Shown: positions 1 through 64,000 of the stretch, piece by piece | How the letters are laid out: every line of letters starts with the position of its first letter | Numbering within the stretch: position 1 is the stretch's first letter | NCBI GenBank assembly: GCA_038207395.1 | Contig: JBBQZW010000001.1 | Span: 142,862 to 206,861, forward strand | Reading direction: 5' to 3' | DNA: 64,000 nucleotides | DNA from: Minisyncoccia bacterium | GTDB lineage: Bacteria; Patescibacteriota; Minisyncoccia; Phycocordibacterales; Phycocordibacteraceae | Notes under the pieces: model-generated | What the model was told of the DNA's origin: nothing | Database searches by the model: none | Seen by the model: the letters and a program-made list of their open reading frames with translations, nothing else | Program-made: the position numbers and the translations under genes

Positions 1-987
1 ACGAATCTGAGAGAAGTCAAAGTCAATATCTTTTCCGGCGTACCATGTTTCAAGTCCAAGCGTAAGTGCATCACACCACCCTTCTTTTGAGTCGCCAACG
101 ATATGCGCGGCTACTTTTTCATTTGTCTGGAAGCTGATCTGCGGTAACTGCTGAACCGTGGCGCTTTCTACTGAGTAGCCCACACCCGTACCCTGCATAG
201 ATATATACATTATCTCTGCAAAGTCTCGGAGTTTGGTTGGGGCGATGAATGAACAATTGTATGCAGGTACGTTACAGCGATCCACTGCTTCTCCCGCAAA
301 TTGCATGAGACGCATTGATGGCATTACTTCCTGTTTGAGAATTGCTTCACGAACTTCAAGGTACTCTTTGCGTGTAAGCTTATCGCCCAAATTCTTGTAC
401 ATAAAGTTTATGTACCGGTTCACGGTTTCTACCCATGTTTCGCGACGACCTTGTTCAGGGATCCACTTAGAATAGCTTCGCAGATATACGAACTCTCCAA
501 GCGCATTATCTTTGAAATACGCCTTACTCTCATCTGCAATCTTGCGGAATTCTGCAGGAATCTCAATTGCTTCAGAACGAAGTTGGTTACGCTTATCACG
601 GTACAAAATGTATGCTTTTGCCGTTGCCGTAAAATCATTGAGCATCAACTGCTTCTCAACTGAGTCCTGAATACCTTCCACGGTAGGGAGGAAATTCTTA
701 TACTTCTTTGCAAAACGAGCCAGCTCTCCTGCCACCTGGTGTGCAACGAGAATTGCATCATCAAGACCTCCTTCACCTCCTGCATTCATTGATTTCTCAA
801 CGGCATTCACAATCTTTTCAAAAGAAAAAGGAACAATTCGCCCATCGCGCTTTTCCATTTGTGGAATCAGTTCTCGGTACCGCTTTGTTTCCCGGCTCTC
901 TGGAGCTTTCTCTACAGTAACTGCTGCAGGCGCAAGGGTCTTGGTAATCTTCTTTGCGCGAACCGGTGACTTTGCGGATTTTGCCAT
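1..987 (-). CDS. nrdJ: Adenosylcobalamin-dependent (class II) ribonucleotide reductase, N-terminal part (ATP-cone plus start of catalytic domain). The gene continues past the window start.
   Basis: Hand translation of the minus strand from the ATG at 987 reads MAKSAKSPV...MEKRDGRIVPFSFEKIVNAVEKS (ATP-cone-like) ...EFVYLRSYSKWIPEQGRRETWVETVNRYINFM... with no stop before position 1. The class II RNR call rests on motif memory. The ORF is absent from the track because it is truncated. Confidence 0.65.
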   Translation of the reverse strand, partial: MAKSAKSPVRAKKITKTLAPAAVTVEKAPESRETKRYRELIPQMEKRDGRIVPFSFEKIVNAVEKSMNAGGEGGLDDAILVAHQVAGELARFAKKYKNFLPTVEGIQDSVEKQLMLNDFTATAKAYILYRDKRNQLRSEAIEIPAEFRKIADESKAYFKDNALGEFVYLRSYSKWIPEQGRRETWVETVNRYINFMYKNLGDKLTRKEYLEVREAILKQEVMPSMRLMQFAGEAVDRCNVPAYNCSFIAPTKLRDFAEIMYISMQGTGVGYSVESATVQQLPQISFQTNEKVAAHIVGDSKEGWCDALTLGLETWYAGKDIDFDFSQIR

Positions 988-1131
988 GGGATGTGAGGTT
1001 AGGATAATTGGCGTCGACGAGAGATAGCGTACGTGTTTTTTGTGTGAATGCGTGCAAGAATTTCGACGTTCCACCATTGTACCCTTCTTCATTTTGACGC
1101 GATACGTGGGGACAAGTATCAGCAGAAAACA

Positions 1132-1674
1132 CTACGTTCCGTACGGCAAGGGAAGGGGAATTCGTGTCCCAATTCCCCATCCTTTGCGACGCATTTCTCC
1201 AGCCCTTACTTCAAGGACATATCTAACTGGTTCGGGTGGATAGACTGATTTAGGATAGGTATCAGGAGAAATACTGTCCTCAACACCAAGTATTGTTCCG
1301 CTGTCCGAGAGCCAAATAATATCGATCGGTACGAGCATATCTTTCATCCAAAACCCTACTCGAAATTTATGATCGAAAACAAATAGCATTCCATAGTTTT
1401 CAGGGACTAAAGAACGTCCAGAAAGACCTTGCTCTTGAGCAGTCTCCGTTGTTACTACTTCAAAATCCATTGTTTCACCGCTCTCAAGGGTGGTTGAGGC
1501 AATACTATTCTGTCCGGATGTTGATCTATAGGACAAAGATGAAATTGAAGGCGTGAAAAAAAATATGAGTCCTAAGATAAGGGACACAGTAATTACAATA
1601 TAAAGGACATGATGTCTTTTAAGGTTCATACGGCAAGTTGATGAGTGACATACTGCCAAGTATACTCTGCGCAT
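1132..1674 (-). CDS. DUF192-family protein with an N-terminal TM segment. The likely true start is the internal Met near 1629.
   Basis: The ORF translation ends ...FVFDHKFRVGFWMKDMLVPIDIIWLSDSGTILGVED... and looks typical of DUF192/COG1430. The N-terminal hydrophobic stretch follows MNLKRHH. Confidence 0.5.
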   Translation of the reverse strand: MRRVYLAVCHSSTCRMNLKRHHVLYIVITVSLILGLIFFFTPSISSLSYRSTSGQNSIASTTLESGETMDFEVVTTETAQEQGLSGRSLVPENYGMLFVFDHKFRVGFWMKDMLVPIDIIWLSDSGTILGVEDSISPDTYPKSVYPPEPVRYVLEVRAGEMRRKGWGIGTRIPLPLPYGT

Positions 1675-2002
1675 GACTTCCTTTACGAATTTCTCACATT
1701 CTTTTTCTGATTCCGTACGCTTGGTAGTTGCAGCAATCCCTAAAGGGAAAGTCGCAACCTACGGACAAGTGGCAGAACTTGCCGGTAGGCCCCGCGCCTC
1801 AAGGGCAGTAGGTATGGTGATGCGAAATAATAAAGATACCAAAACCGTGCCTTGCCACCGAGTTGTTGGATCAACCGGTACGCTCACTGGCTATGCGTAT
1901 GGAAATGGAATCTCAACTAAAAAGGCACTTCTCCAAAAGGAAGGTGTCGCTTTTAAGGGTGAGAGGGTGCATCTTGCGCTCTCACAGTGGAAACCAGCGT
2001 AA
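1673..2002 (+). CDS. Short methylated-DNA-protein-cysteine methyltransferase family protein (C-terminal DNA-binding/active-site domain only).
   Basis: It has a PCHRVV active-site motif and a helix-turn-helix region (ATYGQVAELAGRPRASRAVG). It is 109 aa and lacks the N-terminal Ogt domain. Confidence 0.7.
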   Translation: MTSFTNFSHSFSDSVRLVVAAIPKGKVATYGQVAELAGRPRASRAVGMVMRNNKDTKTVPCHRVVGSTGTLTGYAYGNGISTKKALLQKEGVAFKGERVHLALSQWKPA

Positions 2003-2010
2003 CCAATTCA

Positions 2011-3600
2011 CTACATTGTAGAATGTTGTACTCCTAGACTTTTAAGAAATTCCAGGGCAATCTTTTTGTTCTCTGTCTTTTTTTCGGGACTCATCTTCCC
2101 GTACTGAACTCCAATGAAGCCGAGTCTTCCTTCTTTTTGTAACGTAGTGAAATGAGTTCCCACAAAGTTCCAGAAAAGCGCATCCCATATCTGAGTCCAT
2201 TCACCCCGAGGATAGTCACTCATTTTTAGTAGGTAGTTCGAGCCTGCAATATATGGTTTAGAGGTAATAAGACCTCCATCAGCATAAAGTGCCATGCTGT
2301 ACACATTCGGTACCATGACCCAGTCATAGGCATCAATAAAGAGTTCCATAAACCAGCGGTAACTGTCATCTGGTTTAAAGCCACAAAGATTCATGAAATT
2401 TCCAAGTACCATAAGTCGCGGTATGTGATGTGCGTATGCGTACGTAAGTACAGTCTTGATAGTGTCGTCAATCGGAACAATTCCCGTAGTACCTGTCCAA
2501 AATTCTGAAGGGATAGTTGTCTCTGCCTTGAAATAGTTGCTCGTGCGTGATTTCCGTCCATATACCATATACACCATTCTCATATATTCTCGCCAACCAA
2601 TGAGCTGACGGATAAAGCCTTCTACTGAAGGGAGTGGTACATTATTCGAATCTGTATAGGCAAGAGTTTCAGCCAGGACATATGCTGGCGTGAGCAGTCC
2701 TGCGTTCAAAAGCGGTGAAAGTATACTGTGGAAAAGAGTCACAGACCGCACTGACATAGCGTCTTCGTAGGGACCGAATTGTTCAAATCGCTCACGAAGA
2801 AATACCGCTAACCATAATTTAGCTTCAGCATGGGTCACTGGATAAAAGAATGCTTCGGTACTGCCGTAGTTATCAGAGAAATGTTCTTCTACCCAAGCGC
2901 GAGCTTCGTTCACATATGGATTTTTCGAAGGTTCTGGGTCTTCAGGGAGTACTATATTTTTTGGAAGTTTCTTTCTATTTTCTTCATCATAGCTCCAGGA
3001 TCCTCCGGTAGGAGTACCGTCAGTATCAAGTAATATACCAAGTCGCTTTCTTTGCCATACATAGAAGTCTTTTTGCTGAAGTCTTTTGCCTTTACTGAGT
3101 AAAGGTTCAACATATGACTTCAATAGATCTGAAGTAGTTAGGAACATTGGTGTTTCTGACACCTCAATGGATATGTCATTTTCCTTACAGGCTCGACGTA
3201 ATCCTCGCATCATCCAGTCGTCGACCAGGTCATATATAAACACTTTTTCGATAAAGTCTTTTTTGAGAAAATGTACAACATCTCCGGTATGTTTAAGCAG
3301 GTCATGGGACAAGTACGTAACGGTATAGCCTCTAGAAATTAGCTCGTCATAATACGAACGCATGCTCGCGCGATGAAACATGAGCTTTTGTTTATGAAAA
3401 CGGTACTGCGTAAACAATAACGGCTCTTCTACTAAGTAAGTCCGGCGATCTTTCTTTAGCAAGACCGAATCTTCAAAAAGCTGGTGCGGATATATGAGAA
3501 CTGCTTCTAGCGGGTTGGTCATGGTGTGCTCTGTTTCTTTCTTTTTCCACACGCAGTGCTGCAGTAGACAATCTTTTCCCACTGGCCCCGACTTTCCCAT
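2011..3600 (-). CDS. Cryptochrome/photolyase family protein (COG3046 / FeS-BCP, (6-4) photolyase-like).
   Basis: 529 aa. It carries GGSWSYDEENRK, GWREYMRMVYMVYG and HIPRLMVLGNFMNLCG...WFMELFIDAYDWV motifs typical of photolyase-related proteins. Confidence 0.65.
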   Translation of the reverse strand: MGKSGPVGKDCLLQHCVWKKKETEHTMTNPLEAVLIYPHQLFEDSVLLKKDRRTYLVEEPLLFTQYRFHKQKLMFHRASMRSYYDELISRGYTVTYLSHDLLKHTGDVVHFLKKDFIEKVFIYDLVDDWMMRGLRRACKENDISIEVSETPMFLTTSDLLKSYVEPLLSKGKRLQQKDFYVWQRKRLGILLDTDGTPTGGSWSYDEENRKKLPKNIVLPEDPEPSKNPYVNEARAWVEEHFSDNYGSTEAFFYPVTHAEAKLWLAVFLRERFEQFGPYEDAMSVRSVTLFHSILSPLLNAGLLTPAYVLAETLAYTDSNNVPLPSVEGFIRQLIGWREYMRMVYMVYGRKSRTSNYFKAETTIPSEFWTGTTGIVPIDDTIKTVLTYAYAHHIPRLMVLGNFMNLCGFKPDDSYRWFMELFIDAYDWVMVPNVYSMALYADGGLITSKPYIAGSNYLLKMSDYPRGEWTQIWDALFWNFVGTHFTTLQKEGRLGFIGVQYGKMSPEKKTENKKIALEFLKSLGVQHSTM

Positions 3601-3716
3601 TTCTTACGATTAGTAAAAGTACGTTCGCAGGTAGGACATGTTTTTATCTGATCTTTTACCGTCATGTGAAGAGTGTACTATGCACCAATTCAAATCTTCA
3701 TACTGGCTACTATAAG

Positions 3717-3803
3717 CGGAGACGGAGAGATTCGAACTCTCGAGACCCTTTCGAGTCTGCCGCCTTTCCAAGGCGGTGCACTAGACCACTATGCGACGTC
3801 TCC
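3717..3803 (-). tRNA. tRNA-Ser (anticodon GGA), long variable arm. No CCA is encoded.
   Basis: The reverse complement folds as a cloverleaf. The acceptor stem GGAGACG pairs with CGTCTCC. The anticodon stem CCGCC/GGCGG carries loop TTGGAAA, giving anticodon GGA. There is a long extra arm, a T-arm GAGAG-TTCGAAT-CTCTC, and discriminator G. Confidence 0.85.
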
Positions 3804-3882
3804 AATATCAGAAGTTATAGCACAAAAGGGAAGTGAGGACTCTTCGAGCCGCCGCTTCCCTTTGTATTTTATGTACCACTGG

Positions 3883-4818
3883 TTATCCTTTCGGACCTCC
3901 AAGCAATGCACGTACGCGGTCTTCAGTAGGAGGGTGTGTTGAGAAAAGACGATTAATCCAGTCACCTGTCTTTCCAGTTTTTGTTTCTCCATACGGATCA
4001 CCTATAAACAAATGCGCTGTGGCGTGACTTACCTTCTGCATTGGTCGTCCGTAGCCTTCAATCTTCTGGAGTGCACTTGCAAGCCCTTCTGGATACCTGG
4101 TAAGAAGTGCTCCTGACGCGTCCGCTAAGAACTCACGACGACGTGATACAGCGAGCTGAATGAGTTGTGCGGCAATAGGGGCCAAAATAATTGCCACAAT
4201 ACCAACAACGAGCAGTAATCCACCACCACGGCTATTATCATCACGATTGCCACCCCAGAGCGACATACGGAGGAATATATCAGCGATAATTGCAATGAAG
4301 CCAGCAAGAACTACGGCTACCGTCATGAGGAGAATGTCGCGGTTACGGACGTGCGAAAGCTCATGTGCAATAACTCCTTCAAGTTCTGATCGACTCATCA
4401 TAGAGAGAAGCCCCGTGGTCGCTGCGACGACGGCATGCTTTTCATTGCGTCCTGTAGCAAAGGCATTGGGTGAAGGATCATCAATAACGTAGAGCTTTGG
4501 CATTTGAATTCCAGCGGTAATAGAAAGGTTCTCAGTTACCGTATAAAAATCAAAGAATTCTTCTTTTAGAGCGGGTCGTGCATTTGTCATCGAAAGAACC
4601 TGACGATCACTGAACCAGTAACTATACACATTCATGAATAAGGCAAAGAAAAGCGCAATATAAAGAATGAATGGGTTCTGATAGTAAAAAGAAACAAAAT
4701 AGCCAATACCAAGCACAATGGCGAGGAATACCGTCATGAGAAGCGCTGTGCGCCATATGTTTCGAGAACGTTCTTGATAGAGTGTGCGTGCCATGCTTCT
4801 AGTATAACGAACTGACAA
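3883..4818 (-). CDS. htpX: Protease HtpX (M48 zinc metalloprotease). An alternative start lies at the Met near 4794.
   Basis: It has a HELSH zinc motif, N-terminal TM helices and a ...EFLADASGALLTRYPEGLASAL region. Confidence 0.85.
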   Translation of the reverse strand: MSVRYTRSMARTLYQERSRNIWRTALLMTVFLAIVLGIGYFVSFYYQNPFILYIALFFALFMNVYSYWFSDRQVLSMTNARPALKEEFFDFYTVTENLSITAGIQMPKLYVIDDPSPNAFATGRNEKHAVVAATTGLLSMMSRSELEGVIAHELSHVRNRDILLMTVAVVLAGFIAIIADIFLRMSLWGGNRDDNSRGGGLLLVVGIVAIILAPIAAQLIQLAVSRRREFLADASGALLTRYPEGLASALQKIEGYGRPMQKVSHATAHLFIGDPYGETKTGKTGDWINRLFSTHPPTEDRVRALLGGPKG

Positions 4819-4832
4819 TTACCTGCCAGTTT

Positions 4833-5072
4833 TTACCCTGCAAGCTCAAGGTCTTTTATACGAGTTGAATGATCATCTAGTAGTTCAACAACCGTGTCTA
4901 AACGGTTTTCTACTATAGTTAAACGCTGGTTAACTTCCCGAAAACCTGTTTCTACTCTTTCTTCCAAAAGGCCAACTCTATTTTCCAGCACATCAAATCT
5001 TTTATCTACTGCCAAAAATCCATCTGCTACCATACGCCCAAGGGTATCGAGATCCATATCATCTGTTTCCAT
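4833..5072 (-). CDS. Small hypothetical coiled-coil protein.
   Basis: It is a 79-aa ORF in a tightly packed gene string with no recognisable domain. Confidence 0.3.
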   Translation of the reverse strand: METDDMDLDTLGRMVADGFLAVDKRFDVLENRVGLLEERVETGFREVNQRLTIVENRLDTVVELLDDHSTRIKDLELAG

Positions 5073-5148
5073 TAGCTCAGTCTACTGACTGAGTAATTAG
5101 GAATATACCAAGTTGAGATAAAGAAAAACTGAGTTATTTCTAAAGTAT

Positions 5149-5664
5149 TTATGAAGTCTGCATTGCTGCAGCTAACTTTTCTTCCACCAACTCTATTTCA
5201 TGATCAATCCCTTGGATAAGTTCATAGTTTCCTACTTCTGATGCGGAAATCCAAGCATATTCGGTCGCGTCTTCATCGAGCACAACCTCACCACCGCCAT
5301 ATTTACAGTAAAACGAGAGTACTATTGCAGGGATGCCGTCCGGACGAATGAAAGCGAGGTCGAGTAAATATTGAATATCGGTAACTTCCAAGCCAACCTC
5401 TTCCGTAATCTCCCGACGAAGTGCTGTTTCCACGGCGTTGTACCACTGAGCACTTTCACTATTTTGATACGTTGCTTCACCACTCATGTAATCAGTGGTT
5501 TCAAGTCCGCCACCAGGAACGGTCCACATATTTGGCCAGGCCTTCTTATTCGGAGATCGTTTTGTAATTAGATACGTTCGGTTCCCATTCTCATCCATTT
5601 TCCAAATGATACCGGTAATAGCTATCCGATGTAGATCGGTATGAATTGGTTCAGGAGTGGCCAT
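5149..5664 (-). CDS. NUDIX hydrolase.
   Basis: Nudix box G..x5 E x7 REITEEVGLEV is present. Confidence 0.75.
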   Translation of the reverse strand: MATPEPIHTDLHRIAITGIIWKMDENGNRTYLITKRSPNKKAWPNMWTVPGGGLETTDYMSGEATYQNSESAQWYNAVETALRREITEEVGLEVTDIQYLLDLAFIRPDGIPAIVLSFYCKYGGGEVVLDEDATEYAWISASEVGNYELIQGIDHEIELVEEKLAAAMQTS

Positions 5665-5678
5665 AGGGCTATTTGATA

Positions 5679-6239
5679 CTAGAAGGAAACTTTCACTGGT
5701 TCGCGCGCTGCACTTTCTGCCTCAGTAAGCTGGAATAGATCCATGTTCTGGAACTTAAATGAGTTTGCAATAACATTTCCAGGAAATGATTGTACTGAGG
5801 TATTGAGTTCCTGAACGTTACTGTTGTAGAAACGGCGAGCGGCCTGAATCTTATCCTCAGTATCTGCGAGCTGACGCTGAAGCTCAAGGAAGTTCTGGTT
5901 TGCTTTAAGATCTGGGTAGGCTTCTGCAACGGCGAAAAGTGTCTTGAGCGTTCCAGAAAGCTGATTTTCAGCTTCTGCCTTAGCTGACGGTGTTCCTGCC
6001 TGCATAGCCTCAGAACGAGCCTTGGTAACGTTCTCAAATGCCGAACTTTCATGCGTAGCATATCCCTTTACGGTTTCTACGAGGTTAGGGATGAGGTCAT
6101 AGCGACGTTTAAGCTGAACATCAATATCTGCCCACGCTTCTTTTGTACGGTTAACTTTTGAAACAAAACCGTTGTATGAGGCGACTATATAAAGAATAAG
6201 GAGAACGACAATACCGAGGACGATGTAAAGTGGTGTCAT
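5679..6239 (-). CDS. lemA: LemA family protein.
   Basis: It has an N-terminal TM segment followed by ...SYNGFVSKVNRTKEAWADIDVQLKRRYDLIPNLVETVKGYA..., which is the LemA signature. Confidence 0.8.
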   Translation of the reverse strand: MTPLYIVLGIVVLLILYIVASYNGFVSKVNRTKEAWADIDVQLKRRYDLIPNLVETVKGYATHESSAFENVTKARSEAMQAGTPSAKAEAENQLSGTLKTLFAVAEAYPDLKANQNFLELQRQLADTEDKIQAARRFYNSNVQELNTSVQSFPGNVIANSFKFQNMDLFQLTEAESAAREPVKVSF

Positions 6240-6344
6240 ATACGTTTATTGTAGAACGACCAGATAAAAGCACAAGTGCGACTGCCGTAGGCAGTCGCAC
6301 TTGTTTCTTGTCTAGCAGGGAAGTGAGCTCCCTGTTTTATTCTT

Positions 6345-8359
<2,015 letters not shown>

Positions 8360-8660
8360 AGGAAATATCGTTTGAAATACCTAATAAAGAACCAATATGG
8401 GTTATGTATTGCCGTTTTACAAAAGGAACAACTTCCCTTCGTAAAAGTTATCCACAGTATATGAATCGTGCTGAAGACAGTCAAATTTTGGAATTGACAA
8501 CATCTACTATTCGTAGTAAATTCCTGACAGATAGCTGTTTATGCGATTTGAGAGCGAGTCACTCCCCTCCTCAGTATGTTCTGAGAACGTGAGCGACTCG
8601 CCCTTGAATAGGGCCGCAGATATTCGGGGGTGATCCCCAAAAACACCTGCGGCAAGGAGA

Positions 8661-9449
8661 TTGGCCATGAGCCAACCCAATACCGCATTTTTTCATCCGC
8701 ACAGACCCAGTGTTCGTCTCGGCATTCGTGTCGAAGAACTATTCGAGCCTGTGAGCCAAGAAATCCGTCAAGGAGTCTTGCTCGGCTCGGCTGAGGACAT
8801 TACCGCACACGAAGGTGGCAAAAAATATCCTGCTAAGCGACCCCGCAAGGGCGCGCAAGTTGTGTGGACTCACGATGGTGAGCCACTTCCAACAACTGAT
8901 CGTTCTCTGCTCACCCACGCAAGTATCGTGGATGTGAAGACGGAACGAGGTGGAATACGCCATCTACTTTCGATGCCTCGCGACGATGGAAAGCATTTGG
9001 TGTTCATTCAAACGGGCCTTGTCGGCACGATGGATGAACATTTACACCAAGTCCTTTCGAACGCCAGCCAAGGTATTCTCCCCCAACTTCACGGCTCAGT
9101 CGCCATAGACGATGGCTCGCGCTCCGTTTCTGCTTCGCAGGAAGGTGAGTTGCCGGTCAATGTCTGTCTTGCGCAGCCGCGCCGTTTACGGTGGTGGAGA
9201 CCTCGAAAATCGTTACCCGGTATCGTAAGCGACATTCGCGCCCGCCGCATGGATCTTTGGGAGCTTGCTCCCGGTGCCGAATTATTGGTTCAGGATATAT
9301 TCCCCGGCCATGCATTTCGCATCGTGATACGTGACGGAAAAGTTCAGACTGCTGACGCACCTCGCAATTCTGCTGAATTGCTTGAAGCAGCACTCACTCA
9401 GAGCGCGCGAAAGCCAGCGCCAGAGTTTGAACCGGCCGTTGTCGCCTAA
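8661..9449 (+). CDS. Hypothetical protein encoded in a visibly GC-richer patch.
   Basis: It is a 262-aa ORF with no recognisable domain. It is followed by a strong hairpin terminator, and its composition differs from the flanking DNA. Confidence 0.45.
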   Translation: MAMSQPNTAFFHPHRPSVRLGIRVEELFEPVSQEIRQGVLLGSAEDITAHEGGKKYPAKRPRKGAQVVWTHDGEPLPTTDRSLLTHASIVDVKTERGGIRHLLSMPRDDGKHLVFIQTGLVGTMDEHLHQVLSNASQGILPQLHGSVAIDDGSRSVSASQEGELPVNVCLAQPRRLRWWRPRKSLPGIVSDIRARRMDLWELAPGAELLVQDIFPGHAFRIVIRDGKVQTADAPRNSAELLEAALTQSARKPAPEFEPAVVA

Positions 9450-9468
9450 GCTACGATGAAAAAATGCA

Positions 9469-9500
9469 GCCCCCGAGGAATTTATTCCTCGGGGGCTTTT
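9469..9500 (+). terminator. Rho-independent terminator.
   Basis: GCCCCCGAGG-aatttatt-CCTCGGGGGC followed by TTTT. Confidence 0.7.
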
Positions 9501-9544
9501 GATTGTCTGGTACGTGAGAATGTGCTATATTCACCGGTATCTAT

Positions 9545-9775
9545 ATGACCGCCCTACTTCCCTACTTCGAGATCATCCTTTCGGTATTACTTATCCTAGG
9601 CATCGTACTTCAGCAGCGCGGAGCTTCACTTGGAGGTGCTTTTGGTGGTGACAACTTTGCCTCTACTTTCTATAAGCGTCGTGGCGCCGAGAAATTCCTC
9701 TTTATTTCAACAAGTATCGTTGCCTTTTTGTTTATTGTTGTTGCTATCGCTAGCTTTGTATTAACGGCAGCGTAA
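9545..9775 (+). CDS. secG: Preprotein translocase subunit SecG.
   Basis: It is 76 aa with two TM helices and the LLQQ..GASLGGAFGG glycine-rich SecG loop. Confidence 0.7.
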   Translation: MTALLPYFEIILSVLLILGIVLQQRGASLGGAFGGDNFASTFYKRRGAEKFLFISTSIVAFLFIVVAIASFVLTAA

Positions 9776-9789
9776 AAGCTCCCTTTCCT

Positions 9790-11463
9790 ATGGATCGAGC
9801 TTCCCGATTCATCGCATCGCTCCGTCCTTCCGATGCGGTTATTGCAGGAGTGCTTTTTAGTATCGCGTTGATTGCTTGCTTTGTTGGCGTATCTGCACTC
9901 GTGCGTTCATTTCAAATAACCATTCCTGCAAATGGAGGAACACTCACTGAAGGTATCGTTGGTAGTCCTCGGTATATCAATCCCCTTCTTGCTCTTTCAG
10001 ATAGTGACCGTGACCTAGTAGCTCTTACCTATTCTGGCCTCATGGGTCACACATCTAATGGCAGTCTTGTTCCCGTGCTTGCTGAGTCCTATACCCTTTC
10101 ACCTGACGGCACTATATATACGTTTATTCTACGAGAAACAGCTCAATTCTCTGATGGAACTCCCGTTACTGCAGATGACGTTGCCTACACGATTCAAAAA
10201 GCTCAAGATCCTGCATTAAAAAGTCCTGTTTTTGCAAACTGGTCGAATATACGAGTAGAAGCTATCGATTCACGAACGGTTCGTTTTACCCTACCAAAAG
10301 CGTATGCTCCGTTTTTAGAGGACACAACACTCGGTATATTACCTCAACACCTTTGGAAAAATTTGAGTAATGAAGAGTTTCCTTTTGCACCTCAGAATAC
10401 GATGCCTGTTGGCAGCGGACCGTTTGTTTCAAAATCGGTTACGCGAAATGCCCAAGGAGTCATAACAGGATACCTTTTGGATTCTTTCCCCCAGTATCCT
10501 TTAGGCAAACCGTACCTTTCCCATGTGCGCATACTGATATACGGAAATCAAACAGATCTTCAAACAGCGTATAAAAATGGGACGATTAAAAGTGCTTATG
10601 GCATTCCGGCGCCAAATGCGTTAAAAGCTCCGTATGCACGAGTGTTTGGGGTATTTTTTAATGACCGCACAAATCCAGCATTAAAAGATCTTGCCGTACG
10701 TAAAGCCCTTTCTTTAGCATTAGATCGTACAGCACTTACTCAGAACACTTTCGGAGGATATGCTTCAGCGCTAAACGGGCCACTACCTGCAGGAAGCAGC
10801 ATTCCAGCGATTCCAGTACCTTCTGACGAAACTCGCATGGATGAGGCTCGTGCCGCACTAACCTCTGCAGGGTACGTATACAGTCAAACCGCGCAGACCT
10901 GGAGTAAAAAAGGAGGAGAGCCGCTTTCAATTACTCTTACAACCTCAAATGTTCCTGAACTTAAAGTGGTCGCAAGTGCGGTACAGAAAGACTGGAGAGC
11001 ACTCGGAATACCGGTAGAACTTGAGCTCCATGATCCTTCTACCTTGGTTCAGAACATTATTCGTCCGCGCGCCTACGGCGCACTCCTATTCGGAGAGGTT
11101 ATTGGCTCCAGCCCTGACCTATACCCCTTTTGGGCAAGTAGTGAACGCACGAATCCAGGTCTTAACATTGCAAACTACGAAAACAAGGAAGTCGATACAC
11201 TTCTAACTAAGGCTCGTGCAGAGTCTAACCCAGAAGTGCGTAGTGATCTTCTGGGGAAGATCCAAGAAAAGATTGCCGCTGACTACCCTGCTGCATTTCT
11301 ATATACTCCTGACTTTTTATACAACGCACCTTCATCAGTTCGCGGCATAACTCTTTCACAAGTAAGTACGCCTTCTGATCGTTTCTGGGGTATCCAAAAT
11401 TGGTATATCTACACTGAGCACGTGTGGCCGATTTTTGTCCCCTCTCCACGCCCTGGCGCATAG
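9790..11463 (+). CDS. Extracellular solute-binding protein, family 5 (Opp/Dpp-type ABC substrate-binding protein), membrane anchored.
   Basis: 557 aa. It has an N-terminal TM/signal anchor and an overall SBP_bac_5-like sequence (e.g. ...TLTYSGLMG..., ...YLLDSFPQYP...). Confidence 0.7.
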   Translation: MDRASRFIASLRPSDAVIAGVLFSIALIACFVGVSALVRSFQITIPANGGTLTEGIVGSPRYINPLLALSDSDRDLVALTYSGLMGHTSNGSLVPVLAESYTLSPDGTIYTFILRETAQFSDGTPVTADDVAYTIQKAQDPALKSPVFANWSNIRVEAIDSRTVRFTLPKAYAPFLEDTTLGILPQHLWKNLSNEEFPFAPQNTMPVGSGPFVSKSVTRNAQGVITGYLLDSFPQYPLGKPYLSHVRILIYGNQTDLQTAYKNGTIKSAYGIPAPNALKAPYARVFGVFFNDRTNPALKDLAVRKALSLALDRTALTQNTFGGYASALNGPLPAGSSIPAIPVPSDETRMDEARAALTSAGYVYSQTAQTWSKKGGEPLSITLTTSNVPELKVVASAVQKDWRALGIPVELELHDPSTLVQNIIRPRAYGALLFGEVIGSSPDLYPFWASSERTNPGLNIANYENKEVDTLLTKARAESNPEVRSDLLGKIQEKIAADYPAAFLYTPDFLYNAPSSVRGITLSQVSTPSDRFWGIQNWYIYTEHVWPIFVPSPRPGA

Positions 11464-11573
11464 GTCTTTTTTAAGGTATTCTTGTGAATAAGTTTCCCCT
11501 TATGGGTAGTGCATAAAACTATTATTTAGCTTTGATTATTCCGCATTTCTTTAAATGCTAACCCCAATCTAGT

Positions 11574-13520
11574 ATGACCTCAGCTCCCGCTCCGGCCCCA
11601 GCGCCGCGCGCTCCTCGTTCATCAGAATCATCATCTTCAGCGCCTGCGCGTGAAGAACGTGCACATGATACTCGTCCTCCTTCCAGAAGTGATGGGCCGT
11701 CACGCAACTCCAGTAATCGTACCCGTTCTAATAATGGTCCTTCACGCAGTGGAGGTCGTTCTATGCGCGATGCGCGCCGCCCTCAAATGCGTGGCGGAAA
11801 TACTCCAACACAAAAAAAAGAGGCTGATTATCATCCAGACCCTGTTGCCTCAAACGTTGTTCGCATTGTTCCTCTTGGAGGCGTTGAAGAAGTGGGTCGC
11901 AACATGGTTGCGCTCGAAGTCGGGGATGACATTTACGTCTTTGACGTAGGATTCCAGTTCGTATCCGAAGAATCATCACCCGGTGTTGATTACGTGCTTC
12001 CAAATACAAAATACCTTGAGCGTAACGCGTCTCGGGTTCGTGGCGTCTTTATCACACACGGTCACCTCGACCACATCGGAGGCATTCCCTTTCTCTTGAA
12101 CCGTTTTGGTAATCCACCAATTTACTCTCAGAATCTTACAAATGTAATGATTGCAAAGCGCCAGGAAGAGTACCCTGATGTGCCTAAGCCAGAACTCATC
12201 ACCGTAGAGGCAGGTACGAGCCGTATGGTTGGTTCACATAAAGTTACATTCTTCGCCGTTACCCACTCGATTCCTGATTCAATGGGAATCATGGTTGAAA
12301 CACCATACGGAAACGTTGTCGTTACCGGTGACTTAAAGCTTGAACACGAAAACGGTATTCCAACCGATAAAGAACAAAAAGTGTGGGGAGCGATCGGTAA
12401 GGAAAAGAACCTTTTCTTTATTGCTGACTCAACGAACGCAGAGCGTGATGGATTTTCTATCCCTGAAAGCCGTGTTCATACAACCCTTGAAGAAATTGTT
12501 CGTGGTGTATCTGGACGTCTTATCATTGGAACATTCGCATCTCAGTTCGAGCGTATGATTCGTATCATCCAGATTGCAGAGTCCATGGGTAAGAAGGTGG
12601 TAACCGAAGGTCGTTCAATTAAAACAAACCTTGAGATTGCCCAGAAGACTGGCCTCCTTACGGTAAAGAAAGACACGATAATCCAGGCTCAAGATATTCA
12701 GGATTATCCTGCAGATAAAATCGTTATCCTTTCAACTGGTGCCCAGGGTGAGGAATTTGCCGCACTTATGCGCATTGCTACAAAACAGCACAAGAACATT
12801 ACGCTTACACCTCGTGATACAGTCGTCCTTTCCTCGTCCGTTATTCCCGGAAACGAGATCAGTGTTCAGAAACTTAAGGACAACTTGTTCCGAAACGGTG
12901 CAAACATAATCCACTACCGATCTTCCGACGTTCACTCTACCGGTCACGGTAACTCAGGTGAGCTTGTGTGGATTAACCAGCAGGTTGGGGCGAAATTCTT
13001 TATGCCTGGATATGGTTACTACTCAATGACCTGGAGTCACGCAAAGGCAGTTGAGCAAGCAGGACGAGCAAAGGATAGTATCGTTATTGCAGACAACGGA
13101 AACGTTATTGATATTATTGATGGCGAGCGTATGGAAATTCATAAGCAAAAAGTTCCGTCTTCCCCACTCGTAGTGGATGGCTTCGCTATTGGCGACATGC
13201 AGGAGGTGGTTATTCGTGACCGCCAGGCCCTTTCTAAGGACGGTATGTTTGTTATCATCGCAACGGTTAATCTCAAGACCGGTAAGCTCCGCAAGTCTCC
13301 AGATATTATTTCTCGAGGATTTATTTACCTTCGTGAAAGCCAAGACCTCCTTAACGAAGCCCGTCTTCTTATTAAGAAAACGGTTGAGGATTCAACCCGT
13401 GGTATGAATCCTGTTGACCTGGATTACGTAAAAAATACCCTTACCGACACCGTGTCCGGATATCTCTTCAATGCAACGAACAAAGCACCTATGGTGATTC
13501 CCGTTCTTATTGGAGTCTAA
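11574..13520 (+). CDS. rnj: Ribonuclease J (metallo-beta-lactamase/beta-CASP) with an ~80-aa Ser/Arg/Pro-rich N-terminal extension.
   Basis: It carries HGHLDHIGG, the beta-CASP region and the RNase J C-terminal domain. The N-terminus reads MTSAPAPAPAPRAPRSSESSSSAP...SRSGGRS. Confidence 0.9.
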   Translation: MTSAPAPAPAPRAPRSSESSSSAPAREERAHDTRPPSRSDGPSRNSSNRTRSNNGPSRSGGRSMRDARRPQMRGGNTPTQKKEADYHPDPVASNVVRIVPLGGVEEVGRNMVALEVGDDIYVFDVGFQFVSEESSPGVDYVLPNTKYLERNASRVRGVFITHGHLDHIGGIPFLLNRFGNPPIYSQNLTNVMIAKRQEEYPDVPKPELITVEAGTSRMVGSHKVTFFAVTHSIPDSMGIMVETPYGNVVVTGDLKLEHENGIPTDKEQKVWGAIGKEKNLFFIADSTNAERDGFSIPESRVHTTLEEIVRGVSGRLIIGTFASQFERMIRIIQIAESMGKKVVTEGRSIKTNLEIAQKTGLLTVKKDTIIQAQDIQDYPADKIVILSTGAQGEEFAALMRIATKQHKNITLTPRDTVVLSSSVIPGNEISVQKLKDNLFRNGANIIHYRSSDVHSTGHGNSGELVWINQQVGAKFFMPGYGYYSMTWSHAKAVEQAGRAKDSIVIADNGNVIDIIDGERMEIHKQKVPSSPLVVDGFAIGDMQEVVIRDRQALSKDGMFVIIATVNLKTGKLRKSPDIISRGFIYLRESQDLLNEARLLIKKTVEDSTRGMNPVDLDYVKNTLTDTVSGYLFNATNKAPMVIPVLIGV

Positions 13521-13544
13521 CGAACGTGGTGGAGAAGACATGAG

Positions 13545-13576
13545 TAAAGCCGCACCCTTTGGGTGCGGCTTTTTCA
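13545..13576 (+). terminator. Rho-independent terminator after rnj.
   Basis: AAAGCCGCACCC-ttt-GGGTGCGGCTTTTT. Confidence 0.65.
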
Positions 13577-13597
13577 TAGCATACCTGCCAGCACAAA

Positions 13598-13873
13598 CTA
13601 GGCCGCTTCAAGACGGTGTTCTGTTTCAGACGATCCGCGCAGCAACACAACGTGAGTTTCATACCACTCGGTGGTGGCAGTAATCCAGTTATCTTCTTGC
13701 TTCACCGTGCCTCTCCAGCCACACGAGCAATGCGCCCGAATCTTCGGAGAAGATGAATGAGCTCGTGAGCTATCAATAGGATCTTCACTCGGATTATGGG
13801 CTGAAAAGCTATGGCCGAGAGCGTCTCCCACCTGATGTAGATGGCGCGCCTTAGCTGAATCTGTTGCAAACAT
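13598..13873 (-). CDS. Small hypothetical protein.
   Basis: It is a 91-aa ORF convergent with rnj and has no confident domain. Confidence 0.3.
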   Translation of the reverse strand: MFATDSAKARHLHQVGDALGHSFSAHNPSEDPIDSSRAHSSSPKIRAHCSCGWRGTVKQEDNWITATTEWYETHVVLLRGSSETEHRLEAA

Positions 13874-13966
13874 TACTATATTCTCCCAAAGACCAATGTA
13901 GCGAGCATACCAGGGCAGGTGTTTTGATTCAAGTGAACGCGTGATAATGGTAGAATCTAGCTATCT

Positions 13967-15118
13967 ATGCGTCCACGTTCTTTGCTTGCTCTTAGCAACT
14001 TCTTTGCTTTTGCTCCGTACTATTTAAGTATTTATGTTCTAGCACCATACCTTGCGACCTTCATGTCCGCGAGTACCGCAGGTCTTGCATTGTCATTAGG
14101 CGGAACAATGACCCTTATCATCTTCCCTTTTATTCCCCGCTGGGTAGCAAAACGAGGACCTCAAAAACTTGGTATCATCTTCGGCTGTATTCAAGGTATT
14201 GCACTTCTTTTACTTTCTCAGCACCCCACACCACTTGTATCAATATTCTTAATCGCCGTTGCGGTAGCGGTAGCTCCACTCATTGTGTATCAGCTGGATT
14301 TGCTTCTTGAAGCATGTGTTGATGATGAAGGAAGTACAGGGCGAGTTCGTACGGCATTTACAACGGCCGGTAACGCTGCGCTTGTTCTTTCACCTGTCGT
14401 TATTGGCTTACTTCTCCACAACGGTGACCAGTATGGTCGCGTATTCTTTGTTGCAGCTCTTTCTATCCTTCCGTTTATACTTTTAATGTACTCACATTCA
14501 CTTCCTGCCGTTACTCCTCAGAAAATCCCAAGCTTACCTCAGGCGTTTCTAAAATTCTCTCGAAGTCGTGATCTTAGGGCAATAGCGTTCTCTAGTACCA
14601 TTCTCCATTTCTTGTTCCAACTCACCCCCCTCTATGTTTCACTCTACCTCCACACTTCTCTCGGAATTCCGTGGAGTAGCCTGGGGTGGATTCTGGCGAT
14701 GTCTCTAATACCCTTCATTCTACTTGAATACCCTGCTGGCTTGCTTGCTGATACAAAAATTGGTGACAAGGGTTTGTTAGTAGCAGGATATATAATTGCC
14801 GGACTTTCATTTGCCTCTATTGGATTTGTTACAGAGACAACGCCATTGCTTGCTATTGCTGGAATATTAGTTCTTCTTCGCGTCGGCGCATCGCTCATTG
14901 AATCTATGACCGAAGTTCATTTCTTTCGCCGAGTATCCTCCCAGGATGCTGATATGGTAAGTATCTTTCGTATGACGCGCCCCGTCGGGGCGCTCACCGC
15001 GCCCCTCATCGGCAGTATTCTTCTTTCTGCGGGAGGCTACTCACAACTTTTTACCGTATCCGGATGTATTGTTCTTATCTTTGGTCTGGTGAGCGCACTT
15101 GCTATCCGTTCAAATTAA
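13967..15118 (+). CDS. MFS transporter.
   Basis: 383 aa with about 12 predicted TM helices and MFS-like loop motifs. Confidence 0.65.
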   Translation: MRPRSLLALSNFFAFAPYYLSIYVLAPYLATFMSASTAGLALSLGGTMTLIIFPFIPRWVAKRGPQKLGIIFGCIQGIALLLLSQHPTPLVSIFLIAVAVAVAPLIVYQLDLLLEACVDDEGSTGRVRTAFTTAGNAALVLSPVVIGLLLHNGDQYGRVFFVAALSILPFILLMYSHSLPAVTPQKIPSLPQAFLKFSRSRDLRAIAFSSTILHFLFQLTPLYVSLYLHTSLGIPWSSLGWILAMSLIPFILLEYPAGLLADTKIGDKGLLVAGYIIAGLSFASIGFVTETTPLLAIAGILVLLRVGASLIESMTEVHFFRRVSSQDADMVSIFRMTRPVGALTAPLIGSILLSAGGYSQLFTVSGCIVLIFGLVSALAIRSN

Positions 15119-15930
15119 GTAGGTAATGCATATCCGTTCTTTCTTTTAGTAATCAATCCCTCATTGAGAAGTCTTTCAAGCTGACTAGTAACCTGTTCCG
15201 TACGATCTGATGGAAAGAGTTTTACGAGCGCCCCTCTAGTCTTTGGCTGAGCTGCAAGCTCACGAAGAATAGCTCCCCTAACTTCTCGAGCAGAGCCAGT
15301 AAATCTGCTTTGTTTGGTATATCCCTTACTTTTTGCATTAATTCGTATACCCGAGCGTTTAAGATGCGCTCCATAGTCCATGAGCGCTGCGTTCCAGTCT
15401 CTAGACCCATCTGAATCTAGTTTTACTTTCTTAAGCACTGCAATTACTTCAGTATCCAAGACTTCTGTACGATCGGGAAAGAAATGATGAATGACTGCCG
15501 TTCGAATATTTGTCTCAATCAATATCACGTCTTGATCGTATGCAAACGCAGCAACGGCACGTGCGGTATATGAACCCACTCCCGGAAGCGTTTCTAATAC
15601 CTCTACGGTCTTTGGCATTACTCCTCTATATTCACGTACCACCGCTTTTGCTGCCTCGTGAAGCATCTTTGCACGGCGGTTATATCCCAGACCTTGCCAA
15701 GAGATAAGTACATCAGAAAGAGGTGCATCGGCAAGGCTCTGTATGTTTGGATACTTTTTCATCCACGCACTAAAGTACGGAATTACGCGCTCCACCTGGG
15801 TCTGCTGCAGCATGACTTCAGAAACCAACACTCTATAGGGGTTATGGGTTTTCCTCCACGGAAGAGAATGTCGTCCCTGTTTCTTGTAATACTCCCAAAC
15901 TATTTTTTGAAATGCTGATACGGTCATCAA
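15115..15930 (-). CDS. HhH-GPD base-excision DNA glycosylase (MutY/Nth-like, apparently without the 4Fe-4S Cys cluster).
   Basis: It has LPGVGSYTARAVAAFAYDQDVILIETNIRTAV (HhH-GPD). The C-terminal region has no Cys cluster. Confidence 0.7.
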   Translation of the reverse strand: MMTVSAFQKIVWEYYKKQGRHSLPWRKTHNPYRVLVSEVMLQQTQVERVIPYFSAWMKKYPNIQSLADAPLSDVLISWQGLGYNRRAKMLHEAAKAVVREYRGVMPKTVEVLETLPGVGSYTARAVAAFAYDQDVILIETNIRTAVIHHFFPDRTEVLDTEVIAVLKKVKLDSDGSRDWNAALMDYGAHLKRSGIRINAKSKGYTKQSRFTGSAREVRGAILRELAAQPKTRGALVKLFPSDRTEQVTSQLERLLNEGLITKRKNGYALPT

Positions 15931-16637
15931 ATCTCGTAAATCACGTCCTTGCGCTCAACGATAACTTTCCACAAGCGCTGCATGGCATGGCGGTATAGTG
16001 CTCGGTTTGGATTAAAGGCGATAGGTTCTTCCACTAATGCAAGCATTGAGATATCACTTTCCGTATCCCCCACTCCCACCGAACCACTAAGCGTAAGATT
16101 CTCCTTTTCGAGAGCACGAGTAAGGATGCTGGCCTTGTTCATAATAATATGTTCGTCTTCAATCTCTCCCGTAAAGCGGTTCGTAGCGCCCGTAGTGTAA
16201 AACGTACCGTATGACTTATGAAACCCTAATTCATACGCGAAACCATCGACGATAAACTTTGGTGAGTGGGAAATAGCGAGTAGGTAGTATCCTTTATTTT
16301 TTAGATCAGTTATAAGATCACGCGTATACCGGTACGTGCGGCCATGCATTTCTTCAATCACTTCTCCGGCGACGTCTGCTACGTCACTGTATGCCGTACC
16401 CTTCAAATACGTTCCGAAAGACTGCACGACTTTCTTAATGTACGGCTCGTAATCTGCTTTTCGATCTAACCACTCTTCCTGCGCGCGTTCATAGTCCTTT
16501 CGTGCTTCTTCAGGAAACACGCCGCGAAGTATTAGCCGGTCCACTAACTCAATCAAAAGAGATGATCTGAATACGGTTCCATCAATATCAAATACGGCTA
16601 CAGGGCGGGCGCTATCCATATATATATGGTACCGCAT
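15927..16637 (-). CDS. HAD-superfamily hydrolase (HAD-IB / phosphoserine-phosphatase-like).
   Basis: Motif I is FDIDGTV and a later GDTESD motif is present. Confidence 0.7.
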   Translation of the reverse strand: MRYHIYMDSARPVAVFDIDGTVFRSSLLIELVDRLILRGVFPEEARKDYERAQEEWLDRKADYEPYIKKVVQSFGTYLKGTAYSDVADVAGEVIEEMHGRTYRYTRDLITDLKNKGYYLLAISHSPKFIVDGFAYELGFHKSYGTFYTTGATNRFTGEIEDEHIIMNKASILTRALEKENLTLSGSVGVGDTESDISMLALVEEPIAFNPNRALYRHAMQRLWKVIVERKDVIYEI

Positions 16638-16720
16638 TGCAGTAGCTATTGCTTTTTAGCTAATTTTGTTGCACAATACTATGGGTGTACATTCCGCACT
16701 CATACTGACAAAGGAAAAGA

Positions 16721-17228
16721 AATGCTGATATCTCAAAGCGATGATCCGCTATTGATGAAACTTCGGGACGCTATCGTGAAGGCGCTGATAACCAGCGACC
16801 TCGACCAAGACGAAAGAGCAGCGATTGCTTTTTCATACTGGGACACCGTCGTTCGCAGCTACATCGGCTCCGGGGACTTCCAAGGCTCCTGGTGGCGCAT
16901 CAAAGCCGCTGCGCTCGGGGAAAAGGTCTTCGAAGGCCCTAACCGGGTCTGTCGGCCAAACCTCGAAGGCGAACCGGTCGGCCTGGTGTGCGCACCGCGT
17001 GAGATCATGGGTTTCATTCATGTTCTCTATTACGCCATGCATCAAGCGAAGATCGAGCTGGATCATGATAACCAGACTCCGGCCTGGGGCGCAATGTTCC
17101 AGCCGGGCGCCCGAACGGCTGGATTGATGCGAGGCCAGTCCGGTATCTCGTTCGAGATTGCCGCTCAGATGGCAGAGGTCATCGATTACTGGGCGAGCAA
17201 TCACAGCAGAATCGCAGTCGCCGCTTGA
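16721..17228 (+). CDS. Hypothetical protein in a GC-rich patch. The track ORF begins at 16626, but the probable start is the MLISQSDD Met.
   Basis: It has no recognisable domain. The 3' two-thirds are markedly GC-rich relative to the flanks, and a hairpin terminator follows. Confidence 0.4.
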
Positions 17229-17253
17229 TATTGTATATATCTTAAGCATATAG

Positions 17254-17283
17254 AGCCGGGTGTCTTAGGACATCCGGCTTTTT
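17254..17283 (+). terminator. Rho-independent terminator.
   Basis: GCCGGGTGTC-ttag-GACATCCGGC followed by TTTTT. Confidence 0.65.
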
Positions 17284-17477
17284 AATAAACGTTCAGAAAT
17301 ATCTCATTGAGATTTAATAAAAACTTGATCGCTGATTTTGTAATCTCTTATACGTATGAGTTCTTTTTCTAGGAGAAGTAGAATAAATGCCTAGCAGGCT
17401 AGTTGGAATTATTGACCACGTCTTAACACGGCACCTCTGACCTATAAAACATAGCTCCGGTTACCCATTGCTTTGCT

Positions 17478-19538
17478 ATGTATACTTATTGGTATATATC
17501 TCATGACATGAGTTTTATTTCACTTATTATCTTGGGTGCTGCTATTGTAAGTATCGGTATTGGGTATAGGGTACTTTTTGAATCCCGAAGGAACCCCGTT
17601 AATCAAGCATTTTTTCTATTCTCGATAGGAACAGCTCTATGGATTGGTGGGTACGGGATGATTATTGCCACCCACAACGATGTATATCTTCCAATACTAA
17701 ATGGTGGTGGCTTGTTGCTCGTGATAGGTCTTACTTATTTTGCACAACTATTCCCGACTCCTACACCGATACCTTTTTCACGCTGGTTATTTTGGTTACC
17801 CTTAATTGCGGGAGGTGCTCTATTACTTCTAAGTAACAAGATTGTACTCGGTGTATCTTTTTCATTAGATGGAACAATGAACGTTACCCATGGGCCGCTA
17901 GCTCCCGTTTGGAGTCTATTACTACTTTTGTATATACTCATCAGCGTAGGTTTTTTTATCAGAAGTTACATTTACGCAACTGCAAGGAATCGCGCATTAC
18001 TCTGGTTTATATATACAGGTATTAGTCTATTTGTTATTACTTCCATACTTTTTGATGCCGTCCTTCCTTCATTTTTTGGATTTACTCAATTAAGTGATCT
18101 GGGTCCACTAACTTCTTTATTTTTTCTTTTCGCAACGTCACTCGCAATTACAAAACACCGTTTTCTTAACATTCGAGTTGTACTTCAACGAAGTCTCGTA
18201 TACTCAGTGTGTACATTCATACTCACCTGTATATATGTACTACTACTAATAAGTATCGAGGAAGTGTATAAGGGTGTGTCAAATATGGCAGCACCACTAA
18301 GTGCCGGAATTACAATACTTATTAGCATGTACACATTACCGAGAATGGAGAGCTACTTTCGAAGAATTAGTGATCCTTACTTTTTTAAAGATCGATATGA
18401 TTATTTTTCAGTTTTAGATTCACTATCTGAATCTTTAAATAGAAATCTGAACCTTCGACCGCTCGTACTACAAAGTCTCACTGTTTTGGAAAAAGCATTT
18501 AAACCAGAATTTGCTTACTTTATACGTACCGAAACTTCTACATGCTATTCACATTTAAATTATTCAGATTTAAATGAGCGAATGTTGGTTACAGAAGATT
18601 GTGTTGAAATACATATCAGATCTGACTCTCGTATGATTGGTACATATATTCTTGGGCCAAGGCGCTCTGGTGATTCGTACGGCGAAATAGACCATTCACT
18701 GATGAAGACTTTTGCGAGTCATGCTAGAGTTTCATTCGAAAAAGCCGAGCTTTACCAAAAACTTCGAGATCATAAAGAAAATTTAGAAGTGAGGGTGGAT
18801 GAGCGAACAAAACACTTACATGAACTGCAAATTAGACAGCGTGAGTTTTTTGATGATATTTCGCATGCTCTACAAACCCCGTTAACTGTAGTACGCGGAG
18901 GTCTAGAGTTATTGAAGAAGAATCTGCATTCAGGAGATATTCGTACCCATACCATCGTAAATACAAGTGTGGAGGACCTTTCACGACTTATTAGCTCTAT
19001 ACTTCAACTTGCTCGCATTGAGTCATACTCTTCTGAGAGTCAGATGTCGTTAGTTGATCTTACTTCTATAATTCTTCGTACTTCTGAATATGTACGCATT
19101 ATTGCGGAAGCATCTGATATTTCCTTGTCATTGGAAATAGACTCTTTACCACTATTCATTCGAGGAGATGAGAAGCAAATTGAAGAGATGTGTACAAACT
19201 TACTTAGTAATGCCGTAAAATATACTTCCAAAAGTAAAATTAGACGCATTTCCATTTCTTTACTACTACATGATGGTAATGCAATTCTCTGTATTACCGA
19301 TACTGGGATTGGAATGACACATAACCAACTAGAAAAAGTATTTGATCGTTTCTACCGCGCTTCGGAAACAAAACCTATTAAAGAAGGATTTGGACTAGGT
19401 CTGGCAATTACTAAACGAATTATTGAACGACATAACGGGAATATTCGCTATTCCAGTACTTTTGGTGAAGGTACGACAGTAACCGTCAGCCTTCCTGCTG
19501 AACTACCGGTAAATCCTCATGCACAAACACCTCTTTAA
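17478..19538 (+). CDS. Sensor histidine kinase with a large polytopic N-terminal membrane domain. The probable start is the Met at 17508.
   Basis: It has about 7 TM helices, a HisKA region FFDDISHALQTPLTVV, and a HATPase_c region with DTGIGM...GFGLGLAI. No response regulator is adjacent. Confidence 0.85.
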   Translation: MYTYWYISHDMSFISLIILGAAIVSIGIGYRVLFESRRNPVNQAFFLFSIGTALWIGGYGMIIATHNDVYLPILNGGGLLLVIGLTYFAQLFPTPTPIPFSRWLFWLPLIAGGALLLLSNKIVLGVSFSLDGTMNVTHGPLAPVWSLLLLLYILISVGFFIRSYIYATARNRALLWFIYTGISLFVITSILFDAVLPSFFGFTQLSDLGPLTSLFFLFATSLAITKHRFLNIRVVLQRSLVYSVCTFILTCIYVLLLISIEEVYKGVSNMAAPLSAGITILISMYTLPRMESYFRRISDPYFFKDRYDYFSVLDSLSESLNRNLNLRPLVLQSLTVLEKAFKPEFAYFIRTETSTCYSHLNYSDLNERMLVTEDCVEIHIRSDSRMIGTYILGPRRSGDSYGEIDHSLMKTFASHARVSFEKAELYQKLRDHKENLEVRVDERTKHLHELQIRQREFFDDISHALQTPLTVVRGGLELLKKNLHSGDIRTHTIVNTSVEDLSRLISSILQLARIESYSSESQMSLVDLTSIILRTSEYVRIIAEASDISLSLEIDSLPLFIRGDEKQIEEMCTNLLSNAVKYTSKSKIRRISISLLLHDGNAILCITDTGIGMTHNQLEKVFDRFYRASETKPIKEGFGLGLAITKRIIERHNGNIRYSSTFGEGTTVTVSLPAELPVNPHAQTPL

Positions 19539-19794
19539 CTTCGATAAGTGCTTCGAGCATAAAACGAAGCTCTTTAGCCTTTACTGAATCATAGGGAATA
19601 TTAGGATTCGTAAAATATTTAAGCGTTTCTGAAAATGTCTGGACTCCTTCGCTCAAGTAGGTCGAAACAGTAACATCGTTAAATTCTTCCCAGGCACTAG
19701 CATCACGTATAATTGCAGTAGTTGTACGAGCCGTACCACAATAAACAAGAACTGGAAATGTAGTACGTGAATAACGCGTTTTTAATTCACTCAT
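19486..19794 (-). CDS. Hypothetical protein.
   Basis: It is a 102-aa ORF whose 3' end overlaps the HK gene. It has no domain call. Confidence 0.3.
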   Translation of the reverse strand: MSELKTRYSRTTFPVLVYCGTARTTTAIIRDASAWEEFNDVTVSTYLSEGVQTFSETLKYFTNPNIPYDSVKAKELRFMLEALIEVKEVFVHEDLPVVQQEG

Positions 19795-19806
19795 AGGGTG
19801 TAAGTG

Positions 19807-20577
19807 TTATTCGACAGGAATACTCACAAAGCCTTCGTCAGTCACGATTACGTGGTCAATGAGATCAATTCCCAGAACTCGTCCAGCTTCTGCGATCTGT
19901 AGAGTTACAACACGATCTGCTTCGCTGGGTGTAGAAATACCGGATGGATGATTGTGGACCAGAACAATCGCTGCAGCTGCATGAGCGAGCGCAGGACGAA
20001 AAACTTCACGAGGGTGGATAAGGTTTGCATCAATTGTTCCGATGGAAAGTACTTCGTCATGAATGACTTGATAGTGCGTATCTAGATACAGCCCTCGTAG
20101 GTGCTCTTTAGTAAGCGAACGCATATCAACAGTGTGGTCAAAGACATCTTTTGCGGTACGAATGACAGCTGCACCATTTCGCTTCTTCTGAAAGAATCTG
20201 CGTCCTAGCTCACCCGCTGCTATAATCTGCATTGCTTTACCTAACGGTATATCAGCATCCATTGCAAGCTGTTTCGCATCAGTACTTGAAAGTAAGCTTC
20301 TTTCTCCATATTCCCGAACTATCCGAGTACTCATAGTAAGCACCTCTTCTTTTCGAGTACCTGCTGAAAGTAGTATTGCCATAAGTTCCTGTGCAGTAAG
20401 AGCGTTTGGACCATGATCGAGCATTCGCTCGCGTGGTTTATCTTCTTCGGGAAGATCTCGCACTTTGAGTACGTATTTCTTATTTGATGTTCCGAGAAGA
20501 AGATCGTGATTTCGCATTAGATACGTCTGTTCCATAATGATTAAAGTATACAACCAAAGGGTCACGCTTACGCGCAA
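19807..20577 (-). CDS. radC: RadC-like JAB/MPN domain protein.
   Basis: HNHPSG JAMM motif and UPF0758 N-terminal region. Confidence 0.8.
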   Translation of the reverse strand: MRVSVTLWLYTLIIMEQTYLMRNHDLLLGTSNKKYVLKVRDLPEEDKPRERMLDHGPNALTAQELMAILLSAGTRKEEVLTMSTRIVREYGERSLLSSTDAKQLAMDADIPLGKAMQIIAAGELGRRFFQKKRNGAAVIRTAKDVFDHTVDMRSLTKEHLRGLYLDTHYQVIHDEVLSIGTIDANLIHPREVFRPALAHAAAAIVLVHNHPSGISTPSEADRVVTLQIAEAGRVLGIDLIDHVIVTDEGFVSIPVE

Positions 20578-20632
20578 CCCTTTGAGGATAGAACAACATC
20601 CTTAGAAAGAACCTAAAAGAAAGATAAAGTTT

Positions 20633-21178
20633 TTATGACTTTTTGCTCCATTTTTGCTTAATCCATGGCTCAATTACAAGGTCTTCTACCACCACCCCAA
20701 TAAATGCCAGAATGACCAGAAATATCACAAGCGCATGCCCTCCGTGCTCTCCAAAGAAGCTTGTTATGGGGTTTTCGTGCTGTCCTACAGGAAGAACGGT
20801 AATATCGTCAAAATCAAGGGTAAAAGAGGGTAGATCTGCCTGTGTAGAGTGCCCCGTAAGAATGGCAGCATATTCACCTTCTGAAGGGAATATAAAATTA
20901 GCTAGCAATGTCGCACTCTCAGCCTGAATGGTTGTCGTGGCAAACAAGCTATGACTCATTACTTCCAAGGTATACGTGTACGCAGAAGGATTAAATGTAC
21001 GAGCTGAGTCGCTCATATAAAACTCAAACGTTGCCGGCTCGGTGCTTGTGGGTTTATGCGCAGGCTTTAGATGCATTCTGGCGGTAACGGTTCCACTTTC
21101 CTCTTGCACATGAGCGTGCACAAACGATACGGGCAGTACGAGCGCAATCGCACATACGAAAGATACGAGCTTTTTCAT
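20633..21178 (-). CDS. Exported hypothetical protein with a signal peptide and a C-terminal TM anchor.
   Basis: It has an N-terminal MKKLVSFVCAIALVLPVSFVHA signal peptide and a C-terminal hydrophobic helix. Confidence 0.45.
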   Translation of the reverse strand: MKKLVSFVCAIALVLPVSFVHAHVQEESGTVTARMHLKPAHKPTSTEPATFEFYMSDSARTFNPSAYTYTLEVMSHSLFATTTIQAESATLLANFIFPSEGEYAAILTGHSTQADLPSFTLDFDDITVLPVGQHENPITSFFGEHGGHALVIFLVILAFIGVVVEDLVIEPWIKQKWSKKS

Positions 21179-21185
21179 TTAGTTT

Positions 21186-21602
21186 CTAGCGTGTTTTCCG
21201 CGTATTTTGATTCATAAGCGTTATTGAGATCTGAAGCACAGAAGCAAACGAAACCCAAAATAGATATGGAATATTTATGTATGCAACCCAAGAGAGATAG
21301 GGATATATTTCATTGAGCGCATATATAAGGGTGGCAAGCACAAGAAGAATATCTATCGTTGCGAGGACATTGTTTCGAAGTCCAAACTGTAGTGGGGTGA
21401 AAAGAACGTTGAAAATAAGATTCAACGCAAAAATCAATACGATTGAGGAAGGAATTACTCCCAAGTATCCTTGGTATGCAGTATATCCAAATGAAACAGC
21501 GATGATGAGATACAAGACTGACCAAACTGGTCCGAAAATCCATGACGGGGGTGCAAAGAACGGTTTCTTTAATTCGCGGTACCAAGTTTTTGTTCGATTC
21601 AT
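21186..21602 (-). CDS. tspO: TspO/MBR family tryptophan-rich sensory protein.
   Basis: WYRELKKPFFAPPSWIFGPVWSVLY and five TM helices. Confidence 0.8.
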   Translation of the reverse strand: MNRTKTWYRELKKPFFAPPSWIFGPVWSVLYLIIAVSFGYTAYQGYLGVIPSSIVLIFALNLIFNVLFTPLQFGLRNNVLATIDILLVLATLIYALNEIYPYLSWVAYINIPYLFWVSFASVLQISITLMNQNTRKTR

Positions 21603-21666
21603 ATACTAACAATACTACATTTAGATACCATGTTTATTAGCTTATTTTCAGCACATCTAGCCACCT

Positions 21667-21909
21667 CTACTTCACGAGTTGTAATTTCTCTACACGAGTT
21701 AATCCTTTTATCCTCGACTCTTCTTTTGCGGCCTCACTCCGGTCTGCACATGGTGCAGAGTATATAAGAGTCACAGGCCGTCGCGCGCGCGTATACTTCG
21801 CCCCCAGTGTGGATTCGTTATGCTCTTTTACTCTTCGTTCAAGATCATTAGTAGAGCCGGTGTACAGTGAGCCATCAGCGCATTTGAGAATATACGTATG
21901 CCAGGACAT
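21667..21909 (-). CDS. GIY-YIG nuclease family protein.
   Basis: YILKCADGSLYTGSTNDLERRVKEHN (GIY-YIG motif). Confidence 0.8.
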   Translation of the reverse strand: MSWHTYILKCADGSLYTGSTNDLERRVKEHNESTLGAKYTRARRPVTLIYSAPCADRSEAAKEESRIKGLTRVEKLQLVK

Positions 21910-21923
21910 AGAGCGTAATGCGT

Positions 21924-22208
21924 TTACAAATTCGGATATTGCTTCTTACGGAGCGGAGTATACGTCCACCACATCCTGACCTTTCCTCCATTCATAAAAT
22001 CTATTGCTGCCATGTAGGTGTCCAGCACACACGGATCCTGACGCACACCACTAATTCGGCACATCTTTTTGTAGAGCACATAGGCGTCCTTCTCTTTTAA
22101 ATCCGCGGGTGACTTTAGACCTAACTCACGAAAATCATTAGCCATTGCGGGGCCAATGTTTGGAATGTCCGTGAATTTCTGTACCTCTTTAGCCGTGCGC
22201 GCTTTCAT
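21924..22208 (-). CDS. Helix-hairpin-helix DNA-binding protein.
   Basis: It carries the HhH motif DIPNIGPAMANDFRELGL. Confidence 0.4.
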   Translation of the reverse strand: MKARTAKEVQKFTDIPNIGPAMANDFRELGLKSPADLKEKDAYVLYKKMCRISGVRQDPCVLDTYMAAIDFMNGGKVRMWWTYTPLRKKQYPNL

Positions 22209-22232
22209 AGGTATTCGTGAACGTTGTGCCGC

Positions 22233-23348
22233 TTACTGATACTGAATAAACAATGGCTGAGGCGTAAGTTTCAAAAGTTCGCTTGGAGTGAGAAGGCGCG
22301 TACTCGGAGGCTTTAGATCGTTCTTATAAAAGAGCTTGAACCCTGCGAACTGTACCGGTTGGTTAGAAACAAACTGCTTGTACGTATTTAATTTCTTAGC
22401 AGGACTTCCCCATCCATCCATATCCATAAGAACCTGCACTTCAGGAAGTGGCTTTATATTTGCGGTACCAGTCACCATATTTTGAGTGAAGCGGTGTACG
22501 ATCAACACCTTTGGGGGTAGATCATTTTTCTGCACGAGTTCTGCAAGATGTTGGGCAGCATAATTTATATCCGCTGAACTAAAGGTTCCTATAACAGTGC
22601 CGGGCTTCTCCCCACCTTTCATAGAGAATTCTGGATCAAGCGCGAGATGCACATTTGGCATCGCAAGATATTTGTCGAGCATCGGAAGTTCACGCTGAAG
22701 CGTAGAAAGCCCTACCTGCATCTCAAGGATTACAATTCCGTTTATTTGATTGGCGAGTTCCACGGCGTGATCAATCTGCGCGTCGGGCATGCGCAGCATG
22801 TAATACCCTTGCTTACCGGGACTGCTTTGCGCAGTGAGCGCAATGTAATCAATGGCCATAACGACGGGCGTAGAAGGGTCAGCGGCTTCCCACTTTGCCT
22901 TTTCAGCCTTAAGCATTGAGATCATCTGTGGAGCGGGATATTCACCAAGTACCCCCATCTTCGTGGAGTAGAAGTTACCGTAATAGGCAATGATTCGTTT
23001 GAATGGAAGTATTGCACCTGCCTTTGGGTAGGGTGCTTGAGTTGGCCAGAGACGCTTCGTGGTCGAACTCGTCGTGGACGCATAGTTCGCTACCGAAAGA
23101 AGTTTTGCATCATATGCCTTTGTATCAAGTACTGGTTTCTGTGCCACTTTTGGAAGTGAGAAGATACCGGTTGTACTGCTCGTCGCTTCTGCTTCAGCAC
23201 GCGAGTAGCGCATACCAAAAGCATCACTCCAGCCCACGAGGTAAATCATAATGAGCCACGCACCGGTTATGCCAAGAATAACGCGAATACGTCGGTCATA
23301 TGACCTCTTTGCTGACTGCTTTTTTCTTCGCGTGGGTTGAGTTGGCAT
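22233..23348 (-). CDS. Membrane-anchored hypothetical protein (possible glycoside-hydrolase-like TIM barrel).
   Basis: It has an N-terminal TM after a basic stretch, but there is no confident domain assignment. Confidence 0.4.
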   Translation of the reverse strand: MPTQPTRRKKQSAKRSYDRRIRVILGITGAWLIMIYLVGWSDAFGMRYSRAEAEATSSTTGIFSLPKVAQKPVLDTKAYDAKLLSVANYASTTSSTTKRLWPTQAPYPKAGAILPFKRIIAYYGNFYSTKMGVLGEYPAPQMISMLKAEKAKWEAADPSTPVVMAIDYIALTAQSSPGKQGYYMLRMPDAQIDHAVELANQINGIVILEMQVGLSTLQRELPMLDKYLAMPNVHLALDPEFSMKGGEKPGTVIGTFSSADINYAAQHLAELVQKNDLPPKVLIVHRFTQNMVTGTANIKPLPEVQVLMDMDGWGSPAKKLNTYKQFVSNQPVQFAGFKLFYKNDLKPPSTRLLTPSELLKLTPQPLFIQYQ

Positions 23349-23384
23349 GTGTGCGTATACGATACCACGCTTACTATGAGTTTC

Positions 23385-23912
23385 TTATGTAGCGGTACCG
23401 CTCCACTCGCTCGGAACGTGTGGAATATCGAAATACGTCTCAAAGTAGATGAGGTGGCACGTATATCCTCCGGGATTATTCTGCAAATAGTCCTGATGGT
23501 ATGACTCTGCAGGCCACCAAGCCTTAAACGCTTCAAGTGAGGTAACCACAGGATCTTTCCAGCGTTTTGAGTCATTAACGATTTTTATGAAGGCTTCTGC
23601 CTGCGCCTTTTCGTCTTCATTCTGGAAGAATATAGCTGAACGATAGGACGTTCCCATATCATTCCCCTGACGATTCATCGTCGTTGGATTATGAATGCTG
23701 AAAAAACGATCGAGGAGTTTCCAGTAGCTGGTCTTTTCATCGTCATACGTAACCTCGAGCGCTTCTGCGTGTCCGTTATGATCTCGGTACGTTGGGTTAT
23801 CATTCTGCCCACCCGTGTATCCGGTCTCCGTATCCGTTACCCCTTCGAAGTTTCGGAAGAGATCTTCAAGTCCCCAGAAACAACCACCCGCTAGATATGC
23901 TTTTTTAATCAT
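23385..23912 (-). CDS. msrA: Peptide methionine sulfoxide reductase MsrA.
   Basis: GCFWG active-site motif in a 175-aa protein. Confidence 0.9.
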   Translation of the reverse strand: MIKKAYLAGGCFWGLEDLFRNFEGVTDTETGYTGGQNDNPTYRDHNGHAEALEVTYDDEKTSYWKLLDRFFSIHNPTTMNRQGNDMGTSYRSAIFFQNEDEKAQAEAFIKIVNDSKRWKDPVVTSLEAFKAWWPAESYHQDYLQNNPGGYTCHLIYFETYFDIPHVPSEWSGTAT

Positions 23913-23921
23913 ATGAATTTG

Positions 23922-24293
23922 TTATTTACTTGGATCGCGCCACACTGCCTCTATATTGTTCCCGTCAAAATCATGGATAAAGGCACCATAGTATCCGAGA
24001 GAATACTGTGTTCGATACCCGGGAGCACCGTTATCTTTTCCTCCTGCAGCAATGCCTGCGTCATAGAAAGCCTGCACCATTTCTGGGCTACTAGCTTCAA
24101 ATGCCACGTGCACGCCCGCCGACTGCTCAACTTTTCCAAGCCAGAAGTCACTGCGGTCCCCCGTTCCATACCCGGCAGCGCCATACTCAGGAAGATCCAT
24201 CATGAGTGTGTAACCCAAAGGTGCGAGCATTGCCGTATAGAGAGGCTTTGATTTTTCGAGATCTCGAACTGCTGCTGATGCGTGATCAATCAT
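23922..24293 (-). CDS. VOC/glyoxalase family protein.
   Basis: It is a 123-aa glyoxalase-like fold sequence. Confidence 0.65.
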   Translation of the reverse strand: MIDHASAAVRDLEKSKPLYTAMLAPLGYTLMMDLPEYGAAGYGTGDRSDFWLGKVEQSAGVHVAFEASSPEMVQAFYDAGIAAGGKDNGAPGYRTQYSLGYYGAFIHDFDGNNIEAVWRDPSK

Positions 24294-24300
24294 AATTAAT

Positions 24301-24723
24301 TTATTTAAAGACTATTAGTATGGCGCCAGCAATACTAAGTATGATACCGGCGACTGACCGAGCGGTAAAAGCCTCTCCAAACACGAACGCCGCTAAGATA
24401 AGTATAAGCACTACTGACATCTTATCAATTACCGCCACCGCGCCAGCTGGGCCGAGCTTTAGTGCCGTGAAATACAGCACCCAGGACGCTGCTCCCGCAG
24501 CAGCTGAAAGCAAAATGAATAACCATGCCTTACCATCTACGGCTCCTGAGCCAAGTGCCTGGAACTTCTTTAACGCAAACCCGGCAGCCACGAGTAACCC
24601 ACCCATGACCACACCGCGAAGAATAGTGGCCAGAACCGGATCAACACTTTTAAGCCCTATCTTTCCAAAGATAGATACGAGGGCCGCACAAACGGCCGAG
24701 CCAGCAGCATAGAGCATCCACAT
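24301..24723 (-). CDS. Small DMT/EamA-like membrane transporter.
   Basis: 140 aa with four TM helices and an EamA-like pattern. Confidence 0.55.
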   Translation of the reverse strand: MWMLYAAGSAVCAALVSIFGKIGLKSVDPVLATILRGVVMGGLLVAAGFALKKFQALGSGAVDGKAWLFILLSAAAGAASWVLYFTALKLGPAGAVAVIDKMSVVLILILAAFVFGEAFTARSVAGIILSIAGAILIVFK

Positions 24724-24735
24724 GCTCTAAGTGTA

Positions 24736-25359
24736 CTACGAACTGAACGCTTCGAGTCCTTCCTCTGAAAGAGCCATCTTTACCCCTTCGCGTGAGTCCA
24801 TACGCTTCATAAAGGCCATAATATTTGTGTGTCCTGAGAGATCCATCTTGTGGGTTGTTGTCCAGCGAAGAACGGTATACAGATACGCATCAGCAGGTGT
24901 AAAGGTATTCCCTACCAAGTACTCGTGCATACCGAGCTCAGCTTCCACAAAGGCGAGTCGTGCAATAATCTTCTTTTTCTGCTCTTCCTTCTGCTCATCA
25001 GTGAACATTGAACCAAATAGCGGAGCAAAACCTTTGTGAATTTCAGAACTTACGAACGTAAGCCATTCAAGTTCACGGTAGTAATCCATACTTCCCTTTT
25101 CCGGCATGAGTGACTCAGATGACTGGTCGGCGAGGTACTGCACTATCGCAACACCTTCAGCTAATACGTCACCTGAATCGAGGCGAAGTGCTGGCACGTA
25201 TCCTCCTTTAGGATTAACGGCAAAGAAATCTTCTCCTTCAGCGGTTGTTCGCCCTTCTGCACTAAACGTTATCTTTGAAAGCTCAACAGGCACTTTTCCT
25301 TCACGAGCTACAATATGAGGTGATAATGAGCACGCGCCAGGTGAAAAATAGAGTTTCAT
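24736..25359 (-). CDS. Glutathione S-transferase.
   Basis: It has the N-terminal thioredoxin-like motif MKLYFSPGACSLSPHIV...GYVPAL.. and a GST C-terminal domain. Confidence 0.8.
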   Translation of the reverse strand: MKLYFSPGACSLSPHIVAREGKVPVELSKITFSAEGRTTAEGEDFFAVNPKGGYVPALRLDSGDVLAEGVAIVQYLADQSSESLMPEKGSMDYYRELEWLTFVSSEIHKGFAPLFGSMFTDEQKEEQKKKIIARLAFVEAELGMHEYLVGNTFTPADAYLYTVLRWTTTHKMDLSGHTNIMAFMKRMDSREGVKMALSEEGLEAFSS

Positions 25360-25421
25360 AGAATATATAAAATTAGTCGAGCTAATACCCTAACTGTACC
25401 AGTTTTAAAATATGACGGGCG

Positions 25422-25754
25422 ATGGGGATAACACTACGGGAAATACCTATGAAATTTAGTCAGTATTTGACTAGGGGTACGTATATACGTACTCTACATA
25501 CAGATCATCAGAGAGGATCGCTCATGCAAGATTCAATTGTTACTACACAGTCCTTTAACAGAGATGCTTACCTGCGGTTCCTCAATCTAGGGCCAGATGC
25601 CACCTGGTGCGCCATTGCTGCGGCTCAAACGGAGCTATATCGTCAAAGACTGGCAAAGTCGTTTAACCTTCCAGACAACGCTACGTTCAGAGAAATTCTC
25701 AGTGCGCAGGAAAGAGCACCTCCACGAAACTGTGGCCCGGTAGGAAAACAGTAA
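25422..25754 (+). CDS. Hypothetical protein.
   Basis: It is a 110-aa ORF followed by a long hairpin, with no domain call. Confidence 0.3.
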   Translation: MGITLREIPMKFSQYLTRGTYIRTLHTDHQRGSLMQDSIVTTQSFNRDAYLRFLNLGPDATWCAIAAAQTELYRQRLAKSFNLPDNATFREILSAQERAPPRNCGPVGKQ

Positions 25755-25758
25755 TCAT

Positions 25759-25812
25759 CGCCCTTCGTTAGAACGAAAACCAAACTTCGTTCTAACGAAG
25801 GGCGGTTTTCTT
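25759..25812. terminator. Long perfect inverted repeat that may act as a bidirectional terminator between convergent genes.
   Basis: CGCCCTTCGTTAGAACGAA...TTCGTTCTAACGAAGGGCG followed by a T-run. Confidence 0.65.
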
Positions 25813-25855
25813 TTATACACACCACACGTCTTTGCCTAGAACGCGTTTTCGTCCC

Positions 25856-26581
25856 TTATCCGTCCGAAGGGATACTCTTTTGCACATGCTTAATAATTGA
25901 TTGAACCTCTGGATCAGTAATTTCGCGAGGACGAGGAAGTGATACGGAAATATCTTCAGTAATACAGCCATCACTGAATACTAAAATTCGATCCGCGAGC
26001 ATCACTGCATTTTCTATATTGTGAGAAATCATAAGCATAGTAATCTTTTGCTCTTCGTGAATACGAAGTATTTCGTCCGAAAGGCGCTTTGTTGTCTCCG
26101 TATCAAGCGCAGAAAATGGCTCATCAAGGAGGAGTAGTTCCGGAGCAGATACGAGCGCGCGTGCAATCCCCACTCGCTGACGCTGACCGCCTGACAAATG
26201 ACGCGGGTACGAATCAGAACGGGATTGAATCCCAAGTTCAGTGAGTGTTTTTCTTGCCTCATGATCTTTCTGTGCCTCAGTGAGTGTTCTTCCTGTGAAT
26301 CCAATTTTCACATTATTGAGCACCGTTTCCCACGGAAGAAGAGCGCCTCCCTGAAAGATCATGCGCGTTCGCGCAGTGTTTTGTATATGTCCTTTTTGCG
26401 CAGTATCAAGTCCTGTTATGAGCCGGAGTATTGTGGATTTACCGCTTCCTGAAGGACCAACAACTACCGTGAACGAACCTGGTGAAAGGTTAAAAGAAAC
26501 ATTCTTGAGAATGGGAGGCACATGCGGCTCATACGAAAAACCAACATCACTAAAGGATAAGACTGGGGTATCTTCACTCAT
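25856..26581 (-). CDS. ABC transporter ATP-binding protein (NitT/TauT-type).
   Basis: Walker A GPSGSGKST, signature LSGGQRQRV and Walker B LLLDEP. Confidence 0.85.
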   Translation of the reverse strand: MSEDTPVLSFSDVGFSYEPHVPPILKNVSFNLSPGSFTVVVGPSGSGKSTILRLITGLDTAQKGHIQNTARTRMIFQGGALLPWETVLNNVKIGFTGRTLTEAQKDHEARKTLTELGIQSRSDSYPRHLSGGQRQRVGIARALVSAPELLLLDEPFSALDTETTKRLSDEILRIHEEQKITMLMISHNIENAVMLADRILVFSDGCITEDISVSLPRPREITDPEVQSIIKHVQKSIPSDG

Positions 26582-26583
26582 AA

Positions 26584-27405
26584 TTATTCAAATTTAAAAC
26601 GCTCAGCATACGCTAAGAGTGGCTGCCAAACGGCAATATTCAAAAGTGCTATGGCAATAACCAGCACCGTCATTGCCGCGACAAGCATTGAAGAGTCACC
26701 CGTTGAAGAAGCATGCACGAGAATACTGCCAATTCCAAAAAGATCATGCGCCGTATCTGCCTGCGGAGCATATGCACGAAGTGCCTCAGCAACGATAACA
26801 ATATTCCACCCATCTGCCACCGCTAGGATTGATCCGGTAAGAATTGCAGGAAATACGGATGGTAAAAGTACCTTACGAAGACGCTCCATACGAGTCATAC
26901 CAAACACCACCCCCACGGCTTTAACATCCTCGGGCGTTTGACGTACGCCACCGACCACACTGAAAGCAATATTCCAGACCATGGAAAAGAAGATAATAAA
27001 TATTGCCGCGCCTTCAAGAAAATTTGCCTTGAGAAAAATAATGATGATGACCGGGAAAAATGCCAGCACCGGCAAAGACTCGAGTACATCAAAGATAGGC
27101 AGAAGTGCACTTTCAACGCGACGCCCGCGCTCAGCCAAAAGGCCGAGCGCCACACCAATCACCAGTGCAAAGATGTATGCGATAAACAGGCGGAGAAACG
27201 ACGCGCCAAGTGCCGCTATAAGCGTACCTACTTTGCCCGAAATTTCGCTTGGCACAAACAACACTCCTGTCGCAAAAAACCCCGCAAATACTACTAATCC
27301 AAGCGGCAATATGAGACCGCTTCCAATGCGATGCGCCATCGTCGAAGAATGTCGCCTTCGCCCACGATGACTCCAATACGGCATTTTTGGAGAAACATCT
27401 TTCAT
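26584..27405 (-). CDS. ABC transporter permease (NitT/TauT-type).
   Basis: About 6 TM helices and an EAA-like loop. It is adjacent and co-oriented with the ATPase gene. Confidence 0.75.
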   Translation of the reverse strand: MKDVSPKMPYWSHRGRRRHSSTMAHRIGSGLILPLGLVVFAGFFATGVLFVPSEISGKVGTLIAALGASFLRLFIAYIFALVIGVALGLLAERGRRVESALLPIFDVLESLPVLAFFPVIIIIFLKANFLEGAAIFIIFFSMVWNIAFSVVGGVRQTPEDVKAVGVVFGMTRMERLRKVLLPSVFPAILTGSILAVADGWNIVIVAEALRAYAPQADTAHDLFGIGSILVHASSTGDSSMLVAAMTVLVIAIALLNIAVWQPLLAYAERFKFE

Positions 27406-27449
27406 ACCCTCAATTCTAGCACCATGCGTTCATGTGCCGCGATCCACTG

Positions 27450-27971
27450 CTATGACGTGCAGTCGTAATCAGTACCGCTAGTTATTTTTGTACTGTTTGT
27501 TGTGGTTGCATACCCAGAATTATCAATACAGAAAAAGGTGCCTGCAGTACCCTTAAGAGGAACTTGCGCTGCCCATGAGAGTGCGGTGTCGTTACAAACG
27601 GCAACGGTTCCAGAACCTGCCGCATTACGGGTAACACTACTAATGCCAGCGTTTGAAGCAGCTGCAGACACCTGGGCAAAAATACTCTTTACTCCAGCCA
27701 CAGTAACGTTTGTACATATGTTTGCATACGAATACCCATTTGAGTCGTAGAATAATTCTGATTGTGAACGAGAATTAGTGAGATTTGATTTAATAGACCC
27801 ATCAGTACCTTTTGAGCGCGCGGAGTTTAATGACGCTAATACCACCGAAGAAAGAACACCAATAATTGCGATGACCACTAGAAGTTCAATGAGAGTAAAA
27901 CCATGAACAGGGCGAGCTGATACTCGTAAGAGAGGTGAATGCTTTAGAAAACCGTACATTACATAAAGCAT
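27450..27971 (-). CDS. Type IV pilin / pseudopilin (prepilin-type N-terminal cleavage/methylation domain).
   Basis: G|FTLIELLVVIAIIGVL N-terminal methylation motif. Confidence 0.8.
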   Translation of the reverse strand: MLYVMYGFLKHSPLLRVSARPVHGFTLIELLVVIAIIGVLSSVVLASLNSARSKGTDGSIKSNLTNSRSQSELFYDSNGYSYANICTNVTVAGVKSIFAQVSAAASNAGISSVTRNAAGSGTVAVCNDTALSWAAQVPLKGTAGTFFCIDNSGYATTTNSTKITSGTDYDCTS

Positions 27972-28036
27972 ACCATCTCATTGCGCGGAGAATACGGTAT
28001 ATTTCTAGACTGTGGAAAGAATGACCCTACATGAGT

Positions 28037-29497
28037 CTACACGCCCAGATCAAGTTTCTCGTCGATACGTATTTGAGCAACAAACTCCGGTACGTGTGAG
28101 ACCAAGACCATAGCACCTTCATAGGCATCAAGTGCCTTTGCAATGACGGGAATATGACGGAAATTAATGTGGTTAGTTGGCTCATCGAGGATAAGAAGTC
28201 CTGGCTCAAGAAGCACGATGCGCGCAAAAGCAACGAGCCCCTTCTGCCCTTCGGAAAGTACGCCAATCTTTTTCCCCATAGCAGGGCCAAGCAAAAGAAA
28301 ACCGGCAGCGACAGCACGCATTTTCTCCTCATTCTTTTTTTCCATTGCGTCTAAAAGTGTCTCCATCACGGTTTTGTTGAAATCAAGCGTGGAAAAATCT
28401 TGACGGTAGTATCCCACCTTAATGCCGCGCGAAATTGTTGCGCCTGGTGCGGTCTTATTTACCAGTGACTCAAGAAGTGTTGATTTACCAATACCATTAG
28501 GGCCTGCAAGTAAGAGATGCTGTTTTTTCTTTAAGGTGATGCTCGCATTCTTCTCAACTACTTTTCGCTTTTTCGGATCCATGATGGTAAGCGAATTGAT
28601 GGTGAGAATATCTCCTACGAGTTCTGGCTGTACAGGGATAGTGAAAGGACGGATAGTCTTATCCTCACGACGCACATCCACTATTTCGTCTTCCATTTCT
28701 TCAATCTCATCACGCATTTTCTTCGCGACTACACGCATCTTTCCTCCCTTCTGTGCAAAGAAGTTAGCCTTGTCTTTATTATCCTGAATCTTCTTCTGCA
28801 GCTGAGCATTCTTTCGATTCTCACGCTCAATACGAGCGGATATTTCCTTGAGGAGGGTGAAATAGTCGCCGGTATATTGTTCGAGTTTTTGCGTGTGAAC
28901 ATCCAAATACAACACACCATCCGTAAATGAATTCAAAAATTCAGCATCATGAGAAATAACCATACACGTCTTTGGGTATTCCTTGAGGAATTCAGTCAGG
29001 TGTTCAATACCTGCAGTGTCGAGGTTATTCGTTGGTTCATCGAGCAAAAGAAGATCGGGCTCTTGAATAAGCGCGCCGGCCAAAAGAAGACGAGCCTGCT
29101 GGCCACCTGAAAAGCTTCCCACTTTCGCATCATGATCTGCATGAAGATTTACAATCTCTAAAGCTTCATCAATTCGAGGATCAATGTCATATACCTTTTT
29201 TGCAAACATTCCTTCGAAGTATTCGCGAACGGTCTTTTCACGATCTTCAGCAGTCATTGCTTGATTTGCCATAGCAATGCTGGTGCCTGGTGCAGTCACT
29301 ACCTTCCCTTCCACCGGCTCGAGCTCGTTCATGATGATTTTGAAAAGCGTGGACTTTCCTGCGCCATTTTGACCCATTAGGGTCACTTTCATACCCCGTT
29401 TTAGGGAAAATACCGATTCTTTGAGGATCGGGTAATTATGCCCGTACGTGTACGAGACATCTTCAAAACGCACGACTGATGAACCTGGCGAACTCAT
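28037..29497 (-). CDS. ABC-F family ATPase (two tandem NBDs, no TMD).
   Basis: Two Walker A sites (GQNGAGKST, GPNGIGKST), two signature motifs and an inter-domain linker. Confidence 0.8.
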   Translation of the reverse strand: MSSPGSSVVRFEDVSYTYGHNYPILKESVFSLKRGMKVTLMGQNGAGKSTLFKIIMNELEPVEGKVVTAPGTSIAMANQAMTAEDREKTVREYFEGMFAKKVYDIDPRIDEALEIVNLHADHDAKVGSFSGGQQARLLLAGALIQEPDLLLLDEPTNNLDTAGIEHLTEFLKEYPKTCMVISHDAEFLNSFTDGVLYLDVHTQKLEQYTGDYFTLLKEISARIERENRKNAQLQKKIQDNKDKANFFAQKGGKMRVVAKKMRDEIEEMEDEIVDVRREDKTIRPFTIPVQPELVGDILTINSLTIMDPKKRKVVEKNASITLKKKQHLLLAGPNGIGKSTLLESLVNKTAPGATISRGIKVGYYRQDFSTLDFNKTVMETLLDAMEKKNEEKMRAVAAGFLLLGPAMGKKIGVLSEGQKGLVAFARIVLLEPGLLILDEPTNHINFRHIPVIAKALDAYEGAMVLVSHVPEFVAQIRIDEKLDLGV

Positions 29498-29518
29498 ATA
29501 GGTACTCTACCCTAGTCT

Positions 29519-31054
29519 TTACAGACCAACAATCTCATACTCCGCTTCCTTTTTTATTTCAGTTCGAAGAGGAATTTCCTTGAGGTAGAAAGCGGTAATA
29601 AATGCAATGAGCATTATTGGTGATGCATAGAGGAATAGGTCATCAAACGAACGCGTGAAGGCATGCAGCGCAGGCGCTGCTATTTCACGCGGCAACGTAT
29701 GAAGGATGTTAATACTTGCAGCTCCCATTGCATTCGCTTTCTCAGCAAGCGCTGGGGCAAGTTCCTTAAGGTGGACCGTAAAACGTGATGCAAGCACTGC
29801 ACCAAATATCGAAGTTCCAAATGAGCTGCCCATTGATCGGAAGAATGTTACGGCAGAGGTCGCAACGCCTAGATCTTTGTAGTCAACAGCATTCTGCACC
29901 GCAAGCGTCATAACTTGCATAAAGCTTCCAATTCCTACACCGGTGATGAACATCCAAAGTGAAATGACCCACTGATTCGTATCAGTTTCAAGACCGCTTA
30001 ATAGTACTAACCCAATACCGGTAATGACGGTGCCGTAGAGCGGGAACAGACGATATGTACCCGTTTTAGAAATACGGCGTCCAGAATACACCGATGCACT
30101 TAAGAGTCCTGCTACGAGTGGAAGCATAAGCAAACCGGACTTAGTAGCAGAGTACCCGCGCACGATCTGCATATACTCGGGGAGATAGATAATGGCCGCA
30201 AACATGGCAAAACCGGAGATGAATGAGAGGAGTGAGGACACCGTAAAGACACTGTTCTTGAAAAGAGAAAGAGGCAGGATTGGTTCTACGGCATGACCTT
30301 CCCACCATATAAAGGAGTACCCAAAAAATACTCCTGCCCAGAGCAACCATATAATCTGAAGTGAATTCCAGGCGTACGTCGTACCACCCCACACGGTAAC
30401 TAAGAGGAATGAAACAACACTTATCGTAAGTAATGCAGCGCCAAGATAGTCGATCGTATGATCCCGCTTTTCCACTTTTACGTGCAATTTAAGTACGATG
30501 GCAGTAAGTGCAATGATGCCAAGGGGGATATTGATAAAGAATATCCAGCGCCATGAAAGATGGTCCGTGAAGAATCCTCCGAGTAACGGACCGATCACAC
30601 TTGATACGCCAAAAACGGCACCGATAAGTCCTTGATATTTACCACGTTCACGGGGAGAGACAACATCACCTATGGTTGCGAACACCATGGACATAAGTCC
30701 GCCGGCACCAATTCCTTGAATAGCGCGGAATGCAATGAGCTGAAGCATACTCGTTGCGAAACCTGAAAGGACTGACCCGATAAGGAATATTACAACGGCA
30801 ATAATAAGCATTCGCTTGCGTCCAAAGATATCGGAGAGCTTTCCATAGAGTGGCGTGACCACCGCACTCGTAATCAGGTATGCCGTCACGACCCATGAAA
30901 GCTGATTCAAGGCCTTGAAGTCATTTGCAATGGTTGGCAACGCTGTCGAAACAATAGTCTGATCAAGCGCAGCCAGAAGCATCGTTATCATGAGCGCACC
31001 CATGATCACGAGCACATTTTCGTGTCGCTCGGGGCCTTGGAGAGTTTGTTCCAT
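29519..31054 (-). CDS. MFS transporter, DHA2 (14-TM drug:H+ antiporter) family.
   Basis: 511 aa with 14 TM segments and the G.LSD.FGRK motif. Confidence 0.8.
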   Translation of the reverse strand: MEQTLQGPERHENVLVIMGALMITMLLAALDQTIVSTALPTIANDFKALNQLSWVVTAYLITSAVVTPLYGKLSDIFGRKRMLIIAVVIFLIGSVLSGFATSMLQLIAFRAIQGIGAGGLMSMVFATIGDVVSPRERGKYQGLIGAVFGVSSVIGPLLGGFFTDHLSWRWIFFINIPLGIIALTAIVLKLHVKVEKRDHTIDYLGAALLTISVVSFLLVTVWGGTTYAWNSLQIIWLLWAGVFFGYSFIWWEGHAVEPILPLSLFKNSVFTVSSLLSFISGFAMFAAIIYLPEYMQIVRGYSATKSGLLMLPLVAGLLSASVYSGRRISKTGTYRLFPLYGTVITGIGLVLLSGLETDTNQWVISLWMFITGVGIGSFMQVMTLAVQNAVDYKDLGVATSAVTFFRSMGSSFGTSIFGAVLASRFTVHLKELAPALAEKANAMGAASINILHTLPREIAAPALHAFTRSFDDLFLYASPIMLIAFITAFYLKEIPLRTEIKKEAEYEIVGL

Positions 31055-31121
31055 AGAGTCTTACACTCTAATGGTAATCACCTAAACAAGCAATGAAGCC
31101 GTACTTTTGACGCTTATCTCT

Positions 31122-31537
31122 TTACCCGGCAATTAAAAGACCACAGATAATTGCCGTTGCCCATCCTCCAAATGACACCGCCCCACTTATGAAAAGCGGT
31201 ATACGCTCCTTGTGAGAAAGTGAGGCAAACGAACGAGTAAGCGCAACTGCAGATAACCGCTCAATGGCATATGTATTTAGAATGAGCGCGAAGATTACAA
31301 CCATTTTTGTAATAAAGGGAGTTACAGAAAGGTATGCAGCGGCTGAAGCGTGGTACAAAAGACCTCCGGTGATTAAAAGTAACGCGAGTCCTATACTCAC
31401 TGCGGTATGTAGGAAATGTACCCGTCGAGAGTCCATCATTTCTTTCTTCCCAAGTATCCACATAAGTGCCTGCTCATCAGAATATAGAACAAGAAGCCCT
31501 GTGATGATGGCGATAATTAAATGAATAGTAACTATCA
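31122..31537 (-). CDS. Hypothetical 4-TM membrane protein. The track ORF extends to 31667, but that upstream part overlaps the next gene.
   Basis: Hydrophobic helices. The start is set at MIVTIHL to avoid overlap. Confidence 0.35.
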
Positions 31538-31539
31538 TA

Positions 31540-32001
31540 TTATTGAGAAAGCGCGCCGAGCTTATATCGTTCAAGCACGGCAGCAGGCTCAGCACTTCCA
31601 CCGTGTTGAGTGTTAAAAGCTTGTGATCCGTCCTTACCGCAGATTGAGAGAATGCCTCCCTGCCCACCCGGATGCTCTGCGATCCGTTTTGTTAGATCGT
31701 ACACATTCCCATTTATCGCTGTCCAACAACTTTTTGACGTATTATGCGATGCTATCGAGGCAAGCGTATATCCAGATACTGCAGGCGTAGTTGGCGCGGA
31801 AACTGCTGGTGACCCTGACGTCTCGATAGGCACTGAAGGACGTACAGTCGGTGTACTAGTTGCATCAGCTTGAGTTGTAGTTGCTAATGAATAGCTCGCA
31901 GGAGCGCTTTGAATATTCGTTTGAATGGAGCTGTATAGGTAGCCTCCAGCAAGGATAACGAGGAAGAGTGCGAGCAGAGATAGGGTGGTCTTCATATACA
32001 A
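31540..32001 (-). CDS. Membrane-anchored cytochrome b5-like heme-binding domain protein.
   Basis: An N-terminal TM segment, a Ser/Thr/Pro-rich linker, and the HPGG motif (IAEHPGGQGG). Confidence 0.65.
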   Translation of the reverse strand: MYMKTTLSLLALFLVILAGGYLYSSIQTNIQSAPASYSLATTTQADATSTPTVRPSVPIETSGSPAVSAPTTPAVSGYTLASIASHNTSKSCWTAINGNVYDLTKRIAEHPGGQGGILSICGKDGSQAFNTQHGGSAEPAAVLERYKLGALSQ

Positions 32002-32539
32002 GAGTGCGCTTTTGAGAACAGTATTATTTCATCATTGTACACGAAAGGCTTTTACTACTGGTATGCTTAGTGCTATGAACCCTACCATCCCCAAAGAAGA
32101 GGCACATACGTTTCTTACTAGTAACGACATAGGGGCTCTCGCAACGACAAGTTCAGACGGAATGCCTCACGTACGGCTCGTATACTACGCCGCTGATGCT
32201 GATTTCTCTATTTACTTCCTATCCCTCGCAAACACCCGTAAAGCTGATGATATTCAAAATGGATCAAAGGCAGCGTTTGTGGTTACAGGAAATGATCGCC
32301 ACCACACCCTTCAGATTGAAGGAATCTTTGAGGAAATGACCGACACGGCGATTTTTGGTCCAATGATTAGCTCCCTTACTGCTCATTTGTTCCCTAAGGG
32401 AGAATCTTCTGCACCCATAACGCACTTAGATACAGCAAAGCCAGTATTCTTTAAAATTAGTCCGACGTGGATTCGCTGGGGTGACTTCACGCATGGAGCG
32501 AAAAACAGCGAAGTTCTTCATACTATTAACCCTTCCTAA
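31985..32539 (+). CDS. Pyridoxamine 5'-phosphate oxidase-like (FMN-binding split-barrel) family protein. The probable start is the Met at 32063.
   Basis: PNPOx-like pattern ...DIGALATTSSDGMPHVRLVYYAADA... Confidence 0.55.
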   Translation: MVFIYKSALLRTVLFHHCTRKAFTTGMLSAMNPTIPKEEAHTFLTSNDIGALATTSSDGMPHVRLVYYAADADFSIYFLSLANTRKADDIQNGSKAAFVVTGNDRHHTLQIEGIFEEMTDTAIFGPMISSLTAHLFPKGESSAPITHLDTAKPVFFKISPTWIRWGDFTHGAKNSEVLHTINPS

Positions 32540-33292
32540 GTGGTAAGAATGGTCTTTTCAGGCCGTCAGTACCTATATATGATCAAGCGTATTCCTCTCT
32601 TTACCCTATTCCTCATTTTGGGATTGGCTCTGAACACCACCTCGACTCACGCATCAATACCAAAGGGTGTTCGTGTATGTCACACGTATTCCAGCACCAT
32701 TAGATATGGTCAGCAAGATACAGGATCAATAACTGAAGTTAGCGACTTACAGCAAACATTAAACTCGCAAGAGTACTTTGATTCTGCGAATCTTGGTACG
32801 GGACATTTTGGCCCAATTACACTTAGAGCGGTAAAACGTTTCCAGATTGATCATGGTATTCCAGGAACAGGATTTGTTGGACCCCTTACGCGTACTGCGC
32901 TGAATACAAGCCAGACAGGATGCGGTATCGGAGAATCTCCTGCAACACTCTATTCTGCTTCCCCAACCTCTGCATCTGCAAGTACCACTATTTCTGTACG
33001 CGGCTTCGGTTTCTCAAAGACAAATACTATTCTACTTGATGGCTTTGTAGCGGCGCGTGATATTCCCATAACCTCATCTGTTGCCATTTCATGCACCACC
33101 GACTCTTCTTGCCATGGAGGAATAAACCAAACGATAACGTTTGTTCTTCAGAATTATCTTTCTCCGTACTGTCCTCCTGGCTCCATGTGTCCGCTCTATG
33201 TACGCGTGGCAGCGTCGGGTACGTATAATCTCACCGTACGGAATGACGCCGGAGTAAGCACCAACGGATTACCGTTTACAATTAGCGAATAA
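32540..33292 (+). CDS. Secreted protein with a peptidoglycan-binding (PG_binding_1) domain. The probable start is near 32579.
   Basis: Signal/TM segment, then LQQTLNSQEYFDSANLGTGHFGPITLRAVKRFQIDHGIPGTGFVGPLTRTAL. Confidence 0.6.
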   Translation: MVRMVFSGRQYLYMIKRIPLFTLFLILGLALNTTSTHASIPKGVRVCHTYSSTIRYGQQDTGSITEVSDLQQTLNSQEYFDSANLGTGHFGPITLRAVKRFQIDHGIPGTGFVGPLTRTALNTSQTGCGIGESPATLYSASPTSASASTTISVRGFGFSKTNTILLDGFVAARDIPITSSVAISCTTDSSCHGGINQTITFVLQNYLSPYCPPGSMCPLYVRVAASGTYNLTVRNDAGVSTNGLPFTISE

Positions 33293-33294
33293 GT

Positions 33295-33726
33295 CTACTG
33301 ACTCTGCGCGCCTGAAGCTCCGTACCACGTCTTTTGCCATGCTTTCATTTGAGCGATTTCAGAATTCTGTGCAGTAATAATATTTTGCGCAAGATCTTTC
33401 ACTTCCTGATGCTTTGCATCCCGAAGCGCAGCCTGTGCCATAACAACAGCTCCTTCATGGTGGGTAGTCATCTCGCTAAGAAAGGCTTTATCAAATGCAT
33501 CCCCAGTCTTTCCTTCGAGTGCGGCCATCATACCGTCCATGCTTTCGTGCATACTCATTTCATCGTTCCCCATTTTGTCATGCATCATCATTTCATCAGA
33601 CATTGAGTGCTCCATACTCATTTCATTATATCCAGCCTGAGAAACCATAAGACCTCCTGCTGCTCCAAGTCCAATACCAAGCACTGCTGCCATCACAATC
33701 TTAATATCAATGTTTTTTGTGTTCAT
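33295..33726 (-). CDS. DUF305 domain protein with a Met/His-rich N-terminal region (paralog A).
   Basis: TM anchor, Met-rich stretch MSMEHSMSDEMMMHDKMGNDEMSMHESMDGMM, then TTHHEGAVVMAQ... (DUF305). Confidence 0.7.
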   Translation of the reverse strand: MNTKNIDIKIVMAAVLGIGLGAAGGLMVSQAGYNEMSMEHSMSDEMMMHDKMGNDEMSMHESMDGMMAALEGKTGDAFDKAFLSEMTTHHEGAVVMAQAALRDAKHQEVKDLAQNIITAQNSEIAQMKAWQKTWYGASGAQSQ

Positions 33727-33836
33727 ATAGAGAAAGTATACCCTGTCTCTTCCATACCCTTCACAAGACCTATGAATAACCTATTTATAAGGAATATAAG
33801 AGCATCTTGTTCATTATTGGATCGTGAAGTAGGCTA

Positions 33837-34460
33837 GTGCTAACGCTGTTCTTTCACACTATAGATAAGGATCACGCAGTGCTACAGGAAAAGATTCATT
33901 CGAAGCCAAAGAGCAAAAAGGTACCCCGTGCGCTTCGCGCACGCCGCTACTTCGTTCGTCTCGCTCTTTCAAAAGAGCGCCGGCAGGTACAGTACCTATA
34001 CCGGATACATCCTCCTGTTTCTCGTCCATTCTTTCCGAGCGATGAAACACTCCGATCACTGCTTCAAACACTCCCAGACGTACACTTTCTTCGCTGCACC
34101 CGTACGCGGCAGTATGACCGCCTGTACGTTCACACATTTAAAAATAATGTGTTCAATGCACGGGCGAAACGTATTGATCGTGAAAAGCATGCTGCGTTTA
34201 TGGCTGAACTCGGTGCGCACTGCTCGGAAGAGTCAGTGATACCTCAGCATGTCGTAGATGCATGCCGTGTGTTTCTTTCAGCAAACGAATTTGTATCTGT
34301 TGAATGGGACGGCATACAACTGATTGCCTATAATGCGGATGGATACCGCTATGAATGGCGGATATTTCATACTCCCGTTGGCTATGGCAAGGCATTTCGG
34401 GCCTTGTATCGCATCTGCAGAACAGAACGTCCGTTCATCTTTGGAACCGCTCCTCCGTGA
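33837..34460 (+). CDS. Hypothetical basic protein.
   Basis: It is a 207-aa ORF ending in a hairpin terminator (GAACCGCTC-ctccgt-GAGCGGTTC-TTTT). No domain call. Confidence 0.4.
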   Translation: MLTLFFHTIDKDHAVLQEKIHSKPKSKKVPRALRARRYFVRLALSKERRQVQYLYRIHPPVSRPFFPSDETLRSLLQTLPDVHFLRCTRTRQYDRLYVHTFKNNVFNARAKRIDREKHAAFMAELGAHCSEESVIPQHVVDACRVFLSANEFVSVEWDGIQLIAYNADGYRYEWRIFHTPVGYGKAFRALYRICRTERPFIFGTAPP

Positions 34461-34487
34461 GCGGTTCTTTTATATCCCCTTATTACT

Positions 34488-35108
34488 TCATTTAATTTCT
34501 ACCAACACTTCATTTCGCGTCATCCACGGCGGAGTCCAGGGAGCGTTGTACCCGGCATACTGTGGCTCTCCAAGTATCGTTACCCCGTCGCGCTCCAGAG
34601 CCATTAGTAATTTTTGTTTCTTTGCTTGAACACGTGCATCGGTACGCAGCCAAGCGAAGCGAATGACGGCCATTTTCTTTTCAGGGATGGTGACGATTTG
34701 TACACGAGAGTCTGTGGGGGTCGGGAGTGTATCAAGGGTGTATGAACGCGGCATACCGAACGCTATGATGTGCGACTCCCCTTCTATTGAGGCAATAACC
34801 GGCGCAGTCATCGCAATCGACTCAGATGCTGAACTCTTTTCCACAACAGGCGCAGTCATCGCAATCGACTCTTTCTTTGTATTACCTCCAAAAATATAGC
34901 CTGCAACTATAGTAAATCCCTTATTCAAAGCTTCTTTATACGATCCAGTAACCACGGTCTGAGCAACAATGTGTGCAGGATATAGACGAACTTCGTACTC
35001 TTTTTTGGTCTCAAGCACTGAGTATTCGGTATGTTCAACGCGCGATGAAAAATATCCCCACACAGACCACACAACAATTACTCCGATTACTCCATATAGA
35101 ATGTTCAT
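34488..35108 (-). CDS. SOUL heme-binding family protein with an internal tandem duplication.
   Basis: N-terminal TM segment and SOUL-like blocks. The duplicated segment is ESIAMTAPVVEKSSAS / ESIAMTAPVIASIEG. Confidence 0.6.
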   Translation of the reverse strand: MNILYGVIGVIVVWSVWGYFSSRVEHTEYSVLETKKEYEVRLYPAHIVAQTVVTGSYKEALNKGFTIVAGYIFGGNTKKESIAMTAPVVEKSSASESIAMTAPVIASIEGESHIIAFGMPRSYTLDTLPTPTDSRVQIVTIPEKKMAVIRFAWLRTDARVQAKKQKLLMALERDGVTILGEPQYAGYNAPWTPPWMTRNEVLVEIK

Positions 35109-35182
35109 ATACTTAGCATATCAGGTAACTGAAACTACCCAAATACTACCTCTTACCAACATCAGACTGATACACTTAGTTA

Positions 35183-35764
35183 ATGAGCTTAGCTAAGATC
35201 CATAGAGAGATACTGGCCCATGAAAGTAATCGTCACTTTACAGAAAAAGGGTTCGCTCCTCTTTATTCAGTATCTCGATCAGCAAAAATAGTAATTATTG
35301 GTCAAGCACCGGGAAGAAAAGCACAGGAATCAGGTATTCCTTGGAACGACATAAGTGGTGATACGTTGCGAAACTGGTTAGGAGTTGATAGAGAGATGTT
35401 TTACAACAAGGAACTAATCGCACTTCTCCCTATGGATTTCTACTATCCCGGAAAAGGTACGACAGGAGACCTGCCACCTCGAAAAGAATTTGCACCACGG
35501 TGGCATGAGCGAATACTAAAAGAAATGTCAGACGTACAGTTAGTGGTGCTGATCGGGAGCTATTCACAGAAATACTACTTGAAGGATAGGCTAGAAAAGA
35601 ATCTAACAGAAACAGTTAGGAATTATAAGAAATACATGCCGAGATACTTTGTACTCGTTCACCCTTCTCCTTTAAACGCACGGTGGCAGGCAAAAAATCC
35701 TTGGTTTACAAAAGACATACTCCCTCCGCTTCGAGCAAAAATACGAAGCATCCTGAAAGCATAG
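35183..35764 (+). CDS. Uracil-DNA glycosylase superfamily protein (family 4-like).
   Basis: Motif A GQAPG and motif B HPSPLN. Confidence 0.7.
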   Translation: MSLAKIHREILAHESNRHFTEKGFAPLYSVSRSAKIVIIGQAPGRKAQESGIPWNDISGDTLRNWLGVDREMFYNKELIALLPMDFYYPGKGTTGDLPPRKEFAPRWHERILKEMSDVQLVVLIGSYSQKYYLKDRLEKNLTETVRNYKKYMPRYFVLVHPSPLNARWQAKNPWFTKDILPPLRAKIRSILKA

Positions 35765-35770
35765 CGTACC

Positions 35771-38380
35771 CTATTTCGATGAAGGAGCTCCTGACGTATT
35801 TCTAAACAATTTTTTCCCAGCCTCGATTAGCGCTATATTAACGAATCCAATCAGAAGAACTCCGAGTACCCAAGTGAATGGAAGTGAGACAGTACCGAAG
35901 AGCACTTGTAGAACAGGAACGTATATTGCAACTCCCATCAGAACAAAACCTATCAGTATTCCCCCTGTTAGGTAGCGGTTAGAAAATAGCGGGTACGAAA
36001 GTATACTCTTGTCCAAACTTCGCACTGACAGCGCTACGAGCAATGTATAGGTGCCAAACGCTGCAAACGTGAAGGTGCGCACGAGTTCAGTGTCATAACC
36101 AAGGTGTAGGAGAACGGCATACACCACCAGAAGAAGGATGCTTGTTGTGGTACCGATAATAAGAATAAGGAATTTCATAAGCGGGTCAAACAGCTCTATC
36201 TTTCCTTTCTTAGGCCGGTGCGAGAGTCCATCTGAATCTTTCTCAAAGGCAAATGCAATAGCAGGAAAACTATCCGAGAAGAAATTCACCCAGAGTATTT
36301 GTAGTGCATTGAGTGGTAACGGCAGCCCGATAAGGAGTGATCCTCCAATCAAAACGAGTCCATCAGCAACGTTTGAGAGTAAGTACACAAGTACTTTTCG
36401 AAGGTTACTAAGAATCTGTCGGCCCTCCTCAATGGCCGCAACTATCGTCTCAAAGTTATCATCCAGGAGCACCAAGTCTGCAACACTCTGAGCTACCTCA
36501 GTTCCTGAGCCCATAGCAATACCAATATCTGCTTGCTTTATACTTGGCGCATCATTCACCCCGTCACCGGTCATAGCCACGATCTCACCTGACTCTTGGA
36601 AAAGCTTAACTATACGTAATTTATCAAAAGGGGTAACCCGGGAAATTACTGAAATATGAGGTAAGCGTTTTCGCAGCTCTTCTTCTGAAAGCGAAATAAG
36701 TTCTGAGGCATCGAGTACCGATCCCGGAGTTATCGTCATACCAATCTCACGAGCTACCGCCGTGGCCGTTCCCTGATGATCCCCAGTCATAATCACTGTT
36801 TTAATACCAGCGCGTCTAACCCTATCAATAGTATCTTTAATCCCGTGACGAATAGGGTCACGGAACGTGATGAATCCATCAAAGGAAATAGCATCCGTAG
36901 AGAGATTCTCTGCGAGTGAGTAATCTTCAGTGTGTACTATTTTTTTAGACGCAACGCCAAGAACCCGTTCACCTGAGGCCGCTAACTCTGCTACTTGTTC
37001 GAGCATGGATGCTTTCTCTTTCTCAGTTAGAGCAGAGCACTGAAGCAATATATCTGGTGCGCCAAAGAAGATAATCCTATGCGTGCGTCCTTCTTTAACT
37101 AGTGACGCAGAATACTTGTGAACAGCATTAAAGGGCACCGTTTGTAGGACGTGTTTCTTATCTGAAATAACATCGAGAGGCATACCGCGGAGTGCAGCTG
37201 AGCGAACCAGGCTCGTTTCCATTATTCTTCCGTTCATGCGCCAATTCTCTGGCTCATCATCGGGATTTTCTATAAGTACCGTTGCATTAGTGAGCGCGCG
37301 CATAAGAAGTTCATCCTCAGACATTCCGGACGAGAGTATCTTAGAGAGCACCATTTTAGCCATAGTGAGCGTACCTGTCTTATCCGTCAGAATAACGGTT
37401 GTACTCCCGAGCGCCTCTGCTGCAACTAGTTTTCGGACAACTCCCTTACGCTTTGCCATTCGCTCAACTCCTATGGCAAGAATTACGGTCATGGAAATAG
37501 GAAGCCCTTCAGGTATGGCCGAAACAGCAAGCGCAACTGCAGTAAGGAACATTTCAACCACTGGCTCGCCGAGTGAAATCCCAACAATAAAAACAATTAG
37601 TGTTAGCGAGCCAAGGAGAATACTTAGTCCAACACTAAATCGAGAGATGGCTTCCTGGAGCGGCGTTTTTTCATTTTCAGCTTGCTCAATTGAAGTCGCA
37701 ATCTTACCAAACTCAGTACTTCCATTCGTACGGCACACAATAGCAGCGGCAACACCCTGCGTGACGAGGGTACCGGCAAAAATCATTGAGTTCTGATCCG
37801 CAAGACCCGCAGCCTCTGGTGAGGAATCTGCTGACTTCCCCACAGGAAGTGACTCCCCCGTTAATACGGCTTCATCAACCTGAAAATCGTTTACAAAAAT
37901 AATGCGCGCATCAGCGGGTACTCTATCTCCTTGAGCAAGTCGAATAATGTCTCCCGGTACAATCTCTTCTGCATCAATCTCCCGTTCTTTTCCATCACGA
38001 ATTACGCGCGTTCTTTGCTTAAGATAGTTTTTAAGTTCTGAAAGCGCTTTCTCTGCTTTATTTTCCTGGTAAAAACCGAGTATCGAATTCACCACCACTG
38101 CAATAAAGATAAAGAATGCATCCTTATAATGCGCAATACTTAGCGTAATTCCCACCGCTAACAGCAGTACCAGGATGAGCGGACTCTTAAACTGATTAAA
38201 GAATATCTGTAGCCAGGGCGCCCGTTTTGCAGACTCAAGCGCATTTCTGCCGAACAGAGCTAGGCGTTCCCCAGCCACTTCACCAGAGAGTCCCTTTTCG
38301 ATGTCACTTTGAAAAAACGCCTCTGTGTCCTCAAGGGAAATACTCCAGAACTTCTTTTCTTGTATCTGCTGCTGATTCAT
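35771..38380 (-). CDS. Cation-transporting P-type ATPase (type II, Ca2+/Mg2+-like).
   Basis: 869 aa with DKTGTLT, TGDGVNDAPS, the N-terminal cation ATPase domain and 10 TM helices. Confidence 0.9.
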   Translation of the reverse strand: MNQQQIQEKKFWSISLEDTEAFFQSDIEKGLSGEVAGERLALFGRNALESAKRAPWLQIFFNQFKSPLILVLLLAVGITLSIAHYKDAFFIFIAVVVNSILGFYQENKAEKALSELKNYLKQRTRVIRDGKEREIDAEEIVPGDIIRLAQGDRVPADARIIFVNDFQVDEAVLTGESLPVGKSADSSPEAAGLADQNSMIFAGTLVTQGVAAAIVCRTNGSTEFGKIATSIEQAENEKTPLQEAISRFSVGLSILLGSLTLIVFIVGISLGEPVVEMFLTAVALAVSAIPEGLPISMTVILAIGVERMAKRKGVVRKLVAAEALGSTTVILTDKTGTLTMAKMVLSKILSSGMSEDELLMRALTNATVLIENPDDEPENWRMNGRIMETSLVRSAALRGMPLDVISDKKHVLQTVPFNAVHKYSASLVKEGRTHRIIFFGAPDILLQCSALTEKEKASMLEQVAELAASGERVLGVASKKIVHTEDYSLAENLSTDAISFDGFITFRDPIRHGIKDTIDRVRRAGIKTVIMTGDHQGTATAVAREIGMTITPGSVLDASELISLSEEELRKRLPHISVISRVTPFDKLRIVKLFQESGEIVAMTGDGVNDAPSIKQADIGIAMGSGTEVAQSVADLVLLDDNFETIVAAIEEGRQILSNLRKVLVYLLSNVADGLVLIGGSLLIGLPLPLNALQILWVNFFSDSFPAIAFAFEKDSDGLSHRPKKGKIELFDPLMKFLILIIGTTTSILLLVVYAVLLHLGYDTELVRTFTFAAFGTYTLLVALSVRSLDKSILSYPLFSNRYLTGGILIGFVLMGVAIYVPVLQVLFGTVSLPFTWVLGVLLIGFVNIALIEAGKKLFRNTSGAPSSK

Positions 38381-38403
38381 ACCATCACTCTGTACATACT
38401 TTT

Positions 38404-38802
38404 TTAGAAGCCGATCTTAGCGGCAATAAAAAAAGTAACCGTAGAAACTAGGGCACCAAGTGTCGCTCCCCACGCCATATCAACTACCGTTACTAAAAGC
38501 GGCCAATCTTTAAGGGTCGCAAGATTAGTAAGATCATAGGTTGCATAGGTAATGAGACCAAAAAGAGCGCCATACAAAAGTGCGTGCATCCAAGATCCTT
38601 TTTCTACTGCAGGGGCAATTACGAAGAGTACTAGACCAATAATAAACAAGAAGTAGAACGTGAGTGCTGCCACCCAATTAATATTTCCTTTCATTAAAAA
38701 ACCGATCTGTGATGCGTAAAATGAATTCGCCACTAATCCTAACCAGACCATATCAATGGCAAAAAATACCGGTAGCGCAATTGCGTAGAGTTTGATGAAC
38801 AT
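38404..38802 (-). CDS. Small polytopic membrane protein (DUF2177-like).
   Basis: Four TM helices. The family assignment is tentative. Confidence 0.4.
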   Translation of the reverse strand: MFIKLYAIALPVFFAIDMVWLGLVANSFYASQIGFLMKGNINWVAALTFYFLFIIGLVLFVIAPAVEKGSWMHALLYGALFGLITYATYDLTNLATLKDWPLLVTVVDMAWGATLGALVSTVTFFIAAKIGF

Positions 38803-38828
38803 ATAGATACTATACCTCGAGCTCCTGA

Positions 38829-39938
38829 CTACCAGTCAATAGCAAATAACTTCTTATATTCAAGGAACTCCTCTCGCTCCCATCCCGCTATGAGGTACCC
38901 TGACATAAAGCTAGTAATAATGCCGGTGCCTCCAAACGCAGTAGAAGCAATATGATTAGTGCCGGCAATTTCACCTATGTAGGGAAGACCGCGCTTTGCA
39001 GGAAAAAAGGAAGCACTCCATGCGCTCTGACGTACGTAGGTATGATCAATCCCAAAGAGTGCTGTTCCGTAGTCTGCAAGAAGTGCATACTTTTCTTCAT
39101 CAGCTTCTGCGCTTGGAGTATATGCGTTTTCATATACGTCCTCTCCTCCAATCCAAAGACGCGTTCCATCAAAGGAGCGAATATAGTGGTACGGCTCATC
39201 GGTGTCCCACATCACGCATGACCGAAATAGTTCCGGAAGCTGTTCCTTTTCGTACGAAAGAACGAAGGTGCGCTTATGCTCAATCTCAAAAGTATCGGGG
39301 AGTAATCCCCCACCATCACCAGTTGCTATAATCACTTTCTTTCCATGAAAGACTTCTCCCGTTTCAGTCGTTACCATCCCTCCATCAAGACTACGTACGT
39401 TCTGATTGTAGAGAATGTCACCCCCTTGCACTCGAGTGATATCAGCAAGTATCTTTAGTATCTTTTGATTATTCGTTACCCCTTCCCCATGGATGGTAAG
39501 TACTGCTCTAAATGACGGGTGGGGCAGATGTTCTGTTTCAAGAGTTACGTGCGCACCAATACTTTTATAGAACGCATATTTCTCTTCTAAGACAGGAATA
39601 TCTTCATCTTTATAGGCATAAAAGTACGCAGGCATACGATCCGTTCTGAAATGGTCTTCCCCTAACTGGTGAGCAAATTCACTAAGCAGATCAATACCAT
39701 TAGCGCAGAGCTGCCAAAGCTGTTTCGCTCCCTCGATACCAAATCGCTCAGTAACAACACCCCACTCAGCGTCGGGATCATGATTCATTTCTGCTGTTGA
39801 AGCAAAGCTCGCACTCGTTGTGCCATCACTACCGTCAAGGACGAGCACTGAGTGCTCGTCCTTGGAAAGGTGATATGCAGATGAAAGACCAGCTATGCCC
39901 GCCCCAATAACTACGTAGTCATATTCGCGTGGTTCCAT
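38829..39938 (-). CDS. FAD-dependent oxidoreductase (DAO family).
   Basis: GxGxxG Rossmann motif (YDYVVIGAGIAGLSSAYHL). Confidence 0.75.
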   Translation of the reverse strand: MEPREYDYVVIGAGIAGLSSAYHLSKDEHSVLVLDGSDGTTSASFASTAEMNHDPDAEWGVVTERFGIEGAKQLWQLCANGIDLLSEFAHQLGEDHFRTDRMPAYFYAYKDEDIPVLEEKYAFYKSIGAHVTLETEHLPHPSFRAVLTIHGEGVTNNQKILKILADITRVQGGDILYNQNVRSLDGGMVTTETGEVFHGKKVIIATGDGGGLLPDTFEIEHKRTFVLSYEKEQLPELFRSCVMWDTDEPYHYIRSFDGTRLWIGGEDVYENAYTPSAEADEEKYALLADYGTALFGIDHTYVRQSAWSASFFPAKRGLPYIGEIAGTNHIASTAFGGTGIITSFMSGYLIAGWEREEFLEYKKLFAIDW

Positions 39939-39973
39939 AGACCTAGCATAGCATCTAGGCTACGGTGCCTGTG

Positions 39974-41155
39974 CTAGATATAGTTGAGATAGTCTCCGTA
40001 CCCAAGCTTTTCCATATCTGCTTTTGGAATGAATTTAAGAGCAGCTGAGTTCATGCAGTATCGCTTACCTCCTCGTTCCCGTGGACCATCATCAAAGACG
40101 TGGCCGAGGTGTGAATCTGCAATAGCTGAGCGAATTTCTGTTCGTGAGGTGAAAAGTCCTTTGTCTACTTTTTCAACTACGGCAGTTGGGGTGATTGGTT
40201 TAACAAATGAAGGCCAGCCTGTTCCAGAATCAAACTTATCCTTTGAAGAATAGAGTGGTTCACCTGACACAACATCTACATACAAACCATCAGCGTAGTT
40301 CTTATCATATTCGTTTGTGTGAGGCCGTTCGGTGCCGTTCTGCTGCGTTACATTGTATTGAACGGGTGTAAGTGTTGATTGAAGTTCAGTGCTTGATGGT
40401 TTTACAAAGTGCTCCCAAGCGTGTCCAGTTGTGTTTTCAGTCATAGAAGTGGGGTTAGTCTTAGTGGAAGAATGTTCCGGCGTTGGGGTTGGTATGGTGT
40501 CTGTCCCCCAGTGCTTTGTAATAAAGGCGTCTCTACCCGATGCAGCGCGGTAGTACGAATATCGCACAGGATTCTTTTGCGCATAATCCTGATGATATTC
40601 TTCTGCCGGCCAGAACGGTACCGAAGGGACAATGTAGAGAGCTAATGGTTTTTCATATATCTTGCGTGCATTAATATCTTTTACGACATTCTCTGCAGCA
40701 GCTTTTTCTTCAGGTGAGGAGTAGTATGCAGCAGATGTGTATTCAATCCCCCGATCGTGGAACGATCCGGAAGGATCAGTGGCGTCGCTGTGACGGATAA
40801 GATAATCGACGAGATTTCCATAACTAATTTTAGTAGGGTCGTACGTTACCTCCACTACCTCTCTAAATCCGCGCTTCGCATAGTCTTCGTAGGTTGGGTT
40901 TTCACCGGTACCGCCTGCGTATCCGGACACGACACTAATTACTCCCGTATATTTCTGCAAATCAGCTTGTGTACACCAGAAGCACCCTCCTGCCAGGATG
41001 GCTTTTGCTGTTGTCGTTGAGGTGGTACCAGCATCATGCATGGACTCCTTAGACATTCTTTCTTTTTCACTATTTGAGCGCGCATAGGCAAGATACGCAG
41101 TTCCCACAATACCAAGCACCACAATGATTGAAATTAGTACGGTATATTTTTTCAT
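39974..41155 (-). CDS. msrAB: Membrane-anchored bifunctional methionine sulfoxide reductase MsrA/MsrB fusion.
   Basis: N-terminal TM segment, MsrA GGCFWC motif, and a C-terminal MsrB/SelR domain (RYCMNSAAL). Confidence 0.85.
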
Positions 41156-41186
41156 ATGTTAAGTATACTTTACATTACGCGAATCG

Positions 41187-42647
41187 TCACCCTTCCCGGA
41201 CTCTCCAGATTGTTCTGAGAAGACTCATGATGTTAGGGGTTAATTTCTGAGACTGGTACGTGCCTGCAACCCTTCTGATTATCCTAGCGGCCGTAGGGTA
41301 CGGCGCTACTCGGTTAAACAGGTCTGCTACTTTCAGACCATTGGACTTTGCGAGGAGTAGTTCACCTAGTATCTCCCCTGCTTGAGGCGCTACCAGCGTA
41401 CCTCCGAGCAGCGTACCTCCGTTCCCGACAAAGAGTTTAAGAAAACCTCGCGAGCTATCTACTATCGCCCTATCATCCTCTTCGAGCGTAGACACGAATT
41501 CTTGATACGGCGTCTTACTGATACCTAACTCATTCGCTGAACGGCCAAACGTCGCGATCTCCGGACTTGTATACGTTACCCACCCAAAAGAATCTGTGTT
41601 CAGTTTCTTTTTAAAGACCCCAAAGAAGTTAGTTATCACCGTCTTTGCATGGAGCTCTGCAGCATGAGTAAACATGAGCCCTCCCGCAACATCCCCAACC
41701 ACGAACACGTGTTTGTTTGTTGTTCTCAAATAAGGGTCAACGATAAGTCTTGTCCCTTCAGGAGTTGTCATAATTCCTGCTTTTTCTAAGTCTAGATTGT
41801 CGATATTTAGCACTCTTCCAATGCCAACAAATAACGCATCAGCAGCAATACTCTTTTCTCCCTCAGACGTAATAACTATCAATGCACCGTTCTCATACTT
41901 CGCGGGCTTTGATCCAAGCATGAGCGTGATACCCATGGAGGTTAGCTCGTTCTGCATGAACTCAGATACTGCAGGATCTTCTTTCTCTAACAAATGAGTG
42001 CCCCCATGAACAATAGTCACTTCAGAACCGAGCATGGAAAATGCTTGGCCAAGCTCGAGCGATATCGGACCACCTCCAATGAATACGAATTTCTTAGGCA
42101 AGGTCTCCATGCTGAAGACATTCTCATTTGTATATACTGGTACCGCCGTACTACCTTCACTGAGGCCAGGGAGCTCAAGCGTGCGGGGGCGCGAACCTGT
42201 TGCAAGGACAATCTTCTTTCCTTGATACTCGGTGTCGTTCACGACGACACTTCTCTTCCCATTGAATTTCGCCTCTCCAAGAACTACCGTTATTCCGAGA
42301 TTTCTGAAATGTTCAGCATTCTCATGCTCGCGTATGACCTCTTGTTTTTCTTTGACGTACGCCATTACTTTTTTAATATCAACATCTTCGCTTCCTTGTG
42401 TACGAGTCTTCTCACTAAAGAATCCAGCTTCATGCGCCTTTGCGCCTGCATGTATTTCACGCGCCGCGTGAATCAGTGCCTTAGAAGGAACGCAGCCTGC
42501 ATTTAAACAATCTCCTCCAATCGTTTCATCTCTCTTATCAATCAGTAAAACCTTCAACCCTATGCGGTTCATAAAGACCGCAATATTAAGGCCACCAGAC
42601 CCTGCGCCAATGACAATTACATCAAATTTATTGGTATCTTTTTTCAT
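41187..42647 (-). CDS. Class I pyridine nucleotide-disulfide oxidoreductase (dihydrolipoamide dehydrogenase / mercuric reductase-like).
   Basis: GAGSGG FAD site, redox-active CLNAGCVPSK, and a second Rossmann region. Confidence 0.8.
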   Translation of the reverse strand: MKKDTNKFDVIVIGAGSGGLNIAVFMNRIGLKVLLIDKRDETIGGDCLNAGCVPSKALIHAAREIHAGAKAHEAGFFSEKTRTQGSEDVDIKKVMAYVKEKQEVIREHENAEHFRNLGITVVLGEAKFNGKRSVVVNDTEYQGKKIVLATGSRPRTLELPGLSEGSTAVPVYTNENVFSMETLPKKFVFIGGGPISLELGQAFSMLGSEVTIVHGGTHLLEKEDPAVSEFMQNELTSMGITLMLGSKPAKYENGALIVITSEGEKSIAADALFVGIGRVLNIDNLDLEKAGIMTTPEGTRLIVDPYLRTTNKHVFVVGDVAGGLMFTHAAELHAKTVITNFFGVFKKKLNTDSFGWVTYTSPEIATFGRSANELGISKTPYQEFVSTLEEDDRAIVDSSRGFLKLFVGNGGTLLGGTLVAPQAGEILGELLLAKSNGLKVADLFNRVAPYPTAARIIRRVAGTYQSQKLTPNIMSLLRTIWRVREG

Positions 42648-43302
42648 AGTATTTTCCGATTACCGTAAGAATAATGATACCGAGAATACTTAGCCCTATA
42701 TTCAAAGGACTTAGCATTTTCAATGACCCTCCAAGGTATACAAAGAGAAAGGTGCCTGGCAGCATTCCAATAAATGAGCCAATGACATACGTTTTTAGCG
42801 GTATCGGCGTAACGCCAAGCAAGAAGTTTATAGCGTTGAATGGGAACAGTGGTACGAGCCGGAGAAAAAGAATCGTACTTAATCCCTTCGTCTCAAGACT
42901 GTTCACATACTTTTCTATTGTTGGGTACTTAGCAAATACTTTCTTTCCGTAATCCTGAAATATGTACCGTGCTAGCAAAAAAGCGAGCGTTGCTCCTATT
43001 GTGTTTCCGATGATAGCTACGAGTGTTCCAAACCACACACCAAAGACTGATCCCGTAATTAATGTAAGTGGGGTTCCTGGCACCCCAAGAGGCGCAGCTA
43101 CGGCCTTAAGCAGGATTAATATCCCAGCAACCTGCAATGGATTCATAATGCTTTGCGTTTCAAGCATCCTGAACAATTCAAGTATTTTTTCGTGATAGGC
43201 AAATGCCGCAATGGCAAGCGCGATAACCGTGCACAGAAGAATTATTTTTTTATTCATGAGGTTTTTTAGATTGTCCCATGGAATGGGTATTTTACTAAAC
43301 AC
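42628..43302 (-). CDS. DedA / TVP38/TMEM64 family membrane protein.
   Basis: LVPLFPFNAINFLLGVTPIPLKTYVIGSFIGMLPG. It overlaps the 3' end of the oxidoreductase gene by 20 nt. Confidence 0.7.
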   Translation of the reverse strand: MFSKIPIPWDNLKNLMNKKIILLCTVIALAIAAFAYHEKILELFRMLETQSIMNPLQVAGILILLKAVAAPLGVPGTPLTLITGSVFGVWFGTLVAIIGNTIGATLAFLLARYIFQDYGKKVFAKYPTIEKYVNSLETKGLSTILFLRLVPLFPFNAINFLLGVTPIPLKTYVIGSFIGMLPGTFLFVYLGGSLKMLSPLNIGLSILGIIILTVIGKYYEKRYQ

Positions 43303-43367
43303 AAACTGTGGTGGTTGTATACTACGTGAAGCAGTACTTTAATTCATTTACTTATTACCCTATATTC

Positions 43368-43796
43368 ATGAAAACCCTTTCCCGAATCGATTCCAGTTCA
43401 GATCTTAAAGACGTTGCGCTTTTACTCCTTCGTCTTATGCTCGCAGCCGTGTTTATTTACCATGGGTGGGCAAAGATAACGAACATTGAGGGTACGCTTG
43501 GTTTCTTTAGCCAGATTGGTCTTGGAAACATTGTACTCGTATACCTTGCAGGGTACGGAGAGTTTATTGGCGGCATCCTTATTGGACTGGGACTTTTCAC
43601 CCGATACGCAGCGTTTCTACTCATGATCATCTCTGCTGTTGCAATTGCGACGGTACACCTATCAAAAGGATTTGGCCTTATGGGAGGCGGGTACGAATAC
43701 GTACTCACTCTTCTTGTCGTTTCAGCGGCAATAGGTTTGATGGGAGCTGGTATGTACAGTTTGGAGGCTAAGATGCAAAAGAAGCACTCGGTGTAA
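43368..43796 (+). CDS. DoxX family membrane protein.
   Basis: LLLRLMLAAVFIYHGWAKI DoxX signature and four TM helices. Confidence 0.7.
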   Translation: MKTLSRIDSSSDLKDVALLLLRLMLAAVFIYHGWAKITNIEGTLGFFSQIGLGNIVLVYLAGYGEFIGGILIGLGLFTRYAAFLLMIISAVAIATVHLSKGFGLMGGGYEYVLTLLVVSAAIGLMGAGMYSLEAKMQKKHSV

Positions 43797-43813
43797 TATT
43801 TAAAAAACTAGAG

Positions 43814-43855
43814 CAATAACCCCATTTGGATTAAATGGGGTTATTGCGTATTATT
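43814..43855 (+). terminator. Rho-independent terminator.
   Basis: AATAACCCCATTTGGA-tt-AAATGGGGTTATTG hairpin. Confidence 0.6.
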
Positions 43856-43894
43856 TCCACAGATTATCTGTTCAATTGAAAGTGGAGGTGTAAA

Positions 43895-44560
43895 ATGAGA
43901 ACCAATCCATTAGCTGATCCTCATACGATCACATGCTTCGGCAAGAATATCTATGCCTGCTGTTCGATACTTGGAATTTCTATTAAATCCCTTGGGGTTC
44001 GAGCAGATGTTGATTCAACATTATTTCCTGGATACCTAGCCGGCACGCAAACAATACGAGAGGAAGACCTCGAAGCGGTGAGAAGCGAGTTTCGCTTAAC
44101 AAAATTGCAAATAGTGACTCACTATGGCACCGAGGAGCAGCGAAAAAAAGCACTCACCTCTCAGCTTGCTTCCGCTGGACATGTTATTCCGAAAACCATT
44201 CCAGCTGGGAGCGAACTGCACGAAGACGACACTACTGGAAATGATGGGGACACTGCAGGCATGATCACCGATCCTGCCGAACAAGTGCCACCCGCTACTG
44301 ATGTACTCACTGGCACTAACGTGGCAGAAATTGTAGTTCAGGAGACCATTACAGAGTCGACCGAAGCCGCAAGCAACGTCACGGTAAGGTGGAACGATGA
44401 AGATCTTGTGGCAGAAACTGCTGATGGCCAAAAATTCAACATGTGCCTAAAAGGTATGCGTGCAGGTGTTATCGGCCAGATTCGAGAACACATCGTGGGT
44501 ACTGGTTGGACATTCGCCAAGATTAACGATGGGGCAAAGATTAATAAGCCATCGAGTTGA
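43895..44560 (+). CDS. Hypothetical acidic protein.
   Basis: It is a 221-aa ORF with no domain call. Confidence 0.35.
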   Translation: MRTNPLADPHTITCFGKNIYACCSILGISIKSLGVRADVDSTLFPGYLAGTQTIREEDLEAVRSEFRLTKLQIVTHYGTEEQRKKALTSQLASAGHVIPKTIPAGSELHEDDTTGNDGDTAGMITDPAEQVPPATDVLTGTNVAEIVVQETITESTEAASNVTVRWNDEDLVAETADGQKFNMCLKGMRAGVIGQIREHIVGTGWTFAKINDGAKINKPSS

Positions 44561-44686
44561 TGGAGAAACACCGAGCTTGGCACCACAAGAATCTATGGTA
44601 CTGAGATCGAAGCTATAGCTGAGTGTCTGGGAATACGGGTATATGATCTCTTAGTCAAGGCTGCTGCGAAGCAGTGCGCTACCCCC

Positions 44687-45058
44687 ATGGCTCGTAAAAT
44701 TCCCGGAGTAAAGCCTGAAGCAGCGAAGGTGGTGCCGGTATCAGACAATGCTCCTGCAGCTCCCTCGCCAATCGCAGAAAAACAATCCTCTTTTCCGGAC
44801 ATTCCAGAACAAGAGTTTTTCCGGTTGCTCGTTCTCAGTGAACATACCGAGCTAGCTGAAGGAGTGCGAGTTGGTCAGCTTCTTATGCTCGCACAAGAAC
44901 AAAACGGGGTGGATTGGCGCGACGTCTACCTCACCCTAACGGTGGAAGGTAACGAGGTTGGCGTGGCTCTCGCAAGGATAGAAAAAGAAGTGAGCGGTTT
45001 TGGAAAACCAATTCAGGCCATGTTTATGCGAATGATTAGAGGAGTCTACGAGAGTTGA
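44687..45058 (+). CDS. Hypothetical protein.
   Basis: It is a 123-aa ORF followed by the hairpin terminator GGGACGCAC-tctg-TGCGTCCC-TTTTTT at 45082-45108. Confidence 0.35.
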   Translation: MARKIPGVKPEAAKVVPVSDNAPAAPSPIAEKQSSFPDIPEQEFFRLLVLSEHTELAEGVRVGQLLMLAQEQNGVDWRDVYLTLTVEGNEVGVALARIEKEVSGFGKPIQAMFMRMIRGVYES

Positions 45059-45109
45059 ATCAATCATCGTATAGCAATCAAGGGACGCACTCTGTGCGTC
45101 CCTTTTTTA

Positions 45110-45775
45110 TTACTTACTCAACCTCCGACACTCACTTTCTAATATAGGCAGAAGTCGGTCAGCGATTTTCTGGTACCCATCCTGATTAGGATGTATGCCG
45201 TCACTCATGAGGTTCGGGTGCCCGATGATTCCAGAAAGTATGTTTGAGACATACGTAACCTTGTACGTTTCAGCGAGACGCTTATACATAGCTGTAAACG
45301 GATCCTGAGGAAAACCGCCAATGACGCCGAGCAGTATTATGCTTGAGCCACTCTTCTGAATTTCTTCGATAATCTCACTAAGGTTCTTCTCAGTTTCTGC
45401 AAGAGGTATGCGCTGTAGCGCATCATTTCCACCAAGGAGAATAAGCGTAGTATCTGGCCTGCTGGAGCGTACTTCGCTGAGGCGAAACTTTGCCTGCGCT
45501 GTGGTATCACCGCTCTTACCCAGATTTGAGATAGGAACTCCTGCCTCACGTGAGAGGATTGAAACAAAGCCTCCCTCAGTAGTTGCGCCGTACCCCGCTA
45601 CCAGACTGTCACCAAAAGCTGTAACGCGCGGTTGCGGAACTGCGTCTAGGCATGAGGTGTCGTTTTGCTTCATATATGAAAAATATAGTATTCCTGCGCC
45701 AATCAAGATGAGGGCAAAAAGTATAGTGAGCACAGTGCGCGCTGATATGGTCATACAGAAAAGTATCTCATGCAC
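45110..45775 (-). CDS. SGNH/GDSL hydrolase family protein.
   Basis: FGDSLVAGYG block I, GGNDA block III and an N-terminal TM segment. Confidence 0.75.
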   Translation of the reverse strand: MHEILFCMTISARTVLTILFALILIGAGILYFSYMKQNDTSCLDAVPQPRVTAFGDSLVAGYGATTEGGFVSILSREAGVPISNLGKSGDTTAQAKFRLSEVRSSRPDTTLILLGGNDALQRIPLAETEKNLSEIIEEIQKSGSSIILLGVIGGFPQDPFTAMYKRLAETYKVTYVSNILSGIIGHPNLMSDGIHPNQDGYQKIADRLLPILESECRRLSK

Positions 45776-45836
45776 CGAAATTTCACACTAGTAAAGTACT
45801 TCTGTAGCCAATACAATAATACTTTTTAGTGCTACC

Positions 45837-45879
45837 TCTACATACAAAAAGAACCCTAATCGGGTTCTTTTTGTATGTA
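45837..45879 (-). terminator. Perfect 19-bp inverted-repeat hairpin that terminates the HMBD-MauE gene.
   Basis: CTACATACAAAAAGAACCC-taatc-GGGTTCTTTTTGTATGTAG. Confidence 0.6.
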
Positions 45880-45895
45880 GCTAATAATCCAAGTC

Positions 45896-46576
45896 TTACT
45901 GAAGGAGTAGGAGAAGTATCCCTGCCAGGGCTGCCATCCCAAAATCCTCAATAAGAGTTACGTACGTTAGTGGGACTTTTAGGAATGTGCCGAGGCATGA
46001 GCAGATGAATTCTTCCTTCCGTGCAATCTTGATTGCAACTCCAATTCCGCTGAATACCATAACCATCAGTTCAATCCAGAGGAGGAAGGGTGTATGAATT
46101 CCCGCAACCATAAGTAGACCAAAGGTAAGTTCAACGAACGGATAGACATAGCCGTAGACGAACCACCGCTGTGCAAGCAAGTCATAGGTTGAGTACCCTT
46201 CTGCAAAACCTTTAAGATCAATCAGCTTAAAGCCTGCAAACACGAGAAAGAATCCAGCCATGAAGTATTCAAGCGAGCGTGAGAACATAAATACTCCCTT
46301 AGCCTGGTCTGCGAGTGATGCAGCGGTAGTTGCCGCTAGAAGCAGACTGAATATGACGATAAGTGGCATGTAGCTTTTCCAGGTGATCGGACCCAAACCT
46401 TTGTCACTACCGATTGCTTTTGGTTTCGCATTCACTGATTGTTCAGGCACGAGCGCCATACCACATTTTGGACATCGTCCTGGCAGCTCCTGCCGCACAT
46501 CGGTATGCATCGGACAGATATACATACTAGAGTAGACTATTGCGCTGTAGAACCTCCGTACCATTGCTTCTGCCAT
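45896..46576 (-). CDS. Fusion of a heavy-metal-binding domain (HMBD, YxCPMH...CPKCGM) to a MauE/DoxX-like membrane domain. The probable start is near 46525.
   Basis: MYICPMHTDVRQELPGRCPKCGMAL, then about 5 TM helices. Confidence 0.6.
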   Translation of the reverse strand: MAEAMVRRFYSAIVYSSMYICPMHTDVRQELPGRCPKCGMALVPEQSVNAKPKAIGSDKGLGPITWKSYMPLIVIFSLLLAATTAASLADQAKGVFMFSRSLEYFMAGFFLVFAGFKLIDLKGFAEGYSTYDLLAQRWFVYGYVYPFVELTFGLLMVAGIHTPFLLWIELMVMVFSGIGVAIKIARKEEFICSCLGTFLKVPLTYVTLIEDFGMAALAGILLLLLQ

Positions 46577-46947
46577 GATTGCATTTCAGCTATTTCTTTA
46601 TTTTGAGCAGTTATGATTGCCGTAGCAAGATCTTTTATTTCCTGATGCTTAGCGTTTGTAAGTGCAAGTTGTGCCATTTCTACAGCACCTTGGTGGTGAA
46701 CAGTCATTTCCGTAAGGAAGGCTTGATCAAAGGAATCACCTGTCTTTCCTTGGAGCGCAGCATTCATGGCACTCATCTCACCGTGCATACTCATACTTTC
46801 CCCTCCCATCATCTCTCCATTTGCCATTTGATGCTGCATCGCCCCTTTCTCAGATACACTATTTTTCTCGATGGACGCATATACGCCTCCACCCCCAACG
46901 ATTAGACCTACCAGTACTCCGACGATAACTTTTGAATTTGTATTCAT
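46537..46947 (-). CDS. DUF305 domain protein with a Met-rich N-terminal region (paralog B).
   Basis: MQHQMANGEMMGGESMSMHGEMSAM, then TVHHQGAVEMAQLALTNAKHQEIKDLATAIITAQNKEIAEMQSWQ. It parallels the paralog at 33295-33726. Confidence 0.7.
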   Translation of the reverse strand: MNTNSKVIVGVLVGLIVGGGGVYASIEKNSVSEKGAMQHQMANGEMMGGESMSMHGEMSAMNAALQGKTGDSFDQAFLTEMTVHHQGAVEMAQLALTNAKHQEIKDLATAIITAQNKEIAEMQSWQKQWYGGSTAQ

Positions 46948-46984
46948 GGTTGTTTATATAGATTAATAAGAAACAAAAAGATAT

Positions 46985-47395
46985 CTAATATAACTTGGGA
47001 TGAATAATACCGTTTGAAAATGCCTCTTGGAGACTATTGCGCGGAATAAATAGTGGTGGAGGTGAAAGAACCTGTTCCCAGGATGCAAAGAGAGTGTGGG
47101 GGTTCCAAATTCCTCGACAAACAAGCCATAGGCATGCACACGCAAAGACAAGCGCTGTGATAAGAGAGGAGAAATCTAACGGTATCGCAGAAAAAATACT
47201 ACTCCAGTACGAAAGGTGATCTAATGGTGTTTGACATCCTTCTGCTGAGTTAGAGGAGGGACAGGAGCTTCCCATTGCCATACTATGCTGAGAAGAACTC
47301 GAGATTCCAATGCATAGGAAAATACCTCCTATGAAGAATAAGATTAGTATCAGAGCCAGGCTTTTTGGAGTCACTCTCATATAAAAAGTATACAC
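46985..47395 (-). CDS. Hypothetical membrane protein.
   Basis: 136 aa with two or three TM helices, Cys-containing. Confidence 0.3.
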   Translation of the reverse strand: MYTFYMRVTPKSLALILILFFIGGIFLCIGISSSSQHSMAMGSSCPSSNSAEGCQTPLDHLSYWSSIFSAIPLDFSSLITALVFACACLWLVCRGIWNPHTLFASWEQVLSPPPLFIPRNSLQEAFSNGIIHPKLY

Positions 47396-47435
47396 CTAAT
47401 GATTACAGCTAGTACATTGGCACTAATTCAGGTAT

Positions 47436-48383
47436 TTGGGATCGGATATCTTTCACAATTTTTTCTTACCCATTCATATATACTACCTATACATGAATGC
47501 ACTGGGCTTACAGACACTCCGCATATCGGGCCTTACTGCCTTTGCCTTACTCTTTTTCGGAGCTGGTTTATATGCGTATACAAAAATTGCTTCTCTTTCA
47601 ACACGGGTCAACACTCTCGATCAGGAAGTCTCAACGCTCACGGCAGACCTAGCTTCAAGCACGGATGAGCTAAGAATTGCGATGGATCAGCAACACCGTG
47701 ATGTTACCTCTTCTCTAACATCAACTCAGCAGAATCTTGGTAAGGCGCAGCAGCAAATCCAGAACCAGGTAGGTGTATTAGAAAAACTCTCCCAGACAGA
47801 CTCACAACTTCTCCAAAAGTATTCAAAGGTGTACTTCCTAAATGAAAACTATGTACCTGCGCATCTTTCAGATATACCTCAGGAACTGCAGTACCCTGGT
47901 ACCTCTCAACTCCTACTTCAGAGCGAAGTACTACCCCACCTCCAATCATTAATGAGTGCCGCATCTTCTTCGGGTATAAAAATATATATCAAATCTGCGT
48001 ACCGTTCCTTTGCTGAACAAAAAGCACTTAAGTCTGGGTACAAAATTACGTATGGCGCAGGTACCGCCAATTCTTTCTCAGCCGACCAAGGATATTCTGA
48101 ACATCAGCTTGGAACGGCAGTTGACATTAGTACTACTGAGCGCGGCGGTACCCTCACTACAAACTTTGATCAAACACCTGAATATGCCTGGTTAGCGGAG
48201 CACGCATATCAATACGGCTTTGTACTTTCGTACCCGAAGAATAATTCATATTACATATATGAACCGTGGCATTGGCGTTTCGTTGGAGTAAAACTTGCTA
48301 CTGATCTTCACACGCAGGGTAAGAATTTCTATGATCTCAACCAGCGAACTATCGATACGTACCTTGTATCGTTGTTTGATTAG
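47436..48383 (+). CDS. D-alanyl-D-alanine carboxypeptidase (peptidase M15B / VanY family) with an N-terminal TM segment and a coiled coil. The probable start is near 47493.
   Basis: SEHQLGTAVD and EPWHWRFVG zinc-site motifs. Confidence 0.8.
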   Translation: MGSDIFHNFFLPIHIYYLYMNALGLQTLRISGLTAFALLFFGAGLYAYTKIASLSTRVNTLDQEVSTLTADLASSTDELRIAMDQQHRDVTSSLTSTQQNLGKAQQQIQNQVGVLEKLSQTDSQLLQKYSKVYFLNENYVPAHLSDIPQELQYPGTSQLLLQSEVLPHLQSLMSAASSSGIKIYIKSAYRSFAEQKALKSGYKITYGAGTANSFSADQGYSEHQLGTAVDISTTERGGTLTTNFDQTPEYAWLAEHAYQYGFVLSYPKNNSYYIYEPWHWRFVGVKLATDLHTQGKNFYDLNQRTIDTYLVSLFD

Positions 48384-48411
48384 CACATACAACCAAACAT
48401 ATATCAGTACG

Positions 48412-49464
48412 CTATGCGCTACGCTCTATTCGATTTGCTTTCACTGAACTGAACAAAGCCAAGGCAATGAGCGCAGCACCAATGAGACCTGTTACCGTCT
48501 CTGGAATGTGAATGACTGAATTTAGGAACATAATTACGGCAAGGGCAAATATAGCCCATAGCGCACCATGCTCTAGGAATCGGTACTGATTCAGTGTCCC
48601 TTTATCCACCAAATATATAGTGAATGATCTAACGAACATCGCTCCCACCCCAAGGCCAAGCATAATAATGAAAAGGTTGCTTGAGATTGCAAAGGCACCA
48701 ATAACACCATCGAACGAGAAGGAAGCATCGAGGAGTTCTAGATAAATCAATCCTCCAACCCCTTGTCGTACTATCTTGTCGTGTACGTCACTACCACCAG
48801 AAAGTAGTTGCGCAAAGAACTTAGCACCGACATACGTAATGAGCCCATACACGCCCGCACGCAAGAACTCTGTAGCTTCTTCTCCCGGAAGCAATGACGA
48901 AACGAAAAGGAGAATTACCATCACAAGCCCCATTCCCACACCCTTCTGATATGTACCGAGTTTTGCAAGAAATCGTTCGACCCCTGGAAGCCAGTGATGC
49001 CGCTTTTCTGAATCAATAAAGAACTCAAACGCAACCATCATCAAAAAAGCTCCGCCAAAAGCTTCAACCTGATGCTGCACTGAAAAGAGCGCCGCTGAAT
49101 ATGCTTCAGGATTCTGTATCGCAAGCCCTATCGTATCTAACATACCCAACCCCGTCGCAATCGATACAATAAGTAACGGAAAGAAGAGACGCATCCCAAA
49201 TACGGCAATAGGAAGACCGAACCATATAAACATTCGCCGCCAGTACGCATTCCAGTTTGAAAGTACCTTTGCGTTTACAACGGCATTATCAAAAGAAAGT
49301 GATGTTTCAAGTATTGAAAGTACGAGCACTGCCCACGCACCGGCAAGTGCACCTGACGTACCTCCCATCCCTATAGTTGAACCAACATACGCCCCAATAC
49401 CTATGGCAATAATAAGAATGATTATTGAACCACTGAAATAGCTAAGAGAATGTCTCTGCTTCAT
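48412..49464 (-). CDS. TerC/DUF475-family integral membrane protein.
   Basis: LSFDNAVVNA and FSFDGVIGAF repeats (TerC-like LSxDNxxV) and about 9 TM helices. Confidence 0.55.
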   Translation of the reverse strand: MKQRHSLSYFSGSIIILIIAIGIGAYVGSTIGMGGTSGALAGAWAVLVLSILETSLSFDNAVVNAKVLSNWNAYWRRMFIWFGLPIAVFGMRLFFPLLIVSIATGLGMLDTIGLAIQNPEAYSAALFSVQHQVEAFGGAFLMMVAFEFFIDSEKRHHWLPGVERFLAKLGTYQKGVGMGLVMVILLFVSSLLPGEEATEFLRAGVYGLITYVGAKFFAQLLSGGSDVHDKIVRQGVGGLIYLELLDASFSFDGVIGAFAISSNLFIIMLGLGVGAMFVRSFTIYLVDKGTLNQYRFLEHGALWAIFALAVIMFLNSVIHIPETVTGLIGAALIALALFSSVKANRIERSA

Positions 49465-49475
49465 ATCTAAAAGAG

Positions 49476-49946
49476 TTATGAGGACTTCGTAAGACTAAAG
49501 AAACTTAGCGTAAACGGATATCCTGGGATAATTCGTAGCTGCAACTTTCCGAGATACTCACCCGGAGCAACTTCCACAATCTCATCTAGTATCAAGCGGA
49601 GCCAGAATGGATTATTTCCGTAATCATAATCAATTTTAATAACGGATATACTGTCATGACTTCCTTTCCCAACCGAAAAAGCGAAGGGGTATTTTTCAAC
49701 CGTACTCCCATCAGCATTGGCAAAAAGATTAATTCCTGTCATAGCGCTCAGATTGAACTTCTTCCCAAGCCACGAGACCTTAGTTTCGCCAACACTTCCG
49801 GCGTAGAGACCATCCGGCATCTGGGTCACAGTTCCCTTTTTAAAAGATTGCTGGTTGGTGGTCCATGAAAGCTGGAGTGTACGCACCGTAAACCCAATTA
49901 GAATAAGGAGGAGGATGGCTGCCGCTATTTTAAGGAAGATGAGCAT
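49476..49946 (-). CDS. Hypothetical membrane-anchored protein.
   Basis: An N-terminal TM segment followed by a soluble domain with no family call. Confidence 0.35.
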   Translation of the reverse strand: MLIFLKIAAAILLLILIGFTVRTLQLSWTTNQQSFKKGTVTQMPDGLYAGSVGETKVSWLGKKFNLSAMTGINLFANADGSTVEKYPFAFSVGKGSHDSISVIKIDYDYGNNPFWLRLILDEIVEVAPGEYLGKLQLRIIPGYPFTLSFFSLTKSS

Positions 49947-49999
49947 ATACCTAAACTATACCGTACTCGTATTCACAAACTACCTGCTATTCTAGTGAT

Positions 50000-50599
50000 A
50001 TGTTCAAATCCGTTATCTCGGCCGCCGTTCTGATTATATTTTTTCTAGGAACATCGTACATAACCCAGACAAACCAAGAGTACTTTGTAGCTCTTATAGG
50101 AAACGAAGGGTTTACGGGCATCCTTGTCTATATTGGACTTGCGATATTTACGACCGTGATTGCTCCTCTAACAAGTGTTCCGCTCATTCCCTTAATCGTA
50201 AGTGTGTGGGGACCGGTTGTGGCGGCCATAGCTAGTATTGTCGGGTGGCTTATTGGTGCAATGATTGCCTTCTCACTAAGCCGTCGATATGGCAGAAAAC
50301 TTGTAGGGAGATTTGTATCTGATGAAAAGCTGGCTGAACTCGAGAGCCGCGTACCCGTAACAAATCTTTTCTGGTCCATTGTTTTGTTACGAACATTTCT
50401 GCCGGTCGATGTTCTGAGCTACGCGCTTGGCTTACTTAGCACGGTTACCTGGAGAACGTACTTCTTCGCCACCCTGCTTGGTATTATCCCGAGCGCATTC
50501 ATACTTTCGTATGTCGGATCACTTTCTTTCACGTATCAAATTCCTCTCGTGATACTTGCTCTAGTAGTGGTAGGCTTTCTCAACAAGCGGAAAACTTAG
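50000..50599 (+). CDS. DedA / TVP38/TMEM64 family membrane protein (second copy).
   Basis: FLPVDVLSYALGLLS motif and several TM helices. Confidence 0.65.
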   Translation: MFKSVISAAVLIIFFLGTSYITQTNQEYFVALIGNEGFTGILVYIGLAIFTTVIAPLTSVPLIPLIVSVWGPVVAAIASIVGWLIGAMIAFSLSRRYGRKLVGRFVSDEKLAELESRVPVTNLFWSIVLLRTFLPVDVLSYALGLLSTVTWRTYFFATLLGIIPSAFILSYVGSLSFTYQIPLVILALVVVGFLNKRKT

Positions 50600-50616
50600 G
50601 TATACTTACTATCACC

Positions 50617-51390
50617 ATGCAGCCTATCGATGCAATCATACTCGGAATACTGGAAGGAGCTACTGAATTCCTCCCGATCTCATCGACCGGCCATCTCATT
50701 CTGGCGTCTTCCCTTTTGAAGATTCCGACCTCAACATTCCTGACGAGTTTTCTTATCGCTATTCAGGTGGGAGCAATTGCTGCCGTGGCACTAACCTACT
50801 GGCGCTCATTCCTTGATATTGAAGTGCTTAAACGCCTCGTTGTTGCATTCCTGCCTACTGCAGTAATCGGGTTCACGGTCTACCCACTCGTAAAAGGCTT
50901 CTTGCTCGGTAATGAACTAGTTGTTATTAGTGCGCTCTTTATTGGAGGCATTCTAATGATTCTGTGTGAGCTCTATGTTGCAAGACGTGGTACAGACGAT
51001 ACCGAAGGACCGGCTCTCGTTTCCTACAAACAAGCTCTAGCCGTTGGGCTCTTTCAAAGCCTCGCCATTGTTCCAGGCGTATCGCGTTCTGCCGCAACAG
51101 TCATGGGCGGTCTTCTTATTGGCATGCGCCGCGTGTCAGTCGTTCAGTTTTCGTTCCTTCTTGCCGTACCCACCATGGGAGCTGCTACCGCTCTCGATAT
51201 TCTTAAATCGTACAAAACTTTCGACTCCTCAGGAATTCACCTCATGGTACTTGGTGGGGTTACTGCCTTTTTTGTAGCGCTCTTAGCAATCCGTTTCTTG
51301 CTAGCATACGTAAAACGTCACACCTTCATTCCGTTCGGTATATACCGCATTATTCTTGCAGTGATTTTCTTCTTCTTTGTCCTTACCTAG
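50617..51390 (+). CDS. uppP: Undecaprenyl-diphosphatase.
   Basis: EGATEFLPISSTGHL and VSRSAATVMGG motifs with 8 TM helices. Confidence 0.9.
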   Translation: MQPIDAIILGILEGATEFLPISSTGHLILASSLLKIPTSTFLTSFLIAIQVGAIAAVALTYWRSFLDIEVLKRLVVAFLPTAVIGFTVYPLVKGFLLGNELVVISALFIGGILMILCELYVARRGTDDTEGPALVSYKQALAVGLFQSLAIVPGVSRSAATVMGGLLIGMRRVSVVQFSFLLAVPTMGAATALDILKSYKTFDSSGIHLMVLGGVTAFFVALLAIRFLLAYVKRHTFIPFGIYRIILAVIFFFFVLT

Positions 51391-51503
51391 ATGCTGTTTT
51401 GACCGTGCACTACAGGCGCTGCATTTGACCAAAGATAGTGCCCGGGCTAAATTATTATTGGTGCAAGTATTTCCTTTCACCACTACCGACAGGGGTATGG
51501 AGA

Positions 51504-51788
51504 ATGAAAAAGTGTATTTTACTCGTCGTGGCCGCGCTATCATGCGCAGTTACTGTTCCGGCTATTGCGCGTAGCGAAAAGCCGCAAATATCTAAGGCAG
51601 TGGTCGCCACGCAATCAAGCGCGGCGACAACTCCCCGCGTTCAACGCGTTCAATACGCTGGCGTATACCATTCGATCAACAACTTTGGGATTTGGTTCTG
51701 GAGCGCGAACAGCGCCCAGCATGCGGTGGCGATCTGCCAAGCAAACACGCCTGCCGGCAACGTCTGCTGGTACAAAGGTTTCTGGTGA
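51504..51788 (+). CDS. Small secreted Cys-containing hypothetical protein in a GC-rich patch. The track ORF begins at 51438, but the probable start is MKKCILL.
   Basis: Signal peptide MKKCILLVVAALSCAVTVPAIA. It is GC-rich and followed by the hairpin GGGCGGCAAAC-tatt-GTTTGCCGCCC at 51800-51825. Confidence 0.4.
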   Translation: MKKCILLVVAALSCAVTVPAIARSEKPQISKAVVATQSSAATTPRVQRVQYAGVYHSINNFGIWFWSANSAQHAVAICQANTPAGNVCWYKGFW

Positions 51789-51866
51789 TTTTTCACCCCG
51801 GGCGGCAAACTATTGTTTGCCGCCCTTACTATATATATGGAAAATTTTTAGTGGTGTCAGACGTAT

Positions 51867-52346
51867 CTATACTCCCTTCCGGGCAGCCTCAATAGCAGCA
51901 ACGTCAATCTTCTGCATAGTCATCATCGCCGCGAAAGCGCGCGCTCCTTCTTCACCACCTGCTGCAAGGGCATCAGTAAGTGCGCGTGGTGTAATCTGCC
52001 ATGATATTCCCCAACGATCCTTACACCATCCACAATCACTCTCTATCCCCCCATTGCCGACGATGGCATCCCAGTATCGATCCGTCTCCTCTTGATCTTC
52101 TGTTGTTATTTGGAAAGAAAACGCCTCGCTTTGTGGAAACATCGGACCTCCATTAAGTCCGATACACGGAATTCCACATACCGTAAATCCTACCGTCAGC
52201 ACATCTCCCTTCTTTCCACCCGGAAAATCACTTGGCGCATTGAAAACAGAACGTACTGCACTGTCAGGAAATGTAGCTGCATAAAAAGTAGCAGCGTCTA
52301 ATGCGTCTTTTTCAAACCAGAGACAAATAGTATTTTTAGCAATCAT
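51867..52346 (-). CDS. PhnB-like / 3-demethylubiquinone-9 3-methyltransferase-domain protein (VOC superfamily).
   Basis: ICLWFEKDALDAATFYAATFPDS...ISWQI pattern. Confidence 0.65.
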   Translation of the reverse strand: MIAKNTICLWFEKDALDAATFYAATFPDSAVRSVFNAPSDFPGGKKGDVLTVGFTVCGIPCIGLNGGPMFPQSEAFSFQITTEDQEETDRYWDAIVGNGGIESDCGWCKDRWGISWQITPRALTDALAAGGEEGARAFAAMMTMQKIDVAAIEAARKGV

Positions 52347-52626
52347 AGTGTTTGTTTAATTAGCAAGTAATCATACGATACGTATATCAACTATCTAGTG
52401 GGATCACTTATGTATAGCAAAGATTGCTGGATATTCGCCTCATCTCGCACTGTATGTACCTATGCGCCAAATGTGCTGAGTGCGACGCCAAGGTAGTACG
52501 GCCAAAGTATGAGGGCCAATACTCCCTGCCAAAAGGTGAGGCCAACAAATCCAATACTGAACAACCACCCTATTATCCAAAACCCTCCAACAAGTCCGTG
52601 GTGTTCAATCCTCATCATCTCTTTAC

Positions 52627-52863
52627 TCATACGGATGTAGCATGTTGAACCTGCGCAACGGTACCAACGTTTTCTTTTGGAATGATATAGATGGCGATAC
52701 CGTAGGCAATCAATCCAGGAACAAATCCTGTGAATACCACGATAAGAAGCCAGATGAGACGAATAACGACAGGATCCATATCAAAGTACTCGCCTATTCC
52801 ACCACACACACCGGAGATAACCTTACTCTTATCACTCCGATACATCCGTTTATTCATTTTCAT
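52627..52863 (-). CDS. PspC-domain membrane protein.
   Basis: RMYRSDKSKVISGVCGGIGEYF followed by a TM helix. Confidence 0.7.
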   Translation of the reverse strand: MKMNKRMYRSDKSKVISGVCGGIGEYFDMDPVVIRLIWLLIVVFTGFVPGLIAYGIAIYIIPKENVGTVAQVQHATSV

Positions 52864-52985
52864 AGTATAGAGAGTTGTTTAGGCCACCGAAGTGGCTAAG
52901 TGCTTCACCTATACTATACATCTTTATGGTGAGTTTCTGATTAAAATATGCTAGTGTCTGTCCAGACCTGGAATGAGGAGGGGTT

Positions 52986-53528
52986 ATGAATATCGAAAAA
53001 ACTAGCTTCGATAGGTCCCTCAAAAAAGTACGGGGACTCTATCAAAATCATCTTGAAGGAGTGCTCAGCCCATCTAGTTTCACAACTAAGGCACGTACTG
53101 AGTTACATTTCCTTTATATGCAACACACCAGGAATTTGATTGAGAGGACCGCTTCTCGCTTCATCGAAGAGATTCGTTCTTTTCAAGCCCAGTTTGGTCT
53201 TGATCTAGACTGCGACGAAGTATATCTTACTCAAGTGACTCGAGGATATCGTGGTATCCGTGCAAGCCTGCACATCCGTAACAAGGTGTACAAGTATTCT
53301 TCCGGATCAACAGAAGTGTTCATTGGTCCGTTCGATGAATGGGGCAAGATTGCAATACATACGGTTGGTGAGCGAGAGTTTGGAAACCGGCCAAGCCTGT
53401 ATACAAAGAGGAAGAAAAATCGTTGGCAGCAGGTGCAGGAATATAACTTCCCGGATCTACTCCAATGGATAAAGGAAGAGGTTGAACGACCTGAACCTGA
53501 ATTTGACGAAGATGATGTTCCTTTTTAG
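52986..53528 (+). CDS. Hypothetical protein.
   Basis: It is a 180-aa ORF followed by a hairpin terminator at 53534-53577. No domain call. Confidence 0.4.
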   Translation: MNIEKTSFDRSLKKVRGLYQNHLEGVLSPSSFTTKARTELHFLYMQHTRNLIERTASRFIEEIRSFQAQFGLDLDCDEVYLTQVTRGYRGIRASLHIRNKVYKYSSGSTEVFIGPFDEWGKIAIHTVGEREFGNRPSLYTKRKKNRWQQVQEYNFPDLLQWIKEEVERPEPEFDEDDVPF

Positions 53529-53596
53529 AACCGTCCGCCTGAAACCCCTCGCTGGTCTCTCGGCGAGGCGGTTTTTTATAAAGATGTTGGTTGGGG

Positions 53597-53623
53597 GTTT
53601 GGACAGTATTCGAACAAATCTAA
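53597..53623 (-). repeat. Cassette-boundary direct repeat, copy 1 (GTTTGGACAGTATTCGAACAAATCTAA).
   Basis: It is homologous to the copies at 54278, 54895 and 55667, and sits immediately downstream (minus sense) of a terminator hairpin. Confidence 0.7.
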
Positions 53624-53653
53624 TTGCGACTAATCGATGTATAGAAAAAAGGC

Positions 53654-54034
53654 TTACCAGTTCGGTAAGCCTTCAATAAGTAGTAGTTTTGCTAGCTGAT
53701 CAAATATTTCAGCTTCGGCACGCATTTGTGGGATACCATGTCGAATGTAATGTCTTTCATTACCCTTATCCAAGGTCACGAGTGGTAGCAGATGCGCGTG
53801 AAGTTTATCCGCTTTGATTCTAAGGTTCGTAGCGGTGGCTTGTAGTGCTTCCGCTATTTGATTGAAGTTCATTCTGCTTAGTAGCTGCAGTAGATCTTGC
53901 GTCTCTTGAATGGACGTTTCAATCTCTTCGCTCTCTTGTTTGTTCTTTTCCAAATGATGCTGCTGTGCTTCTGCGCCGACAGCTGCAAGCGATAGAATTT
54001 CTTTAACTGAGCGAGGTTCGCATCCTTCAAGCAA
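53654..54034 (-). CDS. Hypothetical protein with a possible HEPN-like Rx4H motif.
   Basis: It is a 126-aa protein carrying NERHYIRHG. The terminator hairpin AAGGCTTACC-agttc-GGTAAGCCTT overlaps its stop. Confidence 0.35.
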   Translation of the reverse strand: MLEGCEPRSVKEILSLAAVGAEAQQHHLEKNKQESEEIETSIQETQDLLQLLSRMNFNQIAEALQATATNLRIKADKLHAHLLPLVTLDKGNERHYIRHGIPQMRAEAEIFDQLAKLLLIEGLPNW

Positions 54035-54070
54035 ATTATCCTCCAGACCAACGATATCCTGTTCTTTGCA

Positions 54071-54271
54071 CTATGCCTCCAATTTGTCGGGATCAATTAT
54101 AGTTGCGATCCATTCATCTTGGTCAAGTGATTCTTGCGCCAGACGTTTAAGCCTTTCGCTTAAAATATGGACAAGATGAGATACAACTTGCTCACGATTT
54201 ATAAACAACATCTTATTTCTCCTGAATTGTACTCTCAAAAGTATTTGAACATTTTGTATTAAAAAAGTCAA
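54071..54271 (-). CDS. Small hypothetical protein (45-66 aa) co-oriented upstream of the HEPN-like gene.
   Basis: The ORF has an alternative start at MLFINREQ near 54211. It is 37 nt upstream of the next gene. Confidence 0.3.
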   Translation of the reverse strand: MTFLIQNVQILLRVQFRRNKMLFINREQVVSHLVHILSERLKRLAQESLDQDEWIATIIDPDKLEA

Positions 54272-54277
54272 TTGTTG

Positions 54278-54308
54278 ACCGTCTGGGACGATATTCGAAC
54301 AATTCTAA
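54278..54308 (-). repeat. Cassette-boundary direct repeat, copy 2 (ACCGTCTGGGACGATATTCGAACAATTCTAA).
   Basis: It matches copy 3 at 26 of 28 positions and is flanked by the palindrome GTCAATTGTTGAC. Confidence 0.75.
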
Positions 54309-54311
54309 ATA

Positions 54312-54352
54312 AGTAAAATAAAAGGCGCCGTACCACAAGGGTCGTGCGCCTT
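54312..54352 (-). terminator. Rho-independent terminator for the 162-aa gene.
   Basis: On the minus strand the hairpin AAGGCGCACGACCCTTGTGGTACGGCGCCTT is followed by TTTTATTTT. Confidence 0.6.
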
Positions 54353-54369
54353 CTACTAAAAATCGAAGA

Positions 54370-54858
54370 TCAAGCCGGGTAGATTTCCGCAACACCGTGA
54401 TCAACGACCACGACGGCAAGCTCAATCATATTCTTGAGTTTTTCGGCAGCCTGAGGGTCGAACGTCTCAAGAACAAGCTGAATGCCTTCGCGCTCCGACA
54501 AGCCGCGTGCGAACGGGACTTCATTCGCATCACGATATACTTGCCAGTTGTGGTTCGGCATCAGCATTTCGGCCAGAGGCGCACCGTGCGGATCATCCAC
54601 GTTGATGAGGGTAATTACAACCTCTTCGGCAGTGAGCCCCCTGATCGCAGCGCGCTCCTTGAAATGAGCAACACGGTCGAGCTGAAGGTTCAGTGTGTTC
54701 TGGCAGTTGTGCTTGCCGACTGCTTGAAACATGGCAAAAGCGGCAGAATCATCGAGCACCAGTTGTCCATCGATTTCGCGGACGACTGATTGAGGTTCCT
54801 GCAAGCCGCCGCTTACTTTCATATCCATATCTACTTTCCTTCTTTTGTTCAAAACCAA
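54370..54858 (-). CDS. Hypothetical protein in a GC-rich cassette.
   Basis: About 150-162 aa with an alternative start at MDMKVSGG. It is GC-rich and has no family call. Confidence 0.4.
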   Translation of the reverse strand: MVLNKRRKVDMDMKVSGGLQEPQSVVREIDGQLVLDDSAAFAMFQAVGKHNCQNTLNLQLDRVAHFKERAAIRGLTAEEVVITLINVDDPHGAPLAEMLMPNHNWQVYRDANEVPFARGLSEREGIQLVLETFDPQAAEKLKNMIELAVVVVDHGVAEIYPA

Positions 54859-54894
54859 AAGAACAATACAATCGTTTATTGAAAATGTCTAGCT

Positions 54895-54925
54895 GGCCGT
54901 CTAGGACGATATTCGAACACATCTC
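54895..54925 (-). repeat. Cassette-boundary direct repeat, copy 3 (GGCCGTCTAGGACGATATTCGAACACATCTC).
   Basis: See copy 2. It abuts the stop codon of the upstream GST-like gene. Confidence 0.75.
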
Positions 54926-54933
54926 CCAACTAT

Positions 54934-55590
54934 CTATGAGGTAGGACTTTCGTTATCTCGAGTATTGAAAGCCAGCTGAGCAGCGAATGCGCGCTTGTAT
55001 GCAGGACGTTCCTCTCCGCGTTTAACATAGGACGCGAGATTTGGATACTCATCTAATATGCCTGACGACCTTACCCTGAGTAGCACAGATATCATCATTA
55101 GATCCCCTGCACTGAATTCAGCTTCAAGCCAGTCTGCATCTCCCAAATATGCAGAGAGTCGCTGTAATCGATCTCGAATTCTATCCATGACTAAAGGAAG
55201 TCGCTCAGGCGTCCACAGCTTATCTCCCTCAGCGAACTTTGCAATCGATAGCTCTAGGATAGGTGGTTCGACAGTATTCAGTGCGGCAAATATCCACGTG
55301 ATAGCTCGTGCTCGCGCAGTACTATCATTCGGTAGAAGACCCGGGTGAGCTTCGGCAATATGAAGTACGATTGATCCCGTTTCAAACAATACTAATTCTC
55401 CTTCTTTGTAGATAGGGATTGAACCAAAAGGCTGAAGTGCTAAATATGCAGATTCCTTTAATGCTTTAAAAGAGACGGGCCGGACTTCATACGATTGGCC
55501 AACTTCCTCAAGAGCCCATCTAACACGAGTATCACGAGCTAGCCCTTTACCGCCATCAGGTGAACGATCAAATGCGCTGATAATAATCAT
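54934..55590 (-). CDS. Glutathione S-transferase family protein (second GST in the window) in a GC-rich cassette.
   Basis: LQPFGSIPIYKEGELVLFETGSIVLHIAE (GST N-domain) and a GST C-terminal-like helical region. Confidence 0.65.
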   Translation of the reverse strand: MIIISAFDRSPDGGKGLARDTRVRWALEEVGQSYEVRPVSFKALKESAYLALQPFGSIPIYKEGELVLFETGSIVLHIAEAHPGLLPNDSTARARAITWIFAALNTVEPPILELSIAKFAEGDKLWTPERLPLVMDRIRDRLQRLSAYLGDADWLEAEFSAGDLMMISVLLRVRSSGILDEYPNLASYVKRGEERPAYKRAFAAQLAFNTRDNESPTS

Positions 55591-55666
55591 ACGAAAAGTA
55601 TATGCTATCGATCAGTTTTTAATAAATCCTCAGGCTCTCAGGACGCACGAAACTAACTCCTAAGTT

Positions 55667-55690
55667 GCTGGCCGTCTCGAGTTCGAACCG
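55667..55690 (-). repeat. Cassette-boundary direct repeat, copy 4 (shortened; GCTGGCCGTCTCGAGTTCGAACCG).
   Basis: It shares GCTGGCCGTCT...TTCGAAC with copy 3 and lies between the RT terminator and the GST-like gene. Confidence 0.55.
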
Positions 55691-55770
55691 TATAGAACCA
55701 AGCCCGGGTTAGTCCGTTTGGTGAGCTGGAGCTAGTCGAGAACGACGCGTCTCGTGCACCTAAGAAAGTT

Positions 55771-55806
55771 ACAAAAGTGACACAGGAATGAGGTTTTGAG
55801 TGTCAC
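55771..55806 (-). terminator. Rho-independent terminator after the DGR reverse transcriptase.
   Basis: On the minus strand the hairpin GTGACAC-(16 nt)-GTGTCAC is followed by TTTTGT. Confidence 0.55.
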
Positions 55807-55821
55807 TTGAATAGTTACACA

Positions 55822-56874
55822 CTATTGTCCTCTTTCCAGAACCTCTTGCACTCGGCCTTTTAATTTCAAGGTATTTCCATGCCTCAATAAGCCCAGATAA
55901 GACTGGATTGTTTCACTCTTAACTCCATTCTCGTGTATAGATTTGAGCATGCGTTTCTTAGTCGTAGTACGCAGAGTCCTGTGGTAAGGAAAATGTACCC
56001 AACCAAGAAAATCTATTCCTGACGATACGGTCGCAATAGAAACCTTCAACGGATGGATGGTAAGTCGTAATCTCTCCATGAGGAATGCTTCAATAAGGGG
56101 AAGTTGCGTTTCAAGCGACGCTCTATCTGAAGAGAGGAGCACAAAATCGTCTGCATAGCGCATATAGTATTTAGCCCTTAACATATGCTTCGCGAAATGA
56201 TCGAACTCGTTCATATATACGTTCACGAGGAGTTGGCTCGTGAGATTCCCGAGCGGTAGTCCGACGCCCTTTCTTGTGGAAGAAAAGCTTTCGATAATTT
56301 GGGACAATAACCAACAGATATCCTCATCTGGAATATAGCTCTGAATAATCGAAGTAAGGATGCCGTGATCTATAGATGCGAAGAATTTTCGGATGTCACA
56401 TTTCAGCACCCACCCCGTCTTTGTATAGTTCTTGGAAACCTTACCAGAGAAACGATTGAATCGTTCGAGGGCTTTATGGACACCTTTATTATCTCGGCAT
56501 GAATAGGAGTCAGCGATAAACGTCCGATCGAAGAACGGATAGAGCTTCCGATACAACGCGTGATGCAGAAGTCGATCACGCACACTCGCCTTATGAATAT
56601 CGCGTGGCTTCGGATCAGATATCTTGAATGCCCAATACTCAGAGTGACGGTAGATCTTGCTAGCAAGGTCGTCTCGGAGTCTCAGAATGTTATCCATGAG
56701 ATTCTCCTCAAATTCCCGCACGTCGGTGCGACTCCGCTTCCCCGAAGCGAACTCACGCCATGCTTCGAGCAGGTTTTCTAGCGAAATGATATCGTGATAG
56801 GAACTACTTGATTGAATTTTATTAGGAACATGGAACGTACCCCCCCCCCGAGACTTTTGCCAGTTATTGAGCAT
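55822..56874 (-). CDS. Diversity-generating retroelement (DGR) reverse transcriptase.
   Basis: 350 aa. It has RT motifs including YADD (MRYADDFVLL) and the DGR-specific LPLGNLTSQLLVNVY motif, which replaces the QGxxxSP of retron and group II RTs. It lies 350 nt from a TR/VR pair with adenine-specific mismatches. Confidence 0.9.
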   Translation of the reverse strand: MLNNWQKSRGGGTFHVPNKIQSSSSYHDIISLENLLEAWREFASGKRSRTDVREFEENLMDNILRLRDDLASKIYRHSEYWAFKISDPKPRDIHKASVRDRLLHHALYRKLYPFFDRTFIADSYSCRDNKGVHKALERFNRFSGKVSKNYTKTGWVLKCDIRKFFASIDHGILTSIIQSYIPDEDICWLLSQIIESFSSTRKGVGLPLGNLTSQLLVNVYMNEFDHFAKHMLRAKYYMRYADDFVLLSSDRASLETQLPLIEAFLMERLRLTIHPLKVSIATVSSGIDFLGWVHFPYHRTLRTTTKKRMLKSIHENGVKSETIQSYLGLLRHGNTLKLKGRVQEVLERGQ

Positions 56875-57204
56875 GCTGTTTCAGTATATAAGCTCTGGTA
56901 TGAGTATCGAGACCATTTCCCAAAGAAATCTCGCTATACGCTGGGCGACCGGATAGACCTAGTTTTCATACAGCTCGTGGAATTGCTGTGGGCAGCAGGG
57001 TACCAGGCGAAAGATGAGAAGCTCCCCACCATAGCAGCCGCGATACGGAAATTAGACGGTCTTAAATTTTTGCTTCGTATTGCGTGGGAAATTCAGATTC
57101 TCGATAGCACGAAGTACGCCTCCCTGTCTGAACCTCTCTTTGAGATCGGGAAGATGCTTGGCGGTTGGCGAAAAGGCATAGAAACGAAAACTCCCACACG
57201 TTAA
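56812..57204 (+). CDS. avd: Accessory variability determinant (Avd)-like four-helix-bundle protein. It is divergent from the RT, its 5' end overlaps it, and the start is uncertain.
   Basis: It resembles the TIGR02436 four-helix-bundle / 23S rRNA IVS protein family (FPKKSRYTLGDRIDLVFIQLVELL ... LSEPLFEIGKMLGGW). It sits between the RT and the TR. Confidence 0.6.
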   Translation: MNFIRNMERTPPPRLLPVIEHAVSVYKLWYEYRDHFPKKSRYTLGDRIDLVFIQLVELLWAAGYQAKDEKLPTIAAAIRKLDGLKFLLRIAWEIQILDSTKYASLSEPLFEIGKMLGGWRKGIETKTPTR

Positions 57205-57227
57205 GTGCGGGAGAACCGTGGGAGTTT

Positions 57228-57340
57228 CGAGAGAACGCTCGATTACCGGCATTCCAGTTGTCATCGTCCAGCTTCCACGTGTTGACGTTCCACTTCCGAT
57301 CGTCGCCGTTCCAGTTGACGTTGACGACATAGCCTGCGAC
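57228..57340 (-). repeat. DGR template repeat (TR), 113 nt.
   Basis: It matches 57686-57798 at 99 of 113 positions. All 14 mismatches fall where the minus strand of this copy has A, so this copy is the adenine-bearing template. An in-frame translation reads AGYVVNVNWNGDDRKWNVNTWKLDDDNWNAGNRAFSRN, rich in AAC codons. Confidence 0.88.
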
Positions 57341-57634
57341 TCTCGTACCTAGCGCCATCTGTGCCACCATCCGTTGAGTACTCTCCGGACTGAATAGTAT
57401 TTGGGACGTCGAAGTCCTCCAGCGTTAGATACCAACTACCAAGATTTTTTATAAAATTCCGGGCGCATGCTTTCTCAAGCCGTAGCCGGAGAGATTCGAG
57501 CCCACGGAATTCCAGAGTCCCTATGCCTAAGCCAATAGCCGAGACATCACCAAGAACTCAATACCAGTATACAAAATAAAAATCCCTCGGATTTCAAAGA
57601 TACAAAGTATCAAAGAGATAAGAGAGATTTCGGT

Positions 57635-57664
57635 GGCGAGTCTGGCCGGATTGCCAGACTCGCC
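57635..57664 (-). other. GC-rich 12-bp stem hairpin 22 nt downstream of the VR (DGR target-recognition hairpin/cruciform candidate).
   Basis: GGCGAGTCTGGC-cggatt-GCCAGACTCGCC, a perfect inverted repeat. Confidence 0.65.
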
Positions 57665-57678
57665 CAAGATGTTCAGGT

Positions 57679-58209
57679 TCAGTTGCGAGAGAACGCTCGA
57701 CCACCGGCATCCCAGTTGACAACGCCCAGCTCCCACGTGTAGACGTCCCACCTCCGACCGCCGCCGTACCAGTTGACGTCGACGACATAGCCTGCGACGT
57801 AGAACAGGTTCGCATAGCCGTTGTTGAGGAGGTCGCCCGCCTCGCCATTGGGTTGCTTGCTGATCATCTGGTCGATGCGAGCGCACAGCTCGGACTCGTC
57901 GAAGATGTAGTCCTCGCCGAGGCCGGGCGTGATCTCGCGATCGTAGGCGTTTTTCGTCAGCTCGCGCGAGATGAGGGTCAACGAGTCGAGGCTTTCGACC
58001 GGCTTCGCCTTCGAGCGCACACGCGACACGAAGTCGTCGGAGACCCAGACACCCTTGCGGGTTTTGAGAGCCGACGGGTCGTAGGTCGCAATGGCGTCGA
58101 GCGAGACACTGTCGTTGATCAGCTTCAGCACAGCAGGCTTGGGAGCCTGCTGTGCTGAAGCTGATTCGGAAGCCCCGAGCGCAGAACGCTCTTGAGATGG
58201 GCTTCCCAC
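57679..58209 (-). CDS. DGR target (variable) protein with a C-terminal VR. The 5' boundary is uncertain: the GTG start has no obvious RBS and the ORF overlaps an upstream ORF.
   Basis: It is a 176-aa ORF whose last ~37 codons are the VR. The alternative-frame Arg-rich ORF 57527..58219 is rejected. Confidence 0.75.
   Translation of the reverse strand: MGSPSQERSALGASESASAQQAPKPAVLKLINDSVSLDAIATYDPSALKTRKGVWVSDDFVSRVRSKAKPVESLDSLTLISRELTKNAYDREITPGLGEDYIFDESELCARIDQMISKQPNGEAGDLLNNGYANLFYVAGYVVDVNWYGGGRRWDVYTWELGVVNWDAGGRAFSRN
57686..57798 (-). repeat. DGR variable repeat (VR), 113 nt, at the extreme C-terminus of the target gene.
   Basis: It is the variable partner of the TR. At the 14 TR-adenine positions it carries G (10 times) or T (4 times). 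It encodes ...AGYVVDVNWYGGGRRWDVYTWELGVVNWDAGGRAFSRN*. Confidence 0.88.
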
Positions 58210-58322
58210 GCCGCGCCATTTTCGCCGGTGAACCGGTTCATGACGTCGAGCGACAGGTTGACTTGGGGTTGGGACAGATTGACCGAAGCCCGCACGAGCG
58301 AGCCGAGCATGTCTTTGGACAT
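58125..58322 (-). CDS. Small ORF with a strong RBS (AAAGGAG-N7-ATG) that overlaps the 5' end of the target ORF. It may be the true N-terminus of a frameshifted target gene or a separate small gene.
   Basis: It reads MSKDMLGSLVRASVNLSQ.... An 85-nt out-of-frame overlap with the 176-aa ORF spans a 19-bp perfect palindrome. Confidence 0.35.
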   Translation of the reverse strand: MSKDMLGSLVRASVNLSQPQVNLSLDVMNRFTGENGAAWEAHLKSVLRSGLPNQLQHSRLPSLLC

Positions 58323-58547
58323 GGTCTATTCTCCTTTAGGGAGCACGCTGTACAACGAATTCGGATGGTTCCCGATTCGCCACAGCAGGAGGAGCCCTAA
58401 AATAAGGCGCTTTCTGCTGTGGCGAACTGCAACTGAATATCAAGGAACTAGTCTGTACCACTTTATCACGATATGATGATAAAGTCAAGTAGCACGCGAC
58501 TCTTTTTAGTCTACACGCGGCAATGGGGTTAGAAACTCATAAGACTG

Positions 58548-58949
58548 TTGAAATGGGCTTATAATTACGCTATGCCAAAGAAACGCGTCGTCATTCTCAC
58601 AGATTTAGCCCTTCACACTCGGGCTGGCCAGCCTACGGCGAGTTTTGCACGTGCTGAGGAGAAGGCTATAGCTGAAAACAAGCTTGGACGTGTGTATGGA
58701 AAGCTCGCTAAGCCAAAGCCCGAAGATATAGACGAGAAGACCCATACGATTAAATTCCGTATTGATCTCCCACCAGACCTAATGGAACAAGTGCAGAGGG
58801 GCGAAGTAGAACTTGCCATGCCCGAAGGAGGGCTGCCTATTTATGTTGGGAAAGATACTCAGGAATTCATGCAGAACATGAATCGCAAGGAGCGTCGACG
58901 CCAGCAATTCAAGAAACACGGCACGAAGACTTGGCGGCCAAAAAGGTAG
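58548..58949 (+). CDS. Hypothetical basic protein (phage-associated region). The probable start is near 58572.
   Basis: No domain call. It is the first plus-strand gene of the phage-like module. Confidence 0.35.
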   Translation: MKWAYNYAMPKKRVVILTDLALHTRAGQPTASFARAEEKAIAENKLGRVYGKLAKPKPEDIDEKTHTIKFRIDLPPDLMEQVQRGEVELAMPEGGLPIYVGKDTQEFMQNMNRKERRRQQFKKHGTKTWRPKR

Positions 58950-59102
58950 TGCTATACTGTAGGAACAATTGAATATACAAGTGGTGCCGTACGCATGTCC
59001 CGCCCACTTCGTTGAGAGAGCCTGAATTCGTCAGCATAGCTGATTAGTTGAGACTTCCCTGCGAAGTGGGCTTTCTCGTTATCTACCTAATAAGTAACGA
59101 GC

Positions 59103-60386
59103 ATGAATAAACTATCTTGGACAACAATCCAAAAACGCGTAAACGATCTGATTCCCCAGGAGATCAACCCTCGCAAGATCACCGACAAACAAATGTCGGA
59201 CCTGAAGCGAAGCCTTAAGAAGTTCAATCTGGTGGAAATCCCCGCCGTGGATTATGACGGCACGATATTAGCAGGACATCAGCGTATCAAGGCTCTCCAG
59301 CTTCTTGGTCGCGGAGATGAGATGATCGACATCCGAGTACCTAATCGCAAACTAACCGAGAAAGAGTCTAAGGAATACCTGATCGGCTCCAACAAACTTG
59401 GTGGAGATTGGGACTTCGACATTCTGAAATCATTTGAACTCGATACGCTCTCGTTCGCAGGATTCGACGACCTTGAGCTTTCTAAGTTCTGGGACACTGA
59501 TAACGAAACTAAGGAGGACGCGTTCGACGTTGAGAAGGAGTTGAAGAAGATCATAGAACCGAAGACAAAGCTCGGTGACATTATTCGTCTTGGTAATCAC
59601 AAGATTCTTTGTGGCGACTCGACTGACCCGAAGAATCTTGCACGGCTTCTAGGGAGCGAACGCGCCAGCATGATCTACTCAGATCCCGTCTACAACATCT
59701 CTATCGACTACGACGGAGGCATTGGCGGTAAGAAGGATTACGGAGGAAACGTAAACGACACGCGCACCTACGAGGAATACAAGACTTTCATCAAGGAAAG
59801 CCTCGCTGCCGCGCTCGCCGTAGCAGACCCCAACACCCATATCTTCTACTACTGTGATCAGGTCTATATTGGCTTGATACAGGAAATTTACCGATCGCTC
59901 GGCATCGCTAACAAGCGGGTGTGCCTGTGGCTCAAGAACTCACAGAACCCAGTGCCGAAGGTGTACTGCAACAAGGCATATGAACCAGCCGTATACGGCA
60001 CGCGTGGAAGACCATACCTCGCGGAAGCCGTAAGCAATCTCAACGAGGTTATGAACAAGGAGTTCGGTACGGGAAACGAGCTTGTGGCGCAGGTGGACGA
60101 CTTCCTCGAGATCTGGACGGCAAAGCGACTTGCCGCGAAGGACTACAAGCACGCGACCTCAAAGCCGATCACACTCCACGAGAAAGCCATAAAGCGATGT
60201 ACCAGACCAAACGAAATCATTCTCGATAGCTTCCTGGGTTCAGGCAGTACCCTGCTTGCCGGAGAACAGCTTGGACGACGCGTGTACGGATGTGAGCTTG
60301 AGCCACGCTTCTGCGACCTAATCGCGATTAGGTTCGAGGCACTTACTGGAACCAAGCCAGTCATCGAACACCATGAAAAAGAATAA
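59103..60386 (+). CDS. ParB-like nuclease domain fused to an N6/N4 DNA methyltransferase (phage-type).
   Basis: ParB N-domain (INPRKITDKQMSDLKRSLKKFNLVEIPAV), methyltransferase motif IV SDPVY and motif I ILDSFLGSGST. Confidence 0.8.
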   Translation: MNKLSWTTIQKRVNDLIPQEINPRKITDKQMSDLKRSLKKFNLVEIPAVDYDGTILAGHQRIKALQLLGRGDEMIDIRVPNRKLTEKESKEYLIGSNKLGGDWDFDILKSFELDTLSFAGFDDLELSKFWDTDNETKEDAFDVEKELKKIIEPKTKLGDIIRLGNHKILCGDSTDPKNLARLLGSERASMIYSDPVYNISIDYDGGIGGKKDYGGNVNDTRTYEEYKTFIKESLAAALAVADPNTHIFYYCDQVYIGLIQEIYRSLGIANKRVCLWLKNSQNPVPKVYCNKAYEPAVYGTRGRPYLAEAVSNLNEVMNKEFGTGNELVAQVDDFLEIWTAKRLAAKDYKHATSKPITLHEKAIKRCTRPNEIILDSFLGSGSTLLAGEQLGRRVYGCELEPRFCDLIAIRFEALTGTKPVIEHHEKE

Positions 60387-60849
60387 ATTCCAGAAGCAGT
60401 TCTTGGACGAACTGCGGAAAGTACCGATCGTTCAAGTTGCGTGCGAGAAGACCGGCTTGTCTCGCAACAGTATCTATCGCTGGCGTAACGAAGATGCAGA
60501 GTTCCGCAAAGCTATGGAGGAAGCAATCGCCGAGGGTGAGGAACTTGTAAATGATATGAGTGAGGGTCAGCTACTCACACTTATCAAAGAGAAGAACTGG
60601 TCAGCGATTAGCTTCTGGCTTCGTAAGCGCAATCCCAAGTTCAAGGATCGCCTAGAGGTGGAAGTTGCACCTAAGCAAGAAGAACTCACGGAGGAACAGG
60701 AAGAGACTGTGCGTGAAGCTCTTCGACTTGCCTCTATGGATCCAACTATTAACCCTGTAACAGAAATCGACCATGGAACAGAACCCATTACCGACGCACC
60801 TGATGGAAACGATGCTGAAGGATCGGAAGGTCCGAACAGCGATCACTAA
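60373..60849 (+). CDS. Putative terminase small subunit (HTH).
   Basis: HTH segment ACEKTGLSRNSIYRWR and an acidic C-terminus. It is immediately upstream of and overlaps the large terminase gene. Confidence 0.5.
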   Translation: MKKNKFQKQFLDELRKVPIVQVACEKTGLSRNSIYRWRNEDAEFRKAMEEAIAEGEELVNDMSEGQLLTLIKEKNWSAISFWLRKRNPKFKDRLEVEVAPKQEELTEEQEETVREALRLASMDPTINPVTEIDHGTEPITDAPDGNDAEGSEGPNSDH

Positions 60850-62245
60850 AGAGAGCCATTGGTACTTCTTCCATTTCTACTTCGCTCACTATGTGAAGTA
60901 CCCGACCGCTCCTTTTCAAAAGGAGTTTATGGGGCTTTCAGAGCGCGAAGACGTGAAGAATCTCGTTGTGGTGGCCTTTCGCGGATCGGCGAAATCGACC
61001 ATCTTCACCATGTCCTATCCGATCTGGGCCATCCTCGGAAAGCAGCAAAAGAAATTCATTGTCATCCTGTCGCAAACACAGGCGCAAGCGAAACAGCATA
61101 TGATGAACCTTAGGCGTGAGCTTGAGGGTAATCCACTTCTCAAGAACGACCTCGGACCATTCCAAGAGGAGCGCAATGAATGGGGTGCAACTTCCCTTGT
61201 GTTCGGAAGGCATGGTGCTCGTATTACCGCCGTCTCAACGGAGCAGAGTGTTCGCGGCCTGCGTCATAATCAGCACCGGCCTGATCTCATAATAGGAGAC
61301 GACCTTGAAGATATTGCTTCCACAAAGACACGAGAGGGGCGTAATAAGACCTACGAGTGGCTAACGGGTGAAGTGATTCCTGCCGGAGACCGAAACACGC
61401 GCCTTATCGTGATCGGAAACCTTCTGCATGAGGATTCTCTCATTATGCGTCTACGCGAGGATATTGAGGGTAAAAGGATCGATGGAATGTTCAAAGCGTA
61501 TCCCCTTCTCGAAGGTCAGAAGATCTTATGGCCTGGAAAGTATCCGACAATGGAGGATATCGAGGAAGAGCAACGGAAAGCGGCAAACGATTACGCATGG
61601 CAACGCGAGTATCTTCTCAACATTGTTCCTGCGGAAGATCAGGTTATTGATCCGGCATGGATCCATTACTACGACGAGATTCCACCGCGCGTGCGGGTTT
61701 ATAGCGATGAGACTTACATGACGAATCTTGAAGTACGCATTGGTGTTGATCTGGCTATCTCGAAGCGCGATACCGCAGACTACACCGCGATGGTGCCAGC
61801 CCTCCTATACGAAAGGAAGAAGGGCTACGACATATACATTCTTCCGAAAATCATCAATAAGCGACTCTCATTCCCCGAAACTGTTGAGACGTGCAAGGTG
61901 ATAAACCAGTCGTACAAAGAGATCAAGGAATGGAACGGACCGGTGTTCGTGATTGAGGACGTAGCGTATCAAAGCGCCCTTCCCCAGCAGCTGAAGGCTG
62001 AAGGGCTCAGACAAATACACACAGTAAAACCGGGCAATGTAGATAAGCGCGCACGACTTATGCTGACCGCTAACCTTATCAAGACAGGAGTCGTAAAGTT
62101 TCCACGGCAAGGAGCCGAGCAATTAATTCAGCAGATAGTCCATTTCGGTGTTGAGAAACATGACGACCTTGCGGATGCATTCTCAGCTCTCGTCTTGGAC
62201 GCGATTGCAGAGCCTCCAAGAACCTTCCGGATCTTTATGCTCTAG
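60773..62245 (+). CDS. Phage terminase large subunit.
   Basis: Walker A AFRGSAKST, Walker B LIIGDDLED, and a C-terminal nuclease-like domain. 490 aa. Confidence 0.85.
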   Translation: MEQNPLPTHLMETMLKDRKVRTAITKESHWYFFHFYFAHYVKYPTAPFQKEFMGLSEREDVKNLVVVAFRGSAKSTIFTMSYPIWAILGKQQKKFIVILSQTQAQAKQHMMNLRRELEGNPLLKNDLGPFQEERNEWGATSLVFGRHGARITAVSTEQSVRGLRHNQHRPDLIIGDDLEDIASTKTREGRNKTYEWLTGEVIPAGDRNTRLIVIGNLLHEDSLIMRLREDIEGKRIDGMFKAYPLLEGQKILWPGKYPTMEDIEEEQRKAANDYAWQREYLLNIVPAEDQVIDPAWIHYYDEIPPRVRVYSDETYMTNLEVRIGVDLAISKRDTADYTAMVPALLYERKKGYDIYILPKIINKRLSFPETVETCKVINQSYKEIKEWNGPVFVIEDVAYQSALPQQLKAEGLRQIHTVKPGNVDKRARLMLTANLIKTGVVKFPRQGAEQLIQQIVHFGVEKHDDLADAFSALVLDAIAEPPRTFRIFML

Positions 62246-62277
62246 AGCAATTATTAGCGAACAGTAAGGCGATATAA

Positions 62278-62793
62278 CTAGTTCGTCTGCTCAACCGTAA
62301 CCTGCCAATTAATTCCACTTATAACCTGAACGAAGTAACGGCCGGGCTTGAGACTACGATACGTCGTCTGACCCTTACCTGCTTCTGATCCCTCAGTCAT
62401 TATAGAGAGACCTGGGCCAGTATATCCACCGTCTTCTTTCTCAAGACTGATGGCGGTATAGCTTCCTACCGATGAGCCTGTAGTGGTAGCAGTAATACGA
62501 ACCTTGTCACTTGTAACATCGAACGATTCACTATTCTGATTCCCCTTTCCTTTAAGGGTGTTAACTTGTGTCCAAAGCTCTTCCTTTGGAGCGGCGTTAT
62601 TTGCAGTACTTCCACTCGTTGAGTCTTTCGAGCCACCGAGTGATCCGATAAGTATGAGAACAAGAATTGCGTACACTACGAACATTCTCTTCTTCAGGTA
62701 CCACTTCTTTTCTGGCTTCTGCCCGTTTACTTCTTGAGACATATATAAGTTGTTGGTTCGGTTTTCTTCTAATCTCCCGATGGCCAGATACAC
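62278..62793 (-). CDS. Hypothetical membrane-anchored protein. The probable start is near 62742.
   Basis: TM anchor, then a Ser/Thr/Gly-rich soluble domain. Confidence 0.35.
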   Translation of the reverse strand: MYLAIGRLEENRTNNLYMSQEVNGQKPEKKWYLKKRMFVVYAILVLILIGSLGGSKDSTSGSTANNAAPKEELWTQVNTLKGKGNQNSESFDVTSDKVRITATTTGSSVGSYTAISLEKEDGGYTGPGLSIMTEGSEAGKGQTTYRSLKPGRYFVQVISGINWQVTVEQTN

Positions 62794-63086
62794 AAAAATC
62801 CCGCCACCAGGAGGACCCTTGCGGGTATCCCTACCTAAGTTTCCCTAGGTAACCGAACCAACGACCCTGATGACGGGGTTTTTACGTTGGTTTGGGTTTT
62901 CGACCATATCCTTTGAAATCAAAGGGGTTAGGCCATTTCTATTCAATTGTCCGTAATATGGTTGCCCCTACTACCTCTTCATAAGATGGCAGTCCGGTTG
63001 TTCTGCTAAGCCCTCCACGACCATGCTACGAATCACTAGTTTTGCATAGACTATGCATCATCCCCTGGTCTGGCATCAATTAATAG

Positions 63087-63389
63087 GTGGAGGACAGGGA
63101 CGAAATAGTAGATAAAGCAGCCCATTACCGTTTTACGAAGGAAGCCGATAGTGCTTATCTGAATAGGATTTCCCTACTTCCAAATTCTAAGAAGGATCTG
63201 AAGAGAGCGATCTTGGAAAGAATTGAGGTCTTGGTTACCGCCTATAGCTCTCTTGCGAGCTACGTGCCAGACGAGCTGATTGATTGGCTCAATTCGCACC
63301 AAGGAAGCGATAAGAGCAAGAAGGTGTATTTAGGCGTACTTCGGGATATGGAAAAGCTTCGGGTAGAAGCTTTGAGCAAATTGAAATAA
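63087..63389 (+). CDS. Hypothetical protein.
   Basis: It is a 100-aa ORF directly upstream of the recombinase gene. Confidence 0.35.
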   Translation: MEDRDEIVDKAAHYRFTKEADSAYLNRISLLPNSKKDLKRAILERIEVLVTAYSSLASYVPDELIDWLNSHQGSDKSKKVYLGVLRDMEKLRVEALSKLK

Positions 63390-63404
63390 TCTTTATGAAA
63401 ACTT

Positions 63405-64000
63405 TAGAAACTTCTCAGATTGGGTTATCACCCACAATTATTGAAGAGAAAATCAAATACTGTCTGTACGCTCGTAAATCGACTGAATCAGATGAGAAAC
63501 AGGCTCTTTCGATTGAGTCTCAGATAAAGGAAATGCTTCAGATAGCTGAACGAGAAAACCTGGATATAGCAGATATTAGACGAGAGTCGCATTCAGCTAA
63601 AGATTCAGGACAACGCCCCGTCTATCAGGAACTATTGGAAGACATCCGGCGACAACGATTCAACGCCATTCTAACGTGGGCACCTGACCGATTAAGTAGA
63701 AATGCTGGAGACCTAGGAACACTCGTAGATCTCATGGATCAAAAGCTCCTCCTAGAGATTCGCACGTATGGACAACATTTTAGGAATTCCCCTAACGAAA
63801 AGTTTCTTCTAATGATTCTTTGCTCCCAAGCAAAACTTGAGAACGATAATAAGAGTATCAATGTTAAGAGGGGTCTAAAGACACGAGTAGAGATGGGACT
63901 TCTGCCCGGACGCGCGCCAACTGGTTATCTAAAGGAGCAGCGAATGGACAGGAAGTGCGAAAGTATCCTAGACCCTGACCGAGCCATGGTTATAAAGAAG
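63405..64000 (+). CDS. Serine recombinase (resolvase/large-serine-integrase N-terminal catalytic domain), 5' partial. It continues past the window end.
   Basis: Hand translation gives CLYARKSTESDEKQALSIESQIKEM (the catalytic Ser context) and ...RGLKTRVEMGLLPGRAPTGY. It is not in the ORF track because it is truncated. Confidence 0.75.

Follow-up and report, generated by a model that had tools for sequence, protein, structure and literature searches.

Genes and repeats of the array

The stretch of DNA analysed here (64,000 nucleotides, referred to as the window) is part of contig JBBQZW010000001.1 (assembly GCA_038207395.1, positions 142,862 to 206,861) from a Minisyncoccia bacterium. It contains four co-oriented copies (A to D) of a short repeat, which bound three small gene cassettes on the minus strand. 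From the left boundary of the first cassette onwards, the features are:

55667-55693, minus strand: copy D, a shortened variant, in gene sense ATACGGTTCGAACTCGAGACGGCCAGC; left boundary of the first cassette, abutting the DGR/phage-like region.
54934-55590, minus strand: gene of cassette 1, glutathione S-transferase (GST) family, 218 aa.
54892-54918, minus strand: copy C, full motif, in gene sense GTTCGAATATCGTCCTAGACGGCCAGC; 3' end of cassette 1, followed at once by the promoter-like TAGACA-17-TATTGT.
54370-54858, minus strand: gene of cassette 2, a 162-aa hypothetical protein, followed by a hairpin plus T-run terminator at about 54323-54352, as read from the sequence.
54274-54300, minus strand: copy B, full motif, in gene sense GTTCGAATATCGTCCCAGACGGTCAAC; 3' end of cassette 2, followed by AATTGACTTTT, a -35 TTGACT leader shared with many cassettes in other genomes.
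53654-54211, minus strand: genes of cassette 3, a 46-aa ORF (54211-54071, preceded by AGGAGA) and a 126-aa ORF (54034-53654) with an Rx4H motif, then a terminator at 53674-53648.
53589-53615, minus strand: copy A, a degenerate terminal copy, in gene sense GTTCGAATACTGTCCAAACCCCCAACC; 3' end of cassette 3 and last copy of the array, lying between two convergent terminators with no gene following it.

A preliminary description, made from the sequence alone, had reported four co-oriented repeat copies at cassette boundaries, and this observation is confirmed, with coordinates that agree to within 1-6 nt. Copies B and C are near-perfect. They are identical at 27 of 31 positions (26 of 28 had been given before) and score E = 4e-13 and 3e-12, respectively, against a profile of 37 copies from other genomes. 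Copies A and D are degenerate. Copy A matches the consensus at 19 of 27 positions (E 0.15 in a search of ~0.3 Mb), while copy D is about 5 nt shorter and retains GTTCGAA and the right-hand 11 nt AGACGGCCAGC, which are identical to the consensus (E 0.9). Both are found on the right strand and in the right intergenic gaps, so they are probably real, but they would not stand alone. From GTTCGAAC onward, copy D has the 22-nt layout of a tRNA 3' end (T-loop 7, T-stem 5, acceptor 7, then GC) when compared with the tRNA-Gln genes of other loci; that it is a displaced tRNA-Gln 3' fragment is an inference. As a control for chance, the 16-mer core with up to 3 mismatches occurs 3 times in 64 kb, with 0.65 expected, and the 17-mer right part occurs 2 times, with 0.10 expected. 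No copies occur elsewhere in the window.

The palindrome GTCAATTGTTGAC that had been noted next to a repeat is present beside copy B. It consists of the right end of the motif, mutated to GGTCAAC, plus a TTGACT -35 box. The terminators next to copies A and B are likewise confirmed. The claim that the array is a GC-rich island fails: the array has 45.3% GC and the window 45.8%, and only the gene for the 162-aa protein (52.4%) and the DGR/phage region at 57.0-62.3 kb (50.8%) are GC-richer.

The GST assignment rests on Pfam GST_N (8.6e-10) and GST_C_2 (3.1e-05, just under its gathering score, 24.4 against 24.9 bits), with below-cutoff NCBIfam GST hits. The 162-aa protein matched no family. The 126-aa ORF had been called HEPN-like, but this rests only on an Rx4H motif seen by eye: there is no Pfam or PADLOC hit, and only an NCBIfam Tla1 match far below cutoff (15.7 bits against a 200-bit cutoff). 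No profile hit passes any curated threshold for cassette 3, and its interpretation as a toxin-antitoxin pair is a guess. NCBIfam and PADLOC searches of the unannotated ORFs of the window returned nothing useful. A similarity search of 50-64 kb against phage records gave no match, and in a plasmid comparison only the GST gene matched, distantly. Rfam 15 gave no match at E up to 1 in 52300-58600, and ARAGORN finds only a tRNA-Ser at 3716-3803 in the window. Look-ups of exact copies of GST, BacA, the large terminase and a 100%-identical ATPase did not extend the view beyond the window.

Distribution and conservation of the motif

In gene sense, the 27-34-nt element reads TARATTY-GTTCGAATATCGTCCCAGACGGCCAGC. 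The pattern GTCTNGGACGATATTCGAAC (19 specified bases, about 4 chance hits expected in 596 Gb) gave 38 matches in 27 genome loci, of which 26 are from named Patescibacteria (CPR) lineages and one is from an unclassified "bacterium". A further 32 loci came from metagenomes, giving 59 loci in addition to the window; motif-rich samples include Hainich groundwater (ERZ1292623) and the JGI samples behind loci L040/L043. The lineages include Paceibacterota/Parcubacteria, Saccharibacteria, Adlerbacteria and Minisyncoccia. Positions that were not required by the search (GGCCAGC and the upstream A.ATT) are 85-97% conserved. Three pattern scans of viral contigs gave only chance-like hits, either core-only or inside high-GC coding DNA, and no phage or plasmid attP form was found in these scans.

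Altogether, 112 copies were collected in 61 loci. Of these loci, 27 have at least 2 copies, and none has mixed strands. Spacings are 227-4400 nt (median about 700 nt), apart from one overlapping split pair (26 nt), and the spacers contain genes, which does not correspond to a CRISPR array with its short (about 30-40 nt) non-coding spacers. A tRNA-Gln gene lies upstream on the same strand in 23 of the 59 scan loci (12 genome, 11 metagenome), and no other tRNA type is adjacent. The other 36 loci do not show a tRNA-Gln in the DNA fetched, which was 2-20 kb per locus. One additional locus found through DUF1761 (L075) shows the same arrangement, but two of three independently sampled tRNA-Gln lineages have no motif within 10 kb.

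Genes upstream of the tRNA are syntenic core genes (prfB, ftsE, ftsX, pyrG, metK, DUF1761), while the downstream genes are nearly all singletons. Of 30 locus pairs with 64-89% upstream DNA identity, only 1 shares at least 100 nt downstream. Otherwise, the only shared downstream DNA is the motif itself, at 91-100% identity. Cassette genes are an accessory mix (NUDIX, alpha/beta hydrolases, GNAT, methyltransferases, DJ-1, HAD, GST). The same cassette occurs with different neighbours: c10 (166 aa) is bounded by motifs on both sides in locus L044 and in loci L024/L040, with homology running from the upstream motif to the end of the downstream motif, and the cassette order is shuffled between L001 and L018/L023.

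The motif is closely tied to the preceding gene. The distance from stop codon to motif has a median of 28 nt, and 28 of 71 are within 8 nt, while the distance from motif to next start codon has a median of 83 nt and a range of 0-611. In 25% of copies, a gene on the opposite strand follows. Boxes resembling -35/-10 directly follow many copies, and terminators precede them, but these are consensus matches only. DNA right after tRNA-Gln "...GCAGC" in one genome is homologous, in register, to DNA right after the motif "...CCAGC" in another: 16 pairs of tRNA-Gln flank and motif flank from different genomes score at least 16, with 0.2 expected from shuffles, and the alignments start at the first base after CAGC (for example L018/L052, with a score of 28 over 35 nt).

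No recombinase, transposase or HUH gene was found in or beside any array, although the screens were crude and covered only 2-20 kb per locus. A six-frame box II screen (H.LRH) of the window and ORF screens of the 59 loci detected no IntI-type tyrosine recombinase, and the 25 families with most members (of 93 matched), as listed for 127 cassette-zone ORFs, include no integrase. The serine recombinase at about 63.4 kb had been named beforehand as a candidate enzyme to be tested for co-occurrence with the motif, and it is not linked to it. None of the 59 other loci encodes a Ser or Tyr recombinase in the DNA fetched. Loci with two homologues of this recombinase (71-76% identical over the N-terminal 200 aa; two distinct contexts, L065-L072) have no motif and no tRNA-Gln within 10 kb, and a 67%-identical homologue is found in a tRNA-Gln island that lacks the motif.

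A proposed cassette system

We interpret the repeat as the conserved 3'-terminal recombination site of a family of small mobile gene cassettes found across Patescibacteria, a reading in which we have moderate confidence. In this view, each cassette is its own transcription unit, with a putative promoter or leader, one or a few genes, often a terminator, and then TARATTY-GTTCGAATATCGTCCCAGACGGCCAGC. Cassettes would stack head to tail, all in one orientation, downstream of the tRNA-Gln gene, with the junction exactly after the final CAGC, so that the 3' end of tRNA-Gln (...GCAGC) and the end of any resident motif (...CCAGC) serve equally as the left boundary of the next cassette. The right 15 nt of the motif resemble tRNA-Gln positions 60-74. 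A cassette would be cut out and rejoined at CAGC| by a site-specific enzyme supplied in trans, and inserted at tRNA-Gln or at another motif, which would turn over the cassette content while keeping the site. Conservation is found only on the 5' side of the junction, which is unusual for tyrosine and serine recombinases, and a small dyad (CGTC-CCA-GACG) is located 6 nt before it. Because of this, a nicking HUH-type enzyme (relaxase, Rep or IS91-like) fits at least as well as a classical recombinase. In the window, the anchoring tRNA-Gln is not in view; it is predicted beyond the DGR/phage-like element to the right of 55.7 kb, with the 3' end ...GGTTCGAACTCGAGACGGCCAGC.

The conservation and co-orientation of the motif, its anchoring at tRNA-Gln, the precise in-register junctions, the occurrence of one cassette in different neighbourhoods and the hypervariable content are documented by the comparisons, while active excision and integration, as well as the enzyme, are inferred. 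No excised circle, no empty versus occupied site in near-identical strains and no other direct sign of movement was seen, and the 24 contigs that carry one identical DUF1761 protein all had the same neighbourhood. Several copies are split or hybrid, with breakpoints near the motif centre, and a junction at CAGC does not explain these.

The interpretation given in the preliminary description is thus supported in part. The repeat is not a plain promoter, CRISPR, REP or attC, it marks cassette boundaries (including one after the last gene with nothing following), and the comparative data favour a recombination or attachment-type site in an integron-like array with no integrase in view. The GC-rich island and the link to the serine recombinase are not supported, and the operator and MITE readings do not fit the geometry. 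It had not been recognized that the genes are on the minus strand, so that the motif is the 3' end of each cassette, that the motif is conserved across the Candidate Phyla Radiation, and that the arrays are anchored at tRNA-Gln.

It is tempting to speculate that CPR bacteria possess their own cassette-capture platform, an integron analogue anchored at the 3' end of tRNA-Gln. Cassettes with putative promoters would end in an unstructured 27-34-nt site that mimics the tRNA-Gln 3' end, would be cut and joined exactly after CAGC by a trans-acting enzyme that reads only the 5' side of the junction (possibly HUH-type), and would be exchanged between distant CPR phyla. This remains tentative, but if true it would be a new class of site-specific gene-mobility system and a main route of accessory-gene flow in these reduced genomes. 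CPR bacteria make up a large share of bacterial diversity, with genomes of about 1 Mb, and how they gain and swap accessory genes is poorly understood. A single short signal that marks hypervariable arrays at one tRNA gene would provide a simple sequence tag for finding their flexible gene pool in metagenomes, a testable mechanism for gene flow between lineages, a possible explanation for assembly breaks at these loci, and a candidate landing pad for genetic tools in the few culturable Saccharibacteria. If the enzyme proves to be new, it adds a cassette system beside integrons. Literature searches for the sequence itself and for CPR cassettes, integrons or tRNA islands found no description.

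Alternative explanations

The strongest of the alternatives, which we nevertheless consider unlikely, is that the repeats are passive scars, i.e., attR-type partial tRNA-Gln copies left by serial integration of integrase-carrying elements (phages, tycheposon-like islands) that then decayed to their cargo genes. The arrays are found next to tRNA-Gln, the right 15 nt of the motif match the tRNA-Gln 3' end at 10-11 of 15 positions, and two copies only, copy D and one in another locus (L020:4779), have the exact 22-nt layout of a tRNA 3' end. Elements with a large serine recombinase lie in or beside such islands in this window and in the L076 lineage, and islands with scattered partial tRNAs are described for Prochlorococcus (10.1101/2020.12.28.424599). 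However, the motif is 5 nt longer than a tRNA 3' end and does not copy the resident tRNA-Gln, and its local alignment to tRNA-Gln ends is barely better than to other tRNAs (mean 8.9 against 7-10). Decaying scars would not be more conserved between genomes than the core DNA around them, the units are single genes with precise in-register ends, and no integrase remnants were seen in the 59 loci.

Two further readings are both improbable. The motif might be a transcription signal (operator, activator site or insulator) bound by a conserved CPR regulator that co-regulates accessory genes, its spread with cassettes being secondary. Many copies lie directly upstream of -35/-10-like boxes (CAGC-AATTGACT..., and the box pair after copy C), and the left part reads GTTC-N7-GTCC, a direct repeat about one helical turn apart that recalls alphaproteobacterial LexA boxes. 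On the other hand, the distance to the next start codon is not fixed, the register to the -35 box differs between leader families, one quarter of copies face a convergent gene or a terminator, and terminal copies such as copy A have nothing to regulate. The motif is much more tightly tied to the upstream stop codon, 27-34 nearly invariant asymmetric bases are far more than a typical operator needs, and copies are confined to one array per locus. Alternatively, no dedicated enzyme may be involved, with the motif and the tRNA-Gln gene (76-96% identical between genomes) serving as short portable homology anchors, so that RecA-dependent recombination swaps, deletes or inserts the DNA between them after natural DNA uptake. 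Identity is near-perfect and roughly uniform over about 27 nt, which is close to the minimal length for efficient homologous recombination in E. coli, copies are strictly co-oriented, no recombinase was found, and CPR bacteria are thought to depend on DNA uptake. Yet 27 bp is a very poor substrate in most bacteria, and homologous exchange would not give a junction exactly after CAGC at the tRNA, where the shared identity is only 4-5 nt. In secondary copies, the core CGTCCCAGAC is 80-100% conserved while positions 4-9 are 45-85% conserved, which looks like protein recognition.

Comparison with known systems

Integron arrays (attI/attC/IntI) are likewise head-to-tail, co-oriented arrays of small, mostly single-gene cassettes of miscellaneous accessory function (GNAT, NUDIX, GST, possible toxin-antitoxin). 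In both, the conserved site is at the 3' end of each cassette, often touching the stop codon, the number of sites equals the number of cassettes, the last site abuts non-cassette DNA, and cassette content and order differ between relatives. A distinct fixed site heads the array, attI plus Pc in integrons and the tRNA-Gln 3' end here. No IntI or any tyrosine recombinase was seen, however, and the site is a nearly invariant, unstructured 27-34-mer rather than an imperfect palindrome (R''-L''...L'-R') with conserved structure: the motif and the window copies fold no better than shuffles (z -0.15 to +0.5; one copy reaches -2.1 through its flanks), so that the integron mechanism does not apply. While integron cassettes are promoterless and expressed from a common Pc, those described here have promoter-like boxes and often terminators of their own.

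Prochlorococcus tycheposons (10.1101/2020.12.28.424599) also form a variable island at a fixed tRNA gene in a streamlined genome, with directly oriented repeats resembling a tRNA 3' end and new material thought to enter at the tRNA and to push older material outward. They carry their own tyrosine or large serine recombinase and replication genes, are several kb long, and their repeats are true copies of the resident tRNA. Here, the units are about 0.3-2 kb and carry no mobility genes, and the repeat is a fixed 27-mer that differs from the resident tRNA-Gln and is shared across phyla.

HUH-enzyme sites (oriT nic sites with TrwC-type oriT-specific recombination and integration, rolling-circle dso, IS91/ISCR ends) require sequence essentially on the 5' side of a precise cut and have a small inverted repeat a few nt upstream of it. 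Initiation at one site and termination at the next co-oriented site would release exactly one unit, without target duplication. This is a mechanistic analogy only, as no HUH protein was identified and the dyad is only 4 bp. The pdif modules of Acinetobacter plasmids (XerC/D sites) are small autonomous gene modules bounded by a repeated site of about 28 bp, but pdif sites have an 11-6-11 dyad and flank modules in inverted orientation, while the arms of the motif show no dyad by inspection of the consensus and all copies are direct. Phage morons and the promoter-stem-loop (PeSL) shuffling cassettes of T4-type phages are promoter-gene-terminator units shuffled between genomes, but morons have no conserved boundary site. 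Neither pdif modules nor these phage units are tRNA-anchored. REP/BIME repeats are palindromic and dispersed genome-wide, whereas the window has 4 copies within 2.1 kb and none elsewhere in 64 kb, without a significant palindrome.

Several other identities were rejected. The motif is not a tRNA or tmRNA gene, as it cannot form a T-arm (G53:A61 mismatch, non-complementary upstream sequence). IS200/IS605-type guide pairing between the cleavage tetranucleotide and the bases 5' of the hairpin is absent, and no feature supports a replication Ter site, dif or parS. GCCGTCTG resembles the Neisseria DNA uptake sequence (DUS), but the copy density is far too low. Co-variation between the right end of the motif and the acceptor stem of the resident tRNA-Gln was seen only in L010 (GACGGGCAGC against tRNA ...TCGGGCAGC) and not in 10 other genomes. 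An age gradient of copy quality along the arrays was also dropped: in a sample that is biased by how loci were found, the best copy was distal in 7 arrays and proximal in 4.

Array and its surroundings

Three gene units on the minus strand occupy the region 53.5-55.7 kb, and four co-oriented copies of one sequence sit in the gaps. The genes and the copies (27-mers, with coordinates given on the plus strand) are arranged as follows.

55667-55693: copy D, about 5 nt shorter than the others, retaining GTTCGAA and AGACGGCCAGC
55590-54934, minus strand: a GST-family gene (cassette 1)
54892-54918: copy C
54858-54370, minus strand: a gene for a 162-aa hypothetical protein (cassette 2)
54274-54300: copy B
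54211-53654, minus strand: a 46-aa ORF plus a 126-aa ORF
53589-53615: copy A, a diverged copy (19/27)

Read in gene sense, copies B and C are GTTCGAATATCGTCC(C/T)AGACGG(T/C)CA(A/G)C. The repeats reported in the preliminary description are confirmed. The core occurs nowhere else in the 64 kb: the left 16-mer, with up to 3 mismatches, was observed 3 times against 0.65 expected, and the right 17-mer 2 times against 0.10 expected. In gene sense, each copy follows the previous gene, in two cases after its terminator, and precedes the promoter-like boxes of the next. Copy A follows the last gene and lies between two convergent terminators. The claim that the array forms a GC-rich island did not hold, as the array has 45.3% GC against 45.8% for the window. 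Only the gene for the 162-aa protein (52.4%) and the DGR/phage-like stretch at 57.0-62.3 kb (50.8%) stand out. A 20-nt stretch spanning the start codon, the first coding bases and the bases just upstream is 90% identical between the GST gene (55584-55603) and a PF06983 gene just beyond the array (52368-52387; sense ATATAC(G/T)T(A/T)TCGT-ATGATTA).

The window is chromosomal DNA of a CPR/Patescibacteria bacterium. Housekeeping membrane genes (VanY, TerC, DedA, BacA) run up to 51.4 kb. A P-type ATPase at 35.8-38.4 kb is 100% identical to a protein encoded on a 268-kb NCBI contig, and its homologues that carry an organism name are from Patescibacteria lineages, apart from a few labelled only "bacterium". 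The PF06983 gene (51867-52346, minus strand; 3-demethylubiquinone-9 3-methyltransferase / PhnB-like) is about 75% identical at the DNA level to genes lying next to, or a few kb beyond, motif arrays in other CPR genomes (loci L011, L021, L024/L043, L062 and L063; L numbers denote the loci retrieved for comparison). It may be older island content. No motif copy flanks it in the window.

To the right of copy D lies a complete diversity-generating retroelement (DGR; 55822-58219, minus strand), which is followed by a phage- or satellite-like block (59103-64000). Their components are listed below.

56874-55822: reverse transcriptase (RT; RVT_1, 2.4e-21)
57223-57340: template repeat (TR)
57370-57062: 102-aa ORF overlapping the template repeat, which may be the accessory Avd
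57681-57798: variable repeat (VR), inside the target gene
58219-57527: 230-aa target gene
58118-58165: perfect 22-nt inverted repeat with a 4-nt loop, inside the 5' part of the target gene
58376-58426: second, imperfect 24-nt inverted repeat, about 250 nt upstream
59103-60386: DNA methylase
60373-60849: small-terminase-like HTH protein
60773-62245: large-terminase-like protein
63395 onward: serine recombinase, cut by the window end

All 15 mismatches between the template and variable repeats fall at TR adenines. Homologues of the recombinase are 65-88% identical over the N-terminal 200 aa across many CPR classes, and many of them sit at contig ends, which suggests a widespread CPR mobile element.

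Conservation of the motif across the CPR

A scan of one genome per species (596 Gb) for GTCTNGGACGATATTCGAAC, for which about 4 chance hits are expected, returned 38 matches in 27 loci. Of these, 26 are from named Paceibacterota/Parcubacteria, Saccharibacteria, Adlerbacteria, Minisyncoccia or "Patescibacteria group", and one is from an unclassified "bacterium". A metagenome scan gave 32 more loci, while viral contigs gave only chance-like hits. Bases that were not required by the search are conserved too: GGCCAGC after the core is 85-97% conserved, and a TAR-ATT-Y signature is found upstream. Among 35 non-identical secondary copies that were not selected by the search, the most constrained parts are GTTC and CGTCCCAGACGGCCAGC, whereas positions 4-9 vary (GAATAT, TAATAT, CAACAT).

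A profile search finds 112 copies in 61 loci. Of these loci, 27 have 2-7 copies, and none mixes strands. Spacing ranges from 227 to 4400 nt, with a median of about 700 nt, apart from one overlapping split pair (26 nt). Many metagenome and MAG contigs end within about 350 nt of a motif copy, and two end within or right at one (contig ends in L011, L033, L038, L042, L045, L050, L054, L055 and L060). This would be expected if populations differ in the neighbouring cassette and assemblies break there.

Anchoring at tRNA-Gln and variable content

In 23 of the 59 scan loci, a tRNA-Gln gene (CTG; TTG in one) lies 0.1-7 kb upstream of the copies on the same strand. No other tRNA type is adjacent. Upstream of the tRNA, the genes form a syntenic core block (prfB, ftsE, ftsX, pyrG, metK and DUF1761). 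In two genomes, a LAGLIDADG-domain ORF sits immediately upstream of tRNA-Gln, between the core block and the tRNA (L015 3573-4229; L022 1864-2532). Downstream, almost every gene is a singleton among loci. Of 30 locus pairs whose upstream DNA aligns at 64-89% identity, only one shares at least 100 nt downstream. In the rest, the only shared downstream DNA is the motif itself, 27-34 nt at 91-100% identity.

The 127 ORFs scanned from the arrays are an accessory mix, which includes NUDIX, alpha/beta hydrolases, DUF2200, HAD, methyltransferases, GNAT, DJ-1, SDR and ParB-like proteins. Of the 132 array ORFs called, 80% share the orientation of the motif. A two-gene module, consisting of an HNH-repeat protein and a ParB_N/HTH_ParB protein, recurs as a motif-bounded cassette in two genomes (L016 3171-5281; L018 5626-7724).

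A small sample independent of the motif was drawn through the DUF1761 gene next to tRNA-Gln. One lineage has an array with tRNA-Gln upstream on the same strand (L075, GTTCGGAT variant), while two lineages have none within 10 kb. The system is thus widespread but not universal. In one motif-less lineage (L076-L083), the tRNA-Gln island carries a 450-aa large serine recombinase next to a type I restriction-modification system and a ThsB-TIR gene, making a defence island (about 15.1-20.4 kb in L076).

The motif as the 3' end of a cassette

The motif is tied to the upstream gene. The distance from stop codon to motif has a median of 28 nt; 28 of 71 are within 8 nt, and the commonest arrangement is TAR-ATTY-GTTC. 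In contrast, the distance to the next start codon is loose (median 83, range 0-611), and one copy in four faces an opposite-strand gene or a terminator.

The same cassette appears in different neighbourhoods with motifs on both sides. The 166-aa c10 cassette (its ORF has no separate annotation) occurs in L044 and in Saccharibacteria L024/L040, and homology starts in the upstream motif and ends at the last base of the downstream motif. Two further cassettes, X and Y, are adjacent in L001, but in L018/L023 they are in the reverse order with a third cassette between them.

The most telling result concerns the flanks. The sequence immediately 3' of tRNA-Gln ...GCAGC in one genome is homologous, from the first base, to the sequence immediately 3' of a motif ...CCAGC in another genome. 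There are 16 such pairs that score at least 16, against 0.2 expected from shuffles. They fall into at least four unrelated leader families, for example L018/L052 (score 28 over 35 nt), L044/L014, L076/L054 and L027/L019. Thus, the tRNA-Gln 3' end and the motif are interchangeable left boundaries. The junction falls exactly after CAGC, and conservation lies only on its 5' side.

When anchored at that end, the last 15 nt of the motif (TCCCAGACGGCCAGC) match tRNA-Gln positions 60-74 (TCCTAGTCCCGCAGC or TCCAAGTCCGGCAGC) at 10-11 of 15 positions. Overall, the motif looks like a tRNA-Gln 3' end with 5 extra nt after a T-loop-like GTTCGAAT. It cannot, however, fold as a T-arm, and a plain local alignment to tRNA-Gln ends is only slightly better than to other tRNAs.

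Proposed mechanism and alternatives

The simplest reading is site-specific recombination of cassettes at CAGC|, for which tRNA-Gln would serve as the fixed entry site and the terminal motif of each cassette as a further site. While the conservation, anchoring and junctions of the motif are observed in the sequences, the recombination itself and an enzyme for it are inferred. Functionally, this would be an integron-like platform. The preliminary interpretation as an integron-like array is supported in part. It is not an integron, however: no IntI or other tyrosine recombinase was seen in crude screens of the motif loci, the site does not fold, and the cassettes bring their own putative promoters. 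The serine recombinase near the window end, which the preliminary description had named as a candidate enzyme, is not supported. No motif locus was found to carry one in crude screens of the retrieved DNA, and loci retrieved with two of its homologues (two distinct contexts) lack the motif and tRNA-Gln within 10 kb. A 67%-identical homologue sits in a motif-less tRNA-Gln island. One-sided conservation and a 4-bp dyad (CGTC-CCA-GACG) 6 nt before the junction recall the nic sites of HUH enzymes, but this is only an analogy.

We found no Rfam family, no paper containing the sequence, and no description of CPR cassette arrays or tRNA-Gln islands. The closest published analogue is the picture of tRNA-anchored islands and tycheposons in Prochlorococcus. 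The arrays combine features of two known kinds of structure, integron-like cassette arrays and tRNA-anchored islands. If a dedicated enzyme acts on the motif, it may well be a new system.

In this light, copies C and B of the window are intact sites ending cassettes 1 and 2, and copy A is the decayed terminal site next to core DNA. Copy D has the exact 22-nt layout of a tRNA 3' end (GTTCGAAC / TCGAG / ACGGCCA / GC). It may be the original tRNA-Gln 3' fragment, displaced when the DGR/phage-like element integrated into the tRNA, and this would predict an intact tRNA-Gln beyond 64 kb.

The repeats might instead be passive att scars of decayed integrase-bearing elements, which would fit the tRNA anchoring and copy D. 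This does not fit a non-tRNA 27-mer that is held at 91-100% identity while core DNA is only 64-89% identical, nor single-gene units with exact ends, nor the absence of integrase remnants in the 59 loci screened. A RecA homology anchor would explain the uniform identity and the lack of an enzyme, but neither the exact junction at the tRNA, where only 4-5 nt are shared, nor the position-specific conservation. An operator or promoter element fails on geometry, given the loose spacing to the next start codon and the copies that face an opposite-strand gene or a terminator.

Several copies are not explained by a junction at CAGC, being split or hybrid with breakpoints near the motif centre. Examples are L010 2946/3001 (a 54-nt insert; the region extends over 2946-3030), L010 3963 (3963-4001) and L007 6286 (...CGT|ACCACACCCCACC); L001 3727 and 4828-4890 also belong to this group. 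Among these copies, the left half is followed by ACCAC(AC...) in three places, one motif is interrupted by 54 nt, and one has AGACGG duplicated 22 nt apart. These could be footprints of a second kind of event at the motif centre. Window copy A and L001:3727 share TGTCCAAACC.

Follow-up and report, generated by a model that had tools for sequence, protein, structure and literature searches.

Gene content and identity of the element

The window is the whole stretch of DNA analysed here, 64 kb from a Minisyncoccia bacterium. Its positions 55822-58434 are best explained as a whole, mechanism and interrupted target included, as a chromosomal diversity-generating retroelement (DGR) of the Patescibacteria (CPR) clade with the B3 layout, an assignment that is very probably correct. 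In window coordinates, the gene order is a target gene with a variable repeat (VR), a spacer, a template repeat (TR), avd on the opposite strand, and a reverse transcriptase (RT) gene. The features are as follows.

55822..56874, minus strand: DGR-type RT, 350 aa (Pfam RVT_1, E = 2.4e-21)
56840..56849, either strand: simple-sequence repeat, C10 (plus strand) or G10 (RT strand), where the 5′ ends of avd and RT overlap; RT codons 9-12
56812..57204, plus strand: longest avd ORF, 130 aa, with an in-frame ATG at 56830
56857..57204, plus strand: avd from its likely start, TTG 56857, 115 aa (Pfam bAvd PF22296)
57181..57213, minus strand: 9-bp stem-loop (57213-57191), then TTTTCGTTTC; 9 nt after the TR and overlapping the avd stop codon
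57223..57340, minus strand: TR, from the repeat alignment
57341..57560, minus strand: putative structured leader RNA of six helices, ~220 nt, directly 5′ of the TR, from covariation
Leader helices, minus strand: H1, 57546-57537/57533-57524; H2, 57503-57500/57466-57463; H3, 57494-57485/57480-57471; H4, 57432-57421/57356-57345; H5, 57417-57414/57407-57404; H6, 57390-57386/57373-57369
57566..57571, minus strand: -10-like box TATACT (consensus TATAAT) after a T-rich stretch; conserved columns in alignment A3
57592..57623, minus strand: CTTNG array with 8-nt spacing, CTTTGATA CTTTGTAT CTTTGAAA, between the VR hairpin and the putative TR promoter
57635..57664, either strand: GC-rich inverted repeat, perfect over 12 bp, with a 6-nt loop and no T-tract following; begins 16 nt beyond the 118-nt VR
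57681..57798, minus strand: VR, the last 38 codons of the target, ending ...AFSRN*, from the repeat alignment
57679..58209, minus strand: target 3′ fragment, 176-aa ORF, with family homology in this frame from ~58146
58118..58165, either strand: palindrome within the target gene, perfect over 22 bp around a 4-nt loop; net 1-nt deletion
58125..58322, minus strand: target 5′ fragment, 65-aa ORF, with an N-terminus nearly identical to P0001-P0004
58376..58426, minus strand: hairpin in the target 5′ leader (inverted repeat I2), near the upstream edge of the cassette at ~58434

The DGR identity claimed by an earlier, sequence-only reading of this DNA is borne out by (i) adenine-only TR/VR differences, (ii) a DGR-type RT, (iii) Avd, and (iv) a GC hairpin 3′ of the VR. 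On realignment, the 113-nt repeats that it described (57228-57340 and 57686-57798) are again identical at 99/113 positions, and all 14 mismatches fall on a minus-strand adenine of the TR (plus-strand T), where the VR carries, as reported, G ten times and T four times (C and A, respectively, on the plus strand). This core is exact, while the length of 113 nt was too short: the repeat extends to 118 nt (57223-57340 vs 57681-57798, 103/118 identical) and includes a 15th mismatch at 57227/57685, which is once more a TR adenine (A to C). Over the 118-nt alignment, 15 of the 32 TR adenines differ in the VR and none of the 86 other bases do; with adenine at 27% of positions, all 15 mismatches would land on adenine by chance with a probability of ~3e-9 by our own arithmetic. 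The adenine-only mismatches uphold the assignment of the first copy as TR and the second as VR, and the TR is, as had been noted, Asn/AAC-rich in the VR reading frame. The 14 core changes lie at codon positions 1 or 2 only and are non-synonymous without exception (14/14). At the repeat boundary the VR reads CGCAAC and the TR CGAAAC, a candidate distinction between IMH (VR end) and IMH* (TR end), and A-to-C in the context CGAAA(C/G)T is the last TR/VR mismatch in 13 of 50 pairs, the window pair included. The TRs of the related loci L086 and L001 differ from that of the window at 6-8 of 118 positions. The single VR of the window has no stop codon, and neither a second VR nor a second target was found within the 64 kb.

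The adjacent 350-aa RT, with GNLTSQ for QGxxxSP plus YADD, is confirmed, and the DGR motif [I/L/V]GxxxSQ is present. Its best match among solved structures is 8ub7, a chain labelled 'Reverse transcriptase' (E = 6.5e-42, 147 bits), which scores twice as high as the group II and retron-type RTs in the same search of PDB chains (~70 bits); the alignment places LGNLTSQ against IGSLTSQ and YADD against YMDD. We take 8ub7 to be the Bordetella phage enzyme bRT on the basis of its length (328 aa), its sequence, and published residue numbers. By sequence match, the window RT appears nearest to the Bordetella phage DGR RT among solved structures. The bRT residues used for the comparison, I181, G182, and Q187, are numbered in Handa et al. 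(bioRxiv 10.1101/2023.10.23.563531).

The top NCBIfam match of the RT is a group II intron RT/maturase model (E = 5.8e-41), as would be expected of a retron or group II intron-type RT lying beside a duplicated gene fragment, but this match reaches 140.8 bits against a cut-off of 300, and the retron St85 model 52.6 bits against 235. No DGR RT model is among the NCBIfam matches of the window RT, so that library may lack one. Rfam finds no intron or retron RNA flanking the RT, Avd is present, the bias of 15/15 mismatches toward adenine persists on realignment, and the cassette is conserved in ~70 loci that also carry adenine-biased repeats; a non-DGR origin is hardly credible.

The opposite-strand ORF between the RT and the TR, previously proposed to be Avd-like, is confirmed as Avd by Pfam bAvd PF22296 (55.8 bits, cut-off 40). 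The NCBIfam model DivGenRetAVD aligns residues 16-121 with model positions 1-104 at 72.7 bits, slightly under its cut-off of 80, and a search of the avd sequence against PDB chains gave no match. In L086, the called avd is likewise 115 aa long. Most DGRs, though not every one, carry an Avd.

The best 80 loci with related RTs share 55-66% identity and come almost all from Patescibacteria MAGs (Patescibacteria, Parcubacteria, Saccharibacteria, and similar titles). The B3 order with reversed avd, TR-(avd reversed)-RT, recurs in ~70 related Patescibacteria loci; wherever a related locus includes the DNA upstream, its avd lies on the opposite strand, and ~50 of these loci have an adenine-biased TR/VR pair at equal spacing. 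The placement of a reversed avd between TR and RT had been called unusual. It is instead the published B3 architecture, TR-(avd)-RT, to which Wu et al. 2018 (NAR, PMC5758913) assign 90% of CPR DGRs, so the layout is ordinary for Patescibacteria. DGR clade 2 is restricted to Patescibacteria and has targets without known domains (Roux et al. 2021, PMC8144416). Taken as a DGR, the locus is unremarkable: DGRs of exactly this layout are already known to abound in CPR bacteria. The window element matches those systems (PMC5758913, PMC8144416) in gene order and reversed avd, in its chromosomal location, in its AAC-rich TR of ~118 nt, and in its small target without a Pfam domain and with the VR at the C-terminus, and it differs from them in nothing of kind. 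What sets the window copy apart is its frameshifted target, the great strength of the 12-bp GC hairpin 3′ of its VR, and a G tract that lies inside the RT ORF.

The template RNA and the elements flanking the repeats

The TR is probably transcribed as a non-coding RNA of its own, ~390 nt in length. This putative unit would comprise the -10 box (57571-57566), the ~220-nt leader of six helices, the 118-nt TR, and the 9-bp hairpin with its U-tract; the conserved elements are observed, and the promoter and terminator roles are assigned from consensus and conservation. The -10-like box is the likely promoter of the TR RNA.

Folded alone, the putative 388-nt TR RNA has a z of -0.9, which is not significant, so the evidence for structure rests on covariation. 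Across 48 loci, 39 of the 43 predicted leader pairs show compensatory changes, and the pairs are formed in 92.9% of cells compared with 41-47% when the partners are slid. The covariation score is 0.829 vs at most 0.216, and 0/500 shuffles reach it. A covariance model of H4-H6 gives 74 matches in 821 kb, all on the RT-sense strand; it matches 73 of 75 DGR copies and none of them twice. Twenty-five of the matches, in 24 loci, are outside the seed, with all those checked lying just 5′ of the TR. The window has a single match (57341-57443, 79.7 bits), and no family of Rfam 15 matches the leader.

The analysis recovers, at 57213-57191, the 9-bp-stem inverted repeat reported just 3′ of the TR. A hairpin with a T4 tract occurs within ~30 nt of the TR in 48/50 loci vs 2/50 shuffles, with stem sequences that differ between loci, and in the TR sense it looks like an intrinsic terminator. 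It also fits the published description of an Avd-binding stem-loop: stems of ~9 bp are reported just 3′ of the TR in Avd-containing DGRs (Handa et al., bioRxiv 10.1101/2023.10.23.563531). The window hairpin could be solely an Avd-binding element that transcription reads through. The antisense passage of TR-RT transcription through avd that the earlier reading expected is probably not needed, given the terminator-like hairpin just 3′ of the TR and, in the window, a promoter-like site immediately ahead of the RT start.

The sequence after the VR is also patterned. The perfect 12-bp GC hairpin reported there is present (57635-57664). The 101-nt stretch that contains it (57600-57700) folds at -32.6 kcal/mol (z = -3.9 vs shuffles), and the hairpin is identical in L086 and L001 save for one loop base. 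Hairpins of -12 kcal/mol or better occur at most 70 nt after the VR in 25/50 loci vs 8/50 shuffles. CTTNG is found after the VR at 3.7 copies per 130 nt in 50 loci, compared with 0.66 in shuffles and 0.24 on the reverse complement, and the commonest spacing across loci is 8 nt; this 8-nt-periodic array might mark the target site.

The Bordetella phage BPP-1 DGR (mtd-avd-TR-brt), which has the closest solved RT relative, resembles the window element in several respects. The RTs share the IGxxxSQ and Y(A/M)DD motifs; both elements have Avd and TR/VR differences specific to adenine; and in both, the target carries its VR at the 3′ end, a GC-rich inverted repeat follows the VR, and a stem-loop lies just after the TR. 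The BPP-1 target has a C-type-lectin-type fold, a likeness that is weak for the predicted window target. The window element differs from that of BPP-1 in that (i) its avd sits between TR and RT in reverse orientation, (ii) the region 3′ of the TR is antisense avd and opens with the terminator-like hairpin, (iii) a covarying leader of ~220 nt lies 5′ of the TR, (iv) it resides in the chromosome and has a target other than a phage tail fibre, and (v) there is a purine repeat at the avd/RT junction. BPP-1 needs only ~20 nt upstream and 140 nt downstream of its TR (Handa et al., bioRxiv 10.1101/2023.10.23.563531). A counterpart to the Bordetella 'cPRT Stop', sought as a duplex between 45 nt upstream and 75 nt downstream of the TR in a crude RNAduplex test of 50 loci, was no better than shuffles (mean z = 0.09; 4/50 loci below -2).

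A length-variable purine tract at the avd/RT junction

The G10 tract is the only G or C run of at least 8 nt in the 64-kb window. In ~70 related loci, a poly-G (7-17) or (GA)n tract occupies the same place at the avd/RT junction, and its length differs in 4/5 pairs of near-identical loci. With G10, the window RT is in frame; the closest relatives have G12 and an RT that is out of frame, as seen from the same ATG in L086, and the RT of L087 is likewise out of frame from that ATG. In most relatives, the tract is found 0-26 nt upstream of the RT ATG and not inside the RT ORF, a position from which it might act instead as a promoter element or as a purine-rich ribosome-binding site. Read as the spacer of a sigma-70-type promoter, the G tract gave candidate -35/-10 distances that, judged by eye, missed the usual 16-18 nt.

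Simple-sequence contingency loci include poly-G tracts in Campylobacter and Neisseria genes and, in Haemophilus influenzae, a (TA)n repeat between the divergent hifA/hifB promoters. They likewise have a homopolymer or dinucleotide tract, at a gene's 5′ end or in the gap between two divergent ones, with a length that varies between near-identical loci. For the avd/RT tract, length differences are observed and switching is a possibility.

As a tentative and rather doubtful proposal, CPR B3-type DGRs may combine an RNA layout unlike the Bordetella phage paradigm with an extra layer of control. The RNA may be a self-contained TR transcript of ~390 nt with a retron-like, six-helix 5′ scaffold for protein binding or priming, ending at the hairpin and U-tract. 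Control may be exerted by gating RT and/or Avd expression through the hypermutable purine repeat at their shared 5′ junction, in which case hypermutation would itself be phase-variable. In the literature examined, no description of the leader RNA, the TR terminator-like hairpin, the CTTNG array, or the junction purine repeat was found, and the leader is not in Rfam; Paul et al. 2017, the main CPR DGR paper, may describe the leader or the repeat. The locus is an entry point to a clade-wide, strongly covarying leader RNA, a terminator-like hairpin that would separate TR transcription from RT, and a length-variable G/GA repeat. If confirmed, these features would reveal how the template RNA is assembled in DGRs whose avd is reversed, a question raised by the Bordetella model, which puts the essential RNA downstream of the TR, and they would point to cells turning targeted hypermutation on and off through repeat slippage.

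The interrupted target gene and the activity of the element

The target was previously taken to be a 176-aa ORF with the VR as its last ~37 codons. The VR does form the 3′ end (38 codons), while the ORF is not the whole gene: it appears to be the 3′ part of a gene of ~206 aa that is split by a -1 frameshift. Target homologues, the named ones being from Patescibacteria, align from ATG 58322, which has a strong ribosome-binding site, AAAGGAG, 8 nt upstream. Between the two fragments lies the perfect 22-bp palindrome, whose net 1-nt deletion produces the shift of frame. L086 and L088 have intact 215-aa target genes with an imperfect palindrome at this place, one arm being 1 nt longer. In its palindrome arms, the window differs from them by ~8 or more changes and one deletion, all of which raise self-complementarity and so resemble templated mutation rather than simple base-calling error. 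The frameshift appears to have arisen where the imperfect palindrome became perfect, and the gene would be a clean example of inactivation by a palindrome-perfecting mutation. Two exact-match scans of the metagenome contigs gave no second copy of the palindrome or of its conserved arm. Programmed -1 frameshifting at the palindrome is discounted, as no X XXY YYZ slippery site precedes it in the sequence. Since the reading frame is interrupted here, the earlier description of the DGR as complete was overstated.

Perfect hairpins can cause sequencing and assembly problems. The palindrome and frameshift might accordingly be an artefact of sequencing or assembly, or translation might restart at GTG 58209, leaving the element fully intact and active. 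RT and avd are intact and in frame, the VR is free of stop codons, and the match of VR to TR at all 86 non-adenine positions fits recent homing. The one-sided drift of the arm differences toward self-complementarity relative to L086/L088 speaks against an artefact, however, and the sequence contains neither a Shine-Dalgarno before GTG 58209 nor a slippery heptamer upstream of the hairpin; a fully intact and active element is rather unlikely.

In a comparison of four related VRs, variation is seen at 25 of 29 shared adenine sites vs 10 of 86 other sites (Fisher p = 2e-13), and 7 of these 10 non-adenine differences mirror the locus's own TR. The VR of each relative keeps to the non-adenine changes of its own TR, and the bases at the adenine sites are different in every population. 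The DGR lineage has been active, as judged between related populations and not within the window genome. A decaying relic that no longer homes, with fossil TR/VR differences, would account for the interrupted target ORF, and the G tract eases loss of the RT, as the frames of L086 and L087 illustrate. Against decay stand the lack of any non-adenine TR/VR difference over 118 nt and the intact RT ORF, Avd, leader RNA (79.7 bits), and hairpins, which score like those of relatives; any inactivation would have to be very recent, and a relic is improbable.

The preferred reading is a DGR whose target gene is interrupted. By the established DGR mechanism, an RT-Avd complex would copy the TR RNA into cDNA and misincorporate opposite adenines, and the cDNA would replace the VR where it closes the target gene, with the boundary at CGCAAC/CGAAAC and the GC hairpin downstream. 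As a result, 14 Asn/Asp/Lys codons would be rewritten on a putative binding surface of the C-type-lectin kind. A non-canonical fold had been suggested for the variable protein; the predicted fold of the target instead weakly resembles C-type lectins, and Foldseek of the model against the PDB and viral models (BFVD) returned no match better than E ~0.4. In the window sequence, diversification by the element most likely acts on a gene whose full-length translation has been lost. Upstream of that gene, the 58376-58426 hairpin is kept in L086, L001, and L088, where the changes preserve the pairing of its stem.

Components of the retroelement

The diversity-generating retroelement (DGR) at 55822–58434 is itself of an already known type, and the sequence-only reading that recognized it was both correct and careful. 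Its principal parts are as follows:

57223–57340, minus strand: template repeat (TR)
57681–57798, minus strand: variable repeat (VR)
55822–56874, minus strand: reverse transcriptase (RT) ORF, 350 aa
56812–57204, plus strand: avd ORF, 130 aa
58322 to 57679, minus strand: target gene
57341–57560, minus strand: leader RNA, 5′ of the TR

Alignment at an offset of 458 nt confirms the repeat pair first described at 57228–57340 and 57686–57798, with 99 of 113 positions identical and every mismatch at a minus-strand adenine. All 14 core mismatches are a plus-strand T (minus-strand A) in the first copy, and the second copy carries plus-strand C at ten of them and A at four. The repeat is longer by five bases, reaching 57223 and 57681, where a 15th mismatch, from A in the first copy to C, is found. 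Over the whole repeat, the differences involve 15 of 32 adenines and no base among the remaining 86; adenine makes up 27% of positions, which puts the probability of all 15 mismatches falling on adenine at about 3e-9 by our own arithmetic. The 14 core changes occupy codon positions 1 and 2 of the VR frame (seven each), and every one alters the amino acid, recoding Asn, Asp, and Lys codons to Asp, Tyr, Gly, Arg, Glu, or Val; they correspond to 13 variable residues. The 15th change is silent (CGA to CGC) and sits at the 3′ edge, where the boundary reads CGCAAC in the VR and CGAAAC in the TR; this same A-to-C difference is the final TR/VR mismatch in 13 of 50 pairs, the window pair included.

The 350-aa and 130-aa ORFs are present as originally reported. 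The larger matches Pfam RVT_1, and its closest solved structure by far, at E = 6.5e-42 and 147 bits, is 8ub7_A (328 aa), which is labelled “Reverse transcriptase”; group II intron and retron-type RT structures score about 70 bits. From its 328-aa length, its sequence, and the residue numbers of Handa et al., we take 8ub7 to be the RT of the Bordetella phage BPP-1 DGR (bRT). In the alignment, YADD lies opposite YMDD and LGNLTSQ opposite IGSLTSQ; because of the latter correspondence, GxxxSQ reads as the normal DGR form and no departure from it. Residues I181, G182, and Q187 of bRT contact the template and nucleotide (Handa et al., bioRxiv 10.1101/2023.10.23.563531). The top NCBIfam match is a group II RT model at 140.8 bits, below its cut-off of 300, and no DGR RT model is among the NCBIfam matches of a library that may contain none.

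The 130-aa ORF exceeds the Pfam bAvd threshold (55.8 vs 40 bits) and falls slightly under the NCBIfam DivGenRetAVD cut-off (72.7 vs 80 bits). The latter model begins at ORF residue 16, which points to TTG 56857 as the likely avd start and to a protein of 115 aa, the length also called for avd in L086, one of the related DGR loci from other genomes (designated here by L numbers).

Related loci and genomic setting

The 80 best RT loci, from a scan in which a single genome represented each species, are 55–66% identical to the window RT and belong nearly all to Patescibacteria, Parcubacteria, or Saccharibacteria MAGs. An avd homologue on the opposite strand abuts or overlaps the RT 5′ end in all of these loci that have upstream DNA, and about 50 possess an adenine-biased repeat pair with the order and spacing of the window. 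The common layout is VR, 300–400 nt, TR, reversed avd, and RT. [quoted passage not shown] 2018, PMC5758913). A Patescibacteria-restricted, cell-encoded DGR clade with targets lacking recognizable domains has also been described (Roux et al. 2021, PMC8144416).

The closest cassettes are L001 and two from soil metagenomes, L086 and L087. Between their TRs and the window TR, 6–8 of 118 positions differ, and their VRs are widely different. Among the four VRs compared, 25 of 29 shared adenine sites vary, 14 of these with three or more bases, vs 10 of 86 other sites (Fisher p = 2e-13); at 7 of the 10 variable non-adenine sites, the VR has the same substitution as its own TR. Three things are shown here: which components are present and conserved, that the TR/VR differences are confined to adenines, and that TR and VR evolve in concert in relatives. 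The VR variation is the product expected of repeated TR-to-VR copying with adenine-specific errors and, as read from the alignments, shows activity of the lineage rather than present-day activity of this genome.

The window is bacterial chromosome, with genes for GroEL, RNase J, BacA, a P-type ATPase, and MsrAB. A prophage-like block (59103–62245) containing a ParB-like/DNA methyltransferase fusion and the small and large terminase subunits adjoins the DGR, and directly past the terminase genes lies a LOOT RNA (Rfam RF03000; 62813–62934, minus strand; 76.5 bits vs a gathering score of 46.4). The DGR target has no phage-protein similarity. The same 2.6-kb cassette (55822–58434) is bordered by GST and prophage-like genes here, by TrmB and HU genes in L086, and by ABC transporter and histidine kinase genes in L001; therefore, either the cassette moves or its neighbourhood turns over.

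The target gene

A query joining the two reading frames of the target retrieves 81 homologues of 147–253 aa (mostly 185–227), all Patescibacteria where named, with no Pfam domain in any. The homologue alignments begin at ATG 58322, where an AAAGGAG ribosome-binding site is present. The frame of this ATG reads ...SGLPNQLQHSRLPSLLC and stops at 58125, and the remaining family sequence, APKPAVLKLINDS..., lies in a different frame, which is that of the 176-aa ORF originally taken as the target. The DGR had been called complete, but the target gene is broken in the window sequence: DNA alignment with the intact L086 and L088 places a net 1-nt deletion in the linker, exactly within a perfect 22-bp palindrome (58118–58139 / 58144–58165). 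Relatives have an imperfect version of this palindrome; that of L086 is complementary at 16 of 22 positions, with one arm longer by 1 nt. The window arms have at least eight differences from those of relatives, each of which raises complementarity. These changes resemble the outcome of a template-switch “quasipalindrome correction” accompanied by loss of one base. The palindrome and frameshift could also be an assembly artefact, and two exact-match scans of metagenome contigs yielded no copy for comparison. Programmed frameshifting at the palindrome is unlikely because no slippery site precedes the hairpin. Unless the frameshift is artefactual, the diversified codons here belong to a gene with an interrupted reading frame.

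The AlphaFold2 model of the target, built from an 82-sequence alignment, has a pLDDT of 96.4 and a pTM of 0.90, and Foldseek finds no match to it in the PDB or among viral models. Its C-terminal part (residues 50–154) consists of two strands, two helices, and four further strands, the last of which bear the VR. Because this order fits the C-type lectin fold, it weakly suggests a compact, divergent C-type-lectin-like domain and does not point to the non-canonical fold proposed earlier. C-type-lectin-like targets are the expectation of Roux et al. 2021 (PMC8144416) for CPR. Reversed Avd, odd fold, and completeness had been the reasons for high interest in the locus, and none of them survives checking.

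The target gene (window 57680–58320; L086 ~1400–2000; L001 ~6000–6600) has ~60% G+C vs 41–50% in the RT, avd, and flanks, a contrast found in all three of these closely related cassettes. A hairpin, TTCGCCACAGC...GCTGTGGCGAA (58376–58426, minus strand), occupies the 5′ leader of the target gene, where the conserved cassette has its upstream edge, and is kept in L086, L001, and L088, with changes that preserve the stem.

Clade-wide RNA and repeat elements

Four features, namely the leader RNA, a terminator-like hairpin, a CTTNG array, and a junction repeat, occur throughout the clade and do not set the window apart. No description of them was found in Rfam or in the accessible literature, which is incomplete for CPR DGRs.

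The ~220 nt 5′ of the TR are conserved over loci whose RTs are only 55–66% identical to that of the window, and between the window, L086, and L001 they reach ~95% identity, more than the coding regions do. The structure predicted by RNAalifold comprises six helices and 43 pairs, with compensatory changes at 39 of the pairs. Pairing holds in 92.9% of cells vs 41–47% when partners are slid by 1–3 columns, and the covariation score is 0.829 vs at most 0.216, a value reached by none of 500 shuffles. A covariance model of the TR-proximal domain gives 74 matches in 821 kb, all on the RT-sense strand, including 25 in 24 loci outside the seed alignment, with no further match elsewhere in the window. 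It finds 73 of 75 DGR copies, no copy twice, and the matches checked all lie just 5′ of the TR. A conserved TATAAT-like box and a T-rich stretch stand ahead of the leader. No Rfam 15 family matches the leader region, the RT-associated motifs of Weinberg et al. 2017 included; the RT-10 motif of that study lies between TR and RT in Bordetella phage. Two hairpins within the leader have loops that are conserved and alike, with the pattern nGGyyAnGGyTT.

A stable hairpin followed by at least four T lies at most ~30 nt past the TR in 48 of 50 loci vs 2 of 50 shuffles, and after the VR in 9 of 50 loci. Its stems vary in sequence by locus (e.g., CTCCC.../...GGGAG and CCGCG.../...CGCGG). In the window, it corresponds to the 9-bp stem already noticed past the first repeat (57213–57191), which is recovered by a terminator scan and has intrinsic-terminator form in the TR sense. 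An Avd-binding stem-loop just downstream of the TR, with stems of ~9 bp, is reported from many DGRs, including those of CPR (Handa et al., bioRxiv 10.1101/2023.10.23.563531), and both a terminator role and an Avd-binding role are possible. With termination at the hairpin, no antisense passage of the TR RNA through avd would be required. A promoter-like site (56910–56883) lies directly upstream of the RT start.

On the basis of the established DGR mechanism and this anatomy, the TR RNA would start after the -10 box near 57566, carry the structured leader, and end at or pass through the hairpin at 57213–57191. RT–Avd would bind this RNA, and cDNA would be made with errors opposite adenines and replace the VR up to the CGCAAC (VR) / CGAAAC (TR) boundary. 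The perfect 12-bp GC hairpin downstream of the VR (57635–57664), another element of the sequence-only reading that is indeed present, may help mark the recipient. A crude test found no upstream–downstream duplex like that of the Bordetella RNA.

Related loci carry 3.7 CTTNG motifs per 130 nt past the VR vs 0.66 in shuffles (~5.6-fold) and 0.24 for the reverse complement. The commonest spacing is 8 nt, forming a strand-specific array between the VR and the likely TR promoter. At the avd/RT junction, ~70 loci carry a purine repeat on the RT strand, either poly-G of 7–17 or (GA)n of 5–21 units. Examples of both elements are listed here:

57592–57623, minus strand, window: CTTNG array, with CTTTGATA CTTTGTAT CTTTGAAA at 57615–57592
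2919–2930, L086: junction tract
830–840, L022: junction tract
4948–4978, L038: junction tract

The window tract is G10 (56840–56849), the sole G or C run of at least 8 in the 64 kb. Tract length differs in four of five locus pairs with near-identical flanks (G10 vs G12, G11 vs G10, G11 vs G14, and GA of 31 nt vs 21 nt). In most loci, the tract is followed after 0–26 nt by an in-frame RT ATG. The window lineage has its single RT start (ATG 56874) upstream, so the tract is coding; G10 in the window leaves the RT in frame, while G12 in L086 and L087 puts it out of frame. The tract may act as a slippage or phase-variation switch, as a promoter element, as a purine-rich ribosome-binding site, or in some other way.

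Very long junction homopolymers are present in L016 (4886–5000), with C51, and upstream of the RT in L074, with at least 48 C truncated at the end of that locus sequence; these may be real expansions or assembly artefacts. In both L076 (4453–8476) and L047 (1251–5957), avd is present twice. The RT of L076 likewise occurs as two full copies, and two identical TRs in that locus both match a single VR (6544–6658); the second RT of L047 is a short fragment only (residues 26–48).

Follow-up and report, generated by a model that had tools for sequence, protein, structure and literature searches.

The start regions of a DGR reverse transcriptase (RT) gene and of its divergent accessory gene, avd, overlap on a run of ten C residues (ten G on the other strand). 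Comparison with related loci shows that this run is not a chance homopolymer but a conserved, hypermutable site, which keeps its place whatever type of repeat occupies it. The explanation that we favour, with somewhat more confidence than doubt, is a slipped-strand contingency switch that gates Avd and, in the locus described here, RT too; this function is inferred from sequence comparison, with no read or expression data. A wider form of the proposal, on which our judgment is evenly balanced and which the evidence does not exclude, is that the switch is an integral and ancestral part of the inverted-avd DGR cassette of CPR/Patescibacteria, gating it heritably and stochastically. In most lineages it would have two roles, gating the Avd frame and serving as the spacer of a leaderless RT promoter.

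To our knowledge, no natural system in prokaryotes other than DGRs hypermutates proteins in a targeted manner, and it is in CPR bacteria that DGRs reach their greatest abundance. If the proposal is true, a hypermutable switch controls a hypermutator. It would also give a simple answer to the question, largely unresolved, of how DGR activity is restrained, and it would mean that the target protein stays functional in the majority of cells and is diversified in a minority, a second-order form of bet hedging. In our literature search, no paper was found that links DGRs or Patescibacteria with phase variation or simple-sequence repeats; Paul et al. 2017 (PMC5436926) was outside its coverage.

The tract and its DGR

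The window (the whole stretch of DNA that was analysed, 64 kb) contains the following features around the tract.

56840-56849, no strand assigned: C10/G10 simple-sequence repeat, the proposed slipped-strand switch (from the sequence and homologous repeats in relatives)
56830-56874, no strand assigned: head-to-head overlap of the two ORFs, from ATG to ATG (from the sequence)
55822-56874, minus strand: DGR RT ORF, 350 aa (RVT_1, E = 2.4e-21), start ATG 56874-56872, with the tract as codons 9-12
56830-57204, plus strand: accessory gene avd, 124 aa (bAvd, PF22296, E = 7.7e-15), probable start ATG 56830
57223-57340, minus strand: template repeat (TR), paired with the variable repeat
57681-57798, minus strand: variable repeat (VR), 3'-terminal in the target gene (57679-58209, minus strand)
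56834-56839, minus strand: -10-like hexamer TACGTT, directly 3' of the G run on the RT strand (TANNNT in relatives)
56883-56910, minus strand: promoter-like site, TCGATA, 16 nt, TATACT (consensus scan; weak, with 1 site against 0.8 expected in shuffled sequences)
57191-57213, minus strand: terminator-like hairpin with a T-rich tail just past the TR (consensus match only)

The locus qualifies as a DGR on all three counts considered, namely an RT of the DGR clade, an adenine-biased TR/VR pair and Avd. The RT has a YADD motif, and its homologues, thousands of them at 60-87% identity, each adjoin avd and a TR. The TR and VR form a 118-nt pair that is 87% identical, and all of the mismatches (15/15) fall at TR adenines. 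The avd gene is flanked by TR and RT and is encoded on the strand opposite to theirs, an inverted architecture present in the window and in 76 of 82 loci. This layout is possibly the 'B3' type, to which Wu et al. 2018 (PMC5758913) assign 90% of CPR DGRs, but the label is unconfirmed. An exact-protein look-up returned no record for the RT and Avd ORFs of the window, and sequence and profile searches of Avd against solved bAvd structures gave no significant match. The hairpin at 57191-57213 overlaps the avd stop codon. The promoter-like site at 56883-56910 ends 8 nt before the RT ATG, and a leaderless RT mRNA starting from it, with a predicted transcription start near 56875, is possible on this weak evidence.

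Plus-strand positions 56840-56849 read exactly CCCCCCCCCC, i.e., C10 on the plus and G10 on the minus strand, just as a preliminary description had reported. Its remark that long homopolymers are rare also holds within the 64-kb window, where no other G or C run exceeds 6 nt (the second longest is 6) and about 0.04 C or G runs of at least 10 nt are expected per window under an iid model. The codon positions that it gave were off by one. In RT the tract begins at the second position of codon 9 and ends at the second position of codon 12, and does not cover codons 10-13, and in Avd it occupies codons 10-13 counted from TTG 56812, or 4-7 from ATG 56830, not 9-12. The mechanical ORFs of RT and Avd overlap at 56812-56874; across the tract RT reads S-R-G-G-G-T and Avd, in codons 4-7 from ATG 56830, reads T-P-P-P. 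An IMH-like G/C element was considered and ruled out: some 375 nt separate the tract from the TR end, and the VR is not adjacent.

Besides length mixtures within a single population and reversible ON/OFF expression, which are matters for reads and expression data, three features mark a simple-sequence-repeat switch of the translational type and can be judged from sequence comparison. They are an uninterrupted repeat of slippage-prone length, length variation among near-identical genomes, and a position past the start codon but ahead of the ORF body, where indels not divisible by 3 change the frame. The C10 run of the window has the first of these.

The repeat site in related loci

We compared about 100 related loci, mostly from Patescibacteria MAGs. 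A simple-sequence repeat is present at the same position in about 85% of relatives with divergent avd (about 70 of 80 genome loci). In its homopolymer form it ranges from G6 to G14, with a mode of 9-11, and in other lineages (CTGG)n, (TTGG)n, (CGTT)n, (GT)n, (GA)n, (CT)n, (TGATTGC)n or (GGCGGCT)n occupies the same site, the longer units in 4-19 copies. Only unit sizes of 1, 2, 4 and 7 nt occur, never a multiple of 3. The comparison with related genomes that the preliminary description had proposed thus finds that the position of the repeat is kept across related DGRs, and its type and length are not. The repeat is specific to the inverted-avd architecture: viral loci with divergent avd carry it in 4 of 8 cases, and none of some 70 phage DGRs with co-oriented avd has a repeat of this kind at the junction, the sole run in the vicinity being a C8 located 40 nt upstream of the RT anchor (L138).

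An assembly artefact, which would have refuted the preliminary description, was checked for and not found. The same flanks enclose G10 (L001) and G12 (L096) in independent assemblies, and about 60 more distant loci also carry the tract. A search for the flank pattern with a variable gap gave one metagenome match (L096, G12) and no viral one. No strain-level relatives of the window were found; the nearest, at about 81-83% nucleotide identity, have G10 and G12. We give almost no credence to an assembly or poly-G sequencing artefact, or to a structural element such as a G-quadruplex, an i-motif or a motif of the DGR RNA. A structural role would suit the G-richness of the RT-sense strand in most loci, but GA, GT, CT, CGTT and TGATTGC repeats replace the G run, and Rfam contains no matching RNA family. 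As for an artefact, both flanks are conserved in dozens of independent assemblies, apparently from different projects and years (platforms were not checked).

The distribution of the repeat also bears on the possibility that the site is a neutral mutational hotspot, in which slippage dynamics at a crowded region of overlapping divergent starts would maintain the repeat without any regulatory role. Such a hotspot would accommodate the nine lineages in which the repeat is lost or degraded (L028, L054, L060, L067, L075, L097, L098, L100 and L102), as well as the frequency of in-frame alleles, which is not above chance. However, neutral repeats decay by point mutation, and pure repeats persist in about 85% of loci at RT identities of 58-87%. 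Other repeat types substitute at the same nucleotide position, never with units of 3 or 6 nt. In addition, among G/C runs of at least 8 nt in 481 kb, 57 lie at the junction and 3 where Avd was not detected, versus 2 elsewhere, which places 60 of 62 at one site. We therefore regard a neutral origin as very improbable.

Length variation among near-identical genomes, the second mark, was observed in four related lineages; for the species of the window itself the only relatives found are those at about 81-83% identity. Nine samples of the P0075 lineage, with no substitution in 1,300 nt, have G8 (one), G9 (five), G10 (one) and G11 (two). The P0093 lineage has G8 (four), G9 (three) and G11 (three), and the P0094 lineage has G10 and G11. 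In the P0117 lineage, (CTGG)5 and (CTGG)11 are embedded in flanks that are identical over 1038/1038 and 600/600 nt (1,638 in all). Some of the homopolymer differences between assemblies are possibly technical; the tetranucleotide case cannot be.

Start codons and reading frames

The start of Avd was inferred from conservation. Directly beside the tract, Avd preserves the amino acids [RK][IL]LP[VL]L while the codons for them vary by many synonymous changes, 10 codons being used at the Leu position. The Avd ATG, located 10 nt upstream of the tract and in frame in the window and in L001, L193 and L194, is the complement of the CAT codon for RT His15. Across the loci, this His is encoded 60 times by CAT and once by CAC, as compared with a CAT:CAC ratio of 289:286 elsewhere in the same genes and about 55:45 in neighbouring codons. 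Read from the ATG, the frame stays open into the tract in all 53 loci; the other two frames do so in 8/53 and 6/53. Conserved abutting codons and a selected upstream ATG together indicate that Avd is read through the tract, and ATG 56830 is more likely to be its start than TTG 56812. TTG 56857, downstream of the tract, was rejected as a conserved start. Relatives have TTG, TTA, CTN, ATC or GTN at the homologous codon, so that the position represents a conserved hydrophobic residue, encoded by a Leu codon in the window, and not a conserved start. This in-frame TTG could yield an N-terminally shortened Avd when the tract is out of frame.

In the subclade of the window, RT also appears to begin upstream of the tract, at ATG 56874, a start that is inferred and not mapped. 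The subclade members L001, L096, L193, L194 and L003 share the upstream ATG, and RT in the subclade lacks any start codon between the tract and the conserved domain; in the window, no ATG, GTG or TTG occurs before the conserved RT region IQxxxY-DIISLENLL. In most relatives, by contrast, the RT start lies 13 nt past the tract. With these inferred starts, the third mark, a repeat between start and ORF body, is present for Avd and, in the window subclade, for RT. RT N-termini with a 'GGG' extension represent read-through of the tract. Gene callers mis-start or truncate avd at the junction, giving calls of 77-95 aa or no avd at all.

The preliminary description had suggested mapping both starts by comparison with homologs and had allowed that they might lie inward of the tract, in which case its length would set the spacing of a promoter. 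In the window subclade both starts proved to lie outward; the alternative does not fit RT in the window, which starts upstream, and agrees with the layout in most relatives, where the tract precedes a -10-like hexamer and RT begins 13 nt on. In its full form, this alternative holds that the repeat separates a -35-like CTGGCA from the -10 element and that its length alters RT transcription and not the frames. In 27 of 59 loci (46%, against a background of 1.6%) TANNNT comes straight after the G run, positions 1, 2 and 6 of the hexamer being nearly invariant as T, A and T. An ATG exactly 13 nt past the tract in 21-24 loci fits leaderless geometry, and a spacer of 8 nt plus G(n) amounts to about 17-19 nt. 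A neighbouring gene has a clear, textbook-like case of this layout (TTGCCA, 8 nt plus G7-10, TATAAT, 6 nt, ATG), which is also length-variable among samples. The sum of gap and tract length is not constant, and the two show only a weak negative correlation (rho -0.28, p 0.04). The -35-like CTGGCA is also the complement of the Avd Leu-Pro codons.

However, the window has no start codon after TACGTT, repeats of 24-77 nt ((CTGG)n and 7-mers) are too long to serve as a 17-nt spacer, and the P0075 lineage has its -35-like element at a distance of 19-22 nt. A promoter spacer would also leave the selected Avd ATG and the translated abutting codons unexplained. As the sole explanation it is thus doubtful; spacing is probably an extra role in the main clade and not the role of the tract in the window, where TACGTT might be a relic, or an alternative, of the main-clade RT promoter (no expression data are available).

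Returning to the frames, the RT ATG is the complement of an Avd His CAT codon (in VIEH), just as the Avd ATG is the complement of RT His15. Because each start codon is complementary to an in-frame His codon of the partner gene, both frames need the same tract length modulo 3, and within the window subclade one slip shifts Avd and RT together. Both genes are in frame with G10 in the window and L001, and with G10 in one and G13 in the other of L193 and L194; both are out of frame with G12 (L096), with G13 next to a 1-nt-shorter flank, and with G9 (the phases of L002 and L003 were derived by hand from the sequence). Across species, tract lengths fall into the three classes modulo 3 as 22, 21 and 16, giving no sign of frame preservation. 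Relative to the Avd body, phase is nearly uniform, with 14 of 53 loci in frame and 18 and 21 in the other two phases, as would be expected of ON and OFF alleles. Among the points against the switch, ON tracts make up a mere 26-46% of the species consensus sequences, and the P0093 lineage has three upstream ATGs, one per frame, and hence no OFF length.

In the P0075 lineage the TR is identical between samples and the VRs differ only at adenine positions. These adenine-only differences among VRs, and those between TR and VR in the window, mean that the DGR has been active. Also against the switch, the four P0075 samples with differing VRs all have consensus tracts of OFF length. Either the tract was transiently ON, or some Avd is made regardless of phase, for instance by transcriptional slippage or by frameshifting at Pro codons.

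The latter possibility can be extended to the repeat as a whole, which would then be a recoding site, with RNA polymerase slippage or +1 ribosomal slippage on CCC-C Pro codons providing a fixed fraction of in-frame Avd, i.e., an attenuator. Consistent with recoding, species phases are uniform and do not favour ON, yet Avd bodies are under purifying selection, and P0075 VRs diversify though their consensus tracts are out of frame; runs of 9-11 nt are known to suffice for transcriptional slippage. On the other hand, G/C runs are generally known to slip far less than A/T runs in transcription, the tetra-, di- and heptanucleotide repeats found at the same site are not known slippage or recoding signals, and length polymorphism is seen directly in DNA. 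On these grounds, recoding appears improbable.

The proposed switch and known systems

The contingency switch, which the preliminary description had put forward as slipped-strand phase variation, agrees with all comparative tests (position, polymorphism, outward starts and co-phasing), and its function remains an inference. In the model, slipped-strand mispairing during replication would convert G10 to G9 or G11. With G10, and likewise G7 or G13, Avd and RT would both be in frame (ON), and other lengths would truncate both (OFF). In the Bordetella phage DGR, cDNA synthesis needs both Avd and RT, so an OFF tract would silence adenine mutagenesis, heritably yet reversibly, leaving diversification of the target protein to just a sub-population. 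In most relatives the repeat would gate the Avd frame and lies just upstream of the -10-like hexamer and a probably leaderless RT start, where it may additionally tune RT transcription. The distance between tract and VR, about 850-960 nt and thus less than 1 kb, means that single long reads in existing metagenomes can tie phase to VR haplotype. Tract phase also needs to be considered in surveys of DGR activity and in engineered DGRs.

The closest parallels are the poly-G/C and tetranucleotide contingency loci of Neisseria, Campylobacter and Haemophilus. These likewise have an uninterrupted repeat just past the start codon, units that are not multiples of 3, length polymorphism far in excess of point substitution between near-identical strains, and mixed in-frame and out-of-frame alleles among genomes. 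Unlike them, the DGR switch would gate two enzymes of targeted hypermutation and not surface antigens or modification enzymes; its tract is shared by two antiparallel overlapping ORFs; and its host is an uncultivated Patescibacteria-type bacterium in which switching has not been directly observed.

Promoter-spacer repeats offer a second comparison. Main-clade DGRs resemble N. meningitidis porA (poly-G) and opc (poly-C) in that their poly-G abuts a -10-like hexamer, with a spacer of about 17-19 nt, and in the divergent hifA/hifB promoter of H. influenzae one repeat (of TA units) serves two divergent genes, as the DGR tract does. In contrast to porA, opc and hifA/hifB, the tract of the window codes for both genes, the -35 match is weak, and the long tetra- and heptanucleotide versions are unfit as spacers.

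With the DGR of Bordetella phage BPP-1 (mtd-avd-TR-brt), the window shares RT, Avd, an adenine-specific TR/VR pair and the 3'-terminal placement of the VR in the target gene; it differs in having an inverted avd, in head-to-head overlap with RT. Finally, phasevarions, i.e., phase-variable DNA methyltransferases, are generally known to place a repeat switch in an enzyme gene that changes many phenotypes, likewise upstream of a generator of diversity. Their output is epigenetic regulation, whereas that of a DGR is the permanent sequence diversification of one target protein.

The homopolymer and its locus

Ten uninterrupted C on the plus strand (G10 on the minus strand) occupy window positions 56840-56849, within the first 15 codons of two antiparallel ORFs that encode the reverse transcriptase (RT) and the accessory protein Avd of a diversity-generating retroelement (DGR). 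The preliminary description had placed the run inside the overlapping 5' ends of these ORFs and had considered such long homopolymers rare. Both points stand: every other G or C run in the 64 kb window is 6 nt or shorter, and about 0.04 C or G runs of this length are expected per window under an iid model. The locus has the following features.

56874 to 55822, minus strand: RT ORF, 350 aa, RVT_1 domain
56812-57204, plus strand: Avd ORF as delimited mechanically, Pfam bAvd match
57223-57340: template repeat (TR), 118 nt, 87% identical to the variable repeat (VR)
57681-57798: VR, at the end of a 176-aa ORF

All 15 differences between TR and VR fall at TR adenines, and the locus is a genuine DGR that was active in the past. 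The minus-strand gene order is target/VR, TR, inverted avd and RT. GroEL, RNase J, ABC-F and other window genes indicate a bacterial chromosome, and DNA methylase and terminase genes adjoin the DGR. The latter encode an N6/N4 DNA methylase and a terminase large subunit (59103-62245), the housekeeping chromosomal genes being on the left side of the window, and the DGR may be at the edge of a prophage. Two further structures were observed: a perfect 22-nt inverted repeat with a 4-nt loop (58118-58165), near the 5' end of the DGR target ORF, and a terminator-like hairpin with a T-rich tail (57191-57213, minus strand), directly after TR and overlapping the avd stop. If functional, this hairpin would make TR RNA and RT mRNA separate transcripts.

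A conserved and variable repeat at the avd/RT junction

RT homologues with 58-87% identity come mostly from Patescibacteria MAGs and frequently have GGG or GGGG in an extended N-terminus, some 10 codons ahead of a conserved IQFxHxYxxIISLENLL motif. The preliminary description had proposed comparing the tract in related genomes, and this was done at the DNA level in 80 loci, one for each of 80 species genomes (481 kb). Poly-G on the RT strand was found at the homologous position in about 60 of the 80 loci and another type of repeat in 9 more; a minority had a degraded repeat or none. The junction has conserved flanks (ACTGGCAAAAG, 4-6 nt, G(n), TA), and tract lengths were 6 (1 locus), 7 (1), 8 (7), 9 (20), 10 (12), 11 (13), 12 (1), 13 (3) and 14 (1). 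Among 62 G/C runs of at least 8 nt in the 481 kb, 57 were at the junction, 3 more were at the junction in loci without a detected Avd, and only 2 were elsewhere. Other lineages had the G run replaced at the same position by (CTGG)n, (TTGG)n, (CGTT)n, (GT)n, (GA)n, (CT)n, (TGATTGC)n or (GGCGGCT)n, i.e., by units that, like the single G, were never 3 or 6 nt long (sizes 1, 2, 4 and 7). On this comparison, the repeat is shown to be a conserved feature of this DGR clade. Locus L192 has (CTGATTG)n and loci L009 and L072 have (CTGG)n, yet their RTs share the N-terminal MPKIIFQ; this suggests turnover of repeat type, but overall RT identity was not measured.

Divergent avd lies directly upstream of RT in 76 of 82 loci. 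The repeat is associated with this inverted-avd architecture, because no such repeat was found upstream of RT in an outgroup of about 70 phage DGRs with co-oriented avd (IMG/VR), and it was present in 4 of 8 viral loci with divergent avd. According to Wu et al. (2018; PMC5758913), a "B3" architecture accounts for 90% of CPR DGRs; its identity with the inverted-avd layout is unconfirmed.

Contigs from different samples that encode exactly identical RT proteins differ in tract length and in almost nothing else.

Tract lengths within lineages of identical RT protein
P0075: 9 samples; G8, G9 (five), G10, G11 (two); 0 flank differences in 1,300 nt
P0093: 10 samples; G8 (four), G9 (three), G11 (three); at most 3 flank differences per 1,000 nt
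P0094: 3 samples; G11 (two), G10; 0 flank differences
P0117: 2 samples; (CTGG)5 vs (CTGG)11; 0 flank differences in 1,038 + 600 nt

Homopolymer sequencing error is ruled out for the tetranucleotide case, P0117. Among protein clusters at 90% identity, N-terminal variants echo the length change (e.g., AEVGGGRF vs AEVGGGGGRF; 342-aa vs 329-aa forms). In the window's own group, the closest relatives found have 81-83% nucleotide identity; the tract is G10 in L001 and G12 in L096, and their 25-nt flanks are identical. As judged from these alleles, the tract is hypermutable in relatives.

Gene starts around the tract

Start codons were inferred by comparison with homologs, also as proposed earlier, and the Avd start was placed outward of the tract. 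Residues right after the tract are kept as [RK]-[IL]-L-P-[VL]-L-Q-K. The codon at the Leu before Pro is TTG (28), TTA (19), CTG (4), ATC (3), CTT (2), CTA (2), CTC (2) or others, and eight Arg and Lys codons occur at the basic residue that lies 1-2 nt from the tract. Because amino acids are conserved through varied codons, the codons abutting the tract are inferred to be translated. In the main clade, which includes most relatives, RT encodes the His of IQFxH by CAT in 60 loci and by CAC in 1; in the same genes, other His codons are CAT:CAC 289:286 and neighbouring Phe and Tyr codons are about 55:45. The third base is therefore inferred to be selected for the complementary ATG, which on the Avd strand precedes the tract by about 37 nt. 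The reading frame set by this ATG runs open into the tract in 53 of 53 loci; of the two alternative frames, one does so in 8 loci and the other in 6. These three lines of comparative inference place the Avd start upstream, so that the tract is coding and read as poly-Pro. TTG 56857 had been a candidate for a conserved Avd start and was rejected: the homologous codon varies, and the TTG itself is a Leu codon. Relative to the Avd body, the conserved ATG is in frame in 14 loci, at -1 in 18 and at +1 in 21 (32, 27 and 30 with any upstream ATG counted).

Lineage P0093 (L086-L095) has ATGs 6, 10 and 29 nt upstream of the tract in three different frames; every tract length therefore yields an in-frame Avd that differs in its N-terminus, and gene calls come out at either 128 or 137 aa. 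ATC encodes the first Ile of D-I-I-S in RT (codon 5 after His) in 66 of 80 loci, usually next to a preceding GAT (GATATC). This strong synonymous bias is unexplained; one possibility is a signal that lies upstream of the Avd ATG on the Avd-sense strand.

The preliminary description had offered two consequences of a slip, a frameshift of the N-terminus of one or both genes or, with starts inward of the tract, altered spacing of a shared promoter. The first would hold for both genes in the window's subclade (the window, L001, L096, L193, L194, L003 and L002), which lacks the downstream ATG; its RT start is an ATG (56874) situated 25 nt ahead of the tract. The RT start codon is complementary to the codon for His in the VIEH of Avd, and the Avd ATG (56830) to the codon for RT His15, so that one tract length modulo 3 must suit both genes. 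Both are in frame in the window, L001 and L193 (all G10) and in L194 (G13), and both are out of frame in L096 (G12), L003 (G13, flank 1 nt shorter) and L002 (G9). L193 and L194 were retrieved through their in-frame RT, so their in-frame Avd independently confirms the co-phasing. In the main clade (~53 loci), a similar reciprocal overlap was observed, the Avd ATG being the complement of RT His8 and the RT ATG that of Avd His8, with a 24-nt antiparallel overlap in codon register.

Promoter spacing may play a part in the main clade. There, in 21-24 loci, the RT ATG follows the tract at a distance of 13 nt, leaving the tract outside the RT ORF, and TANNNT directly follows the tract in 27 of 59 loci vs a 1.6% background, which fits a -10 element with a leaderless start. 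The full layout is CTGGCA, 8 nt plus G(n), TANNNT, 7 nt, ATG, and the repeat probably also tunes RT transcription in this clade. The window retains the hexamer (TACGTT, 56839-56834) without a start codon after it; weak evidence points to a separate promoter-like site at 56910-56883, ending 8 nt before RT ATG.

The main-clade layout is also that of a second G run in the P0075 lineage (L177-L184), about 35-60 nt after the RT stop (e.g., L177 2262-2290). A near-consensus -35 (TTGCCA) precedes it and a perfect -10 (TATAAT) follows it; 6 nt further on is the ATG of a gene for a secreted, signal-peptide PG_binding_1 protein, and an Lcl_C/DUF1566 gene comes next. Its lengths in the eight samples (10, 10, 9, 7, 9, 9, 10, 10) vary independently of the RT/avd tract, and it resembles a classic phase switch of the promoter-spacer type, with a leaderless start. 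In locus L004 (5225-5280), G10 forms the 3' arm of a hairpin, CCCCTCGCG-TTTT-CGCGAGGGG, followed by TGATAT, 6 nt and the ATG of a second Avd-like gene (5293-5646, plus strand).

A putative contingency switch and its analogues

The junction bears the signature of a slipped-strand contingency locus because of its conserved position, interchangeable repeats of non-multiple-of-3 units, purity, length alleles in identical backgrounds and mixed in- and out-of-frame alleles; switching within this population is inferred. We conclude that G10 in the window is the ON (in-frame) state for Avd and RT, loss of function in OFF phases being inferred. A slip of +/-1 would truncate both proteins and silence mutagenic retrohoming until a compensating slip, and costly diversification might thereby be confined to a subpopulation.

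Several observations complicate this reading. ON is not enriched among species consensus sequences, and in P0093, as described above, no tract length puts Avd out of frame. Four P0075 samples (L177-L180) have identical TRs and a different VR each (in L177, VR ~230-330 and TR ~690-790), with mismatches at TR adenines in 18/18, 17/17 and 11/11 cases, one VR with a 3-nt indel and zero substitutions in RT and avd. The adenine-only differences indicate that this DGR was recently active; the consensus tracts of the same samples (8, 9, 9 and 11) are all out of frame, only G10 being in frame. Transient ON phases would account for this, and low-level recoding on the C run, which would allow some expression from out-of-frame tracts, fits equally well and is retained as an alternative to the slipped-strand switch.

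Automatic gene callers cut avd to 77-95 aa at the junction or miss it entirely (L001, L177-L183, L186-L191) and lengthen or shorten RT by tract length; in this DGR clade, the annotation artefact is systematic. DGRs and repeat-mediated phase variation are each already known; full-text literature searches on DGR/Patescibacteria and phase variation/repeat topics found no avd/RT-junction repeat or phase-variable DGR genes. A repeat conserved across a large clade offers an explanation for the gating of DGR activity that can be tested directly. Its closest analogues include the intragenic poly-G and tetranucleotide switches of Neisseria, Campylobacter and Haemophilus, the promoter spacers of porA and opc, and the divergent hifA/hifB promoter, and phasevarions provide a conceptual parallel.
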